Assembly (NCBI GenBank): GCA_963815115.1
Contig: CAWFFN010000009.1
Location: forward strand, 224,001-288,000
Origin: an uncultured delta proteobacterium
GTDB lineage: Bacteria; Desulfobacterota; Binatia; DP-6
Direction of reading: 5' to 3'
DNA length: 64,000 bases
Part shown: one piece after another, positions 1 to 64,000 of the stretch
Position numbering within the stretch: position 1 is the first letter of the stretch
Layout of the letters: each line of letters opens with the position of its first letter
Program-made: the position numbers and the translations under genes
The notes under the pieces: generated by a model
What the model was told of the DNA's origin: nothing
Seen by the model: the letters and a program-made list of their open reading frames with translations, nothing else
Databases searched by the model: none

Positions 1-1
1 G

Positions 2-1006
2 ATCTACCATCTCAAGGGATCGCCGGCGGACCCGGATCGCCTGTACGTGTCGCAGGGCACCGGCTGGTTCGGCCAGTTGATCCAGCGCTCGGACGACGGC
101 GGCAGGACCTGGGAGCCGGTGGGCAACCAGTTCGCGTATGACGGCGTCACCGGCACGCACCTCTGGTATGACGGCACGCCCCACCCGTGGGAGTTCGCAC
201 GCGTCTGGCACCTCGAGCCATCGTCGACCGACCCGGACACCGTCTACGCCGGAGTCGAGGACGCGGCGCTGTTCCGCACGATCGACGGCGGCCGGTCGTG
301 GCACGAGCTGGCCGGGCTGCGCACCCACGGATCGGCATCCTCCTGGCAGCCGGGTGCCGGAGGCATGTGCCTGCACACGATTCTCCTCGACCCGACCCAT
401 CCCGAGCGGATCTTCGTCGCGATCTCGTCGGCCGGAGCTTTCCGGACCGACGATGCCGGCAAGACGTGGCGGCCGATCAACCGGGGTCTCAAGTCGGAGG
501 GCATTCCCGACCCCGCCGCCGAGGTCGGGCACTGCGTGCATCGCATCGCGGTGCACCGCTCGCGTCCCGGCGTGCTGTTCATGCAGAAGCACTGGGACGT
601 CATGCGGAGCGACGACGGCGGCGAGAGCTGGCACGAGGTGAGCGGGAACCTGCCCAGCGACTTCGGCTTTCCCATCGACGTGCACGCGCACGAGCCGGAG
701 ACCATCTACGTCGTGCCGATCAAGAGCGACTCGGAGCACTACCCCCCGGAGGGCAAGCTGCGCGTCTACCGGAGCCGCACCGGCGGAAACGAGTGGGAGG
801 CGCTCACCAGGGGGCTTCCGCAGAGCGACTGCTACGTGAACGTGCTGCGCGACGCGATGGCCGTCGACTCGCTGGATTCGTGCGGCGTGTACTTCGGCAC
901 CACCGGCGGGCAGGTATACGCCTCGGCGGACGCCGGGGACACGTGGTCGCCCATCGTCCGCGATCTTCCCGCCGTGCTGTCCGTCGAGGTGCAGACGCTG
1001 CCATGA
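2..1006 (+). CDS. BNR/Asp-box repeat beta-propeller protein (sialidase/Ycf48-like), 5'-truncated by the window edge
   Basis: Repeated S/T-x-D-G-G-x-T/S-W Asp-boxes ([41 protein letters not shown]); frame is open from base 2. Confidence 0.85.
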
Positions 1007-1299
1007 TCCGGGTCGTCCTCCCGGCCCACCTGCAGAAGCTGGCGCACGTCGAGCGCGAGGTGGCCCTCGACGTCGAGGGCGCGATCACGCAGCGGGCCGT
1101 CCTCGACGCGCTCGAGGCGCGCTATCCGATGCTGCGCGGGACGATTCGCGACCACGAGACGAAGCGGCGGCGGCCGTTCGTGCGCTTCTTCGCCTGCCAG
1201 GAGGACCTCTCGAACGAGGCGCCGGACATGCTGCTGCCCGAGGCGGTCGCGACCGGGGCCGAGCCGTTTCTGGTCGTCGGCGCGATGGCCGGCGGCTAG
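1003..1299 (+). CDS. MoaD/ThiS family ubiquitin-like protein (98 aa)
   Basis: [10 protein letters not shown]...RPFVRFF...GAMAGG* with a C-terminal Gly-Gly; ATGA overlap with the upstream stop. Confidence 0.85.
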
Positions 1300-1341
1300 C
1301 AGTCGGAGGCCGCATCCAGATGCGACGAGCGAAGGAACGCG

Positions 1342-1715
1342 ATGAGCGGCGGAGGATTCTCCGGGGAGCGGCTCGGCCGCATGCACGAGGTGATGGCCGG
1401 CCACGTCGAGCGCGGTAACGTGCCCGGTCTCGTGACGCTGGTCAGCCGGCACGGCGACGTCCATGTCGACGTGATCGGGACGAAAGCGCTCGGCGGCGGG
1501 GACCCGACGCGGTGCGACACGATCTTCCGGGTCACCTCCATGACCAAGCCGGTCACCGCGGCGGCGGCGATGATCCAGGTGGAGGAATGCAGGCTGCGGC
1601 TGACCCGGCCGAGGACATGGCCGCGATCCTGATGACCCAGCGCGCGGGTTTTCCTCAGATGTCGGGCGTCTACCTCGACGTCTGGACGTCGGCGTACCAG
1701 GCGATCGCCGACTGA
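1342..1715 (+). pseudogene. Serine hydrolase/beta-lactamase family gene with a large internal deletion and frameshift
   Basis: N-terminus with SxxK (FRVTSMTKP) is joined near 1601, in another frame, to a family-typical C-terminus (DPAEDMAAILMTQR...WTSAYQAIAD). Confidence 0.8.
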
Positions 1716-1724
1716 GCCGTGGCG

Positions 1725-1754
1725 TGTCGATTTCGCGGATGCCGGTTCGTCGTC
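1725..1754 (+). promoter_or_regulatory. Putative ECF42-type sigma promoter
   Basis: TGTCGA (1725-1730), 16-nt spacer, TCGTC (1747-1751); upstream of a DGPF/YciI gene in a cluster with an ECF42-like sigma. Confidence 0.7.
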
Positions 1755-1833
1755 CTGTCGAGCGCGGCTTGACGGCCGATCGAGATCTCCCGGAAGGCCA
1801 GCTCCGAACCCGGAAACACGAGGAGAGACGACG

Positions 1834-2256
1834 ATGCGATTCTTGATGATGGTGAAGGCGAACGAGGACTCCGAAGCCGGCGTCATGCCGGACGACGCGC
1901 TCATCGCCGAGATGGGGCGGTACAACGAGGAGCTGGCGAAGGCGGGCGTCCTCCTCGATCTCTCCGGGCTCCAGCCCAGCTCCAGGGGCGTGCGGATCAG
2001 GTTCTCCGGAGGCAAGCGCACCGTGATCGACGGCCCCTTCACGGAGACCAAGGAGCTGATCGCCGGCTACTGGCTGATCCAGGTGAAGTCCAGGGAAGAG
2101 GCGATCGAGTGGGCCAGGCGCGCTCCGGCGCCTCACGGCGAGGGAGCGGAGGGCGAGATCGAGCTCCGGCAGCTGTTCGAGCTGGAGGACTTCGCTCCCA
2201 GCGAGGCGATCGACCGCGCGCGCGAGCTCGAGAAGCAGCTCGCGAGGAGCAAGTAG
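1834..2256 (+). CDS. YciI/DGPF family protein
   Basis: MRFLMMVKA...IDGPFTETKELIAGYW signature; GGAG RBS. Confidence 0.9.
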   Translation: MRFLMMVKANEDSEAGVMPDDALIAEMGRYNEELAKAGVLLDLSGLQPSSRGVRIRFSGGKRTVIDGPFTETKELIAGYWLIQVKSREEAIEWARRAPAPHGEGAEGEIELRQLFELEDFAPSEAIDRARELEKQLARSK

Positions 2257-2260
2257 CCCG

Positions 2261-2908
2261 ATGTCTCTCGAGCTCTACTTCCACCCGCTGTCGTCGTTCT
2301 GCCAGAAGGTGCTCATCGCGCTGTACGAGAACGAGACGCGCTTCGTGCCGCACGTCGTCGACTTCGGCAACGAAGCGTCCAGCGCGAAGCTCAGGAAGCT
2401 GTGGCCGGTCGGGAAGATTCCCGTGCTGCGCGATGAGGCCAGGGATCGCACGGTCCCCGAGTCCAGCACCATCATCGAGTACCTGGCGCAGCACTACCCG
2501 GGCGGGACGAAGCTCGTCCCCGCGGATCCGGATCTCGCCCGGCAGACGCGCCTGGTCGATCGCTTCTACGACCTGCAGGTGAACGTCCCGATGCAGAAGG
2601 TCGTCACCGACCGGCTCCGGCCGGAGGGACAGCACGATCCGTACGGCGTCGAGCAGGCAAAGGCGGCGCTGCGGACCGCGTACGGCATGATCGAGCAGGG
2701 AATGGACGCGAAGACCTGGGCCATGGGCGATGACTTCACCATGGCCGACTGCGCCGCCGCGCCGGCGCTGGCCTATGCCGACATGGTGCTGCCCTTCGGC
2801 GACGAGCACCCGCACGCGGTGGCGTACCTGGCCCGCCTGCAGGAGCGCCCGTCATTCGCCCGCGCGATGCGGGAAGCGGCGCCTTACCTCGCTCAGTTCC
2901 CGAAGTAG
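2261..2908 (+). CDS. Glutathione S-transferase family protein
   Basis: HPLSSFCQKV, GKIPVL, ESSTIIEYL and FTMADCAAAPAL motifs. Confidence 0.9.
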   Translation: MSLELYFHPLSSFCQKVLIALYENETRFVPHVVDFGNEASSAKLRKLWPVGKIPVLRDEARDRTVPESSTIIEYLAQHYPGGTKLVPADPDLARQTRLVDRFYDLQVNVPMQKVVTDRLRPEGQHDPYGVEQAKAALRTAYGMIEQGMDAKTWAMGDDFTMADCAAAPALAYADMVLPFGDEHPHAVAYLARLQERPSFARAMREAAPYLAQFPK

Positions 2909-2960
2909 CGCGATCTAGCCCCCCGGCGCCCAAAGCACTTTCGAGCAGAGGAGAGACCCG

Positions 2961-3329
2961 ATGAGCGTGACACCCTATTTGACGTTGACGGACGCGAAGG
3001 CCGCCATCGACTTCTACGTCAAGGCCTTCGGCGCGGTGGAGCAGTTCCGCCTGCCGGCGGACGACGGGAAGAAGATCATGCATGCGGTGCTGAGCGTCGC
3101 CGGGGGCACCGTCTTCCTGAGCGACATGGGACCGAGCCAGCAGCCGGCGAGCGTCGCGGTCGCCCTCGGCCTCGAGAACGCGCAGGCCGTGGATGCCCTG
3201 GCGACCCGGGTGGCCGAAGCGGGGGCTACCATCAACTTCGGGCCGCAGGACATGTTCTGGGGCGACCGCTTCGCCGAGCTGACCGACCCCTTCGGTCACC
3301 GGTGGCTACTGAGCGCGCCCAAGGCCTGA
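2961..3329 (+). CDS. VOC/glyoxalase (PhnB-like) protein
   Basis: VTPYL...AIDFY..AFGA...DMFWGDRF...DPFGHRW. Confidence 0.9.
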   Translation: MSVTPYLTLTDAKAAIDFYVKAFGAVEQFRLPADDGKKIMHAVLSVAGGTVFLSDMGPSQQPASVAVALGLENAQAVDALATRVAEAGATINFGPQDMFWGDRFAELTDPFGHRWLLSAPKA

Positions 3330-3347
3330 AACCCGAAGGATGGTGCA

Positions 3348-3710
3348 ATGCCGTATCTGATGCTGATCATGGAAGACCCGGACATGAGGCGGAGCCGGCG
3401 ACCCGAGGAGGGGCGGCGGGCCCGCGATCGCATGTCGCAGTTCGCCGATGGCTTACGGGCGCGCGGCGTGCTCCGGGCCTGCGAATCGCTCACGTCCGAT
3501 GCCCAGGGCGCCCGCATCCAGGTTCGAGGCGGTAAGCGGAGCGTCGTCGACGGTCCGTTTGCGGAATCGAAGGAGATCGTCGGAGGCTTCTTCCTTCTCG
3601 ACTGTCGGACCAGGGAGGAGGCGGTCGCGATCGCCAGCGAGTGCCCCGCCACGGAGTGGGCGACCGTCGAGGTGCGCGAGCTGGGGCCGTGCTGGGAGGG
3701 CAACGAGTGA
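3348..3710 (+). CDS. YciI/DGPF family protein
   Basis: VVDGPFAESKEIVGGFF...VEVRE. Confidence 0.9.
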   Translation: MPYLMLIMEDPDMRRSRRPEEGRRARDRMSQFADGLRARGVLRACESLTSDAQGARIQVRGGKRSVVDGPFAESKEIVGGFFLLDCRTREEAVAIASECPATEWATVEVRELGPCWEGNE

Positions 3711-3763
3711 CGCCCGCCGCCGAACGCTTGCACTAGCGGAGGAAGATGCTGTGATCGGAGGCC

Positions 3764-5050
3764 GTGCCGGCTTCCGATATCCAGCGCGCGATCGACGCGG
3801 TCTGGCGGATAGAGTCCGCGCGGCTCATCGCCGGACTCGCGCGCATCGTACGCGACGTCGGCGTGGCCGAGGACCTCGCCCAGGAGGCCCTGGTCGCCGC
3901 GCTCGAGCGGTGGCCGGAGTCGGGCATCCCGGACAAGCCGGGCGCCTGGCTCATGGCCACGGCCAAGCATCGCGCCATCGACCTGCTGCGCCGCCGCACG
4001 CTGCTCGAGCGCAAGCACGAGGAGCTCGGCCGCGAGCTCGAGGTGGAGCGCGAGCTGGCCGCGCCGGATCTCGATGCCGCGATCGACGATCACATCGGCG
4101 ACGATGTCCTGCGGCTGGTCTTCATCGCCTGCCATCCCGTGCTCTCGACCGAGGCGCGGGTGGCGCTCACCCTCCGCCTCCTCGGCGGCCTGACCACCGA
4201 GGAGATCGCGCGCGCATTCCTCGTACCGGAGTCGACGGTCGCCCAGCGCATCGTCCGGGCCAAGCGGACCCTGGCCGAGCAGCACGTGCCCTTCGAGGTG
4301 CCCCGCGGCGCCGAGCTCGCGGCCCGGCTCTCGTCCGTTCTCGAGGCCGTCTACCTCGTCTTCAACGAAGGCTACTCGGCGACCGCCGGTGACGACTGGA
4401 TGCGACCGGCGCTGTGCGACGACGCGCTCCGCCTCGGCCGTATCCTGGCCGGTCTGATGCCGGAGGAGGCGGAGGTCCACGGCCTCGTGGCCTTGATGGA
4501 GATCCAGGCGTCGCGCGCCCGGGCACGCAGTGGTCCCTCGGGAGAGCCCGTGCTGCTGCTCGATCAGAACCGTGCGTTGTGGGACCGCGTCCTGGTGCGT
4601 CGCGGTCTCGCGGCGCTCGAGCGGGCCGGGGCGCTCGGCGGCGCCCAGGGTCCCTACGCGTTGCAGGCCGCGATCGCCGCCTGTCACGCCCGGGCCCGGA
4701 CGGCGGCGGCCACCGACTGGGCGCGCATCGCGGCGCTCTACGAGGCGCTCGTCCGGCTCACGCCTTCCCCCGTCGTGGAGCTCAATCGCGCGGTCGCGGT
4801 CGCGATGGCATCGGGGCCGGCCGCGGGTCTCGAGCTGGTCGATGCGCTGACCTCGGAGCCGTCGCTGCGAAGCTACCATCTCCTGCCGAGCGTGCGCGGC
4901 GAGCTCCTCGCGAAGCTCGGCCGCTTCGACGAGGCGCGGGCGGAGTGCGAACGCGCTGCCTCCCTCACGCGCAACGCCCGCGAGCGCGACCTGCTCCTCG
5001 CGCGCGCCGCGGCCTACGCCCGCGGCTCGGCGGAGCTGTCGGCGACCTAG
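3764..5050 (+). CDS. ECF sigma-70 factor with C-terminal TPR-like extension (ECF42-like)
   Basis: AEDLAQEAL (region 2), LRLVFIACHP, EEIARAFLVPESTVAQRIVRAK (region 4), YALQAAIAACH tail; DGPF genes adjacent. Confidence 0.9.
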   Translation: MPASDIQRAIDAVWRIESARLIAGLARIVRDVGVAEDLAQEALVAALERWPESGIPDKPGAWLMATAKHRAIDLLRRRTLLERKHEELGRELEVERELAAPDLDAAIDDHIGDDVLRLVFIACHPVLSTEARVALTLRLLGGLTTEEIARAFLVPESTVAQRIVRAKRTLAEQHVPFEVPRGAELAARLSSVLEAVYLVFNEGYSATAGDDWMRPALCDDALRLGRILAGLMPEEAEVHGLVALMEIQASRARARSGPSGEPVLLLDQNRALWDRVLVRRGLAALERAGALGGAQGPYALQAAIAACHARARTAAATDWARIAALYEALVRLTPSPVVELNRAVAVAMASGPAAGLELVDALTSEPSLRSYHLLPSVRGELLAKLGRFDEARAECERAASLTRNARERDLLLARAAAYARGSAELSAT

Positions 5051-5105
5051 AGCGGGATCGACGCTCGAGCGAGCCCGGTCGCTACTCCGGTTGGGTCGCG
5101 CTCGC

Positions 5106-5774
5106 CTACCGGGAGGCACTGGCCCGCGACAAGTCAGGCTCCAGCGAGGCGATCGGCGTCCGCTGTACCCGCGCGACCCAGTAGAAGATGAGCGGCGTGA
5201 GGACGACGGTTGGAGCCAGCCAGACCACGAACGCCGGTTCGAACCGGATGTTGACCACGGCGAACGCGGTGAGCGCCGCGATGGTTGCACCCAGCATCCT
5301 GCCGAGGTGAACCGTGATGCGAAGAACTCCCCGATATCGAGCGCCTCGCAGGAGCCACAGGTCGGTGAATGAAAGGGCACCGCCGATGGTCCCGAATACG
5401 AGCAGCACGATCCCCATGTGGTCTCCCGATCGGATCAGGGCGAGTCCCCTGGCACCCATCGCGACCGCCGCGACGACCATCACGATCGCTGCCGCCCAGT
5501 CCAGCCCGGTGGCAACCCCGGTGCGATTCCGCGCTCGGAGCCAGCCGGTGCCGGCAAGGTAGAAGCTGAAGATGGCGATGAGCAGGAGGAACAGGTTCGG
5601 CCTGATCAGCGTCATCGGAACTGCCGTGAGGAAGACCCCCAGCATCGCGATCACGAAGGCTCTTCCGGAGTAGGCGTGCCAACGGCCGCCCTTCGAGGTG
5701 GCAAGCGCGATGGCAGCGCTCAGCAGGGCGGTGGTCCCGCTCGCGATGTGCAGCGGGAGGAGAACGTCATACAT
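5106..5774 (-). CDS. Integral membrane protein (DUF2306-like)
   Basis: About six hydrophobic helices; HIASG...KGGRWH..SGR..HLGRMLG pattern. Confidence 0.65.
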   Translation of the reverse strand: MYDVLLPLHIASGTTALLSAAIALATSKGGRWHAYSGRAFVIAMLGVFLTAVPMTLIRPNLFLLLIAIFSFYLAGTGWLRARNRTGVATGLDWAAAIVMVVAAVAMGARGLALIRSGDHMGIVLLVFGTIGGALSFTDLWLLRGARYRGVLRITVHLGRMLGATIAALTAFAVVNIRFEPAFVVWLAPTVVLTPLIFYWVARVQRTPIASLEPDLSRASASR

Positions 5775-5839
5775 GGGGCGAGCCTCGCGCCACGGTGCTG
5801 ATCGGTTGGAGACGCGGTTTCATGGGCGCGGCGCTTCTC

Positions 5840-6526
5840 TCACGCCAGCTCCGGCGCCAGCCGCCACAGGAACGTCCCGACGACGAGCGCCCACACGAGC
5901 AGCGCGCAGCTCGCGGGCATGCTGAGGTTCATGGCGAGCGCGGAGAACCCGGTGTACGCCTGCGCGACGCCCGCGGCGACGGTGGCGAGCGCTGCGATGA
6001 GACCGAGGCGGCCGAGCCAGCGCGGGAACCGGCGGCTGCACAGCATCGCGATGCCGAACGCCGAGAGGGTGAGTCCGAACAGCACGCCGAGCAGGCTCGC
6101 CATGCCGACCTCGATCTGGCGCACGGCGAAGGCTCCCTCGAAGGCGCGCGCACGGGAGTCGCCGGCTGCCTGCATCCAGCGCGTGACCATCACTCTGAGC
6201 GCCACGCCGTCGACCGCCTGGAGGCCGGCTGCTGCCGCGACGCTCGCTGCCGTTCCGGCGACCCCGATCCGGCCCCAGGCTGCTGCGGGCCCCGCTTCCA
6301 TCGCTGCCGCCAGCGCCACCAGGGCGACGGCGAGGATGGCAATGCCGGTGAACTGGCCGAGGTGGCTGGCAACCCAGAGACGGTCGGCGGCGTACTCGGC
6401 GAACGCCGCCGGCGCGTCGTTCGGATCGGCGCTCATCGGGTGGAGCAGCGTCGCGACGAACAGCGTCACGGCGCCACCCACGGCCGCCACGGCGCCGATT
6501 CGCACCAGATGTTGCGGGGTGCTCAC
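5840..6526 (-). CDS. Integral membrane protein (DUF4386-like)
   Basis: Hydrophobic 3' part of ORF 5840-7228; GTG at 6526 overlaps the GNAT stop (GTGA). Confidence 0.65.
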   Translation of the reverse strand: MSTPQHLVRIGAVAAVGGAVTLFVATLLHPMSADPNDAPAAFAEYAADRLWVASHLGQFTGIAILAVALVALAAAMEAGPAAAWGRIGVAGTAASVAAAAGLQAVDGVALRVMVTRWMQAAGDSRARAFEGAFAVRQIEVGMASLLGVLFGLTLSAFGIAMLCSRRFPRWLGRLGLIAALATVAAGVAQAYTGFSALAMNLSMPASCALLVWALVVGTFLWRLAPELA

Positions 6527-7047
6527 ACGGATTCGGGCTTCCGCGGTCGGCGGCCGCCGTCTCCGCGGCGTTCGCCGATGACCCGTCCGCGGGACGGGAG
6601 ATCGACCCGCAGCAGCGGAAGGGCACGGCCCTTCGGTGTCGACGGAACCTCTCCGACCCGCCGCGCTCCCATGCGGCGATAGAACCCCTCCGCGTTCGGG
6701 TCCGAGGCCACGTCGAGCCGCGTGACCCGCATGACGTGAAGGCGGCGGACGAGGTGCGCGAAGAGCGCCCGCCCGACGCCGGCGCGGATGCGCCTCGGGT
6801 GCACCCACAAGTGCTCGAGCTCCCTCACCGGACCCGTGCCCGAGATCGCGTAGAAGCCGACGACCTCGCCGCCGTGGGCGGCGCAGTACACCGGGTGGCG
6901 ATCGATGAAGCCCGGGGTGACCGTGAGGTCGCGTTGCCAGAGTCGGAGGAGCCTCTCCGGATATCCCCAGTAGCGCTTCGCCGCGTGGGCGACCCGGGTC
7001 AGGGCGGCGGCATCGGCTCGTCGGGCCCTTCGGATCGGGGCGTTCAT
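6523..7047 (-). CDS. GNAT family N-acetyltransferase
   Basis: AKRYWGY...LEHLWVHP..IRAGVGRAL...SDPNAEGFYRRMG; ATGA overlap. Confidence 0.85.
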   Translation of the reverse strand: MNAPIRRARRADAAALTRVAHAAKRYWGYPERLLRLWQRDLTVTPGFIDRHPVYCAAHGGEVVGFYAISGTGPVRELEHLWVHPRRIRAGVGRALFAHLVRRLHVMRVTRLDVASDPNAEGFYRRMGARRVGEVPSTPKGRALPLLRVDLPSRGRVIGERRGDGGRRPRKPESV

Positions 7048-7625
7048 CGAGTATCCCTCGGGGCGTCCCTCGTGAGCGCTTCGGGGCTCGGCCATGTGTA
7101 GCGGCAGCTGCGGCCGGTTCCTCCACCAGGGTTGGCGACGTCCGCAGTCCCCGCGTTGGCCGCCCCGAGCCCTTCGTAGAATCGTCTCGCCGCCTGGTTG
7201 GCCTCCCACACCCACAGGTAGACACCACGGTCTCCGTGGGACGCCGCGAGCCACGCGCCGGCGTGCCTCATGAGACCGGAGCCGACCCCCGCTCGTCGAT
7301 GGTCGTGTGCCACGTGCAGGTTGTCGATGAAGGAACCCCACCGGGGATCCTGACCGCCGTAGGCACAGACGAAGCAGACGACCCGGGCGCGATCCGTGGC
7401 CAGGGACACGAGCTGATTTGGCGGCGGGCGGTCGAGCCGCTCTCGCCATGCCTCCTGCCGGTCGGCAAGAACATCCCCGTCGAGAAACTCGTCGCGAAAA
7501 TTTCCCCGGTAGGTCCGCCGCCAGCTGTCGGCGTGGAGCTGTGCGATGGCCTCGGCATCCTTTTCGCTGGCAATTCGATACTGCACGAGCCCGACGACCG
7601 TAGGCGACGCTCGCATCCGCCGCAA
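7044..7625 (-). CDS. GNAT family N-acetyltransferase
   Basis: HADSWRRTY...IDNLHV..HRRAGVGSGL...NQAARRFYEGLG; exact start uncertain. Confidence 0.85.
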   Translation of the reverse strand: MRRMRASPTVVGLVQYRIASEKDAEAIAQLHADSWRRTYRGNFRDEFLDGDVLADRQEAWRERLDRPPPNQLVSLATDRARVVCFVCAYGGQDPRWGSFIDNLHVAHDHRRAGVGSGLMRHAGAWLAASHGDRGVYLWVWEANQAARRFYEGLGAANAGTADVANPGGGTGRSCRYTWPSPEALTRDAPRDTR

Positions 7626-7720
7626 CGGGCCGGTCAGGCTGCGTCACGCGCTCTGGCCGGTAGTTCGAGATCGAGCCGCGAGGGCTTCCATCGGCCGCCC
7701 GGATGCGGCACGTCCGTTCC

Positions 7721-8230
7721 ATGGACACCCCGGAGATCATCGCGCAATTCGCCAAGATGCTGGAGAACCTCGACCGCTGGCTGGAGGCGGGCACCGCGTT
7801 CGCGGAGAAGAAGAAGTTCGCCCCGGACGTGCTCGCGCAGTCGCGCCTGGCCCCCGATCAGTACGAGCTGATCCGGCAGGTGCAGTCGGCCTGCGATGCC
7901 GCGAAGTACGCCGCCGGCTATCTGTCGGGGCAGGCGGCGCCGTCGCATCCCGACACGGAGAAGACCGTCGAGGAGCTGCGCGCGCGCGTCCGGACCTGCG
8001 TCCAGTATCTCCGCAGCGTGAAGCCGTCGGAGTATGCCGGTGCCGCAGACCGGCGCGTGGCTCCTCCCTGGATTCAGGGGAAGTGGTTCCGCGGCGCCGA
8101 CTATCTCGCCCAGGTCGCCGTCCCCAACTTCTACTTCCACGTGACGATGGCGTACGCCATCCTGCGCCACAACGGGGTCGATCTCGGCAAGATGGATTTC
8201 ATCGGGTCGCTGCCCGTTCGCGACGCCTGA
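7721..8230 (+). CDS. DUF1993 family protein
   Basis: RLAPDQY.L..QVQSACD.AK...PNFYFHVTMAYAILRHNGVDLGKMDF. Confidence 0.9.
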   Translation: MDTPEIIAQFAKMLENLDRWLEAGTAFAEKKKFAPDVLAQSRLAPDQYELIRQVQSACDAAKYAAGYLSGQAAPSHPDTEKTVEELRARVRTCVQYLRSVKPSEYAGAADRRVAPPWIQGKWFRGADYLAQVAVPNFYFHVTMAYAILRHNGVDLGKMDFIGSLPVRDA

Positions 8231-8246
8231 TCGGCTCGGGCTGCTC

Positions 8247-8549
8247 ATGCGGCTCGAGCGCATCCCGTGGGACGGCCCGGGCGCTCCCTCGGAGGCGACC
8301 TTGCGCAGCCGACTCGAGGCCGAGGGCTTCGGGGTCTTCTGCTGGCGCGACGAGGCCGGCGCCGCCTACACGGCGCACGCGCACGACCACGACGAGAGCC
8401 TCTGGGTGGTCGACGGAGAGATCACCTTCGGCGCCGGCGGCGCCGAGCTCCGTCTCGGCCCCGGCGATCGCCTCATGCTGCCGCGCGGCACCGTGCACAC
8501 GGCGAGGGCCGGTCCGCGCGGCGCAACCTATCTGATCGGCGAGCGCTAG
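8247..8549 (+). CDS. Cupin domain protein
   Basis: HAHDHDE...LGPGDRLMLPRGTVH cupin motifs. Confidence 0.85.
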   Translation: MRLERIPWDGPGAPSEATLRSRLEAEGFGVFCWRDEAGAAYTAHAHDHDESLWVVDGEITFGAGGAELRLGPGDRLMLPRGTVHTARAGPRGATYLIGER

Positions 8550-8624
8550 CCGGCTGTCGCGCGGGGCGGCGGCGCCCGGCTCGCGCGCCGACGTTGTCTT
8601 GACAGTGCCGGCTGCGGGAGGACA

Positions 8625-10673
<2,049 letters not shown>

Positions 10674-10692
10674 TCGAGCGATCGGCCAGCGA

Positions 10693-11286
10693 TCAGTCCT
10701 GGATCAGGACGGGCGTGCCCACCCAGACCAGGCTGGCGAACTCCTCGATCGCGGCGTTGTCGAGCGAGATGCACCCCCACGTCCAGTCGATGCGCTCGCG
10801 GTTCAACCACGGCTTGTCCGTGCCGTGGATGCCGACCGCGCCTCCCACGCCGGCGTGCCCGCTGCCGTACGCGGGCACCATGCCGTCGGCCAGCGCTGTC
10901 CGGTAGCGGTTCGAATCCTGGATGTTCGGGTAGTCGAGCAGGAAGAAGTGGCCCCAGCGCTCGTGGGCTCGCTCGCCGATGATCATGTAGAGGCCGGTCG
11001 GCGTCCGGTGATCGCCCTCGTACAGCTTGCGCTCGGTGATGCCGCCGTCCCCGAACACCGCCGGATAGCTCCGGATGCGCTGGCCGTAGCGGTAGACGTC
11101 GAGGGTGCGGCAGGTCTTGCGGATGACGACGAACGAGGGCTCCTGGGTGGCCCACTCCAGCCGATCCTCGTCGGCGAGGAAGGGCGAGGGCCCGATCTTC
11201 TTCTTGGGGGAGGCGCACGCCGTCACCACGGCCACCATCACCACCACCCCTGCCGCGACACGCAGCGCCCGCATGGTGCGTCGCAT
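10693..11286 (-). CDS. L,D-transpeptidase (YkuD) family lipoprotein
   Basis: Lipobox VTAC; EGDHRTPTG, GIHGT...WTWGCISL catalytic His/Cys. Confidence 0.85.
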   Translation of the reverse strand: MRRTMRALRVAAGVVVMVAVVTACASPKKKIGPSPFLADEDRLEWATQEPSFVVIRKTCRTLDVYRYGQRIRSYPAVFGDGGITERKLYEGDHRTPTGLYMIIGERAHERWGHFFLLDYPNIQDSNRYRTALADGMVPAYGSGHAGVGGAVGIHGTDKPWLNRERIDWTWGCISLDNAAIEEFASLVWVGTPVLIQD

Positions 11287-11353
11287 TGTTACGTAGAACC
11301 GGGGCCTTGGGCAAGCCATGCAGGCATCCGGGGAATGTGATACCGCGCCAGCC

Positions 11354-12889
<1,536 letters not shown>

Positions 12890-12893
12890 AGCC

Positions 12894-14720
12894 ATGTGTG
12901 GAATCGTCGGATACGTCGGTCCCCGGGAGGCTTCTCCCATCCTGGTGTCCGGGCTGCGCAAGCTCGAGTACCGCGGCTACGATTCGGCCGGCCTGGCGAC
13001 CATCAGCGACCATCACATCGAGGTGCGCCGCTCCGTCGGCAAGCTCGACAACCTCGACGCCATGCTGCGCGCGCAACCGCTGGGAGGCACGCCCGGCGTC
13101 GGGCACACGCGCTGGGCGACGCACGGCCGGCCGTCCGAACAGAACGCCCACCCGCACCGCGCGGGCAAGGTGGTGGTGATCCACAACGGCATCATCGAGA
13201 ACTTCTTGGACCTCCGGCGCGCCCTGGCGGCGCGCGGTCGGACCATGGCCTCGGAGACCGACACCGAGGTGATCTCGCACCTGATCGACGAGTTCGTGGC
13301 CCAGGGCCACGGCCTGGCCGAGGCCACGCGCCGCGCCATCGCGGAGCTGGAAGGGTCGTTCGCCATCGTGGTCCTCTCCGAGAGCGAGCCCGACCGGCTG
13401 GTGGCCGCCAAGAACGCCACGCCCATCGTGCTCGGCCTCGGGGACGGCGAGAACTTCGTCGCCTCCGACATCCCCGCCATGCTCGAGCACACCCGCCGCG
13501 TGGTCTTCCTCGAGGACGGCGAGGTCGTGGAGCTCACCGCCGATCGCGCGGTCATCACCACCTTCACCGGCCAGCCGGTCGAGCGCGCCCCCAAGGTGGT
13601 GGCCTGGGACGCGGTGACGGCCCAGAAGGGCGGCTTCAAGCACTTTCTCCTGAAGGAGATCTACGAGCAGCCGCAGGCGATCATCGACACCATGCGCGGT
13701 CGCATCCTCCAGGCGGAGGGCGACGTGCAGCTCGACGTCGAGGTGACGGACAACCTCCCCACCGACGTCGAGCGCTGCGTGCTGGTGGCGTGCGGCACCG
13801 CATGGCACGCGTGCCTGGTCGGCAAGTTCCTGATCGAGAGCCTGGCCGGCATCCCGTGCGAGGTCGACTACGGCAGCGAGTTCCGCTACCGCGATCCCAT
13901 CCTCGATCCGAAGACGCTGCTGCTGGTGGTGTCGCAGTCGGGCGAGACGGCCGACACGCTGGCGGCCGTGGAAGCGGGCCGCGAGCGCGGTACGCCGGTG
14001 CTCGCGGTGTGCAACGTGGTGGATTCGTCGATCGCCCGGCGATCCAACGGCGTGCTCTACACCCACGCCGGTCCGGAGATCAGCGTCGCCAGCACGAAGG
14101 CGTTCACCACGCAGCTCACCGCGCTCTACCTCCTGGCGCTCTACCTGGGGCGGCAGCGCGGCCGGATCGATGCCGACCGCGGCCGCCAGCTCCTGAGCGA
14201 TCTCGTCGCCCTTCCCGCGCTGGTGAAGGAAGCGCTGTCGCGCGAGAAGCACATCGAGCGCGTGGCCAAGAAGTACGGCCAGGCGCAGGACTTCCTCTAC
14301 CTCGGTCGCGGCATCAACTACCCGGTGGCCCTGGAAGGCGCGCTCAAGCTGAAGGAGATCTCCTACATCCACGCCGAGGGCTATCCCGCGGGCGAGATGA
14401 AGCACGGCCCGATCGCGCTCATCAACGAGGAGCTGCCGGTCGTGGTGCTGATCCCGCACGACGCGGTCTTCCAGAAGACGCTCTCCAACCTGAAGGAGGT
14501 CGAGTCGCGCGGCGGGCGCATCATCGTGGTCACGGACGGCAAGACGGACGACCTCGAGGACGTCGCCTGGGAGGTGCTCGAGGTGCCGGCGACCAACCAG
14601 CTGCTGACCCCGATCATGCTGACGCTGCCGCTCCAGCTGCTCGCGTACCACGTCGCGGTCTACCGTGGCACCGACGTCGATCAGCCGCGCAACCTGGCGA
14701 AGAGCGTCACCGTCGAGTAG
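12894..14720 (+). CDS. glmS: Glutamine--fructose-6-phosphate transaminase
   Basis: MCGIVG start, LEYRGYDSAG, GHTRWATHG, SQSGETADT, PRNLAKSVTVE end. Confidence 0.98.
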   Translation: MCGIVGYVGPREASPILVSGLRKLEYRGYDSAGLATISDHHIEVRRSVGKLDNLDAMLRAQPLGGTPGVGHTRWATHGRPSEQNAHPHRAGKVVVIHNGIIENFLDLRRALAARGRTMASETDTEVISHLIDEFVAQGHGLAEATRRAIAELEGSFAIVVLSESEPDRLVAAKNATPIVLGLGDGENFVASDIPAMLEHTRRVVFLEDGEVVELTADRAVITTFTGQPVERAPKVVAWDAVTAQKGGFKHFLLKEIYEQPQAIIDTMRGRILQAEGDVQLDVEVTDNLPTDVERCVLVACGTAWHACLVGKFLIESLAGIPCEVDYGSEFRYRDPILDPKTLLLVVSQSGETADTLAAVEAGRERGTPVLAVCNVVDSSIARRSNGVLYTHAGPEISVASTKAFTTQLTALYLLALYLGRQRGRIDADRGRQLLSDLVALPALVKEALSREKHIERVAKKYGQAQDFLYLGRGINYPVALEGALKLKEISYIHAEGYPAGEMKHGPIALINEELPVVVLIPHDAVFQKTLSNLKEVESRGGRIIVVTDGKTDDLEDVAWEVLEVPATNQLLTPIMLTLPLQLLAYHVAVYRGTDVDQPRNLAKSVTVE

Positions 14721-14733
14721 GGCGGCGGCTCGC

Positions 14734-15120
14734 TCACCAGAGTCGCCGGACGCCGTAGCGGTCGAACAGGGCCTCGTTGCTCACGAGCGTCAGGCCCTCG
14801 ATCTGAGCCTGCGCAACGAGCATGCGGTCGAACGGGTCACGGTGCGGTCCGGGAAGGGCACCGGCACGCTGCGCGTGCCGGACGCTGATGGCGAGATCGC
14901 GGAAGCTCTGGTCGTCCAGGTATCCCAGCAGGTCGTCGAGCAGCGGACCGACACGATCCAGCTTCCCCAACCGGTGCTTGGTCGCGATCTCCCACGCGCT
15001 GGCCGCACTCACGAACACGTCGTTCGCCTCCTCTGCGATCGCCGTGCGAGCCGGTCGGGAGAGCTGGCCCGCGCCGCCCGCCCACCAGAGCAGGGCGTGC
15101 GTGTCGAGAAGCAGCCGCAC
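14734..15120 (-). CDS. vapC: VapC/PIN-domain toxin
   Basis: LLLDTHALLW...SAASAWEIATK...HRDPFDRMLVAQA. Confidence 0.9.
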   Translation of the reverse strand: MRLLLDTHALLWWAGGAGQLSRPARTAIAEEANDVFVSAASAWEIATKHRLGKLDRVGPLLDDLLGYLDDQSFRDLAISVRHAQRAGALPGPHRDPFDRMLVAQAQIEGLTLVSNEALFDRYGVRRLW

Positions 15121-15129
15121 GGTTCGCCG

Positions 15130-15381
15130 TCACACGCCCCAGCGCTCGAGCTCGTCCGGGGGAAGCGGCTGGAAGAACTTCTTCCCGACGAACACCTTGC
15201 CGCGAAGGGCGCCGAAGCGCCGCCCGCCGCGCGGCCCCCGGGCAATCGGGACGAGGCGTGCGACCGGGATCCGCCCCCGCGCGATGACGACCTCCTCTCC
15301 ACGCTCCACCCGCTCGAGGAGCCGGGACAGGTGAGTCTTGGCCTGGTGCACGGTAACCGGCACGGCGGCGGACTTCCTCAT
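15130..15381 (-). CDS. Phd/YefM family antitoxin
   Basis: VHQAKTHLSRLLERVERGEEVVIARG..PVARLVP; directly upstream of the PIN toxin. Confidence 0.9.
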   Translation of the reverse strand: MRKSAAVPVTVHQAKTHLSRLLERVERGEEVVIARGRIPVARLVPIARGPRGGRRFGALRGKVFVGKKFFQPLPPDELERWGV

Positions 15382-15420
15382 GACTAAGGTAGGTTAGTCC
15401 ACCAGTGAAGGAGCCGTCAA
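15382..15420 (-). promoter_or_regulatory. TA promoter/operator: TTGACG-N18-TAACCT overlapped by the palindrome GACTAA-N6-TTAGTC
   Basis: Perfect 6-bp inverted repeat at 15382-15399 abuts the antitoxin ATG and covers the -10 box; geometry implies a near-leaderless mRNA. Confidence 0.6.
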
Positions 15421-15427
15421 CCGCCCC

Positions 15428-16663
15428 TCAGAACCGCTGGCAGGGGACCCGCGTCAGCGCGTCGATTCCCACCACCGCCGCGTTCAGCAGGGTACCCACC
15501 TGCTGAGGGCCGAAGGCCTGCGGGCCGCCTTGCACGACCGCCGCCAGGTCGTGCTGGATCTGGAGGAGCGCCGCCCGGTCCGCCGGCGTGAACAGCCCTT
15601 GATCGGGGAGCGACAGGCTGAACACGCGGTTGACGTTCACCGCGTCGGCGTACGTCGCCAGCGCCGGGTTCGGATCGCGGAACGGCGGCGGAGCAACCGT
15701 CTCCGCGAGGGCGGCGGTGAGGCGGAAGGCGATCCTGCTCTGGATCGCCAGCTTTCTGGTGTCGACGACGTCGAAGGTGTCGCCCGTGGTGTGGTAGCAG
15801 CCGCCGGTCGAGTCCGAGAAGAATACGGTCGGCACCCGGCCGCGGAGGACGAAGTTCGCGTAGTCGCTGCGGAGCTGGCCGAAGATGAAGCTCACCGGCA
15901 GGGTCTCGAGCTTCTCCGCGGCGACCGCCTGGGTGACGAACGCGCCGAGCGCGCTGCCACCGGTCTCGGCGCCCACGGAGAAGCTGACGCGGCGGAGCGT
16001 CGGGAGCAGGTTGGCCCCCTGGATGTCGAAGTTCACGTAGGCGGTCGTCTGCGCGAGCGGCACCAGCGGGTGCAGCACGTAGTACAGCGAGCCGAGGAGG
16101 CCGTCCTCCTCGGCGTCCCAGAGGGCCAGCACCACGGAGCGCCGCGGAGGCCGGGCGAGCCTGGTCAGCGCCCGCCCGACGCCGAGGACCGCCCCGACGC
16201 CAGCGGCGTTGTCGGTGGCTCCGGGACAGATCGCACCACCCGGCGGAATGCCGCTCGAGCAGCGTCCGGACGCGAGGCTGCGCGAGTCGAGGTGGTCGTA
16301 ATGGCCGCCGACGATGACGTACTCGTCGGGCAGCTCCCGGCCCCGGATCACCGCCAGGAGGTTGGTGCCGGCCTGGCCCGACTGCTCGAACGGCTGCCGG
16401 AAGGCATCGTCGCCCGTGGCGGCCGCATTCAGCCCCGTGCCCAGCCGGCGCAGCTTGCGGATCAGCAGGCGCTGGGCGTGGTCCGATTCGGGGGTATCGT
16501 TGTCGCGGCCCCGGAACATCTGGCCGGAGAGGCGCTTCACGATGGACCGGACACCCTGCCTCGCCTTCTCGGCGGCATGGTCGACATCGCTCGCCTGTGC
16601 GGACGCGGACCGGGGCAGGGCGCCGGCGAGCAGCACGAGGGCGAGCAGGCGCGCCAGCCGCAT
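15428..16663 (-). CDS. Secreted M28 family metallopeptidase
   Basis: Signal peptide; GGHYDH, GATDNAAG, WDAEEDGLLGS, NFDIQG, SDY, YHTTGDT. Confidence 0.9.
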   Translation of the reverse strand: MRLARLLALVLLAGALPRSASAQASDVDHAAEKARQGVRSIVKRLSGQMFRGRDNDTPESDHAQRLLIRKLRRLGTGLNAAATGDDAFRQPFEQSGQAGTNLLAVIRGRELPDEYVIVGGHYDHLDSRSLASGRCSSGIPPGGAICPGATDNAAGVGAVLGVGRALTRLARPPRRSVVLALWDAEEDGLLGSLYYVLHPLVPLAQTTAYVNFDIQGANLLPTLRRVSFSVGAETGGSALGAFVTQAVAAEKLETLPVSFIFGQLRSDYANFVLRGRVPTVFFSDSTGGCYHTTGDTFDVVDTRKLAIQSRIAFRLTAALAETVAPPPFRDPNPALATYADAVNVNRVFSLSLPDQGLFTPADRAALLQIQHDLAAVVQGGPQAFGPQQVGTLLNAAVVGIDALTRVPCQRF

Positions 16664-16755
16664 GTCCGCGGCCGCTATCACGCGGGCCGCGCGGGGGACA
16701 ACCTGTCGGGGGTGCGGGCTGGCCTCCGCCTGGGCCGGCGGTTATCATCGTCCCG

Positions 16756-17949
<1,194 letters not shown>

Positions 17950-17954
17950 CGCCC

Positions 17955-19643
17955 GTGGTGCGGCGACGTCTCACATCCGGGCTGCTCGCGGCCCTTCTGC
18001 TCTCCGTCGTGCCGGCGCTCGCCCGGGCTGCCGCGCCCGAGCCGGTGAGCGCGCGCCTGCGCGCGGAGGACGCCGAGGCCGTGGTCGAGCTCACGATCAC
18101 TCCCGGGTGGCACGTGAACGCGCACACGCCGCGCGACGAGTTCCTGATCCCGACGACGCTGGAGTTCAGCCCGCCCCCCGGCCAGCAGGTCGCGGAGGTC
18201 ACATGGCCCAGGCCGGTGGAGCGCGTGCTGGCCATCTCGCCGGGCATGCCGCTCCTGCTCTACGAGGGAAAGGTGCGGCTCAGCGCGCCGCTCAGCGGGA
18301 CGGCCGCCGCCGCCGGTCCGCCGCTGCGCGCCCGGCTCCGCTTCCAGGCCTGCAACGACACCACCTGCCTGCCGCCGCGGACGCTCGAGCTGACCGCCGA
18401 AGAGAAACCGCGCGGTGCTGCGGCCGGGAACGGGAACGCGGTCGCGGACGCGGTCGCACGCTGGGGCTGGGGCGTCACCTTCCTGTGGGTCGGGCTGCTC
18501 GGCCTGGCGCTGAATCTCACCCCGTGCGTCTACCCGATGATCTCGATCACCGTGGCGTTCTTCGGCGGGCGCACCGCCGCCGAGTCCACCCGGGTGGGCC
18601 ACGCGCTCCTCTACGTGCTCGGCATCTGCCTCACGTTCTCGGCGCTGGGTGCGGCCGCGGCGCTCACCGGATCGCTCTTCGGTGCGGCCATGCAGCAGCC
18701 CGCCGTGCTGGCGGGGATCGCAGTCCTGATGGTGGCGCTCGCGCTCGGCAACTTCGGGCTCTACCAGGTGCGCCTGCCGTCCGTGCTCGTCCAGGCCGCG
18801 GGGCGTGCCGGCGAGGGGGCGCTCGGTGCCTTCATGATGGGGCTCACCATGGGCGTCGTGGGCGCGCCGTGCATCGGTCCCATCGTCGCCGCCCTGCTGC
18901 TCTACGTCGGAGCCACGCAATCCGCGTGGCTCGGCTTCGCCCTGTTCTTCACGCTCGGTCTCGGGATGGGGCTGCCCTACGTCGGTCTGGCGGCCGCCGC
19001 CGGCCGGCTGCGACGGCTGCCGCGCAGCGGCGCCTGGCTCGGCTGGATGGAGCGCCTGTTCGGCTTCGTGCTCCTCGGTCTGGCGCTGCACTTCGTCACG
19101 CCGCTGCTCGCGCCCTGGCTCGTGCGGGTCCTATGGACGATGCTCCTGGTGGGCGCCGGCGTCGTGCTGGGCTTCCTCGGGTCGGTGAGCGGCGAGCCGG
19201 TGGGGTACCGCTGGGGACGCCGGCTCGCGGGCGTGGCGGCCGTGGTGGTGGGGCTGAGCGGTCTCCTCGTCGCCGAGGCGGAGAGTCCCATCACCTGGGT
19301 GCCGTTCTCGGATCAGTCCCTGGCGCACGCCACGGAGAGCGGGCGGCCGGTGCTGATCGACTTCCAGGCCGCCTGGTGTCTGCCATGCCGCGAGATGGAG
19401 CGAACCACCTTCCGCGATCCCGCGGTGGTGCGCGCGCTGCGTGACTTCACCAACCTGAAGGCCGACGTGACCGCGCAGGACGAGCGCGCCGAGGCGCTCA
19501 TGGGTCACTGGGACGTGCCCGGCGTGCCGACGTACGTCCTGCTCGGCCCGGACGGTCGTGAGCGGCGGCGCTTCATCGGCTTCGTGCCCGTCGACCAGAT
19601 GCTCGATGGATTGCGGGAGGCTGTCGGAGCAGCGCGTGGCTGA
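17955..19643 (+). CDS. dsbD: Thiol:disulfide interchange protein DsbD
   Basis: N-domain QACNDTTCLPP; TM motifs LTPCVYPM and GAPCIGP; thioredoxin WCLPC. Confidence 0.9.
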   Translation: MVRRRLTSGLLAALLLSVVPALARAAAPEPVSARLRAEDAEAVVELTITPGWHVNAHTPRDEFLIPTTLEFSPPPGQQVAEVTWPRPVERVLAISPGMPLLLYEGKVRLSAPLSGTAAAAGPPLRARLRFQACNDTTCLPPRTLELTAEEKPRGAAAGNGNAVADAVARWGWGVTFLWVGLLGLALNLTPCVYPMISITVAFFGGRTAAESTRVGHALLYVLGICLTFSALGAAAALTGSLFGAAMQQPAVLAGIAVLMVALALGNFGLYQVRLPSVLVQAAGRAGEGALGAFMMGLTMGVVGAPCIGPIVAALLLYVGATQSAWLGFALFFTLGLGMGLPYVGLAAAAGRLRRLPRSGAWLGWMERLFGFVLLGLALHFVTPLLAPWLVRVLWTMLLVGAGVVLGFLGSVSGEPVGYRWGRRLAGVAAVVVGLSGLLVAEAESPITWVPFSDQSLAHATESGRPVLIDFQAAWCLPCREMERTTFRDPAVVRALRDFTNLKADVTAQDERAEALMGHWDVPGVPTYVLLGPDGRERRRFIGFVPVDQMLDGLREAVGAARG

Positions 19644-20517
19644 CCGGCTCGCGCGCGCCCTGGGACACGGCGGCGCGGTGCGCGCGCTCGCCGCGGTGAC
19701 GACGGGGCTGGTCGAGGAGGCGCGCCGCCGGCACGACACCGCACCGACGGCGACGGCGGCGCTCGGGCGTGCGCTCACCGGAGCGCTCCTCCTGGCCGGC
19801 ACCATCAAGCGCGACGAGCGCCTGTCCCTCGAGTTCAGCGGCGACGGCCCGCTGCGCGGCGTGCTGGTCGACGCGACACCCGACGGGGACGCCCGCGGCT
19901 TCGTGCTCCGCCCCGCCACCCACGTGCCGCCTCGCGGCGGCAAGCTCGACGTCGGCGGTGCGCTGGGGCGCGGCGTGCTCTGCGTCATGCGCGTGCCGAT
20001 CGCGGCGGGCACGCTCTACCGCAGCATCGTGCCGCTCGAGTCCGGTGAGATCGGCGCCGACCTGGCGGGATACCTGCTCAACTCCGAGCAGGCACCGGCC
20101 GCGGTGGGCGTCGGGGTCTTCGTCGACGTCGACGGTCGCGTCGTGGCCGCGGGCGGCTATCTCGTGCAGGCGCTGCCGGGCGCGAGCGAGCGGGTGCTCG
20201 AGTCGGTCGCGGAGCAGGTCGAGCGGGTCGCCTCGCCCAGCGAGATGGTGCGGGAAGGACTCGGGGCGTCCGACATCCTGCGCCGGGTCGTGGGTGACGA
20301 TCTCTCGCTGCTCGAGGAGCGCGACGTGCGCTTTCGCTGCCGGTGCAGCCGGGAGCGGGTCGCGGTCGCCATCCTGGCGATGGGACGCGGCGAGATCGAG
20401 TCGGTGCTCGCCGGAGAGCGGCGCGCCGAGGTCACATGCGAGTTCTGTACCGAGCGCTACGTCCTGGAGGAGGGCGAGCTGCGAGAGCTGCTCGAAGGTG
20501 ACACCGGGACGGCGTGA
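19636..20517 (+). CDS. hslO: Hsp33 redox-regulated chaperone
   Basis: ATAALGRALTG, YLLNSEQ, AAGGYLVQALPG, CRCS...CEFC zinc motif. Confidence 0.93.
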   Translation: MADRLARALGHGGAVRALAAVTTGLVEEARRRHDTAPTATAALGRALTGALLLAGTIKRDERLSLEFSGDGPLRGVLVDATPDGDARGFVLRPATHVPPRGGKLDVGGALGRGVLCVMRVPIAAGTLYRSIVPLESGEIGADLAGYLLNSEQAPAAVGVGVFVDVDGRVVAAGGYLVQALPGASERVLESVAEQVERVASPSEMVREGLGASDILRRVVGDDLSLLEERDVRFRCRCSRERVAVAILAMGRGEIESVLAGERRAEVTCEFCTERYVLEEGELRELLEGDTGTA

Positions 20518-20521
20518 GCCG

Positions 20522-22843
20522 TCAGCCGAGCTCGGCGATCGTCACCCCGCTCCCGCCTGCCTGCGGGTCCGCTTCGCGATACTTCACGCAGTAGGGGCTC
20601 GTGGCCAGGAACTCCTGCACCGCCCTGCGCAGCGCACCGGTGCCGACGCCGTGCACGACGCGGATCTCGGAATGGCCGGCGCGCACGGCGCGGTCGAGAA
20701 AGACGCCGAGCGCGGCCAGCGCGTCACGGGCTCGCTGCCCGACGAGGTTGATCTCTCCCGGCAGCGAATCGTCGTCGGGACGCTCGACCTGGACTGCCAC
20801 CCGCTCGCGCGCGGCCGGCGCGTCGACCACGCGCAGCTGCGCCGCGGGGACCTCGAACTTGAGGCCGCCGCGCGCGATGCGCGCCCGCTCGGCGCCCAGC
20901 TCGAGCAGCTCCCCCCGGATGCCCCGGCCCACGACCTCGACCGTGTCTCCGGGCCGCGGCGGCCGTCCGGGGGACGGCGGCGCTGCCGCCGGCTCGTGGC
21001 TGGCAATCCGCTCCGATGCCTCCGCCACGAAGTTGCGCAGCGGTGCCGGCTCCGGCCTGCGGCGCAGCTCGTCGAGGATCGTCCGTCCCTCCGCCTGCAG
21101 CTCGCGCAGGAAGCGCCGCGAAGCCTCGAGGTCCTCGCTCCAGCGCGCTCGCTGGCGCGCACGCAGGTCCGCCTCCAGCGTCTCGGCTGCGGCCCGGACG
21201 GCGGCCAGCCGCCGCGTCTCGGCCTCGCTCGCCTCGCGCGCGGCCTCGAGATCGCGCCGGCTCTCCTCCAGCCGCTCCACGGCGCGTGCCACGTCGCGGC
21301 TCTCGCCTGCGAGCAGGCGCTCCGCGGTCTCGAGGGCGCGTGCCGGTATGCCGTGGCGGCGGGCGATCGGCAGCGCCAGGCTGTGGCCGATGGTGTGGTA
21401 GTCGAGGTGGTAGCGCGGCGCGCCGCTGGCGGGATCGACGTCGAACGCGGCCGCCTCGAGCGCCGGCTCCGCGAGCGCGAAGGTCTTCACCTGCGGGAAG
21501 TGGGTCGTGAAAACCAGCAGCGGCCCGCGCGCGAGGAGGTCGGTGAGCACGCCCACCGCGAGCGCGGCACCCTCGACCGGATCGGTGCCCGCGCCCGGCT
21601 CGTCGAGCAGCACGAGACACTCCGGGCCGGCGGCGGCCGCGATGGCGGCGAGGTTCTCGGCGTGGCCCGTGAAGGTCGAGATGTCGCGCTCTATCGACTG
21701 CTCGTCGCCGATGTCCGCCAGCACCGCCTGGAAGCACGGCAGCCGACTGCCCTCGGCGGCGGGCAGGAACAGCCCCGCCTGCGCCATGAGCGCGCACAGC
21801 CCGACCGTCTTGAGTGCCACGGTCTTGCCGCCGGCGTTCGGCCCCGTGATGGCCAGCCCGCGCTGTCCGGAGCGCAGGTGGAGATCGACCGGTACGACCG
21901 GCCGGTCGCTCAGCAGGAGCAGCGGATGCCGCGCGGCGCGCAGGAGCACCTGGTCGCCGCCGAGGCCAGGTCGCACGCACGCATGCGTCCGGGCGAAGGC
22001 GGCAGCGGCTCCGAGGGCGTCGACGCCCGCCAGCGCCTCCTCCAGGGCGGCCAGCGCCGGCGTGTGCTCGCGGATGTGCGCCGTCAGCTCGGCGCGCACG
22101 CGCCGCTCCTCCGCCTCCTCCGTCTTCGAGGCGAGGAGAAGACGGTTGTTCAGCTCGACGGCGAAGAGCGGCTCGACGAACACGGTCTCGTCCGACTGCG
22201 AGCGATCCTGCACCACGCCTTCGAACGTCCACGCGGCGGCGGTGCGGACGGGCACCACGTAGCGCCCGTTGCGGACCGTGACGTACTGCTCGCCGACGAT
22301 GCCGCTGTTGGCCGGGTCGCGCACCACCTTGACGAGCTGATCCTCGAGACGCATGCGCAGCTCGCGTGTCGCCCGGCGCGCGGCGGCGAGCGCGGGGCTG
22401 GCGTCCTCGCGAACCTGACCGCCCTCGTCGAGCAGCGCGGTGAGCGCCGCCTCGGCCTCGGGTGCCTCGGGCATACCGTCGGCCGTCGCGGCGAGGTGAG
22501 GGAAGCGGTCGGGATCGCGACGCAGGTGCACGCGCACGTGGCGTGCGACCAGGAGGAGATCGCGCACCTCGAGGAGTCGCCGCGTTTCGAGCGCCCCGCC
22601 CGCGGGCGCCGCCTGCGCCAGCGCGGGTCCGAGGCGCGGCACGTCGGCGGTCGGCACCGCGCCGGCCTCCGCGGTGAGCGCGACCAGCTCGGCGAGCGTG
22701 TCGAGGCGCTGCTCCGCCACCCCGCGATCGGGGACCGGTCGGAACGCGCATGCGGCCTCCCGCCCCGCCTCGGAGCGTGCCAGCGCGGCGATGGCCGCCA
22801 GCACGCGCGGCAGCTCGAGGGTCTCGAGATCGCGAGGTCGCAC
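20522..22843 (-). CDS. mutS2: MutS2 family ATPase with Smr domain
   Basis: TGPNAGGKT, DIGDEQSI..STF, LLDEPGAGTDP, TTHF; C-terminal Smr VVHGVGTGAL. Confidence 0.95.
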   Translation of the reverse strand: MRPRDLETLELPRVLAAIAALARSEAGREAACAFRPVPDRGVAEQRLDTLAELVALTAEAGAVPTADVPRLGPALAQAAPAGGALETRRLLEVRDLLLVARHVRVHLRRDPDRFPHLAATADGMPEAPEAEAALTALLDEGGQVREDASPALAAARRATRELRMRLEDQLVKVVRDPANSGIVGEQYVTVRNGRYVVPVRTAAAWTFEGVVQDRSQSDETVFVEPLFAVELNNRLLLASKTEEAEERRVRAELTAHIREHTPALAALEEALAGVDALGAAAAFARTHACVRPGLGGDQVLLRAARHPLLLLSDRPVVPVDLHLRSGQRGLAITGPNAGGKTVALKTVGLCALMAQAGLFLPAAEGSRLPCFQAVLADIGDEQSIERDISTFTGHAENLAAIAAAAGPECLVLLDEPGAGTDPVEGAALAVGVLTDLLARGPLLVFTTHFPQVKTFALAEPALEAAAFDVDPASGAPRYHLDYHTIGHSLALPIARRHGIPARALETAERLLAGESRDVARAVERLEESRRDLEAAREASEAETRRLAAVRAAAETLEADLRARQRARWSEDLEASRRFLRELQAEGRTILDELRRRPEPAPLRNFVAEASERIASHEPAAAPPSPGRPPRPGDTVEVVGRGIRGELLELGAERARIARGGLKFEVPAAQLRVVDAPAARERVAVQVERPDDDSLPGEINLVGQRARDALAALGVFLDRAVRAGHSEIRVVHGVGTGALRRAVQEFLATSPYCVKYREADPQAGGSGVTIAELG

Positions 22844-22980
22844 CGTCGGCGATCCTACCGCCTGCCGCGGGTCGGGGGAACGGCAACCAGGGGGAAGGTG
22901 GCGCCGCCGTGATGGCGTCTCGTAGTGCGGACGAATCGGTTGTCCCGGCCCGTTGCCGGCGCTAGCTTCCCGCCGTGGCC

Positions 22981-23607
22981 ATGCCCGCCCCTCATCTCGA
23001 GTGGAACGACGTGATGCAGGTACCGTCCAGCGTCCGCCTTCCGATCGAGCTGGCCCCCCCGGAGAACTTCGACCCGACGCGACCCGAGACCTGGCCACGC
23101 GTGGAAGGTCGACTCGAGTGGGTGGCCGGGAGGCTGCTCTGGATGCCGCCGTGCGGGGTGAGGCAGTCGAGGCGGGTGTGGGACGTCGTGGCGGCCGTCG
23201 ATCCGTGGTTGCGGAGTCATCCGGAGTTCGTCGGCGGAACGAACGAGGCCGGGCTGCTGCTCGACGGCGACGTGCGCGCTCCCGACCTGGCCGTCTTCTG
23301 CACACGTGACATCGACGAGTCGTCGCCCGGCTACGCCCGGGTGGCGCCGGTGCTGGCCGTCGAGGTGAGCGGCGAGCGAGAGGACGAGACCGCCTTGCGC
23401 GAGAAGGCGCGATGGTACCTGGCGAAAGGGAGCGAGGTCGTCTGGCTGGTACTGGCCGAATCGACCGAGGTACTGGTGCTGACCTCGGCGGGGGAACACC
23501 GATGCGGTCTGGACGACGTACTGCCCGAACGGCTCTCGCTGCCGGGGCTCGCACCGCGGGTGCGCGATTTCTTCCATCGGGTCAGTGACTCTCCGGCCGG
23601 CGGGTGA
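22981..23607 (+). CDS. Uma2/DUF820 family endonuclease-fold protein
   Basis: RAPDLAV...PVLAVEV...EKARWYL..G..VVWLV...LPGL. Confidence 0.8.
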   Translation: MPAPHLEWNDVMQVPSSVRLPIELAPPENFDPTRPETWPRVEGRLEWVAGRLLWMPPCGVRQSRRVWDVVAAVDPWLRSHPEFVGGTNEAGLLLDGDVRAPDLAVFCTRDIDESSPGYARVAPVLAVEVSGEREDETALREKARWYLAKGSEVVWLVLAESTEVLVLTSAGEHRCGLDDVLPERLSLPGLAPRVRDFFHRVSDSPAGG

Positions 23608-23656
23608 GCGAGCGGAATTTGACACCCCGCGCGACCGCGTCGTAACCAGGATCGTC

Positions 23657-24463
23657 TTGCACCCGAAGTACGTCGACATCGACGGCACCGCCGTCCACTA
23701 CCTGCACACCGGCCCCACCACCCTGCCCGAGGTCCCTCCCGCCCTCGATCGGGGCGTGCTGCTCGTCCTGCTGCACGCCGCCGGCAGCACGGCCGGCATG
23801 TGGCGGCGTCAGCTCCTCGGGCTCGAGTCGCAGCACAGTGTGGTCGCGCTCGACCTGCCGGGGCACGGGCGCTCGAGCGGCATCGACGGCCCCGCGTCGG
23901 TCGAGGAGAGCGCGGCAGTCGTCCTGCGCGTGCTCGACGCGCTCCGGCTTCGTCCCTGCGTGCTGGTCGGCCGCAGCATGGGCAGCGCCATCGCTCTCGT
24001 CCTGGCGTCGCGCGCGCCCGAGCGGGTCCGCGGTCTCGTGCTCGCCTGCAGCGCCGCGCGCTTCACGCTGACCGACGAGATGCTGAGCTCCGCGCGCGAC
24101 GTCGCCCGCGGCCGCCTGCCGCAGCAGTTCACCACCGACACCTTCTCGCCGGCCACCGGGATCGAGCTGATGCGCGAGGCATGGATGGAGCAGGTGAAGA
24201 CCGACCCGCGCGTGCGGCTCACCGATCTCCTCGCCTGCCGGGCCTTCGACGGCCGGCCGCTGCTGCCGACGATCCGGGTACCCACGCTGGTCGTCGCCGG
24301 TGCCGACGACGGCATCACGCCGGTGGCGCAGGCCGAGGAGCTGGCGGGGGGCATCGCCGGAGCGCGCCTCGAGGTCATCGCGCAGGCAGGTCACCAGGCG
24401 CCGCTCGAGCAGAGCGAGCGCTTCAACGAGCTGGTGGCAGGGTTCGCGGGGCGTCTCGCATGA
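23657..24463 (+). CDS. Alpha/beta-fold hydrolase
   Basis: ALDLPGHGRS, nucleophile elbow GRSMG, GADD and AGH; start codon uncertain. Confidence 0.85.
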   Translation: MHPKYVDIDGTAVHYLHTGPTTLPEVPPALDRGVLLVLLHAAGSTAGMWRRQLLGLESQHSVVALDLPGHGRSSGIDGPASVEESAAVVLRVLDALRLRPCVLVGRSMGSAIALVLASRAPERVRGLVLACSAARFTLTDEMLSSARDVARGRLPQQFTTDTFSPATGIELMREAWMEQVKTDPRVRLTDLLACRAFDGRPLLPTIRVPTLVVAGADDGITPVAQAEELAGGIAGARLEVIAQAGHQAPLEQSERFNELVAGFAGRLA

Positions 24464-25611
24464 GCATGTGGGGGCGGGTAGCGGTGGCGGGGGTGTACGA
24501 GCATCCCACGCGCTTCGCGCCCGACAAGACGTCCTACCAGCTGCACGCGGAGAGCGCGCGCGGCGCGCTCTCCGACGCGGGGCTGACCATCCGCGACGTG
24601 GATGGGTTCTGCACGAGCGGGGTGGGTCCGATCGGGATTCTCTCGCTGGCCCAGCACCTCGATCTGCGGCCCCGATGGCTCGATTCGCAGGCCATCGGCG
24701 GGTCGTCGTTCGTATCCCATTGCCTGCACGCCGCCGCGGCCATCGCGGGGGGACTGTGCGAGGTGGCGCTCGTCACCTACGGCTCGACCGCGGCGTCGGA
24801 GCGCTTCGCGATCGGCACCGGGGGCGGCTTCGCGATGGATCCGCCCGACTACTTCGAAGCGCCGTTCGGTCCCACCATCGTCGGCTCCTATGCGCTGGTC
24901 GCGCAGCGTCACATGCACGAGTACGGCACCACGAGCGAGCAGCTGGCCGAGATCGCGGTCACGATGCGCCGGCACGCGGCCGGAAACCCGGACGCCAAGT
25001 ATCGCGATCCGATCACGGTCGAGGACGTCCTCGCCTCCCGCATCATCTCGTCCCCGCTCCACCTGCTCGACTGCTGCATCATCTCGGACGGTGCCGGCGC
25101 GCTGGTGCTCACGTCGGTCGAGCGGGCGCGGGACCTGGCGCAGCCGCCCGTCGTCATTCTCGGCGGCGCCGAGGCCGTGCAGCACCACGGCATCGGGCGC
25201 CGGGACCTGCTCGACATCGCCGCCCGGCAGTCGGGAGCCCTGGCCCTCGAGCGCGCCGGCATCCGGCATGCCGACGTGGATTGCGCCATGATCTACGACT
25301 CGTACACCATCACGGTGCTCGCCACGCTCGAGGCGCTCGGGTTCTGCGGGCCGGGCGAAGGCGGGGCCTTCTGCGCCGACGGGCGCATCGGGCTCGGCGG
25401 CGCGCTGCCGATCAACACCGACGGCGGCGGTCTGTCGTCGAACCACCCGGGCATGCGCGGCATCTTCCTCGTCATCGAGGCCGCCAAGCAGCTCCGCCGC
25501 TCGCGCGGCGCAGCGCAGGTGCCCGATGCCGAGCTCGCGCTGGTGCACGGCACGGGCGGCATGCTCGGCCAGCGTCACAGCGGGGTGACGATGGTCCTGG
25601 GGCGGGCATGA
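24460..25611 (+). CDS. Thiolase-fold protein (SCP-x/Ltp2-like)
   Basis: LLDCCIISDGAGA, IYDSYTITV, LPINTDGGGLS..HPG; ATGA overlaps on both sides. Confidence 0.88.
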   Translation: MSMWGRVAVAGVYEHPTRFAPDKTSYQLHAESARGALSDAGLTIRDVDGFCTSGVGPIGILSLAQHLDLRPRWLDSQAIGGSSFVSHCLHAAAAIAGGLCEVALVTYGSTAASERFAIGTGGGFAMDPPDYFEAPFGPTIVGSYALVAQRHMHEYGTTSEQLAEIAVTMRRHAAGNPDAKYRDPITVEDVLASRIISSPLHLLDCCIISDGAGALVLTSVERARDLAQPPVVILGGAEAVQHHGIGRRDLLDIAARQSGALALERAGIRHADVDCAMIYDSYTITVLATLEALGFCGPGEGGAFCADGRIGLGGALPINTDGGGLSSNHPGMRGIFLVIEAAKQLRRSRGAAQVPDAELALVHGTGGMLGQRHSGVTMVLGRA

Positions 25612-26024
25612 GCGAGCGCGCGTATCGCAAGCCCGTTCCGCGCGTCGACGAGGAGTCGCGCGGCTGGTGGGAGGCGCTCCAGCGTCACGAGCTCTACGTG
25701 CAGCGCTGCCGTGCATGCGGTACGACACGCCTCCCGCCCCGCGCCGTCTGCCCCGCCTGCCTGTCCCCCGACGTCGAGTGGGTACGGGCGAGCGGGCGAG
25801 GCACGATCTACAGCTTCACCGTGACCCACCAGAACCAGGTGCCGGGCTTCCGCGAGGAGCTGCCCTACGTGCTCGCGATCGTCGAGCTCGCCGAAGGCCC
25901 GCGCATCATGACGAACGTCGTCGGCTGCGGGCCGGATGCCGTGCGCATCGGCATGCCCGTCGAGGTGGTGTTCGACGACGTCACGCCCGAGGTCACGCTG
26001 GCGAAGTTCCGGCCGGTGGCATGA
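25608..26024 (+). CDS. DUF35 zinc-ribbon/OB-fold protein
   Basis: QRCRACG...PPRAVCPAC...GTIYSFTV...VELAEGPRIMTN...IGMPVEVVF. Confidence 0.92.
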   Translation: MSERAYRKPVPRVDEESRGWWEALQRHELYVQRCRACGTTRLPPRAVCPACLSPDVEWVRASGRGTIYSFTVTHQNQVPGFREELPYVLAIVELAEGPRIMTNVVGCGPDAVRIGMPVEVVFDDVTPEVTLAKFRPVA

Positions 26025-26677
26025 TTCTCGATCTGCACCTGCACTCGGAGCGCTCGGACGACAGCCGGGCGCCGGTCGAGGCGTACCTGAAGCTGCTGCA
26101 GCGCAAGCGGACCGAGCGACCGCTCGACGGCATCGTCCTCACCGAGCACCGCCAGTTCGACCTGGAGCGCGACTTCCGCGAGCTCGAGGATCGCTACGGC
26201 CTGCTCATCCTGAACGCCGCCGAGGTCGAGACCGACTACGGCCACGTGCTGGTCTACGGCGTGAACCCCGACATCCTCGCCCGCTTCGACTTCTCCGACG
26301 TCCGCCTGCCGGCGCAGGAGGTCATCAACGAGGTCCATCGGCTCGGAGGGGTCGCGCTGCCCTGCCATCCGGGACGTCCGAACGTGGGCCTGTGCGCGCA
26401 CTACGACGCCAAGGGCCCGCTGGAAGGGGTCGTCGCCGTCGAGGCGTTGAACGGCGGCAGCAAGAAGGGCGAGGACGCCCGCGTCCACGAGCTCATGCAG
26501 CGATATGGATACGCCGGCTTCGGCGGCAGCGACTCCCACCTGGTCAGCTTCATCGGCATCGTCGCGACCGAGTTCGAGGCCGACATCCGGAGCATGGACG
26601 ATCTGGTGCGCGAGCTGCGGGCGGCGCGCTGCCGCCCCGTCGATTTCCGCCCGCGCGCGCCGGCGCCTCCCGCTTGA
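26021..26677 (+). CDS. PHP-domain phosphoesterase
   Basis: DLHLHS, LTEH, GHVLVYG, CHPGR, GGSDSH. Confidence 0.88.
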   Translation: MILDLHLHSERSDDSRAPVEAYLKLLQRKRTERPLDGIVLTEHRQFDLERDFRELEDRYGLLILNAAEVETDYGHVLVYGVNPDILARFDFSDVRLPAQEVINEVHRLGGVALPCHPGRPNVGLCAHYDAKGPLEGVVAVEALNGGSKKGEDARVHELMQRYGYAGFGGSDSHLVSFIGIVATEFEADIRSMDDLVRELRAARCRPVDFRPRAPAPPA

Positions 26678-26742
26678 CCGGCAACTCCGGAGCGGGGTAG
26701 TTGCCTCCGGTCCGTCTCGCAGCACACGAGAAGCAGGAGGTC

Positions 26743-27936
26743 ATGATGAGGACGCGCACGGCGGTCGCGCTGGGACTCTTCCTGGCGGCGGGAACGGCGG
26801 GAGCAGTCCAGCCGACGCCCTTCACCGGATACCTTCACAAGTCGCCCACCCCGGCCCCGGTGCCGGGCGGCACGTCGGTGTTCGTGCTGACGGATACGGC
26901 GCCCGTCGGGGCGCCGCCGATCACCGAGCAGGTTTCGGTCATCAAGCAGCAGTCCGCTGCCTTCCCGGCGTTCATCGCACCGCCCTTCACCAAGGACACC
27001 CTCCTGCCCATCAAGATCGGGGCGACCGTGAGCCTGTCGGCCAACCTCGGGATGGGCGGATGCGCGCAGATGGATGCCAACGTCCTGCAGATCGACCCGC
27101 TCGGCAACGAGACCGTCGCCGCCAACGTGGGGCTGATCGCGGCCACCGTGCCCCAGGGCTCGGTGAACGGCACGGTGGGATTCGCGACCTACCGGCTCAC
27201 CGCGCCGGGCATCAGCTGCACCCTGCTCGACGGCATTCCCGTGCTGGAGGGCGGTTCGATCGGGCTGCGGCTGATCATGACGAACTCCTGCGACGCGAAC
27301 CGCACCGTGTCGCTGGCCTACGACGCGGCAGCGGCGGCGTCCGAGGTCGATTTCGTCGTGCCCACGGACGCGGAGGATATGGCGCTGCGGCTGGCCTGCC
27401 AGCAGAAGTGCGGGACGGCCAAGCTGAAGGCGGCGGGCGCCAAGGCGAATGCCCGCACGAAGTGCTTCGAGAAGGCGGTCGCGAAGTCGCTGCCGGCCGA
27501 TCAGCGATGTCTCGACAGGGCGGACGACAGGCTGCTGGTGACATTCCTGAGCATCGAGACGCAGGGCGGCTGCGTGTTCACCGGCGACGCGCCCGCCGTC
27601 GAGGGGGCGATCGACTCCGCCATCGGCGCGTTCGTCGGCGCGCTGTCGCCGGCGACGCAGGACAAGGCTGCCGTCAAGTGCGCGAGCACGAAGATCAAGG
27701 CCGCCGGTACCAAGGCGGAGGACAGGATCAAGTGTCACGCAACGTCGTTCGGCAAGGGACAGGCGATCGATCCGACCTGCCTCAACAGGGCGGACATCAA
27801 GTTCCTGAAGGCCTTCCAGAAGGCCGACGCCAAGGGCGGATGCTCCGTCACCGGTGACGTCGCCGCCATCGAGGCCATCGTCGACGGTCTCGTCGACGAC
27901 GTCGTTGCTCGGCTCGTGCCCTCGAATCCTACATAG
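26743..27936 (+). CDS. Secreted protein with two C-terminal Cys-rich helical repeats
   Basis: AGGAGG RBS, signal peptide, codon bias consistent with coding; no family recognised. Confidence 0.8.
   Translation: MMRTRTAVALGLFLAAGTAGAVQPTPFTGYLHKSPTPAPVPGGTSVFVLTDTAPVGAPPITEQVSVIKQQSAAFPAFIAPPFTKDTLLPIKIGATVSLSANLGMGGCAQMDANVLQIDPLGNETVAANVGLIAATVPQGSVNGTVGFATYRLTAPGISCTLLDGIPVLEGGSIGLRLIMTNSCDANRTVSLAYDAAAAASEVDFVVPTDAEDMALRLACQQKCGTAKLKAAGAKANARTKCFEKAVAKSLPADQRCLDRADDRLLVTFLSIETQGGCVFTGDAPAVEGAIDSAIGAFVGALSPATQDKAAVKCASTKIKAAGTKAEDRIKCHATSFGKGQAIDPTCLNRADIKFLKAFQKADAKGGCSVTGDVAAIEAIVDGLVDDVVARLVPSNPT
27406..27921 (+). repeat. Two intragenic repeats with 270-nt (90-aa) period
   Basis: KCGTAKLKAAGAKA..KC..RCLDRAD..GGCVFTGD versus KCASTKIKAAGTKA..KC..TCLNRAD..GGCSVTGD. 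Confidence 0.85.
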
Positions 27937-27944
27937 GAGATGGA

Positions 27945-27971
27945 TCGACCCGAGACTTCGTCTCGGGTCGA
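27945..27971 (+). terminator. Perfect 12-bp stem-loop after the secreted-protein gene (terminator or 3' stabiliser; no U-tract)
   Basis: TCGACCCGAGAC-TTC-GTCTCGGGTCGA, 8 nt after the stop codon. Confidence 0.55.
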
Positions 27972-28113
27972 GCGGAGGCGAGCGTGTGGCGTCCGGTGGG
28001 TCGGGCAGGCGCCGTGCCGCGGCCGGCGGAGCCGGCGCGGCAAAACGTGCCATACCTGGGATTGCCGGCGGGTCTACCCGGAAGGAACCGGGGCTGATAG
28101 TGCCGCACGCATC

Positions 28114-31100
28114 GTGCTTCCGAAGCGTCTGCTGATCGCCAACCGGGGCGAGATCGCGATCCGGATCGCCCGTGCCGCAGGCGAGCTCGGCATCGCGACC
28201 GTCACCGTCTTCTCGGCGGACGACGCGGCGGCGCTGCACGTGCGCCGGGGAGATCGTTCACGCGCTCTCGACGGCGTGGGTCCAGCCGCCTACCTCGACG
28301 GCGCCGGCATCGTCGCCGCTGCCGCGGACGAGGGATGCGACGCCATCCATCCGGGCTACGGCTTCCTGAGCGAGAACGCCGCCTTCGCGCGCCGGTGCCG
28401 CGAGGCAGGCATGATCTTCGTCGGGCCGCGGAGCGACCTGCTGGACCTCTTCGGCGACAAGGCGCAGGCCCGCGCGCTCGCGGCGCGTTGCGCGGTGCCC
28501 GTGCTCGCCGGAACCTCGGGGCCGACGACGGTCGACGAGGCACGGGCGTTCGTCGCGGCGCTCGGCGAGGGCGATGCGGCGCTGATCAAGGCGGTCGCAG
28601 GCGGCGGCGGCCGAGGCATGCGAGTCGTCGCCCGCACGCAGGATGTCGCCGAGGCATGGGAGCGCTGCCGTTCCGAGGCGCTGCAGGCGTTCGGCACGGG
28701 CGACCTCTACGTCGAGCGGCTGATGCCGCACGCGCGCCATGTCGAGGTCCAGGTGCTGGGCGACGGCAACGGCGCCGTGAGCCATCTCTGGGAGCGCGAG
28801 TGCACGCTCCAGCGGCGCCATCAGAAGCTGGTCGAGGTCGCGCCCGCCCCCGGCCTGGCGTCCGGCCTGCGGGCGCGGCTGCTCGAGGCCGCCCTGCGAG
28901 TCGCGCGGGAGGTGCGCTTCGACAACCTCGGCACCTTCGAGTTCCTCGTCGACGCGGCGACCGCTGGCGACGGGGCCGCCTTCGCCTTCATCGAGGCCAA
29001 TCCCCGCCTGCAGGTCGAGCACACCGTCACCGAGGAGGTCACCGGCGCCGATCTGGTGAAGCTCCAGCTCCGCCTCGCGGCGGGATGCTCGCTGGCCGAC
29101 CTCGGCCTCGAGGCCGAGCCGTCCGGGCCACGCGGGTTTGCGGTCCAGGCGCGCGTCAACACGGAGACGATCGCCCCGGACGGCAGCGTGCGGCCCGCGG
29201 GCGGGACCCTCGGGGTGTTCGAGCTTCCCTCCGGACCGGGCATCCGGGTCGATACCGCCGGCCACGTCGGATACCGGACCAACCCGCGCTTCGACTCGCT
29301 GCTCGCCAAGGTGGTGGGCCACACGACGGCGGCAAGCTTCGCAGAGGCGGTGGGGCGCACGGCGCGCGCGCTGGACGAGTTTCGCATCGAGGGCGTCGCC
29401 ACGAACGTCGGCTTCCTGCGCCGCCTGCTGGCACACCCCGAGGTGCTCGCGAACCGCATCGATACCGGGTTCGTGACCGAGCACGTCGCCGAGCTCGCGG
29501 CTCCCGGCGGCGGCCCCGGCGGTAGCACGTCATCGGCCGCGTTTGCCGGCGCGAAGGTCGACTCGATCGATCCCCTCGCCGTGCTCGTCCACGGCAAGTC
29601 GGTCGCGGCACGGTCCACGGCCGCCCTGGGCCCAGAGTCCGGCGGCGGCGCCGAGATCGTCGCGCCCATGCAGGGCACCATCGTGAGCATCGACGTGCGC
29701 GAAGGCGATCCGGTGTACGCGGATACGCAGCTCCTGGTGATGGAAGCGATGAAGATGGAGCACGTCGTGCGGGCACGGGCGGGCGGCATCGTGCGACACG
29801 TGCTGGTGCACGTCGGCGACGCGGTGCTCGAGGGCAGCCCCCTGCTGCTCGTGGAGGAGAGTAGCGACGAGCTCGCGGGCACGGCGGCGCCCGAGGAGAT
29901 CGACCTGGACGAGGTGCGCGCCGACCTGGCCGACGCGCAGCGGCGCCAGCAGCTCACCCAGGACGCGGCGCGTCCCGACGCCGTCGCGCGGCGGCGAGCG
30001 ACCGGGCAGCGGACCGCTCGCGAGAACGTGGCCGACCTCTGCGACCCGGGCTCGTTCATCGAGTACGGCTCGCTCGCCATCGCCGCGCAGCGCCGACGCC
30101 GACCCGTCGACGAGCTGATCGCACGCACGCCCGCGGACGGGCTCGTCGCCGGCATCGGCCGCGTGAACGGCGACCTCGTGGGAGAGGAGCGCGGGCGCTG
30201 CGTCGTCATGTCGTACGACTACACGGTGCTCGCCGGCACGCAGGGGCTGCAGAACCACCGCAAGAAGGACCGCATGTTCGAGCTGGCCGAGGCGTGGCGC
30301 CTCCCGGTGGTGCTGTTCGCGGAGGGCGGTGGCGGCCGTCCGGGCGACACCGACGCCTCGGCGGTCGCGTCGCTCGACACCATGGCCTTCCACTACTTCG
30401 GCCGCCTGAGCGGCCTGGTGCCGCTCGTCGGCGTCGTGTCGGGGCGCTGCTTCGCCGGCAACGCCGCCCTGCTCGGCTGCTGCGACGTGGTGATCGCGAC
30501 CGGAGACGCGAACATCGGCATGGGCGGCCCGGCGATGATCGAGGGCGGAGGCCTCGGGGTCTTCCGGCCGGAGGAGGTCGGACCCGTGCAGGTCCAGGCT
30601 CCGAACGGCGTGATCGACGTCCTGGTGGCGGATGAGGAGGAGGCGGTGCGCGTCGCGAAGCGATATCTCTCGTTCTTCCAGGGGCCGGTCGGCGGCTGGG
30701 AGTGTGCCGACCAGCGGCTGCTCCGCCGGCTGGTTCCGGAGAACCGCCTGCGTGCCTACGACGTCCGCGCCGTGATCGACACGCTGGCGGACACCGGGTC
30801 GGTACTCGAGCTGCGCCGCCGCTTCGGGCGCGGCATGGTGACGGCGCTCGTTCGCATCGAGGGCCGCCCCATGGGCGTCGTCGCCAACGACCCCACCCAC
30901 CTCGGAGGCGCCATCGACAGCGATGGCTCCGACAAGGCGGCGCGCTTCATGCAGCTCTGCGACGCCTTCGATCTGCCCGTCGTCATGCTGTGCGACACGC
31001 CGGGGATGATGGTCGGTCCGGAGGTCGAGAAGACCGCCCTCGTCCGTCACTGCTGTCGGCTCTTCGTGACCGGCGCCAGCCTGAGCGTCCCCATCGTCAC

Positions 31101-31470
31101 CATCGTGTTGCGCAAGGCGTACGGCCTGGGTGCCCAGGCCATGGCGGGGGGCAGCTTCAAGGTCCCGGCGCTCGCCGTCTCCTGGCCGACCGGCGAGTTC
31201 GGCGGGATGGGCCTCGAGGGATCGGTGAAGCTCGGCTACCGCAACGAGCTCGCCGCCATCACCGATGCCGCGGAGCGACGGAGCGCCTTCGAGCAGATGG
31301 TCGCCCGCGCGTACGAGCACGGGAAGGCGCTCAACGTCGCCTCGGTCTTCGAGATCGACGACGTCATCGACCCGGCGGAGTCGCGTGGGCGGATCGCGGG
31401 CGTCCTGGGCGCGCTTCCGCCGCCGGTCCGCCGTGAAACCAAGAAGCGCCCGTGCGTCGACACGTGGTGA
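28114..31470 (+). CDS. Single-chain acyl-CoA carboxylase (biotin carboxylase-BCCP-carboxyltransferase fusion)
   Basis: LLIANRGEIA, GGGGRGMR, RLQVEH, biotin site EAMKM, YTVLAGTQG, DTPGMMVGP. Confidence 0.93.
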   Translation: MLPKRLLIANRGEIAIRIARAAGELGIATVTVFSADDAAALHVRRGDRSRALDGVGPAAYLDGAGIVAAAADEGCDAIHPGYGFLSENAAFARRCREAGMIFVGPRSDLLDLFGDKAQARALAARCAVPVLAGTSGPTTVDEARAFVAALGEGDAALIKAVAGGGGRGMRVVARTQDVAEAWERCRSEALQAFGTGDLYVERLMPHARHVEVQVLGDGNGAVSHLWERECTLQRRHQKLVEVAPAPGLASGLRARLLEAALRVAREVRFDNLGTFEFLVDAATAGDGAAFAFIEANPRLQVEHTVTEEVTGADLVKLQLRLAAGCSLADLGLEAEPSGPRGFAVQARVNTETIAPDGSVRPAGGTLGVFELPSGPGIRVDTAGHVGYRTNPRFDSLLAKVVGHTTAASFAEAVGRTARALDEFRIEGVATNVGFLRRLLAHPEVLANRIDTGFVTEHVAELAAPGGGPGGSTSSAAFAGAKVDSIDPLAVLVHGKSVAARSTAALGPESGGGAEIVAPMQGTIVSIDVREGDPVYADTQLLVMEAMKMEHVVRARAGGIVRHVLVHVGDAVLEGSPLLLVEESSDELAGTAAPEEIDLDEVRADLADAQRRQQLTQDAARPDAVARRRATGQRTARENVADLCDPGSFIEYGSLAIAAQRRRRPVDELIARTPADGLVAGIGRVNGDLVGEERGRCVVMSYDYTVLAGTQGLQNHRKKDRMFELAEAWRLPVVLFAEGGGGRPGDTDASAVASLDTMAFHYFGRLSGLVPLVGVVSGRCFAGNAALLGCCDVVIATGDANIGMGGPAMIEGGGLGVFRPEEVGPVQVQAPNGVIDVLVADEEEAVRVAKRYLSFFQGPVGGWECADQRLLRRLVPENRLRAYDVRAVIDTLADTGSVLELRRRFGRGMVTALVRIEGRPMGVVANDPTHLGGAIDSDGSDKAARFMQLCDAFDLPVVMLCDTPGMMVGPEVEKTALVRHCCRLFVTGASLSVPIVTIVLRKAYGLGAQAMAGGSFKVPALAVSWPTGEFGGMGLEGSVKLGYRNELAAITDAAERRSAFEQMVARAYEHGKALNVASVFEIDDVIDPAESRGRIAGVLGALPPPVRRETKKRPCVDTW

Positions 31471-31476
31471 GCGTGG

Positions 31477-31772
31477 CTAGCGGCGACGCCGCGAGGCCGG
31501 CGGCGGTTTCTTCCTCTTCCGCCTACCACCCAGGTAGCGCACCCCGAGGTCGTCGAACGCGCGCACCAGATCGCGAAAGTCTCGTGCCAGATCGATCCGG
31601 CTTCCGGCCACTCAACCTCCACTGGTCCACGCTCAGGTGAAAGGCGAAGACGAGGCGCTCGTCGAGCGGGATGCGATCCCACCAGGCGTCGTCGTCTGCG
31701 GCGAGGGTTCGCGCTTCCGGCGTCCCGGGTCGAACCGTTCGGGCGCTGACGTCGGGAGTGCCTGGGAGCCAC
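31477..31772 (-). pseudogene. Decayed two-gene module: small acidic partner plus truncated nucleotidyltransferase-family gene
   Basis: Minus strand encodes ADDDAWWDRIPLDERL..SVDQWRL and, after GGAGG (GTG at 31611), IDLARDFRDLVRAFDDLGVRYL-(+1 nt)-VVGG, which then ends abruptly. Confidence 0.55.
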
Positions 31773-31861
31773 GGACGGTAGTTTACCAGCTCGCGGGGTG
31801 TGGGGGCGACCGGCGTGGGCGCGCTTCACCTGGCAAGGCAGGTCATGGCAGAGTGCCCTGC

Positions 31862-32875
31862 ATGGCGGCTCCCTACGTGCACTTTCCGGCACTGCTCTCC
31901 GACGGTGACGCCGAGGCCATGCTCCGGCTCTGCGAGCGCTTCGGCAGCTACGGGATGTACGGGCAGAAGCCCGTCGAGGAAGAGCTCGGCCGTGGGCTCT
32001 ACCAGCGCCACGACGCGGCCATGAACTACATCCGCACGGGCGGCCGCTTTGCACGGATGGAGTCGACGGCGTCGCTCGGCGTGCGCACCAACTACTTCCG
32101 CGAGACCTACGCCTACGCCGAGCCCGTGGTGGACGGCATCGAGGGCTTCCTGTGGCACGAAGGCTTCCTGGGGGCCGCGCGCACCGTCTTCGGCCGGCCG
32201 ATCGTTCAGCCCGCGATCGTGTACGCGAACCTGCTGGTTCCCGGGCAGGAGCTCGCCGTGCACACCGACGTGCCCGAGTTCCGTGGCGCCAACCGCACCA
32301 AGGATCCGGAGTGGCTGCTCGTCGTGATGCACCACTCGGGGCTCTTCGAACGCTGGCGTATGCCAATCGCCACCGGCGTCTCGTGGTTCGGCGGCTGCCG
32401 CGGCGGTGACTTCGCCTTCTATCCCGACGGACCCGCCGGACCGGCGGCCACCATTCCCGCCGCGCACGATACCGCCGTGCTGCTCGACACGGACTCGGTG
32501 TTCCACGGCGTCGACCGCGTGGCCGAGAGCGCGACGCCGCTGCCGCCGCTCGCCATCGGCATGCGCCTCACCTTCGAGGGCAACGACACCTGGCGGGTTG
32601 GCTCCGGCGACGAGGCCGTCGTGCGCTACCGCTGGGACGAGTTGCGCTTCTCGGTGTCGTGGAAGGCGTACTGCCTGGCCGACGAGGCCGAGCGGCGGAT
32701 GGTCGCGGAGCACACCGACGACCTGACGCGGGACCAGGTCATGGACGCGCTCCTCGACGACCTGCGGCGGCGGGGACGGCTGGGGGACGGCGTGCCGGGT
32801 GGAACCGAGCTGGCGCTGCTGCTGATCGACGAGTTCGTTCGCTTTCCGGCGCCCTCCGACGGCGCCGCTGCCTAG
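31862..32875 (+). CDS. Hypothetical protein, putative Fe(II)/2-oxoglutarate oxygenase-like fold
   Basis: LAVHTD (HxD), GGDFAFY, DSVFHGVDRV (distal His), RFSVSWK. Confidence 0.6.
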   Translation: MAAPYVHFPALLSDGDAEAMLRLCERFGSYGMYGQKPVEEELGRGLYQRHDAAMNYIRTGGRFARMESTASLGVRTNYFRETYAYAEPVVDGIEGFLWHEGFLGAARTVFGRPIVQPAIVYANLLVPGQELAVHTDVPEFRGANRTKDPEWLLVVMHHSGLFERWRMPIATGVSWFGGCRGGDFAFYPDGPAGPAATIPAAHDTAVLLDTDSVFHGVDRVAESATPLPPLAIGMRLTFEGNDTWRVGSGDEAVVRYRWDELRFSVSWKAYCLADEAERRMVAEHTDDLTRDQVMDALLDDLRRRGRLGDGVPGGTELALLLIDEFVRFPAPSDGAAA

Positions 32876-32886
32876 ACGCGCACCAC

Positions 32887-34392
32887 GTGCCGGCTCCCGA
32901 CGTCATCGTCATCGGCTCGGGCTTCGGCGGTGCGGTCAGCGCCGCCCGGCTCGCGGAGCGCGGACTCCGCGTGCTCGTGCTCGAGCGCGGCCCGTGGTGG
33001 GGTCCCGCCGGAGATGGGCAGCCGCCCGCCGAGCGACGCGAATTTCCGCGCGGCGTGCTCGGCCTCCGCAAGCTGCTTCGGGGCGTTCGATGGGCGCGTG
33101 GCCGGCGGGGCCGCGACGTCCTGCTCAACGTCGACGGCCTGTTCGAGCTGCACGCGTTCGAGCACCTCGACGTCGTCACCGGCAGCGGCGTCGGTGGCGG
33201 CTCGCTGATCTACACCAACGTCCTCGAGGCGCCCGACGACGAGTTCTTCGCGGCCGCGTTTCCTCCCGAGCTCTCGGCCGCCGAGATGCGGCCGTACGTC
33301 GAGCGGGTGCGTGCGCTCCTGCGTCCCGTCCCGCTGCCCGAGCCGCGGCCGGAGAAGAACCGCGTCTTCGAGCGTGCGGTGCACGGGGCTGGCCTCGGGG
33401 ACCCGCGCTACCCCGAGCTCGCGATCCGCTTCGGCGACGACCCGATGGAGCGGCGGCCCGCTCCGAACGCGGCGGGCGTCCTGCAGAACACGTGCACGCA
33501 CTGCGGCTGCTGCGTCGTCGGCTGTCCGGAGCGTGCCAAGACCACGATGGATCTGACCTACGTGCCGGTGGCACTGCGGCACGGCGCCGAGCTCCGCCCG
33601 CTGTGCGAGGTGGTGGCGATCGGTCCTCACGATGGCGGCTATCGCGTGCGCTATCGGGACCACCGCGGCGGGGCGTTGCGCCAGGAGGACGCGGCGCGGG
33701 TGATCCTCGCAGCCGGCTGCCTCAACACCATGCGCCTCCTCTTCCAGGCCCGCGACCGGCACCGCACGCTGCCGGACCTGCCGCCGGCGCTCGGCAGGCA
33801 CTTCTCGCCCAACGCGGACCTGCTCGGCCTCGTCCTCGACACGCCCGCACTGGAGCGTGGCGATCAGGGACCGGCGCTCAACGCGTTCGTTCGCGTCGAG
33901 CACGAGGGCCGCCTGCGATTCATCGTCGGCGAGGTCGGCCTGCCGCTGGGTGCGTTCCGGCTCCCGGCGGTCGTCCGCCGCCGGCTCGCACGGACCGCGG
34001 GCCTGATCGCCATGGGACGCGACGCCTCCAGCGGGACCATCGCGTACGACGGCCGCGGGCTCCGCACCGGGACCGGGCGCGCCATCGACCCGGCGCTGTT
34101 CGCCGACATCGAGCGCACGATGGATCAGGTCGCAGCCGCCTACCGGCCTCGCCGGACATGGCTCAACGCCCCGTCCGGCCGTGGCGCGGCGCGGCTCGCC
34201 ACGGTTCATCCCCTCGGCGGCTGTGCCGTGGGACGCACGCCGGAGGACGGCGTCGTCGACCACCGCGGACAGGTCTTCGGGCATCCGGGACTCTACGTCG
34301 CCGACGGGTCCCTCTACCCGCGATCGCCCGGCGTTCCTCCGTCGCTGACCATCGCGGCGCTGGCCGAGCGCCAGGCCGCGCTCATGGAGTGA
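32887..34392 (+). CDS. GMC oxidoreductase (cholesterol oxidase-like)
   Basis: VIGSGFGG, GSGVGGGSLIY, CTHCGCCVVGC, TVHPLGG, PSLTIAALAER. Confidence 0.9.
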   Translation: MPAPDVIVIGSGFGGAVSAARLAERGLRVLVLERGPWWGPAGDGQPPAERREFPRGVLGLRKLLRGVRWARGRRGRDVLLNVDGLFELHAFEHLDVVTGSGVGGGSLIYTNVLEAPDDEFFAAAFPPELSAAEMRPYVERVRALLRPVPLPEPRPEKNRVFERAVHGAGLGDPRYPELAIRFGDDPMERRPAPNAAGVLQNTCTHCGCCVVGCPERAKTTMDLTYVPVALRHGAELRPLCEVVAIGPHDGGYRVRYRDHRGGALRQEDAARVILAAGCLNTMRLLFQARDRHRTLPDLPPALGRHFSPNADLLGLVLDTPALERGDQGPALNAFVRVEHEGRLRFIVGEVGLPLGAFRLPAVVRRRLARTAGLIAMGRDASSGTIAYDGRGLRTGTGRAIDPALFADIERTMDQVAAAYRPRRTWLNAPSGRGAARLATVHPLGGCAVGRTPEDGVVDHRGQVFGHPGLYVADGSLYPRSPGVPPSLTIAALAERQAALME

Positions 34393-34395
34393 GCC

Positions 34396-34899
34396 ATGAC
34401 CCAGGCAATCGCCGCCGCCGACATCGCCGTGGACTCCCGCTCCCTCGCCCGGCGCTCGCGTGCCGACCTCGATCGGCTGTTCGCGAGCCTGACAGCTCCG
34501 TCCCTCACCCAGCTCGCGGGCACGCTGCGCGGGACGGTCGTCGATCTGGTCGGCCTCGGCCGGCTGCCGCCCGGGCTGCGCTCGGCCCTCCTCGCTGCAC
34601 TGCGCGGGCCCATCGGCGTCTGGCGTGGCAAGCGGTTCGCCGGATCGCGCGGGACGAACGTGTGGGGAGCGGGTCGTTTCGAGCGCCTCTTCGCGGCGTT
34701 CCGCGTCGACGCCGGGCCGGCCATCGACGGGAGCGGGTCGTGCGTGCGGCTCGACTACGACGTGGAGGAGAACCCGCTGCCGGTGCGTGCCATCCTGGGC
34801 GAGCTGCGCGCTCTCGGTCCCGGCCTGCTCCTCGGCCGCATGCACTATCGCGCCGGATCCGCCACGGCCTGCGTGCTCTACTTCACGCTCGAGGCCTGA
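34396..34899 (+). CDS. Hypothetical protein co-transcribed with the GMC oxidase
   Basis: WRGKRF...LDYDVEENP...YFTLE; 3 nt downstream of the GMC stop. Confidence 0.7.
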   Translation: MTQAIAAADIAVDSRSLARRSRADLDRLFASLTAPSLTQLAGTLRGTVVDLVGLGRLPPGLRSALLAALRGPIGVWRGKRFAGSRGTNVWGAGRFERLFAAFRVDAGPAIDGSGSCVRLDYDVEENPLPVRAILGELRALGPGLLLGRMHYRAGSATACVLYFTLEA

Positions 34900-34949
34900 A
34901 TCGCCGCGGCTTGCCACGTCAGAACCGATCCCCTAGCTTCATTCGGGCG

Positions 34950-35387
34950 ATGCCCCTCGAGTTCGACCCCGCGATCCTCGGCCAGGAGTTCGATCGTACG
35001 CAGCACGAGCCGGTGAGCGCCGACGAGCTTATCGCCTTCTCCCGAGCCCTCGGCGAGACCGCGCCGTGCTACGTCGAGCCGGGTCCCGACCTGATCGGCC
35101 ACCCGACCCACTGCGTGCGCTTCAGGGGCCGGAAGTTCTTTCCCGAGGACCTGCCGGCGGGGCTGCGGCTTCGCATGAGCTTCGACGCGGGGAAGGACAT
35201 CGAGCTCGGGGTGCCTCTCCGGCCCGGCGATCGGATCACCGTGGTCTCCACGCTCCATGAAATCTACGAGAAGACCGGTCGCAGCGGCAGCATGGTGTTC
35301 GTCGTGATCCGCTTCACCCTCTCCAACGAGCGGGGCGAGATGGTGGCGACGATCGACAACCGAATGATGTACCGGGGGGAGGCCTAG
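34950..35387 (+). CDS. MaoC-like dehydratase subunit (hotdog fold)
   Basis: PLRPGDRIT...YEKTGRSGSMVFV...NERGE. Confidence 0.85.
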   Translation: MPLEFDPAILGQEFDRTQHEPVSADELIAFSRALGETAPCYVEPGPDLIGHPTHCVRFRGRKFFPEDLPAGLRLRMSFDAGKDIELGVPLRPGDRITVVSTLHEIYEKTGRSGSMVFVVIRFTLSNERGEMVATIDNRMMYRGEA

Positions 35388-35388
35388 C

Positions 35389-35802
35389 GTGCCTCCGAAC
35401 CGCCGCTTCGACGACGTTCTCGAGGGCGACGAGCTCGGGCCGGTGACCCGCTTCCTGTCGAAGGACGAGGTGCGCGCCTACGCGCGGGCCAGCGAGATAT
35501 ACTTCCCTCGCTTCACCGACGACGAGGGCGCGCGGCAGGAGGGCCTGCCGGGGATGATCACGCCAGGCAACATGAGCATGGGGCTGCTCGGCACCCTGAT
35601 CGACGGCTGGGCCGGTCCCGGAGGCCTCAAGCGGCTCGGCACGACGTTTCGAGGGCTGGTCCTTCCCGGGCGCACGATCCGCCTGTGCGGCGCCGTGACG
35701 CAGAAGGATGAGGCCACCAGAACGGTGGAGCTCGACGTCTGGCTCGAGAGCGACGAGGGTGAGCGGCTGGTGGTCGGCACCGCGTCGGTGGAGCTGCCAT
35801 GA
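35389..35802 (+). CDS. MaoC family dehydratase
   Basis: GDELGP...YARAS...ARQEGLPGMI.PG...FRGLVLPG. Confidence 0.8.
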   Translation: MPPNRRFDDVLEGDELGPVTRFLSKDEVRAYARASEIYFPRFTDDEGARQEGLPGMITPGNMSMGLLGTLIDGWAGPGGLKRLGTTFRGLVLPGRTIRLCGAVTQKDEATRTVELDVWLESDEGERLVVGTASVELP

Positions 35803-35878
35803 AGGTCCGAGACCACCTTGTGTTCCCTTCGATCGCTGGGCTATAGCCGATCAGAGGTTCGATCGGGCGCGGCGAGGT

Positions 35879-36694
35879 ATGGGCGTGAGTCAAACAGCAT
35901 CGCCGACCCCCATCGCGACAGCGGAGGCCATCCCTGGCGCCGATCCCTTCGGTCTGGATCGCGAGCTGCGCGAGCTCGTGTTGCCAGCGTTCCGCTTCCT
36001 GCACGATCGCTACTGGCGTGTCGACGTCACCGGCGCGGACCACGTGCCGGCCGAGGGCCCGGTGTTGCTGGTCGCCAATCACTCCGGCGCCCTGCCCTTC
36101 GACGGTGCGATGATCGTGACCGCGCTCGAGCTGCAGCGCGGCCGTGCCGTGCGCTTCCTCTACGACCGCTTCGTCGAGACGCTGCCGCCGCTCGACTCCT
36201 TCTACCGCAAGATGGGCGGAGTCGTCGCCTCGCGCGAGAACGCGCAGGAGCTTCTGCGTCTGGGGGAGCCCGTGCTCCTCTTCCCCGAGGGCATCTCCGG
36301 CGTCGCAAAGCCCTTCAGCGAGCGCTATCGCCTGCGGCCCTTCAGCCCCGGGTTCGCGCGCCTCTCGATGGCACTCGACGTGCCGGTGGTGCCGGTGGCG
36401 GTCGTCGGGGCGGAGGAGATCTACCCGCTGGTCGGACGGGCCGAGGGCGTCGGCAAGGCGCTCGGTATGCCGTACCTGCCCATCACTCCGTTCTTCCCGC
36501 TCCTGGGCCTTCTCGGCGCGCTTCCCCTGCCGACGAAGTGGTTCGTGCGCTTCGGCAAGCCCGTCCGGCTCGCCGCGGGTAGCGAGGACAGCGCCTACCT
36601 TCGTGCGCGCAACGAGGCGGTGCGCGTGAGGCGGCGGTTGCAGGCGATGGTGACCCGGCTGAAGAGCCGGCGGCGATCGGTGTTCTTCGGATGA
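35879..36694 (+). CDS. Lysophospholipid acyltransferase (PlsC-like)
   Basis: LVANHSGALPFD, LFPEG, VVPVAVVGAEE. Confidence 0.9.
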   Translation: MGVSQTASPTPIATAEAIPGADPFGLDRELRELVLPAFRFLHDRYWRVDVTGADHVPAEGPVLLVANHSGALPFDGAMIVTALELQRGRAVRFLYDRFVETLPPLDSFYRKMGGVVASRENAQELLRLGEPVLLFPEGISGVAKPFSERYRLRPFSPGFARLSMALDVPVVPVAVVGAEEIYPLVGRAEGVGKALGMPYLPITPFFPLLGLLGALPLPTKWFVRFGKPVRLAAGSEDSAYLRARNEAVRVRRRLQAMVTRLKSRRRSVFFG

Positions 36695-36921
36695 CACCCA
36701 ATCCCAGCGGCGCCCCGCCCACCTACCTGCGCGTGGGCGCCGGCGTCTACCCGGTCTACGGCGACGAGCTGCGTGGCTGGAGCCCGCGCGCCGACGACTT
36801 CCAGGGCATGGGCGCCTGGTCCCCGTACGTGTACCAATCACTCGACGAGCTCTTCTTCGCACTGGTCAACCTGTGCGTCAGCGGCGGCGCCGCTCGTCGG
36901 GGAAGACAGCGCTCGCACTAG
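36691..36921 (+). CDS. Small hypothetical protein (76 aa)
   Basis: ATGA overlap with the acyltransferase stop; strong G/C third-position bias. Confidence 0.55.
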   Translation: MTPNPSGAPPTYLRVGAGVYPVYGDELRGWSPRADDFQGMGAWSPYVYQSLDELFFALVNLCVSGGAARRGRQRSH

Positions 36922-36958
36922 CGCGGGTCGCTGGAGCGGGGTTGATGGGCGGCTGCGC

Positions 36959-38314
36959 TCAGCCGTCGCTCTCGTTGTCGCGTTGCGCGGCGGCCGCGAT
37001 CACGTCGAGTGCGGCGAGGCGTCCGAGGCCGAGGGCCGTCAGCGCGTCGAGTCCGCTCCGCCGCGGGGCGGATGCCTGGGCCGCGAGCCCTGCCGTCACT
37101 CCGCCCGTAGCGTAGAGACGCGGGATCGCCTGGCCGGCGGGATCGAGGACGCGCGCGTGCGCATCGACCACGAGCCCTCCGAGGGTCCGCAGCCTCGCGC
37201 CCGTGACCCGGATGGCACGCAGCGGCGCCTCGAGTCCACGTGGCCGTCCCGCGGCGCTCTCCGCCACCGCACGCTCCAGGCCGGCGGCATCCAGCTCGAG
37301 CTGCTTGGCCAGATCGACCGCGGTGCTTCCGCGGCGCCCGGCGCGCGGCAGGACGACGTGCTCGATGAAGGGATCGGTACCGGCCTCGGCCGCGATGCGG
37401 TCGTCGAACACGAGATAGGCAACGTGACCCGGCTGCGCCCGGACCTCCTGCGCCAGGGCGAGCGGGCTGGCGCTCTCCTCGGAGAAACGCCGCCCGGCCT
37501 GGTTCACCAGGATGGCTCCCAGGTCCACCAGCACCGGAGGAACCTCGAGCTGGGCCGGCAGCGCGAACAGTGCGGTCACCTGGCAACGCTCCAGGTCGCG
37601 GGTCCGGGCTCCGACCTGCGATGCCAACCGGAGACCGTCACCGGTGGCCGAGGCGGGGCCGAGAAGCGGCAGCGCCGATGCTCCGCCGCAATGCTCCGTC
37701 ACGAGGGCGTCGTCGGCGACGAATCCGCCGCAGGCGAGGAGAACACGACCGGCGATGGTGGGAGCCCCGCGCCGATCCGGCTTCACGGCGACGCCCGTAA
37801 CGGCGTCGTTCTCGCGCAGCAGCTCGGTGACCTCGGTCCCCGTGCGCAGGCGGACGCGATGGTGGCGGCTCACCACGCGCCCCAGCGCCGCGACCAGGCT
37901 CGCGCCGCCCTGCTCGGCACAGGCGTGTAGCCGCGGCACGGTGACCTCGCCAGAACCTGCCCTGACGAGCTGGAAGGGCGCTCCGCAGCGGTCGGCGAGC
38001 CACTCCACCAGCGGTCCGCTCTGCTTCGCCAGCGCCCGGACGACCTCTTCGGACTCCGGCCCGGCCTCGCCGGCGAGCAGGTCGGTGGCGAAGCGGCCGG
38101 GATCGTCGGTCACGCCGGCGGCGTGCTGCCAGCGGGTACTTGCGGCGGCCACCGACTCGGGCGTCAAGGCGGCGCCCCCGCCGAGGTCCTTGCCGCGCTC
38201 GACGACGACGACCTGGCAGCCGCGGTCCGCGGCGATGATCGCGGCGGCGAGGCCCCCCACGCTGGCCCCGACCACGATCATGTCTGCGCCTTCACGCCGG
38301 TCCGCCGATGGCAT
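36959..38314 (-). CDS. FAD-binding oxidoreductase (fumarate reductase/3-ketosteroid dehydrogenase superfamily), divergent
   Basis: IVVGASVGG, LACGGF, ATGDG, ILVNQAGRRF..E, TLGGL.VD, PRLYATG. Confidence 0.8.
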   Translation of the reverse strand: MPSADRREGADMIVVGASVGGLAAAIIAADRGCQVVVVERGKDLGGGAALTPESVAAASTRWQHAAGVTDDPGRFATDLLAGEAGPESEEVVRALAKQSGPLVEWLADRCGAPFQLVRAGSGEVTVPRLHACAEQGGASLVAALGRVVSRHHRVRLRTGTEVTELLRENDAVTGVAVKPDRRGAPTIAGRVLLACGGFVADDALVTEHCGGASALPLLGPASATGDGLRLASQVGARTRDLERCQVTALFALPAQLEVPPVLVDLGAILVNQAGRRFSEESASPLALAQEVRAQPGHVAYLVFDDRIAAEAGTDPFIEHVVLPRAGRRGSTAVDLAKQLELDAAGLERAVAESAAGRPRGLEAPLRAIRVTGARLRTLGGLVVDAHARVLDPAGQAIPRLYATGGVTAGLAAQASAPRRSGLDALTALGLGRLAALDVIAAAAQRDNESDG

Positions 38315-38420
38315 CGGCGAGCGCCTTAGCCGGGGGGGGCGCGCGAAGTCAAGGAAGGGTAATCGGAAGGCAAGCGGAACGGGAGTTTGAAAAACACGTG
38401 ACACGAGAGAGAATCGCGCC

Positions 38421-39380
38421 ATGCCCCGGCTCCGGGTGGTCACCCACGCTGCGCTGCGAGTGGCCATCAGCGCCGCCGTGGTGAGCTACATCCTGGTGGA
38501 TGTCGACCGCCACGACCTGTGGGCCGCCCTGTCCGCCGTCAGGATGTCCAGTCTCGTGCTGCCCCTGACCCTGTTTCTCGCCGGACAGTGCCTCAGCGCG
38601 GTCAAGTGGTGGATGCTCGGCTCGTCGGTCGGGCTGGTGCGTCCGCTCTCGGACTACGTGCGCTTCTACTTCATCGGCATGTTCCTGAACGTGTTCGGGC
38701 TCAGCACGATCGGCGGCGACGTGGTGCGCGGCCTCTACCTCGGTGACGGCGACCGGCCGGGACTGGCCCTCAATTCCGTGCTCTTCGATCGCGTGAGCGG
38801 CCTCGCCGTCCTGATGGCGATGGGCGCGGCCGCGCTGCTGGCATTCCCGGAGTATCACCTCCCCTGGCCGCTGAGCGCCGCGTGCATCGTCGGGGGAATC
38901 CTCCTGGTGGTGGGCTGGTGGACGTGTCCCCGGCTGGTGCGCTTCCTTCCCCCGCGCAATCGTTTCCGCCGCCAGGTGGAGAACGAGCTGGAGCCGTTCT
39001 GGCGCGACCGCGGCCTGCTCCTCCGGGTGAGCGCGCTGTCGGCGATCTTCCACCTGTCGCAGGTCGGCGTGCAGTACCTCCTGGCGCGGGCCGCCGGGAC
39101 GGCCCTGTCCTTCTCCTACTGCCTGGTCATGCATCCGATCCTGAGCCTGATGATGTCGCTGCCCCTCAGCGTGGGCGGCTTCGGTGTGCGCGAGGGCGGC
39201 TATCTCTACTTCCTCACGCGACTCGACATCGACGATTCGATCGCGGTGACGATGGGCCTGCTCTGGTGGCTGATGACGGCGCTCAGCGGACTCGCGGGAC
39301 TGCTCGTCTTCCTCGCTTCGGGCGCCGAGCTCCCCCGCTTGCGGGCACGCTCGTCGGAGCGCCTGCGCGGCGCCGCCTGA
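38421..39380 (+). CDS. Lysylphosphatidylglycerol synthase TM-domain (flippase-like) protein
   Basis: FIGMFLN...IGGDVVR...FDRVSG...PLSVGGFGVREG. Confidence 0.85.
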   Translation: MPRLRVVTHAALRVAISAAVVSYILVDVDRHDLWAALSAVRMSSLVLPLTLFLAGQCLSAVKWWMLGSSVGLVRPLSDYVRFYFIGMFLNVFGLSTIGGDVVRGLYLGDGDRPGLALNSVLFDRVSGLAVLMAMGAAALLAFPEYHLPWPLSAACIVGGILLVVGWWTCPRLVRFLPPRNRFRRQVENELEPFWRDRGLLLRVSALSAIFHLSQVGVQYLLARAAGTALSFSYCLVMHPILSLMMSLPLSVGGFGVREGGYLYFLTRLDIDDSIAVTMGLLWWLMTALSGLAGLLVFLASGAELPRLRARSSERLRGAA

Positions 39381-40502
39381 TCAGTTGCCTTCGCCCGCCA
39401 GGGTCAGCGCCGACAGGGTCACCTCGGCCGCGGCCACCATGTCGCTCACCCGGAGCCACTCCGTGGTGGTGTGGATGTCGCGCATCCCGGTGCCGAGGTT
39501 CACCACCTCGAAACCCCGCCGGTTCAAGATGTTGGCGTCACAGCCGCCGCCCATGCGAGCCGAACGCACTGGATGCCCGACGCGCTCCGCGGCGATACGG
39601 AGCAGCCGGAGCACCGGCGCATCGTCCCCGACGTTCATCGGGTCGTACATCGGCTCGACGCTCACCTCGACCTGCGCCCCGGGATGGCGGGCCGCCGCCT
39701 CCTCGAAGCAGGAGCGCATGTGGGCGCTCTGGCTGGCGAGCCGCGCGAGGTCGTGGCTGCGCGCCTCGCCGCGGATTCGCACCTCGTCGGGGACGATGTT
39801 GGTGGCGCGACCACCGTGAATGACGCCCAGATTCGCGGTGGTCTCCGGATCGATCCGGCCGAGACGCATGGCCACGATCGCCTCCGAGGCAACGCGGATG
39901 GCGCTGACGCCGCGCTCGGGAGCCATGCCGGCATGCGCCGCACGCCCGCGCACGACGGCCTCGATGCGCTGCGACCCGGGCGCTCGCGTGAACACGCAGC
40001 CCGGGACGTCGCTGTCGAACACCAGGCCGCGCCGGGCCGCGAGCTGCGCGATGTCGAGGTGACGGGCGCCGAGCAGGCCGAGCTCCTCGCAGATGGTGAA
40101 CACGACGTCGATCGGCGGGTGCGGGAGCCCGCGCTCGCGTACCGCGCGCACGGCCTCGCAGACGATCGCGATCCCCGACTTGTCGTCGCCGCCCAGCACC
40201 GTCGTGCCGTCGCTGCGGATGACGTCATCCTCGACCACCGGATGGACGCCGATCCCGGGCTCGACCGTGTCCATGTGCGCGCACAGCAGGAACGGGCGCG
40301 CCTCGACCGTTCCCGGCAGGCGGGCGATCAGGTTCCCGACCTCCCCGCCGACGGCTGCGTCCGCCCGGTCGAACGCCACGCTCGCGCCGAGCTCTCGCAT
40401 CTCCCGGGCGAGGCGCTCGGCGATGCGGCCTTCGCGGCGCGACAGGCTGTCGATCTGCACCAGCTCGAGGAAGAGGGACTTGAGCCGGTCGCCCTGGATC
40501 AC
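39381..40502 (-). CDS. M20 family peptidase T-like metallohydrolase
   Basis: AHMDTV, LGGDDKSG, TICEELGL, GRAAHAG, GGGCDAN, IHTTTE. Confidence 0.9.
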   Translation of the reverse strand: MIQGDRLKSLFLELVQIDSLSRREGRIAERLAREMRELGASVAFDRADAAVGGEVGNLIARLPGTVEARPFLLCAHMDTVEPGIGVHPVVEDDVIRSDGTTVLGGDDKSGIAIVCEAVRAVRERGLPHPPIDVVFTICEELGLLGARHLDIAQLAARRGLVFDSDVPGCVFTRAPGSQRIEAVVRGRAAHAGMAPERGVSAIRVASEAIVAMRLGRIDPETTANLGVIHGGRATNIVPDEVRIRGEARSHDLARLASQSAHMRSCFEEAAARHPGAQVEVSVEPMYDPMNVGDDAPVLRLLRIAAERVGHPVRSARMGGGCDANILNRRGFEVVNLGTGMRDIHTTTEWLRVSDMVAAAEVTLSALTLAGEGN

Positions 40503-40587
40503 GCCGGCACGATTGGCAGACGAGCATGGCACGGTCAACGAGGGCGTCGCGCTTGTCGGCACCGGGACGGACACGTATCGTGCCGCG

Positions 40588-41577
40588 ATGCCCGGGGGCG
40601 TAGCGGTCGAGCCGGTGCTGATCGCCGGTGCGGGAGCGCTCGGGTCGGTCGTGGGCGGTCTGCTGGCGGCACGGGGCGTTGCGGTGACGCTCCTCGGCCG
40701 CGCCGACCATCTCGAACCGGTGCGGCGCGCCGGGCTGCGCATCGAGGGGCTCTTCGGTGACCACCTCGTGCGGGAGATCGGCTGCGTCACCGATGCGGCA
40801 GCGCTGCGAGGTCGCTTCGGGACCGTCTTCCTCAGCGTCAAGTCCTGGGACACCGCTGCGATGGCCAGCGCGGTCGCGCCGCACCTCGCGTCCGACGGGC
40901 ATCTCGTGTCGCTGCAGAACGGGCTGGGCAACCTCGAGCGCATCGCTGCGGCCGTCGGCGACGGGCGGGTGCTCGGCGCCCGGGTCATCTTCGGGGCCGA
41001 GGTGGTCGAGCCCGGTCGCGTGCGCGTCACCGTCGAGGCGGCCCCGGTGCTGGTCGGCAGCCCCGACCCGGCCGATGGCCGGCGGGTCGCGGCGGCCGTG
41101 CGCTGGGCGGCGGCGCTGCGCGCCGCCGGCATCCCCGCGGAGCCGACCACGTCCTTGCTGGCGGAGCTGTGGGCCAAGGTCTTCTACAACGCCGCCCTCA
41201 ACCCGCTCGGGACGCTGCTCGGCGTGCCGTACGGCCGACTGCCGGAAGATCCGGACGCGCGCGCGATCATGGACGACGCCATCGCGGAGGCCTTCGCCGT
41301 CGCGCGCGCCGAAGGCGTCGAGCTGGCGTGGCCCGACGCAGGATCCTACCGCGCGCTGTTCTACCGCACGCTGGTGCCCTTGACCGCTCGTCACCGCTCG
41401 TCGATGCTGCAAGACCTCGAGCGCGGCCGGCCCACCGAGATCGATGCCATCAACGGCTACGTGGCGGCGCGCGGCGCCGCGCTCGCAATCCCCACGCCGG
41501 TCAACGCCACCCTCACCCGCATGATCCGGGCGCGCGTCCGCCACCCGCGTCGCAGCGAGGAGCCATGGACCCACTGA
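40588..41577 (+). CDS. panE: 2-dehydropantoate 2-reductase
   Basis: GAGALGS, VKSWD, LQNGLG, WAKVFYNAALN, SSMLQDL..GRPTEIDAING. Confidence 0.92.
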   Translation: MPGGVAVEPVLIAGAGALGSVVGGLLAARGVAVTLLGRADHLEPVRRAGLRIEGLFGDHLVREIGCVTDAAALRGRFGTVFLSVKSWDTAAMASAVAPHLASDGHLVSLQNGLGNLERIAAAVGDGRVLGARVIFGAEVVEPGRVRVTVEAAPVLVGSPDPADGRRVAAAVRWAAALRAAGIPAEPTTSLLAELWAKVFYNAALNPLGTLLGVPYGRLPEDPDARAIMDDAIAEAFAVARAEGVELAWPDAGSYRALFYRTLVPLTARHRSSMLQDLERGRPTEIDAINGYVAARGAALAIPTPVNATLTRMIRARVRHPRRSEEPWTH

Positions 41578-42032
41578 AGCTCGATCGCTCCGCGCTCGAC
41601 GAGATGCTGGCCCACGCGCGCGAGACTCACCCCGACGAGTGCTGCGGCGCGCTGGTGACGCGTGCCGGCAGCGACCGGGTGCTCCGCTTCACCAACATCC
41701 AGAACCGTCTCCATGCCGAGAACCCCGCCGACTACCCGCGCAGCGCTGCCACCGCGTACACTCCCGAGCCGCGCGAGCTGCTGGCGGCGATTCGCGCCGG
41801 CGAGGAGCCGGGAGCCCGCCTGTCGGTATTCTATCACTCGCACGCGGTGAACGGCTCGTATTTCTCGGGCGAGGATCGGGCCCGTGCGCTCTTCGGGGAC
41901 GAGCCGGCATACCCCGACGTGACGTACGTGGTCGTGAGCGACGCTCGGGCGCGGGGCGAGGCCCGGGCGTTCCGCTGGAGCGACGAGGCGCACGACTTCG
42001 CCGAGGTGGCGATCGAGGTGCGCGAGACGTGA
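41565..42032 (+). CDS. JAB/MPN (M67, Mec-like) metallopeptidase
   Basis: HPDECCG ... YHSH..GSYFSGED (JAMM motif E, HxH, S, D). Confidence 0.9.
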   Translation: MDPLKLDRSALDEMLAHARETHPDECCGALVTRAGSDRVLRFTNIQNRLHAENPADYPRSAATAYTPEPRELLAAIRAGEEPGARLSVFYHSHAVNGSYFSGEDRARALFGDEPAYPDVTYVVVSDARARGEARAFRWSDEAHDFAEVAIEVRET

Positions 42033-42808
42033 CCGCGGAGGGTGAGGCGCGGCCGCGCGAGCGCGACCTGGGCACCGTGGTGGGCGGCGTCACGCTGCCG
42101 TTCAGTGCCATGAATGCGGCCGGGTCGGTCACCGCGATGAACGACGTGCGCGCGCTGGCGCAGTCCCGTTCCGGCGCCGTCGTGCTGCACACGGCCACGG
42201 TGCACCCCTTCGTCCATCGCGAGTTCCGCTCGTTGCAGAACCCCGGCTTCGACAAGCTCGCCCCGCTCGCGCGCGAGCTGGCGGCGAGCGGTTCCCCGCC
42301 GGTGGTGGCGAGCATCGCCGGGAGCTCGATCGAGGAGTTCGTCTTCCTCGCGCGCGCCTTCGCCGGCGCCGGTGTGGCGGCCGTGGAGCTGAACCTGGGC
42401 GAGCCGTGGGTCGAGGCTACGCTCGCGCCGTGCGAGCGCGGCGGCGCGCTCGAGGAGCTCGCGACACGGACGCGGGAGGCGAGCGTGGCGCCGGTCTGGA
42501 TCCGCCTTCCGGAGCGCTGCGCGCTGCCGTATCGTGACACGGTGGCGGCGCTCGTCGCCGGTGGCGTGCGCGCGGTCGTCGTGCGCAACGAGTTCACCGG
42601 ATTCGAGAAGCTGCTGCTCGAGGCCGGCGTGCCGCTCGACGTGATCGCGCTCGGCAACATCAATTCCGGCTACGATGTCTCGCGCGCCCTCGCGAAGGGC
42701 GCGAAGGCGGTGCAGGTGGGGCCCGTGCTGGGTCCCGGCGGGGTCGGTATCTTCGGGCGCCTCGAGCGCGAGATGCGGATCGCGCGCCGCGAGCGCCCCG
42801 GAGGGTGA
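42029..42808 (+). CDS. Dihydroorotate dehydrogenase-like FMN TIM-barrel protein, degenerate
   Basis: MNAAG, VVASIAG, VELNL, GAKAVQVG; the catalytic SCPN loop reads GEPW. Confidence 0.7.
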   Translation: MTAEGEARPRERDLGTVVGGVTLPFSAMNAAGSVTAMNDVRALAQSRSGAVVLHTATVHPFVHREFRSLQNPGFDKLAPLARELAASGSPPVVASIAGSSIEEFVFLARAFAGAGVAAVELNLGEPWVEATLAPCERGGALEELATRTREASVAPVWIRLPERCALPYRDTVAALVAGGVRAVVVRNEFTGFEKLLLEAGVPLDVIALGNINSGYDVSRALAKGAKAVQVGPVLGPGGVGIFGRLEREMRIARRERPGG

Positions 42809-42814
42809 GAGCGC

Positions 42815-43726
42815 ATGCTGAGCAACTCCGACCTGCTGATGCCGTTCCGGATCAGCGACGGATCGAAGTTCCGTCTCGAGCGCGTCGACCCGGGAGACAC
42901 CTGCGGGCTCCGGTCGGAATTCAAGGACGAGGCGCCCGCGCTGCTGGCGCGAGGCATCGAGCGATTGAGCGAGCTGCAGGAGCGGCTCTACGCCCAGGAC
43001 CGCTGGGCGGTCCTGCTGATCTTCCAGGCCATGGACGCGGCCGGCAAGGACAGCACGATCAAGCACGTGATGTCCGGGGTCAATCCGCAGGGCGTCGATG
43101 TGTGGTCCTTCAAGCAGCCGTCCGCGGAAGAGCTCGACCACGACTTTCTGTGGCGCTGTCTCCGCCGCCTGCCCGAGCGCGGCCACATCGGCATCTTCAA
43201 TCGCTCGTACTACGAGGAGGTCCTCGTGGTACGCGTCCACCCCGACATCCTGGCCGCCCAGAAGCTCCCGCCGGAGCTGATGACGAAGGACATCTGGGCC
43301 CAGCGATTCCAGGACATCCGTGCCACCGAGCGCTACCTCGCTCGCAACGGCACCGTCATCCGCAAGTTCTTCCTGCACGTCTCGAAGAAGGAGCAGCGCA
43401 AGCGGTTCCTCGAGCGCATCGACGAGTCGAGCAAGAACTGGAAGTTCTCTCTGGGCGACGTACACGAGCGCCAGCACTGGAAGGACTACATGCGCGCCTA
43501 CGAGGACGCCATCCGGGAGACGGCGACGAAGGACGCCCCCTGGTTCGTCGTGCCGGCGGATCGGAAATGGTTCACGCGCATCGTGGTTGCAGCCGCGGTG
43601 GTCGAGGCGCTCGAGGAGCTCGCCCTGCACTTCCCGAAGGTGACCACGAAGCAGCGTGCCGAGCTGCGGGCGGCGCGGCGGCTGCTCGAGAAGGCGAAGG
43701 GAAGCGCCAAGGCCTATGCGCGTTGA
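42815..43726 (+). CDS. ppk2: Polyphosphate kinase 2 family protein (class III-like)
   Basis: QAMDAAGKD, FKQPSAEE, FNRSYYEEVLVVRVH, PW.VVPADRKW. Confidence 0.93.
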   Translation: MLSNSDLLMPFRISDGSKFRLERVDPGDTCGLRSEFKDEAPALLARGIERLSELQERLYAQDRWAVLLIFQAMDAAGKDSTIKHVMSGVNPQGVDVWSFKQPSAEELDHDFLWRCLRRLPERGHIGIFNRSYYEEVLVVRVHPDILAAQKLPPELMTKDIWAQRFQDIRATERYLARNGTVIRKFFLHVSKKEQRKRFLERIDESSKNWKFSLGDVHERQHWKDYMRAYEDAIRETATKDAPWFVVPADRKWFTRIVVAAAVVEALEELALHFPKVTTKQRAELRAARRLLEKAKGSAKAYAR

Positions 43727-43752
43727 CACTCCCCGCGCGTTGGCGATAGCGT
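43723..43752 (+). promoter_or_regulatory. Sigma70-type promoter upstream of the riboswitch
   Basis: TTGACA (43723-43728), N18, TAGCGT (43747-43752); the aptamer starts about 13 nt later. Confidence 0.6.
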
Positions 43753-43764
43753 AGCGTCGTAGTC

Positions 43765-43816
43765 CGGCGATGGGGTTCGCCGTATGACCGCCCAGAAGGG
43801 CTGATGACTCCTACCA
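43765..43816 (+). ncRNA. Fluoride (crcB-motif) riboswitch aptamer
   Basis: GGCGATGGGGTTCGCC...GCCCAGAAGGGCTGATGACTCCTAC: P1 GGCGA/TCGCC, P2 GCCC/GGGC, pseudoknot GGGGTT/GACTCC, conserved CTGATG and CTAC. Confidence 0.9.
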
Positions 43817-43980
43817 TGAGCGTACCCCATGGTAGCGATCGTTCGTCGGCTCGACCCCGGAGTGACTCGAGACGCCTCTGGCAGTCTCGCGGTCCTCGCT
43901 GAAGTCGCGGCACGGTCTCCTCCCGGAGATCCTGAGATCGGCATCCGCGCCGGACGAGAACAAGCACCATGGAGGATCAC

Positions 43981-44088
43981 ATGAAAATCATCGGTCGCGG
44001 CGCCCGGAGCCGCGTCCACACCGGCGGCCTCGCGACGCTCGAGGCGGCGGAGATCGTCAAGTACACGCACGGCGGCGAGGGCTCGTGA
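43981..44088 (+). pseudogene. 35-codon mini-ORF, probable internally deleted DUF190 family gene
   Basis: GGAGG RBS; MKII + GARSRVHT + GGLATLEAAEIVKYTH resemble the N-terminal, central and C-terminal segments of DUF190 proteins. Confidence 0.6.
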
Positions 44089-44537
44089 GGACGGCTCCCC
44101 GTCGTGCAGTCTTCTTCGACGTCGAGAACGGGAGCCGGTGCGAGCAGATCTCGTCCCTCCTTCGTGCCCTCGCCCTCCCCGACGGCGGGAACACGCAGGT
44201 CTTCGCCATGGGAAACTGGCGAGTGATCGGTCTCGAGACCGCGCGCCTGCTCACGCACGCGGGCGCCACGCTCATCCACACCGCCCCGAAGGGAGGGGTG
44301 AAGGACTGGAGCGACCTGCGCATCGCGGTCGAGGCGGGGCGCTGGCTGGGACAGGCCCGTGCCGACGACGTGCTGGAGATCGTCAGCGACGATCAGGCGT
44401 TCGACGCGGTGGGGGACGCGGCGGCGACGAGCGGCATCGCCTTCCGTCGCATCTCGGCGCGGCGGCGTATCGCGGCTACGAGCGCAACGCGAAGCGCTCG
44501 CCGACCAGGTTCTCCGAATCGAGCGCGTACGGCTTGA
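44085..44537 (+). CDS. NYN/PIN-like domain protein
   Basis: AVFFDVEN...KDWSDLRIAVEA...IVSDDQAF acidic motifs; GTGA overlap. Confidence 0.7.
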   Translation: MRTAPRRAVFFDVENGSRCEQISSLLRALALPDGGNTQVFAMGNWRVIGLETARLLTHAGATLIHTAPKGGVKDWSDLRIAVEAGRWLGQARADDVLEIVSDDQAFDAVGDAAATSGIAFRRISARRRIAATSATRSARRPGSPNRARTA

Positions 44538-44620
44538 CGCCGGGGGGTCGGGTTCGTCGCTCGCTGCGGCGCCCTGGCAATCCCGAGACGGAGGTCGCCG
44601 CGTCACGCATGGTCCCGGAC

Positions 44621-46384
44621 CTATCCCAGCCGCGCGAGCAGCGCCTGGCGCTGCCGTTCCAGCTCGGGCGGGACGCGATCGCCGAACTTGGCGAAGAACT
44701 CGCCAAGGGCGACGACCTCCTGCCGCCAGTCCGCCGGATCCACCGAGAGCAGCTCCCGCATGGTCTCGGCCGACACGGACAGCCCTGCGGTGTCGAGGGC
44801 TCCCGGCGCCGGCAGGTGTCCGATGGGTGACTCGACCGCCTCGCCTCGTCCCTGGCAGCGCTCCACGACCCACCTGAGCACCCGCAGGTTCTCGCCGAAG
44901 CCCGGCCACAGGAACTTGCCGTCGGGACCCTGGCGGAACCAGTTGACGTGGAAGATGCGCGGCGGCTGACGCAGCTTCGTCCCGACCCGCAGCCAGTGCG
45001 ACCAGTAGTCGGCCATGTTGTAGCCGCAGAAGGGCAGCATCGCCATCGGATCGCGGCGCACCACACCGACGGCACCGCTCTGCGCCGCGGTCGTCTCGGA
45101 GGCCACCGACGTCGCCACGAAGACGCCGTGCGCCCAGTCGCTGGCCTCGAACACCAGCGGCGCCACGCGCGCCCGGCGTCCGCCGAACAGGAACGCGCTG
45201 ATCGGCACGCCCTGCGCGTCCTGCCAGTGCGGCGAGATCGACGGGCACTGGCGCGCGGGCGCGGTGAAGCGCGAGTTGGGGTGCGCCGCTTTCTCGGTGC
45301 TGCCCCGCGTCCATTCCTTGCCGCGCCAGTCGGTCAGCGTCGCCGGGACCTCGCCGTCGATTCCCTCCCACCACGGACAGCCATCCGGTGTCACCGCGAC
45401 GTTCGTGAAGATGGAGTGCGCCCGCAGCGTGGCCATCGCGTTCGGGTTGGTCCTCGACGACGTCCCGGGGGCGACGCCGAAGAAGCCCGCCTCGGGATTG
45501 ATCGCCCACAGCCGGCCGTCCGGCCCGGGGTGCATCCAGGCGATGTCGTCGCCGACCGTCCACACCTTCCAGCCCGGCTGCGACGGCGGCGGAACCAGCA
45601 TGGCGAGGTTGGTCTTGCCGCACGCCGAGGGAAACGCCGCCGCCACGTAGGTGGTCTCGCCCTGCGGGCTCTCCAGCCCGAGGATCAGCATGTGCTCGGC
45701 GAGCCAGCCTTCCTCGCGCGCCTGCGCCGAGGCGATGCGCAGCGCGAAGCACTTCTTGCCGAGGAGCGCGTTGCCGCCGTAGCCCGATCCCACGCTCCAG
45801 ATCAGCTTCTCCTCGGGGAAGTGCATGATGAAGCGGCGCTCCGGGGAGAGGTCGCCGAGCGAGTGCAGTCCCTTGACGAACGTACCCGTCGGGCCGAGCT
45901 GCTCCAGCGCCGCGGCGCCCATCCGGGTCATGATCCGCATGTTGGCGACCACGTAAGGGCTGTCGGTCAGCTCGACGCCGACCTTGGAGAGCGGTGAGCC
46001 GAGCGGCCCCATGACGTACGGGATGACGTACATGGTGCGGCCGCGCATCGCTCCCTCGAAGAGCGCTCCCACCTTCCGCTTCGCCTCGGCCGGGTCCATC
46101 CAGTTGTTGGTCGGTCCCGCGTCGTCCTTCGCCGACGTGCAGATGAACGTGAGATGCTCGGTGCGGGCGACGTCGGAAGGGTCGGAGCGGTGCAGGAAGC
46201 AGTCGGGGTAACGGTGCCCGTTCAACCGGAGGAGCGTGCCCTCCGTGAGCATCTCCTCGAGCAGGCGGGCGTGCTCCGCGTCCGATCCGTCGACCCAGTG
46301 GATCCGGGCGGGCTGGCAGAGACGGGCGGACTCCTCGACCCAGGCATTCAGGGCGGCATGGGCGGTGGGTGGTGACGTGCTCAT
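44621..46384 (-). CDS. pckG: Phosphoenolpyruvate carboxykinase (GTP)
   Basis: [52 protein letters not shown]. Confidence 0.97.
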
Positions 46385-46482
46385 GGGGGGCGGAAATGTA
46401 CCTGCTGGCACCCGGGCGGGGCAACCGTCGGCCAGGGCGGCGGCGTCCGCGCGGCGCCCCGACCTCGGCCGGCCTCCCGCCG

Positions 46483-46902
46483 TCACATCGGCGGAGCTAC
46501 CGTCGCCTCCTGGGGCTCGCCGCCGTCCAGGTATGCTCCCGCGAGCAGGAGGCTCCCGACCGTGAGCTCGAGGAGGGCTCCGAGCCAGTTGAAGATGCCC
46601 GGGCTTCCGTCGATGGACACGCCCACCATCCGGCCGCCGAAGAGTCCCAGCCAGAGGAAGGCGATGAGGACGAGCTCGCTGCGGTGGGCGCGGGGCGCAG
46701 TCGCGAACCAGAGGGTGAAGGCCCCCAGCACGGTGAAGGCGCCTCCGTAGACGGCTCGTGCCTCGATGGCGCCCTGATGGGTCGTGGGGGCGTACTCCGC
46801 GAAGCCCACCCACTGCATGACCGTCAACGGCATGGCGAGCCCGGCCACGCCGAAGATCAGGGTGAGCAATCCGATGGTGGCGACGACGACCCGCGCATTC
46901 AT
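46483..46902 (-). CDS. Small membrane protein (DUF4345-like)
   Basis: Four TM helices; EARAVYGG...[10 protein letters not shown]; ATGA overlap with miaB. Confidence 0.7.
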
Positions 46903-48215
46903 GCAACCTCCCGCGCCGCGGCTCTCCCGCTGAGCGTGTGAGACGTTGCCGCCTCCACACGCACCGTCACCAGCTCCCCGGGAGCCGCTGGCCCCGGGAA
47001 CACGACGGTCGTCAGCTGCGGCGTCTTTCCGCTCATCCACCCGTCCGGGCGCCGGGCGGCCCCTTCGACCAGGACCTCCACCTCGGCGCCCACCCACCCG
47101 CGATTGCGTTCCGCAGCGATCGCCTCCTGCAGGGTGATCAGGCGCTCGAGGCGGCGCTGCTTCTCGCTCTCCGGCACGTCGTCCTCCCACCGCGCCGCGC
47201 GCGTTCCCTCACGCGCGGAGTAGCGGAAGAGGAAGGCGGAGTCGTAGCCGATCCGGCGCAGCAAGGCCTCCGTGGCCGCGAAATCGTCCTCGTCCTCTCC
47301 GGGAAACCCGACGATGACGTCGGTGGAGAGTGCGATGCCGGGCACGCGCTCACGCAGCCGCCCCACGAGCGCCTCGTAGTCGGCGACGGTGTAGTCACGC
47401 GCCATGCGGGCGAGGACGCGATCGGAGCCGCACTGCACGGGCAGGTGGAGCTGCGGCGCGACCGTGGGGCACTCGGCCATCGCGTCGATCACGGCCGCGC
47501 TCATCTCCGCGGGGTGCGGCGACGTGAAGCGGATGCGCAGGATGCCCTCGACCGCCGAGGCCTCGCGCAGGAGCCGGGCGAAGTCCCAGCCGTCGTGACG
47601 GTACGCGTTCACGGTCTGGCCGAGGAATACGACCTCGCGCACGCCTGCCCGCGCCAGGTTGCGCACCTGCTCGATCAACATCGGACCCGGCAGGCTGCGC
47701 TCCCGGCCGCGCACGAAGGGCACGATGCAGAACGTGCAGAAGCGATCGCACCCGCGCATCACCGTGACCCAGGCGCGAACGCCGGGCGCGCGTGCCACGG
47801 GAAGGTCGGCGTAGGTCTCGTCGCCGCCGAGCCGCAGCCCGACCTGCGGATCGAGCGGCTCGACGTCGCCGGCAGCGAGCAGCGCGGGCAGGTGGCGATA
47901 GCCGTCGGGTCCGACCAGCAGGTCGACGTGCGGGACACGGGCGCGCAGCGTCTGGCGCAGGTGCTGTGCCATGCATCCCGTCACGCCGAGCCGGACCTCC
48001 GGGCGTGCCGCCTTGTGGCGGGCGAGATCGCCCAGTCGGCCGAGGACGCGGGCCTCGGCGTGCTCGCGGATCGCACACGTGTTGAGCAGGATCGCGTCCG
48101 CGGCCTCCGGACGCTCGACGCGGGCCCAGCCGTGCTGGCCGAGGTGGCCGAGGATCAGCTCGGTATCGGCCACGTTCATCTGGCAGCCGTAGGTTTCGAT
48201 GTAAACGGTCGGCAC
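46899..48215 (-). CDS. miaB: tRNA methylthiotransferase MiaB
   Basis: TYGCQMN, NTCAIRE, GCMAQ, radical [22 protein letters not shown] domain. Confidence 0.95.
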
Positions 48216-48271
48216 GAGCGCCGTTTTCTTAGACCGCGACCCGGACACCTGCAACCGCGCTCCGTTCGCCG

Positions 48272-49273
48272 TCAGGGGCGGGTGTGCCCGGCGGTCTCGT
48301 CGCCGCGGGCTCGCAGCAGGTCGCGCACCGACACGCCCGCCAGCGGCAGCGCCGCGAGACCTTGCGCCACGATGGTGGAGAGCTGGAGCGCGTTGAGCAC
48401 GAGTCCGTAGGCCAGGGCCTTCGGCTGGGAGACGCCGAAGAGGGCCAGCGCCAGGATGCAGGCATACTGATAGGTGCCGATCATGCCGGGTGCCTGCGGG
48501 AGCGCGGTTCCGAAGCCGATGAAGATGAAGACGACGAGCGCGGCGTTGAAGGGCACCTCGAGGTGAAACGCGCGGGTCATGATCCAGCTGGAGAGAATCG
48601 GCAGGAACCAGAGCACCACGGACACGACGAAGATCGCCAGCACGAGTCGCGCGTCGCCGAGCACGCGCATGCCGTCGACCAGGGCGCGCGCGACGCGTAG
48701 CACCGGCGCGCCGAACCGCTTCGGCAGCCAGCGTACCGCCCAGCGATCGACGAAGCGCTCCCCGCGCCACCACAGCAGTACGACGAGGACCGCGAGCGCG
48801 ACGAAGAAGACGGCCGGGACGACCGCGCCGCGCCGCACCCAGGTCGGCAGGTCCGGCGTCGTGAGCAGCCCGAGGAGGATGTAGAACACGATCACCGCCG
48901 AGTCGAAGGTCTTCTCGACGATGAGGTTGCCGACCACGGTCGAGAAGCCGAGGGTCGAGCGGCGCGACAGCAGCCACGGGCGCACGACCTCGCCCAGCCG
49001 CACGGGAAGCAGATTGATCGCCATGTACGCCACGCTGGTCACCACCCAGAGGCGCCCGAACGGGACGTGCGCCAGCGGGCGCAGCAGGAGCTGCCAGCGC
49101 CAGGCGCGGAACACCTGCAGGAGCAGGCTCAGGGCGACCGCCGGTACGAACCAGCGGGCATCGAGCTGCCGGAAGGCGTCGCGCAGCTCGTCCAGTGGAA
49201 CGTGCCGGAAGGCGAGGAAGAGGAAGACCCCGCCCACCACCAGGCTCGAGAGCACCCTGCCGGTCCGACCCAC
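48272..49273 (-). CDS. Lysylphosphatidylglycerol synthase TM-domain (flippase-like) protein
   Basis: RAWRWQ...NLLPVRLGEVVR...EKTFD...PQAPGMIGTYQ. Confidence 0.85.
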   Translation of the reverse strand: MGRTGRVLSSLVVGGVFLFLAFRHVPLDELRDAFRQLDARWFVPAVALSLLLQVFRAWRWQLLLRPLAHVPFGRLWVVTSVAYMAINLLPVRLGEVVRPWLLSRRSTLGFSTVVGNLIVEKTFDSAVIVFYILLGLLTTPDLPTWVRRGAVVPAVFFVALAVLVVLLWWRGERFVDRWAVRWLPKRFGAPVLRVARALVDGMRVLGDARLVLAIFVVSVVLWFLPILSSWIMTRAFHLEVPFNAALVVFIFIGFGTALPQAPGMIGTYQYACILALALFGVSQPKALAYGLVLNALQLSTIVAQGLAALPLAGVSVRDLLRARGDETAGHTRP

Positions 49274-49384
49274 TCGCTGTGTAGCGTCCTAGCACGGCGG
49301 CGACCGGCGCTGCCAGGTGCTCACGGATTGCCGCGCCTCCTCGCCCCGGGTAGATCCCCGCGCATGGGCGGTCCCCCGCGCCGG

Positions 49385-49576
49385 ATGGAGCCCCAGGAGG
49401 CCTTTGCGTCGCTCGAGGCGAGCCTTCTCTTCTGTCCGCACTGCCGCCAGGCGATGCCGGTCCGCAAGCGGCTCCTGCTGGTGCTCCTCGACGGCGAGAA
49501 GCACGAGTACGTCTGCCAGCAGTGCGGCACGCCGTGCGCCTCGAAGGTCGAGCCGGCGCCACGGCGGGGCCGGTGA
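49385..49576 (+). CDS. Small zinc-ribbon protein (63 aa)
   Basis: CPHC...CQQC; GTGA overlap with moaB. Confidence 0.7.
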   Translation: MEPQEAFASLEASLLFCPHCRQAMPVRKRLLLVLLDGEKHEYVCQQCGTPCASKVEPAPRRGR

Positions 49577-50079
49577 CGGTGGCCTCCGAGGCGCATCACG
49601 CCCGGGACCGCCGCGCGGTGTCGTGCGCGATCCTGACGGTGAGCGACACCCGCACGCCCGACACCGACACCAGCGGCGGCCGCATCCGCGCCCTGCTCGA
49701 GGCCGCGGGCCACGAGGTGACCGCCTACTCGATTCTCCCCGACGAGCCCGACCTGGTGCGGGCGCGTCTCGTCGAGCTGATCGCGGGGGGTGTCGAGGCG
49801 GTGATCGTCAACGGCGGGACGGGCCTCGCGCCGCGCGACACCACCTACGAGGCCGTCGTCGGACTCCTCGACAAGCATCTCGACGGGTTCGGCGAGCTCT
49901 TCCGCGCGCTGTCGTACGCCGAGATCGGCCCCGCGGCGATGCTGTCGCGGGCGATCGCAGGCATTGCCAGCCGCACCGTGATCGCGTCGCTTCCGGGCTC
50001 GAGCGCGGCCGTCGAGCTCGCCATGAGCAAGCTGCTGGTGCCCGAGCTCGGGCACATGGTGCACCTGGTTCGGGGCTGA
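49573..50079 (+). CDS. moaB: Molybdenum cofactor biosynthesis protein B
   Basis: LTVSDTR..DTSG, NGGTGLAPRDTT, GFGELFR, AMLSRA, LPGS. Confidence 0.92.
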   Translation: MTVASEAHHARDRRAVSCAILTVSDTRTPDTDTSGGRIRALLEAAGHEVTAYSILPDEPDLVRARLVELIAGGVEAVIVNGGTGLAPRDTTYEAVVGLLDKHLDGFGELFRALSYAEIGPAAMLSRAIAGIASRTVIASLPGSSAAVELAMSKLLVPELGHMVHLVRG

Positions 50080-50081
50080 GC

Positions 50082-50321
50082 ATGCGAGTCCAGCTCAGGT
50101 TCTTCGCCGCGCTGCGCGAGCGTCTCGGAACGGGCGAGGAGCGCGCGCTGCGCACGGGGACGACGGTCGGCGCCCTGTGGGAGTCGATCGTCCGCGAGCA
50201 GCCGGCGATCGAGCGGCTGCACGTCCGCTTCGCCGTCAACGAGCGCTACGTGGAGCCCACCCACGAGCTGGCCGAGGGTGACGAGGTGGCCTTCTTCCCG
50301 CCCGTGAGCGGCGGTGGCTGA
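50082..50321 (+). CDS. moaD: Molybdopterin synthase sulfur carrier
   Basis: FFAALRE...AVNE.Y...GDEVAFFPPVSGGG. Confidence 0.93.
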   Translation: MRVQLRFFAALRERLGTGEERALRTGTTVGALWESIVREQPAIERLHVRFAVNERYVEPTHELAEGDEVAFFPPVSGGG

Positions 50322-50778
50322 GATCTTCGAGATCGGCGCGGGGGTGATCGACGTCGCGCGCCTGCTCGCCGCGGTCGCCGATCCGGCGACCGGTGCCACC
50401 GTGCTCTTCCTCGGTACCACCCGCAATCAGAATGCCGGGCGCCGGGTGACCCGGCTCGAGTACGAGGCCTACGGGCGGATGGCGCGGCGCGAGATGCGCG
50501 AGCTCGCTCGCGAGGCACGCCGGCGCTGGCCCATCCGCCGTGTCGCGATGGTGCATCGCATCGGCGTCGTGCCGGTGCGCGAGGCGAGCGTCGCGATCGC
50601 CGTCAGCGCCGGGCACCGCGCCGAGGCGTTCACCGCGTGTCACTGGCTGATCGATCGACTGAAGGAGATCGTGCCGATCTGGAAGAAGGAGCATTTTCGC
50701 GGTGGTACCGTCTGGATCGGGCCCCAGCAGGGAAGCCCCGAGCCCTCGCGTCGCCGGCGCGCGCAAGGGGGTCGCTGA
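50314..50778 (+). CDS. moaE: Molybdopterin synthase catalytic subunit
   Basis: GATVLFLGTTR, LEYEAY, HRIG, HRAEAF, PIWKKE. Confidence 0.95.
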   Translation: MAEIFEIGAGVIDVARLLAAVADPATGATVLFLGTTRNQNAGRRVTRLEYEAYGRMARREMRELAREARRRWPIRRVAMVHRIGVVPVREASVAIAVSAGHRAEAFTACHWLIDRLKEIVPIWKKEHFRGGTVWIGPQQGSPEPSRRRRAQGGR

Positions 50779-50826
50779 GGTTTGCGTTTCCCCGGACCGT
50801 TCGCCATGGTACGCGAGAAGGCTTCC

Positions 50827-52563
50827 ATGCACTCCCGCAACGCGGCCGTCCTGACGCTGGCACTGGCCACGGTGACGGGGTGCGCGGGATTGCGTCCGCG
50901 GTTTCTCGGTGGCTCCGCGCTCGGGCCCCCCGTGTCGGTGCCGCACGACGCGGTCCCGATGGGGCAGTTCGTGCGCGGCGAATGGGCGCTGCAGCGCAAC
51001 GACATCGACACCGCCGTGGACGCGTTCGAGAAGGCGGTCGCCGCCGACCCGAATACGCCGATGCTCCGCCTGAGGCTCGCGACGCTCTACGTCCGGACCG
51101 CCAAGCTCGACAAGGCGCGCGCGCAAACCGAGCAGGTGATCGCGGCGGAGCCGAACAACCTGGACGCCATGGCGCTGTACGCCGGCATCGTCACCGCGCT
51201 CGGCAAGGACGACGACGCGATCGCGGCCTACGAGCGCCTCATCGCGCACGATCCCGACTTCCAGGAAGCGTACCTGTACCTGGGTGCGCTCTACGGCAAG
51301 CGCGGTGACACGCCGAAAGCGATCGCGACGCTCCACCGGCTGGTCGAGCGCAACCCGAGCTCGCTCCTCGGCTACTACTACCTGGCGCGCGTGTACGCCG
51401 CGAGCGGTCAGCTCGATGAGGCGGAGCGGTACTACCTGGAGGCGCTGAAGCTGAGTCCCCAGTCGGAGCTGGTCCTCACCGACCTGGCCGCGGCCTACGA
51501 GCTCCAGGGCCGGAGCGCCAAGGCGGAGGAGCTCTACGAGCGCATCCTGTCCCAGGATCCGCAGAGCGCGGTGGTGCGCCGCCGGCTGGGCGGCCTCTAC
51601 GCGGGTCAGAAGCGGCTCGACGAGGCCCTGACGCAGTTTCGCGAGCTGGAGAAGGTCGATACCGATCCGCGCGAGGCGCGGACGAAGATGGGCCTGATCT
51701 ATTTCGAGAAGGGCCAGCTGGAGCGCGCCGAGACGGAGTTCAACCTCGTCCTCGCCTCGGCGCCCGACGACGTGCGCGTGCGCTACTACCTGGCCGCGGT
51801 TCACGCCGAGTTGGGCGAGACGCAGCGCGCCCTCGACGGCTTCTCCAGGGTCACGCCCGACTCCGAGTACTTCATCGACGCCCAGATACGGCGCGCCTAC
51901 CTGCTACAGAACGACAAACCGGATGAGGCAATCCGCGGCCTCGAGCAGGCGCTCGTCGCGCGTCCCGACAGCCCGGAGCTCATGGCCTACCTCGCAACCC
52001 TGTACCGGCAGCAGAAGAACTACGATCGCGCGGTGACGCTCCTCGAGCAGATCGTCGCTCGCTCCCCCGACAACGACCGCTACCGCTTCACGCTCGGTGC
52101 CGCCTACGACGAGGCCAACCGCAAGCCGCAGGCCATCGAGGAGATGCAGCGTGCGATCCAGCTCAATCCGCGCAACGCGGCCGCGCTGAACTACCTCGGC
52201 TACACCTATGCGGACATGGGAGTGCATCTCGACGAGGCGGAGAACCTGATCCGGCGCGCGCTCGAGCTGCAGCCGAACGACGGCATCTACATCGACAGCC
52301 TGGGCTGGGTGTACTACCAGCGCGGCGAGTACAAGCGCGCCGTCGAGCAGCTGGAGCGTGCGGTCGAGCTGGCGGGCGAGGATCCGACCATCGTCGAGCA
52401 CCTCGGCGATGCCTACACCCGCCTCGGGCGCAGCGGCGATGCGCTGCGCATCTATCGCGACGCCCTCGGCCGCGCCAAGGAGAGTGCGCAGATCGAGCGG
52501 CTCAAGGGAAAGATCCAGGGGCTCGGCGGCAGCAGCGCGCGCACGAGCGACGCCCGACTCTGA
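50827..52563 (+). CDS. TPR-repeat lipoprotein
   Basis: Lipobox VTGC; many TPRs; ALNYLGYT...DSLGWVYY...HLGD. Confidence 0.9.
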   Translation: MHSRNAAVLTLALATVTGCAGLRPRFLGGSALGPPVSVPHDAVPMGQFVRGEWALQRNDIDTAVDAFEKAVAADPNTPMLRLRLATLYVRTAKLDKARAQTEQVIAAEPNNLDAMALYAGIVTALGKDDDAIAAYERLIAHDPDFQEAYLYLGALYGKRGDTPKAIATLHRLVERNPSSLLGYYYLARVYAASGQLDEAERYYLEALKLSPQSELVLTDLAAAYELQGRSAKAEELYERILSQDPQSAVVRRRLGGLYAGQKRLDEALTQFRELEKVDTDPREARTKMGLIYFEKGQLERAETEFNLVLASAPDDVRVRYYLAAVHAELGETQRALDGFSRVTPDSEYFIDAQIRRAYLLQNDKPDEAIRGLEQALVARPDSPELMAYLATLYRQQKNYDRAVTLLEQIVARSPDNDRYRFTLGAAYDEANRKPQAIEEMQRAIQLNPRNAAALNYLGYTYADMGVHLDEAENLIRRALELQPNDGIYIDSLGWVYYQRGEYKRAVEQLERAVELAGEDPTIVEHLGDAYTRLGRSGDALRIYRDALGRAKESAQIERLKGKIQGLGGSSARTSDARL

Positions 52564-52568
52564 ACCCG

Positions 52569-53339
52569 GTGGGGCGGGCGCTGCGCCGCAGCTGCGTGCT
52601 TGCCGTGCTGGCCCTCGCGGGCTGCACGCTTGGCCGTCCCGCGCTCCGACCGGTCGCCGAGGGCGTCACCGCGGAGCGGCTCCTGTCGGCCCTCGATGCT
52701 CGCCGGCAGTCGGTCACCTCGTTGCGTGCGCGCGCCCGCTTGAAAGCAGGGCTCGCCGGCATCTGGACCCGCCAGATCGTGCTCGTGCAACGTCCCGGCG
52801 ACGTGCGCATGGACGTGATGTCGCCGTTCGGGCTGGCGCTGGCGGTCGGCACGCAGCACGACGTGCTGTGGGCCTACCAGCCTTCCAACGAGGTGCGCTA
52901 CGAGGGCGAGGCCAGCCCGCTCAACCTGGCGCGCTTCCTGGGCGCACCCGTGACGGTCGCGGATCTGGTGGACGTGCTCCTCGGGCTGCCACCACGACGG
53001 GACGCCACCGGTCCGCCGGCGCTGGGACGCACGGCAGACGGCGGATGGGTGCTCGGCCTGCCCTTCGACGGCGGCACGCAGCAGCTCTCGTTCGACGCCT
53101 CGACGCTCGAGCTGCGCCGCGCCGAGGAACGGCGCGGCGACGTGGTCGCTCTCGCGGTCGAGTTCGGTGACTACCAGAACGGCTTCCCGCACGCCCTCGA
53201 CGTTTCCGCGCCGGTGGTCGGCTCGTCGGCCCGCCTCGCGTACGATGCGGTGGAGCCGAACGTGCCGCTCGACGCCACGCTCTTCTCTCCTCCGCCGGCG
53301 ACGCACGTGCTGCCGCTGGAGGCGGCGTCCCGCCGCTGA
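52569..53339 (+). CDS. LolB/DUF4292-like lipoprotein
   Basis: Lipobox LAGC; RMDVMSPFG; follows the TPR lipoprotein gene. Confidence 0.6.
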
Positions 53340-54295
53340 TGGCGCTGCTCGAGGTCCGCGATCTCCGGATGGCCTTCCCGACCCCCGCCGGCGAGGCGCA
53401 TGCCGTCGACGGGGTCAGCTTCGCGCTCGAGCGCGGTCAGGTGCTCGGGCTGGTCGGCGAGTCGGGCTGCGGCAAGAGCATGACGGCGCTCTGTCTCATG
53501 CGGCTCGTGCCGCCGCCGGGACGGATCACGGGCGGCCAGGTGCTGTTCCAGGACCGCGATCTGATGACCCTGCCGGAGCCGGAGATGCGCGCGCTGCGCG
53601 GGTCGCGGATGGCGATGATCTTCCAGGAGCCGATGAGCGCCCTCAATCCCGTGCTGAGCGTGGGGAACCAGGTCGCCGAGGCCGTTTTCCTGCACCGGCG
53701 TGTCTCGCGGCGCGAGGCCCGGCAGCGCGCCGTTGGCCTGCTCGGCGAGGTGGGGATATCCGATGCGGCGCGCCGGGCGGCCGACTATCCTCATCAGCTC
53801 TCCGGTGGGATGCGGCAGCGGGTGATGATCGCCATGGCCATCGCCTGCGAGCCCCTGCTGCTGCTGGCGGACGAGCCCACCACGGCGCTCGACGTGACGA
53901 TCCAGGCGGAGATTCTGGCGCTTCTCCGCACGCTCCGGGAGCGCCACGGGATGGCCGTCCTCCTGATCACCCACGACCTCGGCGTGGTGGCGGAGCAGGC
54001 CGACCAGGTGGCGATCATGTACGCGGGCCGGATCGTCGAGCACGCCGGGGTGGACGACCTCTTCACGCGGCCGCGCCATCCCTACACCCAGGCGTTGCTG
54101 CGCTCGATGCCCGCGCTCGGCACGCGTGTCGAGCGCCTGGAGGCGATCCCGGGGCAGGTGCCGAGCCTGACGCGGCTGCCCAGCGGCTGCGCGTTCCGCG
54201 ACCGCTGCCCGATCCACATCGACGCCTGTGCCGCGGCGGTGCCGCCGCTGGAGGAGAAGGCCCCGTCGCATCTGGCGGCCTGCATCCGGGCATGA
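53339..54295 (+). CDS. Oligopeptide/dipeptide ABC ATPase (OppD/DppD-like)
   Basis: [33 protein letters not shown]-terminal Cys motif. Confidence 0.93.
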
Positions 54296-55275
54296 ACGGC
54301 ACCCCGCTCGTCGAGGCGCGCGCGCTGCGCAAGCACTTCCCGGTCGGGCGCGGACTCCTCGGCCGTCCGCACGCGGTCGTGCGCGCCGTCGAGGACGTCT
54401 CGCTCGACATCGCCGCGGGGGAGACGCTCGGGCTGGTGGGCGAGTCGGGCTGCGGCAAGTCCACCCTCGGGCGCTTGATCCTGCGACTGATCGAGCCGAC
54501 CGCCGGTGACGTGCGCTTCGACGGCCGTTCACTCCTCGAGCTCGGCCCGCGCGAGCTGCGCGCCATGCGGCGCGCGATGCAGATCGTCTTCCAGGATCCG
54601 TACGGCTCGCTGAATCCCCGCATGCGGGTGGCGCGCATCGTCGGCGAGGGGCTCGCGATCCACCACATCGGGACCCGGCAGGAGCGCGGCGACCGCGTGC
54701 GCGCGCTCCTCGACCTGGTGGGACTGCCCGTCGACGCCGCCGTGCGCTACCCGCACGAGTTCAGCGGAGGCCAGCGACAGCGCATCGGCATCGCCCGTGC
54801 GCTCGCCGTCGAGCCGCGCTTCATCGTCGCCGACGAGGCCGTGTCGGCGCTGGACGTGTCGATCCAGGCTCAGATCCTGAACCTGCTCCAGGAGCTGAAG
54901 CAGCGGCTCGGCCTCACGCTGCTCTTCATCTCGCACGACCTGCGGGTGGTCGAGCATCTCAGCGACCGGGTCGCGATCATGTACCTGGGGCGGATCGTCG
55001 AGATCGGCCCTCGCGATCTGGTCTACGGCGATCCGCACCATCCCTACACGCGCGCGCTGCTCTCGGCCGTGCCGGTCCCGGACCCGCGCCGGCGGGTGGC
55101 ACCACCGCCGCTCGGCGGGGACGTTCCGAGCGCGTTGTCACCACCCTCCGGCTGTGCCTTCCATCCGCGCTGTCCGTACGCCCAGGACGTCTGCCGGCGC
55201 GTGACCCCGCCGCTCGAGGCGGGACGTACGCCGCGCGCCGTGGCGTGCCACGTGTTCCCGGCCGAGCCGAGCTAG
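54292..55275 (+). CDS. Oligopeptide/dipeptide ABC ATPase (OppF/DppF-like)
   Basis: [41 protein letters not shown]. Confidence 0.93.
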
Positions 55276-55359
55276 CAGGCTTCCCCCGCCTGCCTCTCCG
55301 CGGGTGTTCTCCGCGAGTCGGTGCCTGGGTCTGTGCACGGAGGTGAGTTGTCTTGAAAC

Positions 55360-55376
55360 AAGGTAGTTCTTGACAC
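55360..55376 (+). promoter_or_regulatory. 17-bp motif AAGGTAGTTCTTGACAC containing TTGACA; candidate PadR operator
   Basis: 15/17 identical to the motif upstream of padR (63338-63354, minus strand); CAAG-N6-CTTG dyad. Confidence 0.55.
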
Positions 55377-55405
55377 GAGTGAGATGACCGTGGTGAGTGC
55401 GAGCG

Positions 55406-57973
55406 ATGAGGGCGGCGCTCTCGCTCAGGATGGCGTACCGCCACGTGAGGTCGGCGTGGGTGCGCATGGCGCTCAGCGTGCTGGCGGTCGGGCTGGCCGT
55501 CAGTCTGGTCGTTGGCATCCGGCTGATGAACGGGGCGGTCCTCGCATCCTTTCTCGATGCCGTGGAGGCGATGGGCGGCCGTGCGGCGCTCACCATCACG
55601 GGCGCCGATGGAGCCAGCTTCCCGGATGCGCTGGTCGACGCGGTGGCGAAGGTGCCGGGCGTGAAGCTCGCCGTACCACTGGTCAGCAGCATCGCGTTTC
55701 CCGACGACGAGACCGGCGAGCTCCTCACGGTCCACGGCGTCGACTTCACGCACGACGCGGACGTGCGGCTGTACCACGAAGGTGATGCGGACGAGATTCT
55801 GGACGATCCCATCGTGTTCCTGAACGATCCCCGCTCGGTGGTGCTCACGAGACAGTTCGCCGAGGAACGCGGGCTGGAGCTCGGGCAGGCGATCCGACTG
55901 GCCACCCCCACCGGCGTGCAACCGTTCACGATTCGCGGGTTGCTCGAACCGCAGGGTCTCGCGCGCGCCCTCGGGGGCCGTCTCGTCGTGATGGATCTCT
56001 ACGCCGCTCAGCGCGCCTTCGCCTCCGACGGCCGCATCAACCAGATCGACCTCGTTCTCGACCAGGGGATGGATGCGGACGCCGTCAGGACACAGCTGAC
56101 GACGCTCCTTCCCACGGGGCTCGAGGTGCGCGAGCCGGCGGCACGCAAGGAGGTGGTGAGTCAGAGCATCGCGGCGTTCCAGTCGATGCTCACCGCGTTC
56201 GGCCTCCTCGCCGTCTTCGCGGGCTTCGTGATCTGCTACACGCGACTCGGGGCGATCTTCGAGGCGCGGACCTGGGAGGTTGGCCTGTTCCGCGCCGGCG
56301 GGCTGCGCCGCTCCGTCGTCTTCTGGGAGCGTCTGAAGGAGAGTCTCCTGCTCGGCGCTGCGGGCGCGGCGGTCGGGATTCCCCTGGGGTTCGTCATCGC
56401 AAAGTTCGGCCTGCCGGTCCTCGCCACCACCACGTCTCTCGCCTCGGGCCTGCCGGTCGCGGTGGCCAATCCCGCTCTCGAGCCCGGCGACGTCATCTTC
56501 GGCGTAACCCTGGGTCTCTGCGCTGCGGTTGCGGCGGCGATCGTTCCAGCGATCCGGACGGCACGCACGAGCCCGGTGGCGGCGCTCACCATGCGCGGCC
56601 GCGAGACATCACCGGCCACCGTGCAACCGACGTGGCGGGGTCCGGCGATCCTCGCCCTGCTGATCGCTGGCCTCCTCGTGGCGCAGCGCCTGTCGGGCGT
56701 GCGAGCCATCGGCCTCGTCACCACCTCCAGCATCGTGCTCATGGGGTGTCTGCTGGCGACTCCGCTCGTCGGCTACGGCGCCCGGTTGCTGAAGATACTC
56801 TGGAGCCGCGGGTTCGGTATGGCCGGCCGCGTCGCGGCGAGCCATCTCGCCCGCCACCCGCGTCGCACGGCCCTGGTGACGGCCACGCTCGGCGTGGGGC
56901 TGGGCAGCGTGCTCATGCTCGCCATCCTCGGGTGGAGCTTCGAGCAGAGTCTCGTGTCCACTCTCAGCCGCCGGATGAAGGCGCCGCTGCTGGTCACGTC
57001 GGCGTTCCCTGCCGGGGGCTATCTATACGCACCGATGAGCCAGGAGGTGGTGGGCGAGCTGGTGCGCGTTGCCGGTGTGGCGAAGGTGGTTGGCGAGCAG
57101 AACCGCGACATCAACTACGGAGGCGGCTCCGTTCACCTGGTCGCGTTCGACCCCGATGGTTTCACCGATCATCGGGTTGCGGACTGGCCGATCGACGAGG
57201 GGGACTCAGATAGTGCGCTTCGCGCCCTGGCGAGCGGCGAGGGCGTCGCCGTGACGAGGGGGTTCGCGAACCTCCACGGAACCAGGCCCGGCGACAGCAT
57301 CGAGCTGAGGACGTTGCAGGGGCCACACACCTTCGAGGTGGTGGCGATCACGAGTGGCGTTCTCGAGAGTGCGGTGGTCATGAGTCGCGAGCTCTACCGG
57401 CCGCTGTGGAATGACAGCGTCGTCTCCTGGATCGATGTCGTGGTCGAGGAAGGAAGCGACCCCAAGACGGTGGCCGCGGCAATCGCTTCGAACCTCGGTC
57501 GCAGCCATCGCCTCCGCGTCTGGGAGAACGCCGCGCTCCTCGACCACTTCGCCAGCCAGGCGCGTCAGGCGTTCAGTGTGCAATACGTCATGGCGGCGAT
57601 TGCCCTTCTGCTCGTTCTCGTCGGAGTCGGCGATACGCTCGCCGCGAGCGTCACCGCCCGCACCCGGGAGATCGGCATGATGCGAGCCGTGGGCCTGTCT
57701 CGATCCGGCGTCGTGCGCATCGTGATCCTCGAGGGGATGGCCATCGCAGTGCTCGGACTTGTCCTGGCGGGTGCGGTCGGGCTCGCGCTCGGTGTGTTCT
57801 GGGTGGAGGTGCAGTTTCCAGCCTTCCTCGGCTGGGGTCTTACCTTGCACCTTCCCATGGCCTTTATCCTCGCCACCGCGGTCATCACGCTGACCTTGTG
57901 TCTGGCCGGATCTCTGCTCCCGTCGCTCCGGGCCGCGTGGCTCCCTGTCACGGTAGCGCTGCGAACCGAGTGA
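55406..57973 (+). CDS. FtsX/MacB-type ABC transporter permease with two FtsX domains
   Basis: Two periplasmic-domain plus TM units; RTWEVGLFRAGG and RTREIGMMRAVG FtsX motifs. Confidence 0.9.
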   Translation: MRAALSLRMAYRHVRSAWVRMALSVLAVGLAVSLVVGIRLMNGAVLASFLDAVEAMGGRAALTITGADGASFPDALVDAVAKVPGVKLAVPLVSSIAFPDDETGELLTVHGVDFTHDADVRLYHEGDADEILDDPIVFLNDPRSVVLTRQFAEERGLELGQAIRLATPTGVQPFTIRGLLEPQGLARALGGRLVVMDLYAAQRAFASDGRINQIDLVLDQGMDADAVRTQLTTLLPTGLEVREPAARKEVVSQSIAAFQSMLTAFGLLAVFAGFVICYTRLGAIFEARTWEVGLFRAGGLRRSVVFWERLKESLLLGAAGAAVGIPLGFVIAKFGLPVLATTTSLASGLPVAVANPALEPGDVIFGVTLGLCAAVAAAIVPAIRTARTSPVAALTMRGRETSPATVQPTWRGPAILALLIAGLLVAQRLSGVRAIGLVTTSSIVLMGCLLATPLVGYGARLLKILWSRGFGMAGRVAASHLARHPRRTALVTATLGVGLGSVLMLAILGWSFEQSLVSTLSRRMKAPLLVTSAFPAGGYLYAPMSQEVVGELVRVAGVAKVVGEQNRDINYGGGSVHLVAFDPDGFTDHRVADWPIDEGDSDSALRALASGEGVAVTRGFANLHGTRPGDSIELRTLQGPHTFEVVAITSGVLESAVVMSRELYRPLWNDSVVSWIDVVVEEGSDPKTVAAAIASNLGRSHRLRVWENAALLDHFASQARQAFSVQYVMAAIALLLVLVGVGDTLAASVTARTREIGMMRAVGLSRSGVVRIVILEGMAIAVLGLVLAGAVGLALGVFWVEVQFPAFLGWGLTLHLPMAFILATAVITLTLCLAGSLLPSLRAAWLPVTVALRTE

Positions 57974-58018
57974 GGTCCGCGCTGAGGGCGTGTGCCGGTG
58001 TCCGATCGTCGACGGTGG

Positions 58019-59320
58019 TCAGGTCGCGGAGGGCCCGGCGCCGAGCACGTCGCCAATTGCAGCCGCCGCGTATGCGAGATCGCTCTCGGTGTGGCCAACG
58101 GTCACGAAGCAGCGCAGGCGCTCCGTGCCCGGCTGAACCCCGGGCGGTATGACCGCATTCACGAAGACTCCGCGCTCGAGGAGGGCGGAGGCCGCAGCGA
58201 GTGTCCGAACGCGTTCGCCGACGCGGACCGGTATGACCGCGCTCTCGCTCCCGAAGGTGTCCAGGCCACGGCTGGCGAGCGCCGACCGGAAGAACGCTGC
58301 GTTGTGTTGCAACCGGGCAACGCGTTCCGGCTCCTGCTCGAGGATCTCGACCGCCGCCAACGCGGCGCCGACGTCCGCCGGTGTCATCGCCGCCGAGTGG
58401 ATGCTCGCGTGCGACGCGTACCGCAGGACCATGGCGATCGAGGCATCGACGGCGGCGAAGCCGCCGACCGCTGACAGGGCCTTGCTCAGGGTTCCGATCC
58501 GGATGTCGATCGCCGCAGGGTCGATTCCGAAGTGCTCGGTCGCACCCCGACCGGTCGAGCCGAGAACTCCAAAAGCGTGAGCCTCGTCAGCGAGCAGGTA
58601 GGCGCCATGTCGACGGGCGATCTCCACGAGCGCGGGAAGAGGGGCGAGGTGTCCTTCCATCGAGTAGGCCGTTTCGACGACCACGAGGCGGCGGCGGATC
58701 GATGACGAGCGGTCCAGTATCTTCTCGAGATGGCGAAGATCGTTGTGCGCGAAGCGCTTGAGCGAAGCCCGCGACAGGAGCGCTCCGTCATACAAAGAGC
58801 GATGGGCGAGGCGATCGAGGATGATCAGGTCACCTGGACCGAACAAGGCAGAGATCACCGACACGTTCGTCGCGTAGCCGCTCGAATAGGTGACGGCACG
58901 CGGAGCACGCACGAATGCCGCCAGGCGCTGCTCGAAGTCCCAGTGGACACGCGTCGTCCCGCACAGCACGCGCGTTCCGCCGGCGTGCGTACCGTGGCGC
59001 TCGATGGCGGCAATGCTCGCCGCCTTTACCCGCGGGTCATTCCCCAGGCCGAGGTAGCCATAGGCGGCCAGATTGATGACGGACAGGCTGGGATCGGCGA
59101 CCTCGTTGAACTCCACTCGTCCGGGAGGCCCGAGCACGGTTCTCTCGCCGATCGCTCCGAGATTCTGCCGGTCGTAGATTCCGGCGAAGGGTGACGCCCC
59201 GAGCGTCACGAGGTTCGTGACGGCATCCAGGAGCCGAGGAGAGCTCTTGACGAGATCGTGAGGCTCGACGTCCCTTGGCGTGGATATCGGTTGGGAAAGG
59301 TTCACGGCCTGACCGCTCAT
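58019..59320 (-). CDS. PLP-dependent alpha-oxoamine synthase (BioF/serine palmitoyltransferase/Kbl family)
   Basis: YLGLGNDP, SSGYATN, DRLAHRS, FAHND, YSMEG, DEAH, GTLSK (PLP Lys). Confidence 0.88.
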   Translation of the reverse strand: MSGQAVNLSQPISTPRDVEPHDLVKSSPRLLDAVTNLVTLGASPFAGIYDRQNLGAIGERTVLGPPGRVEFNEVADPSLSVINLAAYGYLGLGNDPRVKAASIAAIERHGTHAGGTRVLCGTTRVHWDFEQRLAAFVRAPRAVTYSSGYATNVSVISALFGPGDLIILDRLAHRSLYDGALLSRASLKRFAHNDLRHLEKILDRSSSIRRRLVVVETAYSMEGHLAPLPALVEIARRHGAYLLADEAHAFGVLGSTGRGATEHFGIDPAAIDIRIGTLSKALSAVGGFAAVDASIAMVLRYASHASIHSAAMTPADVGAALAAVEILEQEPERVARLQHNAAFFRSALASRGLDTFGSESAVIPVRVGERVRTLAAASALLERGVFVNAVIPPGVQPGTERLRCFVTVGHTESDLAYAAAAIGDVLGAGPSAT

Positions 59321-59326
59321 AGGACC

Positions 59327-61907
59327 TCACTCGTTGCGCAACGCAGCCGGTACGGCAAGACGTGCAGCTCGGAGGGCGGGTAGGAGCGAGCCTGCAAGGC
59401 ACAGCAATAGAGTGACCACGGCCATGACGATCATGGAGACGACCGGCGGATGCAACTCGAGGTTCCAGCCGAGGATAGCCGGGAATTGCACGTCGACCCA
59501 GAAAACGCCCAACGCTATCCCGAGCATTCCGGCTAGCAACAAGCCCATCACCGCGATTCCCGCACCCTCCAGGAGCACCATCTCGAGGACCCGAGAGCGG
59601 TAGCAGACCAATCGCGCGCATCATTCCGATCTCTCTGGTGCGGGCATTGACTCCCGCCGCCAGAGTATCGCCAATGCCGACCAGCACGAGCAGGAGCGCG
59701 ATACCCTCCGTTAGGTAGAGCACGCTGAACGCTTGCCGGGCCTGGCCGGCGAAGTGCTCGACCATCGCTGCACTGGTCAAGATACGGAGGCGGTGCGTCT
59801 CGCCAAGCTCGCTAGCGATAGCCGCCGCAACTTCTTCGGGTGTATGACCTTCTGCCACTGCTACGCGTATCCACGTGACCAAGTCATCGTTCCACAGATC
59901 CGGCTATAGAGCGCTCGGCTCATAAGAACTGCGCTCTGGGGCCGACCGCTAGTGAGCGCGGCCACCTTGAACGTGCGGGGTCCCTGCATGGTTGTGAGTC
60001 GATCGTCGTCTCCCGGCCGAGTCCCATGCAGATTGGCGAACGACTGCGAAACGAGCACGGCTTCGCCTTCGCGACGGACCTAAGTGCGTCGGAGCGCGTT
60101 AGCCTCCAACGCCCAGTCGCATACCCGACGGTCGAGTGAAGCAGGACGGATCATAGCGGATGCGAGGAGGGTGGACTCGATTAGCATACCTGATGTCTCG
60201 CTCCTGCTCTCCGACTGCGACGGCAACGCCTGGGACCTTTTCGAATCGTCCTCGACGAGGCTCTCGCTCATCGGCGCGCTGCGATGAGCCCCCAGCCGTG
60301 AACGGAGATGTCACTATCGAGTTGCGCGCGTGATACCGCCGAGTCAGGGCAGATACGAGGCTACTCTCAAAGCTCCAACCCAGGATGCCCAGCATCAACA
60401 CGCTGCCCAGGCCAATTCCCAATGTCGCAACCGTCAGCGCCGTGCGCCGCGGGTTTCGCACGAGATGCCCGGCCGCGACCCGGCCTCCGGGCCCGAACCA
60501 CGCGCTCCATAGAAGCTTCAGGAAGCGGCTCCCGTAGCCCACGAACGGTGTCGCTAGGAGGCCTCCCCCGATCACAATCAAGGCCGTCGTGACGAGGCCG
60601 AGGGCCCTAATCCCGGACACGTGCTGGGCGATGAGAAGCGCGCCGACCAGAACGCCCACCAGGGCGGGCCACCGCCATTTCGGGGGTGGCACCGGCGACG
60701 GCATCTCCCTCCCGCGCATCGTCAATGCCGCGACGGGATGCGTCCGGGACATCCGCAACGCCGGCACCACGGCAGCGGCCACGGCCGCTCCGATTCCCAG
60801 TGCGAGTCCGAGGAGGATGTCGGGCAACGTGAGACCGAGCTTCGCTTCCGGGACCGGTAGGTTGGAGGCCAGAGCGGTCGTCGTCGCCAGGAACGGCAGT
60901 CCGACGCGCGCCACCAGCACGCCCAGAGGAATGCCGAGCGCTGCTCCGGCCGCTCCCAGAAGCACGCTCTCCTTCAGAAGCTCCCGGAACACCGCCGAGC
61001 GCCGCAACCCCCCCGCGCGCAGCAGCCCCACCTCCCACGTGCGCGCCTCGAAGATCGCTCCGAGGCGGCTGTAGCAGATGACGAAGCCGGCCACGACGGC
61101 GAGCAGTCCGAAGGCGGTCAGCATGGACTGGAACGCCGCCACGCCGTCGCGCACGACCTCCTTGCGCAGCGCCGGCTCCTGGACCTCGAGGCCCGGCGGC
61201 ATCGCCGCCGCCAGGGCGGTCCGCGTGGCGGCCACGTCGGTCTCCGGGTCGATGACGATATCGATCTGGTTGATCTGGCCGTCCGCGGCGAACGCCCGCT
61301 GCGCGGCGTAGAGATCCATCACCACGAGCCTGCCGCCCAGAGCACGCGCCACGCCCTGGGGCTCGAGCAGTCCCCGGATGATGAAGTCCTTCACCCCCGT
61401 CGGCGTCACCAGTGGGACCTGCTGCCCGACGGCGAGACCGCGTCGCGCGGCGAACTCGCGTGTGAGGATGACCGAGCGCGGGTCGTTCAGGAAGACGAGC
61501 GGATCGTCGAGGATCTCGTCGACGCCCTCCCCCTGGTCGTAGAGGCGAACGTCCGCTTCGTGCCCGAAATCGACACCGTGCACGGTGAGGAGCTCACCGC
61601 TGGAGTCGTCCGGAAACGCGACCCCGGTGACGAGCGGGACCGCGAGCTTGACGCCGCGCACGCCGGCGGCCGTCTTGGCGACCTCTTCCGGGAAGGTGGC
61701 GTTGTCGCGCGCCGTGATCGTCAGGGCGGCGCGTCCCCCGACCGCGTCAACCGCGTCGAGGAAGGACTGCAGCACGGCCGTGTTCATCAGCCGGATGGCG
61801 ACGACCAGCGCCACACCGAGGGCCACCGCCACGATGCTCAGCGCCATGCGCCCGACGGCCGAGCGCACGTGGCGGTACGCCAGCGTGAGCGACAGCGCGG
61901 CCCTCAT
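59327..61907 (-). pseudogene. Second FtsX/MacB permease paralog with several frameshifts at about 59600-60340 (real decay or sequencing error)
   Basis: Collinear with 55406-57973 from MRAALSL to ALRNE; the 3' third is split over ORFs 60080-60271, 59861-60058, 59037-59882 and 59327-59611. Confidence 0.75.
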
Positions 61908-62635
61908 CGATCACTTGCCACCAGGGTCAACTCGCTCGTCCGCTCGGGAACGCGCACGTCGCGAATGACGCGGCCGTCCTGCATCTCCAGGGTACGCTCG
62001 CCGTACATGGCCGCGAAGAGATTGTGGGTGACCATGACCACCGTGACGCCGGCCGACCTGTTCAGGGCTGCCAGCATGTCGAGGATCAGCTGGCCCGTGT
62101 GCGAATCGAGGTTTCCGGTGGGCTCGTCCGCGAGCAGGATCGACGGATGGCCGACGATGGCGCGCGCGATCGCGACGCGCTGCTGCTCGCCACCCGACAG
62201 CTCGCCGGGGTAGCGCCGCTCGCGATCGGTCACGCCGACCTGCTGCAAGGCTGCCGCCGTCATGCGGCGCACGTCGGCCTTGGACCGACCGGCGAACTCG
62301 AGGAAGAGGCCGACGTTCTCCTCGACGGTCAGCGCGGGTATCAGGTTGAACGCCTGGAAGATGAAACCGATCCTGTGAAGGCGAAGATCGGCCAGCTCGT
62401 GATCGGCGAGTGTGCCGAGGTTGACGCCGTCGAGGACGACCTGGCCGCTGTCGGGCACATCGAGACCGGCGATCAGGTTGAGAAGCGTCGTCTTGCCCGA
62501 GCCGCTCGGTCCCATCAGCGACACGAAGGCGCCTTTGCGAACCTCGAGGTCGAGGTTCGCGAGAGCCCGGCTGGCTTGCGCGCCCGTGCCGTAGCTCTTC
62601 GTGACCCCGGACAGCCGGATGGCGACTTCGCTCAC
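61904..62635 (-). CDS. ABC transporter ATP-binding protein (MacB/LolD family)
   Basis: GPSGSGKTT, GFIFQAFNL, LSGGEQQR, ADEPTGNLD, VTH. Confidence 0.95.
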   Translation of the reverse strand: MSEVAIRLSGVTKSYGTGAQASRALANLDLEVRKGAFVSLMGPSGSGKTTLLNLIAGLDVPDSGQVVLDGVNLGTLADHELADLRLHRIGFIFQAFNLIPALTVEENVGLFLEFAGRSKADVRRMTAAALQQVGVTDRERRYPGELSGGEQQRVAIARAIVGHPSILLADEPTGNLDSHTGQLILDMLAALNRSAGVTVVMVTHNLFAAMYGERTLEMQDGRVIRDVRVPERTSELTLVASDR

Positions 62636-63243
62636 TACGAAGAAACTCCGGGGCGGCGACGGGCGGGCCGCCTCTGGGCGATCGGCTCGGATGCCTCCAC
62701 CTCCTCGGTGCGAGGGGGACAGAGCGTGGTGTCGATCTGCATGCGGAGCTCCTTCAAGAACTCGAGATCCGCTTCGACCTGCTTGAGGCGCCGCGCCAGC
62801 AGCACCGGCAGTGGATTGTACTTGCCGGGCGCATTCGCGGCGGCGTCCTGGAGCGCATCGTCGTGTCGCCGCGCGAGCGCCTTGCCCTGCATCCAGAGCT
62901 CTTCTTGCCAGCGATCCAGGAGGCGCGTCAGGGCCTCTCGCGGAACGCGGTCGACGAAGAGGAGTCGCTCGCAGATCTCCTCGCTACCGCCTGACGACAC
63001 CAGCCACCGGTCGAACACCTGCGTGCCAGGGGTGGTGATCTGGTATGGAATCCGCCGCGGATCGGCTTCGGGGGGGTTCGTGCCGGTGCTGATCAATCCC
63101 TGGGTCGCGAGCCGGGCCAGCACACGGTAGAAGCTGCCCGCGCTCGCCTGGTTGCCTGATCGCGCTTTGTACTCGCTCATGAGCTGGTAGCCGTGGTGTG
63201 GCTGCCCGTCCCGAAGCAGTCCGAGGAGCATGTGCACGAACAT
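62635..63243 (-). CDS. PadR family transcriptional regulator
   Basis: LLGLL...HGYQL...GSFYRVLARL..GLI...RRIPYQIT..G; C-terminal helical extension. Confidence 0.88.
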   Translation of the reverse strand: MFVHMLLGLLRDGQPHHGYQLMSEYKARSGNQASAGSFYRVLARLATQGLISTGTNPPEADPRRIPYQITTPGTQVFDRWLVSSGGSEEICERLLFVDRVPREALTRLLDRWQEELWMQGKALARRHDDALQDAAANAPGKYNPLPVLLARRLKQVEADLEFLKELRMQIDTTLCPPRTEEVEASEPIAQRRPARRRPGVSS

Positions 63244-63337
63244 CGGCGTCCCCCTTCAGAGCCTGTGGTTCCCCTGCGGCTGACCTCGAGATCGCGGCAT
63301 CACCGACCTGCCTGCAGATAGTGTCACGTGGGCCGGG

Positions 63338-63354
63338 GTGTCAAGGATTACCTT
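63338..63354 (-). promoter_or_regulatory. 17-bp motif AAGGTAATCCTTGACAC (AAGG-N4-CCTT dyad overlapping TTGACA) upstream of padR
   Basis: A/T-rich patch about 95 nt upstream of the padR ATG; repeated at 55360-55376. Confidence 0.6.
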
Positions 63355-63521
63355 TAGTTAGTCGCCCGGAGTGCGTGCACGGCACCGAATAGCGCGCGCT
63401 GCTCGCGAACGCTCCGCGCGCCGAGCGGCGCGGTATCTTCGAGTCGTCGGGTCCCGCATGACGCGGCGCGCGCGTGGAAGACCGGCGGCTTCCTCCGCGC
63501 AGAGATGGCCCTTCGGGCGGA

Positions 63522-63550
63522 TTTACAGGTCCACCGCAGGACCCTATACT
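63522..63550 (+). promoter_or_regulatory. Sigma70-type promoter for the bactofilin gene
   Basis: TTTACA-N17-TATACT, followed by GGAGG RBS and ATG at 63597. Confidence 0.7.
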
Positions 63551-63596
63551 CCCGCCCCTCGCGAGGTGGGGTGGTGTGGTCGGGAGGATCAGAACG

Positions 63597-63947
63597 ATGT
63601 GGGAAGACGTGCGCATTTCGCTGGGTTCCGATGCCGAGGCGAGCGGTCGGCTCTCATTCGTCAGCCCGACTCGCATCGAGGGTAAGCTGAAGGGCGAGGT
63701 CCGGTCGTCCGATCTGCTCGTCGTCGGGCCGCAGGGCATGGTGCAGGCGACGGTGCGGGCCGACAAGCTGGTGGTGCTCGGCGAGGTCCGTGGCGAGGTC
63801 CTGGGCGCGAGCCGCGTGGAGATCTGCGCCGGCGGACGGCTCTTCGGCGACGTCGAGACTCAGAGCCTCGTCGTCCACGAGGGGGCCACCTTCGAGGGAC
63901 GCTCGCGGATGGCCGGCCAAGCCACTGCTGCAGCCGGCACGTCCTGA
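63597..63947 (+). CDS. Bactofilin (polymer-forming cytoskeletal protein)
   Basis: RIEGKLKGEV...LVVGPQG.V...VVLGEVRGEV...LVVHEGATFEGRSRM beta-helix repeats. Confidence 0.9.
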   Translation: MWEDVRISLGSDAEASGRLSFVSPTRIEGKLKGEVRSSDLLVVGPQGMVQATVRADKLVVLGEVRGEVLGASRVEICAGGRLFGDVETQSLVVHEGATFEGRSRMAGQATAAAGTS

Positions 63948-64000
63948 TTCTAGCGCGGCGCGACGCGCCACGCGATGGCGAAGCTCGTCGCCAGCAGCAG

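What the first reader, a model, noticed from the sequence alone, without database searches (positions are those of the whole stretch)
55330..63390. Candidate new system: PadR-controlled alpha-oxoamine synthase with twin MacB/FtsX exporters
Seen: an operon padR - ABC ATPase - permease - alpha-oxoamine synthase, faced by a second paralogous permease, in DNA visibly more A/T-rich than the flanks; no bio or tdh genes nearby. Known: this enzyme family condenses amino acids with acyl-CoA/ACP (sphingoid bases, CAI-1/LAI-1 signals, biotin precursor). Inference: a make-export-sense unit for an amino-ketone lipid or signal. I do not recognise this architecture.
Basis: partly seen in the sequence, partly recalled or inferred. 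Interest (0 to 1): 0.7.

Follow-up and report, generated by a model that had tools for sequence, protein, structure and literature searches.

The report
PadR-regulated aminoketone synthase and exporter islet
An 8-kb inserted gene block in an uncultured soil bacterium joins an unusual amino-acid/acyl condensing enzyme to a repressor and a Lol/MacB-type membrane pump; this cassette recurs in related bacteria, has not been studied, and probably makes and ships out a lipid-like aminoketone.

Summary
The genes are real. padR, an ABC ATPase, a duplicated FtsX/MacB-type permease and an alpha-oxoamine synthase (AOS) form a minus-strand operon with overlapping or nearly abutting stop and start codons. 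A 61%-identical second permease faces it. The whole 8.2-kb block (55276-63509) is an insertion: in 4 of 4 same-genus genomes the flanking genes are adjacent.

The four-gene set recurs in four other genomes and in about 15 metagenome contigs. None of 167 loci with other AOS genes has such a permease or PadR. The AOS forms its own clade (71 rows, support 100). It is sister to FAAL-ACP-AOS fusion enzymes, lies far from BioF and Kbl, and scores below every curated BioF/Kbl/SPT/CqsA cut-off. The genome has a true BioF elsewhere.

- The in-operon permease is broken in this assembly. Whether this is real decay or assembly error is unresolved.
- A 17-mer found only twice in the 6.9-Mb genome precedes both padR and the facing permease, which suggests one regulon.

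Related PadR-ABC operons hold other lipid-type enzymes (type III PKS, KAS III-like, cis-prenyltransferase, P450) or LolA-like genes.

Best reading: a regulated make-and-export cassette for a hydrophobic aminoketone. The product is unknown. I rate it a new variant of a known kind.

The parts
55276..63509 (.). Inserted islet of 8.2 kb between an Opp/Dpp-type ABC ATPase gene and a bactofilin gene
   Evidence: In G001-G004 (4 of 4 same-genus genomes) DNA matching window 52600-55275 and DNA matching 63510-63947 lie about 40-160 nt apart. Homology ends at 55275 and resumes at about 63510. Island GC is 0.675 against 0.713.
55320..55338 (+). GGTGCC-N7-GTGCAC element upstream of the facing permease; candidate operator, untested
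   Evidence: It aligns with GGTGCCGTGCAC upstream of padR. A similar GGTGCTGTGCA lies upstream of padR in locus L179.
55360..55376 (+). 17-mer AAGGTAGTTCTTGACAC, holding a -35-like TTGACA, about 30 nt before the facing permease start
   Evidence: It is one of only two matches to AAGGTANTNCTTGACAC in the window at up to 2 mismatches (0 expected). It is also one of only two in the whole 6.9-Mb genome at up to 1 mismatch.
55406..57973 (+). Intact duplicated FtsX/MacB_PCD permease of 855 aa from ATG 55406 (the ORF is open from GTG 55397); no ATPase gene of its own
   Evidence: Pfam finds MacB_PCD (1.5e-29) and FtsX (3.5e-25), two stretches each. It is 61% identical to the operon copy. The ATG start matches the operon copy's N-terminus and the 855-aa database entry P0135. 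Its clade is sister to the operon-type permease clade, support 100.
58019..59320 (-). Alpha-oxoamine synthase of 433 aa, intact
   Evidence: PF00155, 182.5 bits. It is below all NCBIfam equivalog cut-offs. H173, D245, H248, K280 and R403 are invariant. AlphaFold model pLDDT is 87.4, and TM to SPT/Kbl/BioF structures is 0.81-0.87. It sits in a 71-row clade with support 100.
59327..60098 (-). Disrupted C-terminal third of the operon permease
   Evidence: tblastn with the paralog and with intact relative P0123 follows frames -1, -2, -1, -2 with an in-frame stop. GC here is 0.627. Five indel sites at 60135-60250, counted against a short-read contig, lie just upstream of this part.
60099..61907 (-). 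Open N-terminal 602 codons of the operon permease (first MacB_PCD plus FtsX unit)
   Evidence: Pfam hits. It is 80-83% identical to intact proteins of about 835-856 aa, P0121-P0128.
61904..62635 (-). ABC ATPase of the MacB/LolD/FtsE type, 243 aa
   Evidence: PF00005, 121 bits. Best NCBIfam hits are DarD, FtsE and LolD, all below cut-off. It is 55-70% identical to the cassette ATPases in other loci.
62635..63243 (-). PadR-family regulator of 202 aa, first gene of the operon
   Evidence: PF03551, 50.4 bits. A PadR gene heads the cassette in all 4 other complete loci.
63338..63354 (-). 17-mer AAGGTAATCCTTGACAC with a -35-like TTGACA, 95-111 nt upstream of the padR start
   Evidence: CTTGAC lies 61-102 nt before padR in all 5 cassette loci.
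63376..63386 (-). GGTGCCGTGCA element 41 nt upstream of the CTTGAC box; candidate operator, untested

Best explanation
This is a horizontally acquired, self-contained cassette that makes a hydrophobic alpha-aminoketone and moves it out of the inner membrane under PadR control.

The proposed steps, each marked as shown or inferred:
1. The AOS is an active PLP enzyme (shown: the catalytic set is intact). It condenses an amino acid with an acyl thioester taken from primary metabolism. The acyl group is probably a medium- or long-chain fatty acyl-CoA or acyl-ACP. This is inferred from the sister relationship to FAAL-ACP-AOS fusions and from the absence of any other biosynthetic gene in the cassette.
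2. The type VII (MacB/LolCDE-like) ABC transporter consists of one ATPase gene and a fused-dimer permease with two periplasmic domains. It extracts the product from the membrane and passes it to the periplasm, the outer membrane or the outside (inferred).
3. PadR represses its own operon and the facing twin permease through the shared upstream motif, and it is released by the product or by membrane load (inferred).
4. In this genome the operon's own permease copy is disrupted, or was mis-assembled. The intact facing paralog, which has no ATPase gene of its own, would then work with the operon's ATPase (inferred).
For: Linkage:
- The PadR, ATPase, permease and AOS genes are the only genes shared by 5 loci within about 10 kb on either side. 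The loci are the window, G005, G020 (also seen as metagenome contig L097), G548 and G506. The partial contig L098 shows permease end, ATPase and AOS.
- 17 AOS-clade entries share an exact contig length with a permease hit. Among them are the sister genome and G506.
- Control: 0 of 167 loci with AOS genes at 46% identity or less (114 of them at least 10 kb long) hold such a permease or PadR.
- In the permease tree the AOS-linked permeases fall into several groups. One of these has the other gene order, with L097 next to the AOS-free L202 at support 95. The one AOS clade is therefore attached to more than one module lineage.

The enzyme is distinct:
- Its clade has 71 rows, support 100, and a stem of 0.40-0.52.
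- It is sister to FAAL-ACP-AOS fusions at 98-99 support.
- Signature residues H112, R170, R174, Y177, E400 and C404 sit on top of an unchanged catalytic set.
- Its BioF model score is 339.6-339.9 bits against a cut-off of 426.45, while the gene on contig C5 scores 454.7.

One unit:
- Codon junctions are overlapping or tight.
- The whole block is an insertion.
- The 17-mer occurs only at the two promoter-side positions in 6.9 Mb.
- The facing and operon permease clades are sisters.

Lipid theme in related PadR-ABC operons:
- cis-prenyltransferase in L192.
- KAS III-like enzyme with a VTT/DedA protein and an enoyl-CoA hydratase in L191.
- Type III PKS in L205.
- P450 in L201.
- Short-chain dehydrogenase (SDR) in L206.
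- LolA-like genes beside L204 and L209, and near the G005 AOS cassette.

The organism has an outer membrane: its BamA scores 653.9 against a cut-off of 297.
Against: - No chemistry, expression or binding data exist.
- Neither substrate can be read from the sequence. The fold search does not separate SPT, Kbl and BioF.
- The cassette holds no reductase, N-acyltransferase, ACP or acyl-activating gene, so a mature sphingolipid-like product is not encoded.
- The subfamily's extra Arg, His and Glu residues near active-site motifs could instead point to a polar or charged substrate.
- The operon permease is disrupted here, and the sister assembly's copy is called at only 527 aa (P0126). The system may therefore be decaying in this lineage.
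- About 12 of 21 related PadR-ABC loci examined have no enzyme attached. The pump family therefore does not need a co-encoded enzyme.
- The 17-mers lie near the two ends of the island in inverted orientation. They could be remains of a duplication or of a mobile element rather than operators.
- The permease tree and the large AOS tree are FastTree only.
Confidence: 0.45

Rival explanations
1. Signal loop. The AOS makes a small autoinducer-like aminoketone or hydroxyketone. PadR is its cytoplasmic receptor. The ABC system only helps release, or protects the producer. The function is cell-cell signalling rather than placing a lipid in the envelope.
For: - It is a single-enzyme pathway beside a one-component regulator.
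- There is a precedent in passages I read (bioRxiv 10.1101/2025.08.20.671311): Bacteroides fragilis Lgs, an AOS encoded next to a TetR regulator, yields a released molecule needed to relieve TetR repression.
- CqsA and LqsA are AOS-family signal synthases (recalled; PDB entries listed).
- No tailoring genes are conserved in the cassette.
Against: - The AOS is far from CqsA: 182 bits against a cut-off of 428, and 105 bits to CAI-1 synthase chains against 235 for the best PDB hit.
- Its nearest relatives are fatty-acyl-loading fusion enzymes.
- A diffusible signal would not need a dedicated type VII ABC pump with twin permeases.
- Sibling operons carry lipid enzymes rather than signal synthases.
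Confidence: 0.2
2. Envelope-stress or resistance module. The PadR-ABC pair is the primary unit. It removes or senses an external hydrophobic toxin or peptide, as recalled for the BceAB, MacB and YtrBCDEF types. The AOS is an accessory that remodels the cell's own lipids during that response. The pump's cargo is not the AOS product.
For: - PadR-ATPase-permease triplets without any enzyme are common in relatives (L193-L198, L203, L207).
- Homologs of the permease were found in 34 of 41 genomes, whereas the AOS was found in only 5 of 401.
- Passages read in PMC11237479 propose PadR-like regulators paired with membrane sensors, including FtsX/MacB_PCD proteins, as an alternative to two-component signalling.
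Against: - The AOS clade was found only attached to such modules.
- The permease has no N-terminal HAAS-type domain. Pfam finds only MacB_PCD and FtsX, and the first membrane helix starts at about residue 20.
- Enzymes embedded between the transporter genes (L192, L205) are hard to explain if they are unrelated to the cargo.
Confidence: 0.17
3. Decaying remnant. In this genome the islet is no longer a working system, because the operon permease is a pseudogene and the rest is on its way out.
For: - The permease shows frame changes and stops.
- GC falls to 0.60-0.64 over the broken part.
- The sister assembly's copy is also truncated, at 527 aa.
- The indel sites are not in homopolymer runs.
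Against: - The AOS, ATPase, PadR and facing permease are all intact. The AOS is 95% identical to the sister's copy over its full length, as expected under purifying selection.
- The facing-type permease clade has 9 rows, 7 of them from other records, so it has been kept for a long time.
- A short-read contig from the same study reads 60092-60285 as one open frame. The breaks may therefore be assembly errors.
Confidence: 0.12
4. The AOS is an ordinary spare BioF or Kbl that happens to sit beside a transporter.
For: - JGI annotation names clade members '8-amino-7-oxononanoate synthase' or 'glycine C-acetyltransferase'.
- The best single NCBIfam hit is bioF.
- The top PDB sequence hit is the promiscuous Thermus BioF/Kbl enzyme.
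Against: - It is below the BioF and Kbl cut-offs (339.6 against 426; 297 against 460).
- The genome has a BioF that passes the cut-off elsewhere.
- E. coli BioF and Kbl, Vibrio BioF and the genome's own BioF all fall on the other side of the tree.
- No bio or tdh genes lie in the islet.
- It was found in 3 of 25 family genomes and 5 of 401 class genomes.
- It has subfamily-specific residues at substrate-proximal motifs.
Confidence: 0.04

Closest known systems
FAAL-ACP-AOS fusion enzymes, and PKS plus AOS sphingolipid clusters such as SgaAB of Pseudomonas fluorescens MYb115 (PMC12134224, passages read)
   Same: The AOS domains of the fusions are the nearest branch to this enzyme at 98-99 support. 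The chemistry would be condensation of an amino acid with a carrier-bound fatty or polyketide acyl chain to give a long-chain aminoketone.
   Different: Here the AOS stands alone. No AMP-binding, ACP or PKS gene lies in the cassette. The fusion and PKS loci fetched have no PadR or type VII permease. I did not place SgaB itself in my tree.
Serine palmitoyltransferase and bacterial sphingolipid or sulfonolipid first-step enzymes (SPT, CFAT/SulA)
   Same: Same fold and catalytic residues. SPT structures are marginally the best structural matches: 8guh at TM 0.83-0.91. The N-terminal domain has SPT-like length, since the PDB alignment starts at query residue 73-80 against chain residue 37-68.
   Different: It is below all three SPT equivalog cut-offs: 302 against 640, 301 against 500, and 241 against 670. 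It is a separate clade from the Bacteroidota-type SPT group. The N/D of the N-[ND]-Y-L-G motif is G or S, H-A-S is H-R-S, and the loops that line the amino-acid pocket in CFAT (passages read in PMC13692747) carry other residues. No ceramide-pathway genes are linked.
CqsA/CqsS and LqsA/LqsS alpha-hydroxyketone signalling, and the Lgs-TetR pair of Bacteroides fragilis (bioRxiv 10.1101/2025.08.20.671311)
   Same: One AOS enzyme is encoded next to its presumed sensor or regulator, giving a make-and-sense logic with a released product.
   Different: The regulator is PadR rather than a histidine kinase or TetR. A dedicated ABC exporter is part of the unit. The enzyme is far from CqsA (182 bits against a cut-off of 428).
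Type VII ABC systems: LolCDE with LolA, MacAB-TolC, DevBCA, FtsEX, BceAB, YtrBCDEF (functions recalled, not tested here)
   Same: MacB_PCD plus FtsX permease architecture with a LolD/FtsE/MacB-type ATPase. There are weak sequence matches to MacB, LolC and YtrF structures. LolA-like genes lie beside three related modules.
   Different: The permease is a fused tandem of two units (855 aa). It is below the LolCE, MacB and ADOP cut-offs. No membrane-fusion or TolC-type gene lies in the islet. It is paired with a biosynthetic enzyme and PadR.
PadR plus ADOP-type duplicated orphan permease pairs of Acidobacteria (TIGR03433/TIGR03434), and the HAAS-PadR dyad (PMC11237479)
   Same: A PadR regulator is encoded next to a duplicated FtsX/MacB_PCD permease. 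The facing permease is an 'orphan' without an ATPase gene.
   Different: Scores are far below both models: 29 against 101.8 and 76.5 against 622.3. An ATPase is encoded in the operon. No HAAS-type N-terminal domain was found. An AOS is attached.
BioF and Kbl
   Same: Same family, and the names given by automatic annotation.
   Different: See the fifth rival: it fails the cut-offs and the tree placement, and it lacks the gene context.

Membership tests
Alpha-oxoamine synthase family (fold-type I PLP enzymes) | Aminotran_1_2 domain and AOS fold | tested here: met
   PF00155, 182.5 bits. AlphaFold model pLDDT is 87.4. TM to SPT, Kbl, BioF and ALAS structures is 0.81-0.87.
Alpha-oxoamine synthase family (fold-type I PLP enzymes) | PLP lysine, stacking histidine, the Asp/His of D-x-A-H, and the C-terminal arginine | tested here: met
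   K280, H173, D245, H248 and R403 are invariant in the clade and in 205 other AOS rows. The roles of these residues are recalled or taken from passages in PMC13692747.
BioF (8-amino-7-oxononanoate synthase) | Score over the TIGR00858 equivalog cut-off | tested here: not met
   339.6-339.9 bits against 426.45. The gene at G000:C5:146513-147595 scores 454.7.
BioF (8-amino-7-oxononanoate synthase) | bio gene neighbourhood, and grouping with known BioF | tested here: not met
   No bio genes lie in the islet. E. coli, Vibrio and own-genome BioF are on the opposite side of the tree.
Kbl (glycine C-acetyltransferase) | Equivalog cut-off, and an adjacent tdh gene | tested here: not met
   297.1 against 460 and 248.7 against 493. 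No tdh gene in the islet. E. coli Kbl is distant in the tree.
Serine palmitoyltransferase | Equivalog cut-offs NF047600, NF047599 and NF047603 | tested here: not met
   302.3 against 640, 300.8 against 500, and 241.1 against 670. Porphyromonas levii SPT (666.7, passes) is in another clade.
CqsA/LqsA autoinducer synthase | Equivalog cut-off NF005526, and an adjacent sensor kinase | tested here: not met
   182.3 against 428. No kinase gene in the islet. No CqsA sequence was available for the tree.
Type VII (MacB-type) ABC transporter | Permease with a periplasmic MacB_PCD domain and an FtsX four-helix unit, plus a cognate ATPase | tested here: met
   Pfam hits. ATPase best hits are DarD, FtsE, LolD and MacB. 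PDB matches are MacB, LolC and YtrF.
MacAB-TolC tripartite efflux pump | Membrane-fusion adaptor and an outer-membrane channel partner; ATPase fused to the permease | tested here: not met
   The islet holds only five genes and none is of these kinds. The ATPase is a separate gene. Partners encoded elsewhere were not searched for.
LolCDE lipoprotein-release system | lolCE and LolD equivalog cut-offs | tested here: not met
   72.5 against 362 and 215 against 307.75.
ADOP / padR_acidobact pair | TIGR03434 and TIGR03433 cut-offs | tested here: not met
   76.5 against 622.3 and 29 against 101.8.
HAAS-PadR dyad | HAAS (DUF1700/DUF1129/DUF1048) domain on the membrane partner | tested here: not met
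   Pfam finds only MacB_PCD and FtsX on both permeases, and the N-terminus runs straight into a hydrophobic helix. A remote HAAS-like fold in the PadR C-terminal half was not tested.
PadR-family repressor | PadR winged-helix domain | tested here: met
   PF03551, 50.4 bits against 27. PDB matches include AphA and PadR.
PadR-family repressor | Binds an operator at its own promoter and is released by a ligand | not testable with these tools
   Only motif evidence exists: the 17-mer at two sites and upstream palindromes that differ between loci.

The most novel reading that the evidence does not exclude
The islet is one member of a so-far undescribed modular family in this bacterial class. Relatives in the same family carry the NCBI label 'Candidatus Binatia'; I infer this from matching contig lengths.

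The family's platform would be a PadR-controlled, Lol-like type VII ABC extractor, sometimes with a LolA-like carrier. Single hydrophobic-product enzymes are plugged into it: AOS, type III PKS, KAS III-like, cis-prenyltransferase or P450. Each cassette would then synthesise one specialised lipid and deliver it to the outer membrane or the outside. That would be a general route for placing non-phospholipid lipids in a diderm envelope.

The AOS version would make a free sphingoid-type aminoketone with one enzyme.
Probability: 0.25. Interest if true: 0.75.

Novelty: new variant of a known kind. Interest (0 to 1): 0.55.

Why it matters
AOS enzymes start sphingolipids, sulfonolipids, biotin, haem and several bacterial signals. 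A well-separated clade, known only from uncultured soil bacteria and always tied to a repressor and a Lol/MacB-type pump, points to an unknown aminoketone natural product and to a dedicated way of moving it.

How bacteria carry sphingolipid-like and other non-phospholipid lipids across the periplasm is, as far as I recall, poorly understood. A cassette that encodes only the synthase, the pump and the switch is a compact, transferable test case. If the sibling cassettes with PKS III, KAS III-like and prenyltransferase genes work the same way, the pump family would be a general lipid-export platform.

If the cassette proves to be only a resistance pump with a passenger enzyme, the finding is ordinary.

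Tried and rejected
- Collection scans. The genome contigs and metagenome-contig scans used generic AOS peptide patterns. They returned almost only distant AOS genes. The metagenome scan gave just two clade members (L097, L098). The other loci served as the control set.
- Sequencing runs. Four DNA rows from one soil study were listed, and no RNA holder. This says nothing on expression.
- Read laying. Depth is about 3 and cover is patchy. Nothing covers 59420-59627 or 59732-60043, and only short fragments touch 59628-59731. Most of the breaks could therefore not be checked.
- GC3-periodicity scan for other broken genes in the window. It flagged nothing, not even the known broken permease, so it is not informative about assembly quality.
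- Homopolymer check of the indel sites. The sites are not in runs. This argues against one error type only.
- Foldseek against the PDB. It confirms the fold but does not separate SPT, Kbl and BioF.
- ESM Atlas. It gave only generic AOS clusters.
- PADLOC. No hit for the AOS or PadR, and only generic ATPase and LolE-like matches. There is no support for a defence-system reading.
- Earlier findings of this scan. Nothing was returned.
- Literature. No paper in the held library combines 'oxoamine synthase' with FAAL plus ACP, 'fatty acyl-AMP ligase' or MacB. The single paper with PadR is, by its listing, an unrelated transcriptome study, and I did not open it. A broader search was off target. Supplementary files were not consulted.
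- Single origin for AOS-linked permeases. The permease tree needs at least 6 label changes. Many of the 'no AOS' labels rest only on contig-length inference.
- Terminal repeats or target duplications at the island borders. I saw none beyond the inverted promoter-side motifs.

Full report
**1. What is in the sequence**

The window is G000:C9:224001-288000 of a 6.9-Mb, 12-contig genome with about 71% GC.

Between 55.3 and 63.4 kb lie five genes (ORFs; Pfam):
- PadR, 62635-63243 on the minus strand.
- An ABC ATPase, 61904-62635 on the minus strand.
- A permease with MacB_PCD and FtsX domains, starting at 61907 on the minus strand.
- An alpha-oxoamine synthase (AOS), 58019-59320 on the minus strand.
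- A second permease, 55397/55406-57973 on the plus strand, convergent with the AOS. It has two MacB_PCD and two FtsX stretches.

The junctions on the minus strand fit one operon. The padR stop overlaps the ATPase start (TAGTG). The ATPase stop overlaps the permease start (ATGA). Six bases containing GAGG separate the permease stop from the AOS ATG. A bactofilin gene follows at 63474-63947 on the plus strand.

**2. The operon permease is broken in this assembly**

It is open for 602 codons. tblastn with the facing paralog (61% identity) then follows frames -1, -2, -1 and -2 down to 59327, with an in-frame stop. The same is seen with an intact relative, P0123. The genome search counts 3 and 5 stops in the two read-through pieces. 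GC falls to 0.60-0.64 over exactly this part.

Evidence on whether the damage is real is mixed.

Points towards real decay:
- The sister genome (AOS 95% identical, P0001, contig of 969,310 bases) has its operon permease called at only 527 aa (P0126). It has an intact 854-aa facing paralog (P0133) on the same contig.
- The indel sites are not in homopolymer runs.

Points towards assembly error:
- Relatives at 80-83% identity have intact proteins of about 835-856 aa (P0121-P0128).
- One low-depth short-read contig from a soil run (X1, record 2, 88.7% alike) lacks six bases at five places in 60135-60250. Leaving those bases out gives a single open frame that matches the paralog, with alignment score 141 against 75.
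- That contig may come from a related strain. Neighbouring contigs match the window exactly.
- All five differences are extra bases in the window. That is unusual for natural decay, by my recollection of bacterial deletion bias.

Nothing covers 59420-59627 or 59732-60043, and only short fragments touch the stretch between them. I leave the question open, at roughly even odds.

**3. The block is an insertion**

In all four same-genus genomes (G001-G004), DNA matching window 52600-55275 (the Opp/Dpp-type ATPase genes) and DNA matching 63510-63947 (bactofilin) lie about 40-160 nt apart on one contig. Homology stops at 55275 and resumes at about 63510.

The islet therefore spans 55276-63509 and includes the facing permease. 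Its GC is 0.675 against 0.713. GC3 of its genes is 0.79-0.87, against mostly 0.90-0.95 for genes elsewhere in this genome. I saw no flanking direct repeats.

**4. The gene set recurs and is specific to this AOS clade**

How often the AOS was found (E at or below 1e-95 to 1e-100):

| Sample | Genomes with the AOS |
|---|---|
| Same family | 3 of 25 |
| Same class | 5 of 401 |
| Same phylum | 1 of 401 (the window's own genome) |

Gene order in the other loci:
- G005, G548 and G506 have padR, ATPase, permease, AOS.
- G020, which is the same as metagenome contig L097, has padR, permease, ATPase, AOS.
- The partial contig L098 shows permease end, ATPase and AOS.

An all-against-all comparison of ORFs from five loci found only these four genes shared within about 10 kb on either side.

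The protein search found about 75 proteins at 50% identity or more, then a gap to 48% or less. Of the 38 AOS-clade entries on contigs of at least 4.7 kb, 17 share an exact contig length with a permease hit. This list includes the sister genome and G506. Two more (P0071 for G005, P0044 for G020) were verified by locus. The other 19 have no match among the 120 of 286 permease hits that were listed, so nothing can be said about them.

As a control, none of 167 loci carrying AOS genes at 46% identity or less (114 of them at least 10 kb long) has a detectable permease or PadR of this kind.

**5. What the AOS is**

It scores below every curated equivalog cut-off:

| Model | Score (bits) | Cut-off (bits) |
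|---|---|---|
| bioF | 339.6 | 426.45 |
| Kbl | 297 | 460 |
| SPT (three models) | 302, 301, 241 | 640, 500, 670 |
| ALAS | 221 | 339 |
| CqsA-type | 182 | 428 |

The genome has a BioF that passes the cut-off on contig C5, at 454.7 bits, and no third full-length AOS.

Tree results:
- In a FastTree of 276 AOS domains, the cassette enzymes form a 71-row clade with support 100 and stem 0.40. Its sister, at support 99, is a 41-row clade.
- The five scanned members of that sister clade are AMP-binding(FAAL-type)-ACP-AOS fusions. A sixth is a stand-alone alphaproteobacterial protein.
- An IQ-TREE run of 57 rows gave cassette clade support 100. Cassette plus fusion clade had support 98. The Bacteroidota-type SPT group was separate (99). 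E. coli BioF and Kbl, Vibrio BioF and the genome's own BioF fell on the other side.
- No CqsA, ALAS or proteobacterial SPT sequence was in the tree.

Residues:
- The catalytic residues H173, D245, H248, K280 and R403 are invariant.
- Subfamily-specific residues sit in or next to substrate-proximal motifs. They are G/S88 in place of N/D, H112 in place of G/S, R170, R174 (so H-A-S becomes H-R-S), Y177, Y301, E400 and C404.
- Passages read in PMC13692747 place the equivalent regions of a cysteate acyltransferase within 4 Å of the bound amino acid. A distinct substrate choice is therefore likely, but I cannot name it.

The AlphaFold model is confident (pLDDT 87.4). It matches SPT, Kbl, BioF and ALAS structures about equally well.

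**6. The twin permease and regulation**

In the permease tree (FastTree, 130 rows), the operon-type clade (8 rows) and the facing-type clade (9 rows) are sisters at support 100. Next to them lies a group that includes AOS-linked permeases. The twin is therefore an old duplicate of the cassette's own permease, kept in several relatives. It has no ATPase gene of its own.

Upstream of padR and upstream of the facing permease lie near-identical 17-mers, AAGGTAATCCTTGACAC and AAGGTAGTTCTTGACAC. These are the only two matches in the window (0 expected). They are also the only two in the whole genome at up to 1 mismatch. The pattern was derived from these two sites, so the test is the absence of any third site. 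A shared GGTGCC...GTGCAC element lies further upstream.

A CTTGAC box lies 61-102 nt before padR in all five cassette loci, with locus-specific palindromes nearby. This fits one PadR regulon with two inward-facing promoters. Binding is untested, and remains of an inverted duplication would look similar.

**7. Wider family**

Permease homologs are common: they were found in 34 of 41 relatives. I examined 21 loci without an AOS (L190-L210).

| Finding | Loci |
|---|---|
| Enzyme inside or abutting the PadR-ABC operon | L192 (own genome): cis-prenyltransferase; L191 (own genome): KAS III-like, with glyoxalase, VTT/DedA and enoyl-CoA hydratase; L205: type III PKS; L201: P450; L206: short-chain dehydrogenase |
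| LolA-like gene adjacent | L204, L209 |
| UbiA-type prenyltransferase about 700 nt away, plus twin (split) permeases | L210 |
| Only unrelated neighbours, or none scanned | The remaining 13 (L190 next to a YfhO-like gene; L193-L200, L202, L203, L207, L208) |

The G005 AOS locus also has a LolA-like gene 1.5 kb from padR.

AOS-linked permeases are scattered among AOS-free ones, needing at least 6 label changes. One example is L097 next to L202 at support 95. The single AOS clade has therefore joined, or been lost from, several module lineages. The genome encodes BamA, so the organism is a diderm.

**8. Reading**

Shown:
- An inserted, conserved four-gene cassette with an extra paralogous permease.
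- A distinct AOS clade with an intact catalytic set.
- Specific linkage between that clade and the transporter and regulator.

Inferred:
- The AOS makes a hydrophobic aminoketone from a fatty acyl thioester.
- The type VII ABC system extracts and exports it.
- PadR controls both promoters and responds to the product or to membrane load.

Precedents for an AOS paired with a regulator exist: Lgs-TetR and CqsA (recalled). Precedents for AOS-derived lipids also exist: SgaAB and SPT. I found no paper on this architecture.

Rivals are a pure signal loop, a stress or resistance pump with an accessory enzyme, a decaying remnant, and a spare BioF or Kbl. The last is close to excluded.

**9. Verdict**

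This is a new variant of known kinds (AOS pathways; type VII ABC systems). It is of moderate interest, and higher if the modular 'enzyme plus PadR-ABC' family proves to be a general lipid-export platform.

Noticed in passing
L192 = G000:C7:644000-659000 (operon about 6451-11298, minus strand): A second PadR (51% identical to the islet's) heads an operon of ATPase, cis-prenyltransferase (PF01255) and an 867-aa duplicated permease in the same genome.
   Followed up: partly
L191 = G000:C5:925000-940000 (2732-9964, minus strand): PadR, ATPase and an 859-aa permease are followed on the same strand by a KAS III-like enzyme, a glyoxalase, a VTT/DedA membrane protein and an enoyl-CoA hydratase.
   Followed up: partly
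L205 (G006:C9), L201 (G019:C126), L206 (G009:C250), L204 (G003:C10), L209 (G038:C1): Related PadR-ABC operons carry a type III PKS between the permease and the ATPase, a P450 overlapping the ATPase stop, an SDR, or adjacent LolA-like genes.
   Followed up: partly
L210 = G029:C3:450200-468300: PadR, permease, ATPase and a second permease lie in one direction. Both permeases are split into two ORFs, and stops were flagged. A UbiA-CMD fusion gene lies about 700 nt downstream. This is another twin-permease layout, possibly also damaged.
   Followed up: no
L107, L111, L118, L137 and L100 (metagenome contigs): Tri-domain FAAL(AMP-binding plus DIP2-like)-ACP-AOS proteins of about 1100-1200 aa form the sister clade (L100 is cut at its contig end). 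L114 and L142 have much longer ORFs (2115 and 2421 aa) ending in an AOS domain, and these were not scanned.
   Followed up: partly
L096 6772-7623(+) and L097 2738-3253; L194 8814-9419 and 10433-10942: Some cassettes have two PadR genes. In G020 a second, divergent PadR lies upstream. In G013 a PadR lies on each side of the ATPase.
   Followed up: no
window 60452-60602: A short-read contig (X1, record 3) differs from the window by 7 substitutions and no indels inside the intact part of the operon permease. Neighbouring contigs are identical to the window. This points to strain variation or a patchy consensus.
   Followed up: no
window 59691 to 61201: In run X2 one contig joins 59691 to 61201 with 36 other letters in between (table 5c). 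It may be a different organism's or paralog's sequence, or a deletion variant of the operon permease. Unexplained.
   Followed up: no
window 63522-63550 (+): A TTTACA-17-TATACT promoter-like site before the bactofilin gene is conserved in G001 and G003. It marks the right edge of ancestral DNA.
   Followed up: partly
L095 7844-8947(-), 17504-19999(-); L096 95-457(-): Mobile or polymorphic-toxin-type neighbours lie next to other copies of the cassette: an IS481-type transposase fragment and an RHS-repeat protein in G005, and an Uma2 endonuclease in G020. This fits horizontal movement.
   Followed up: no
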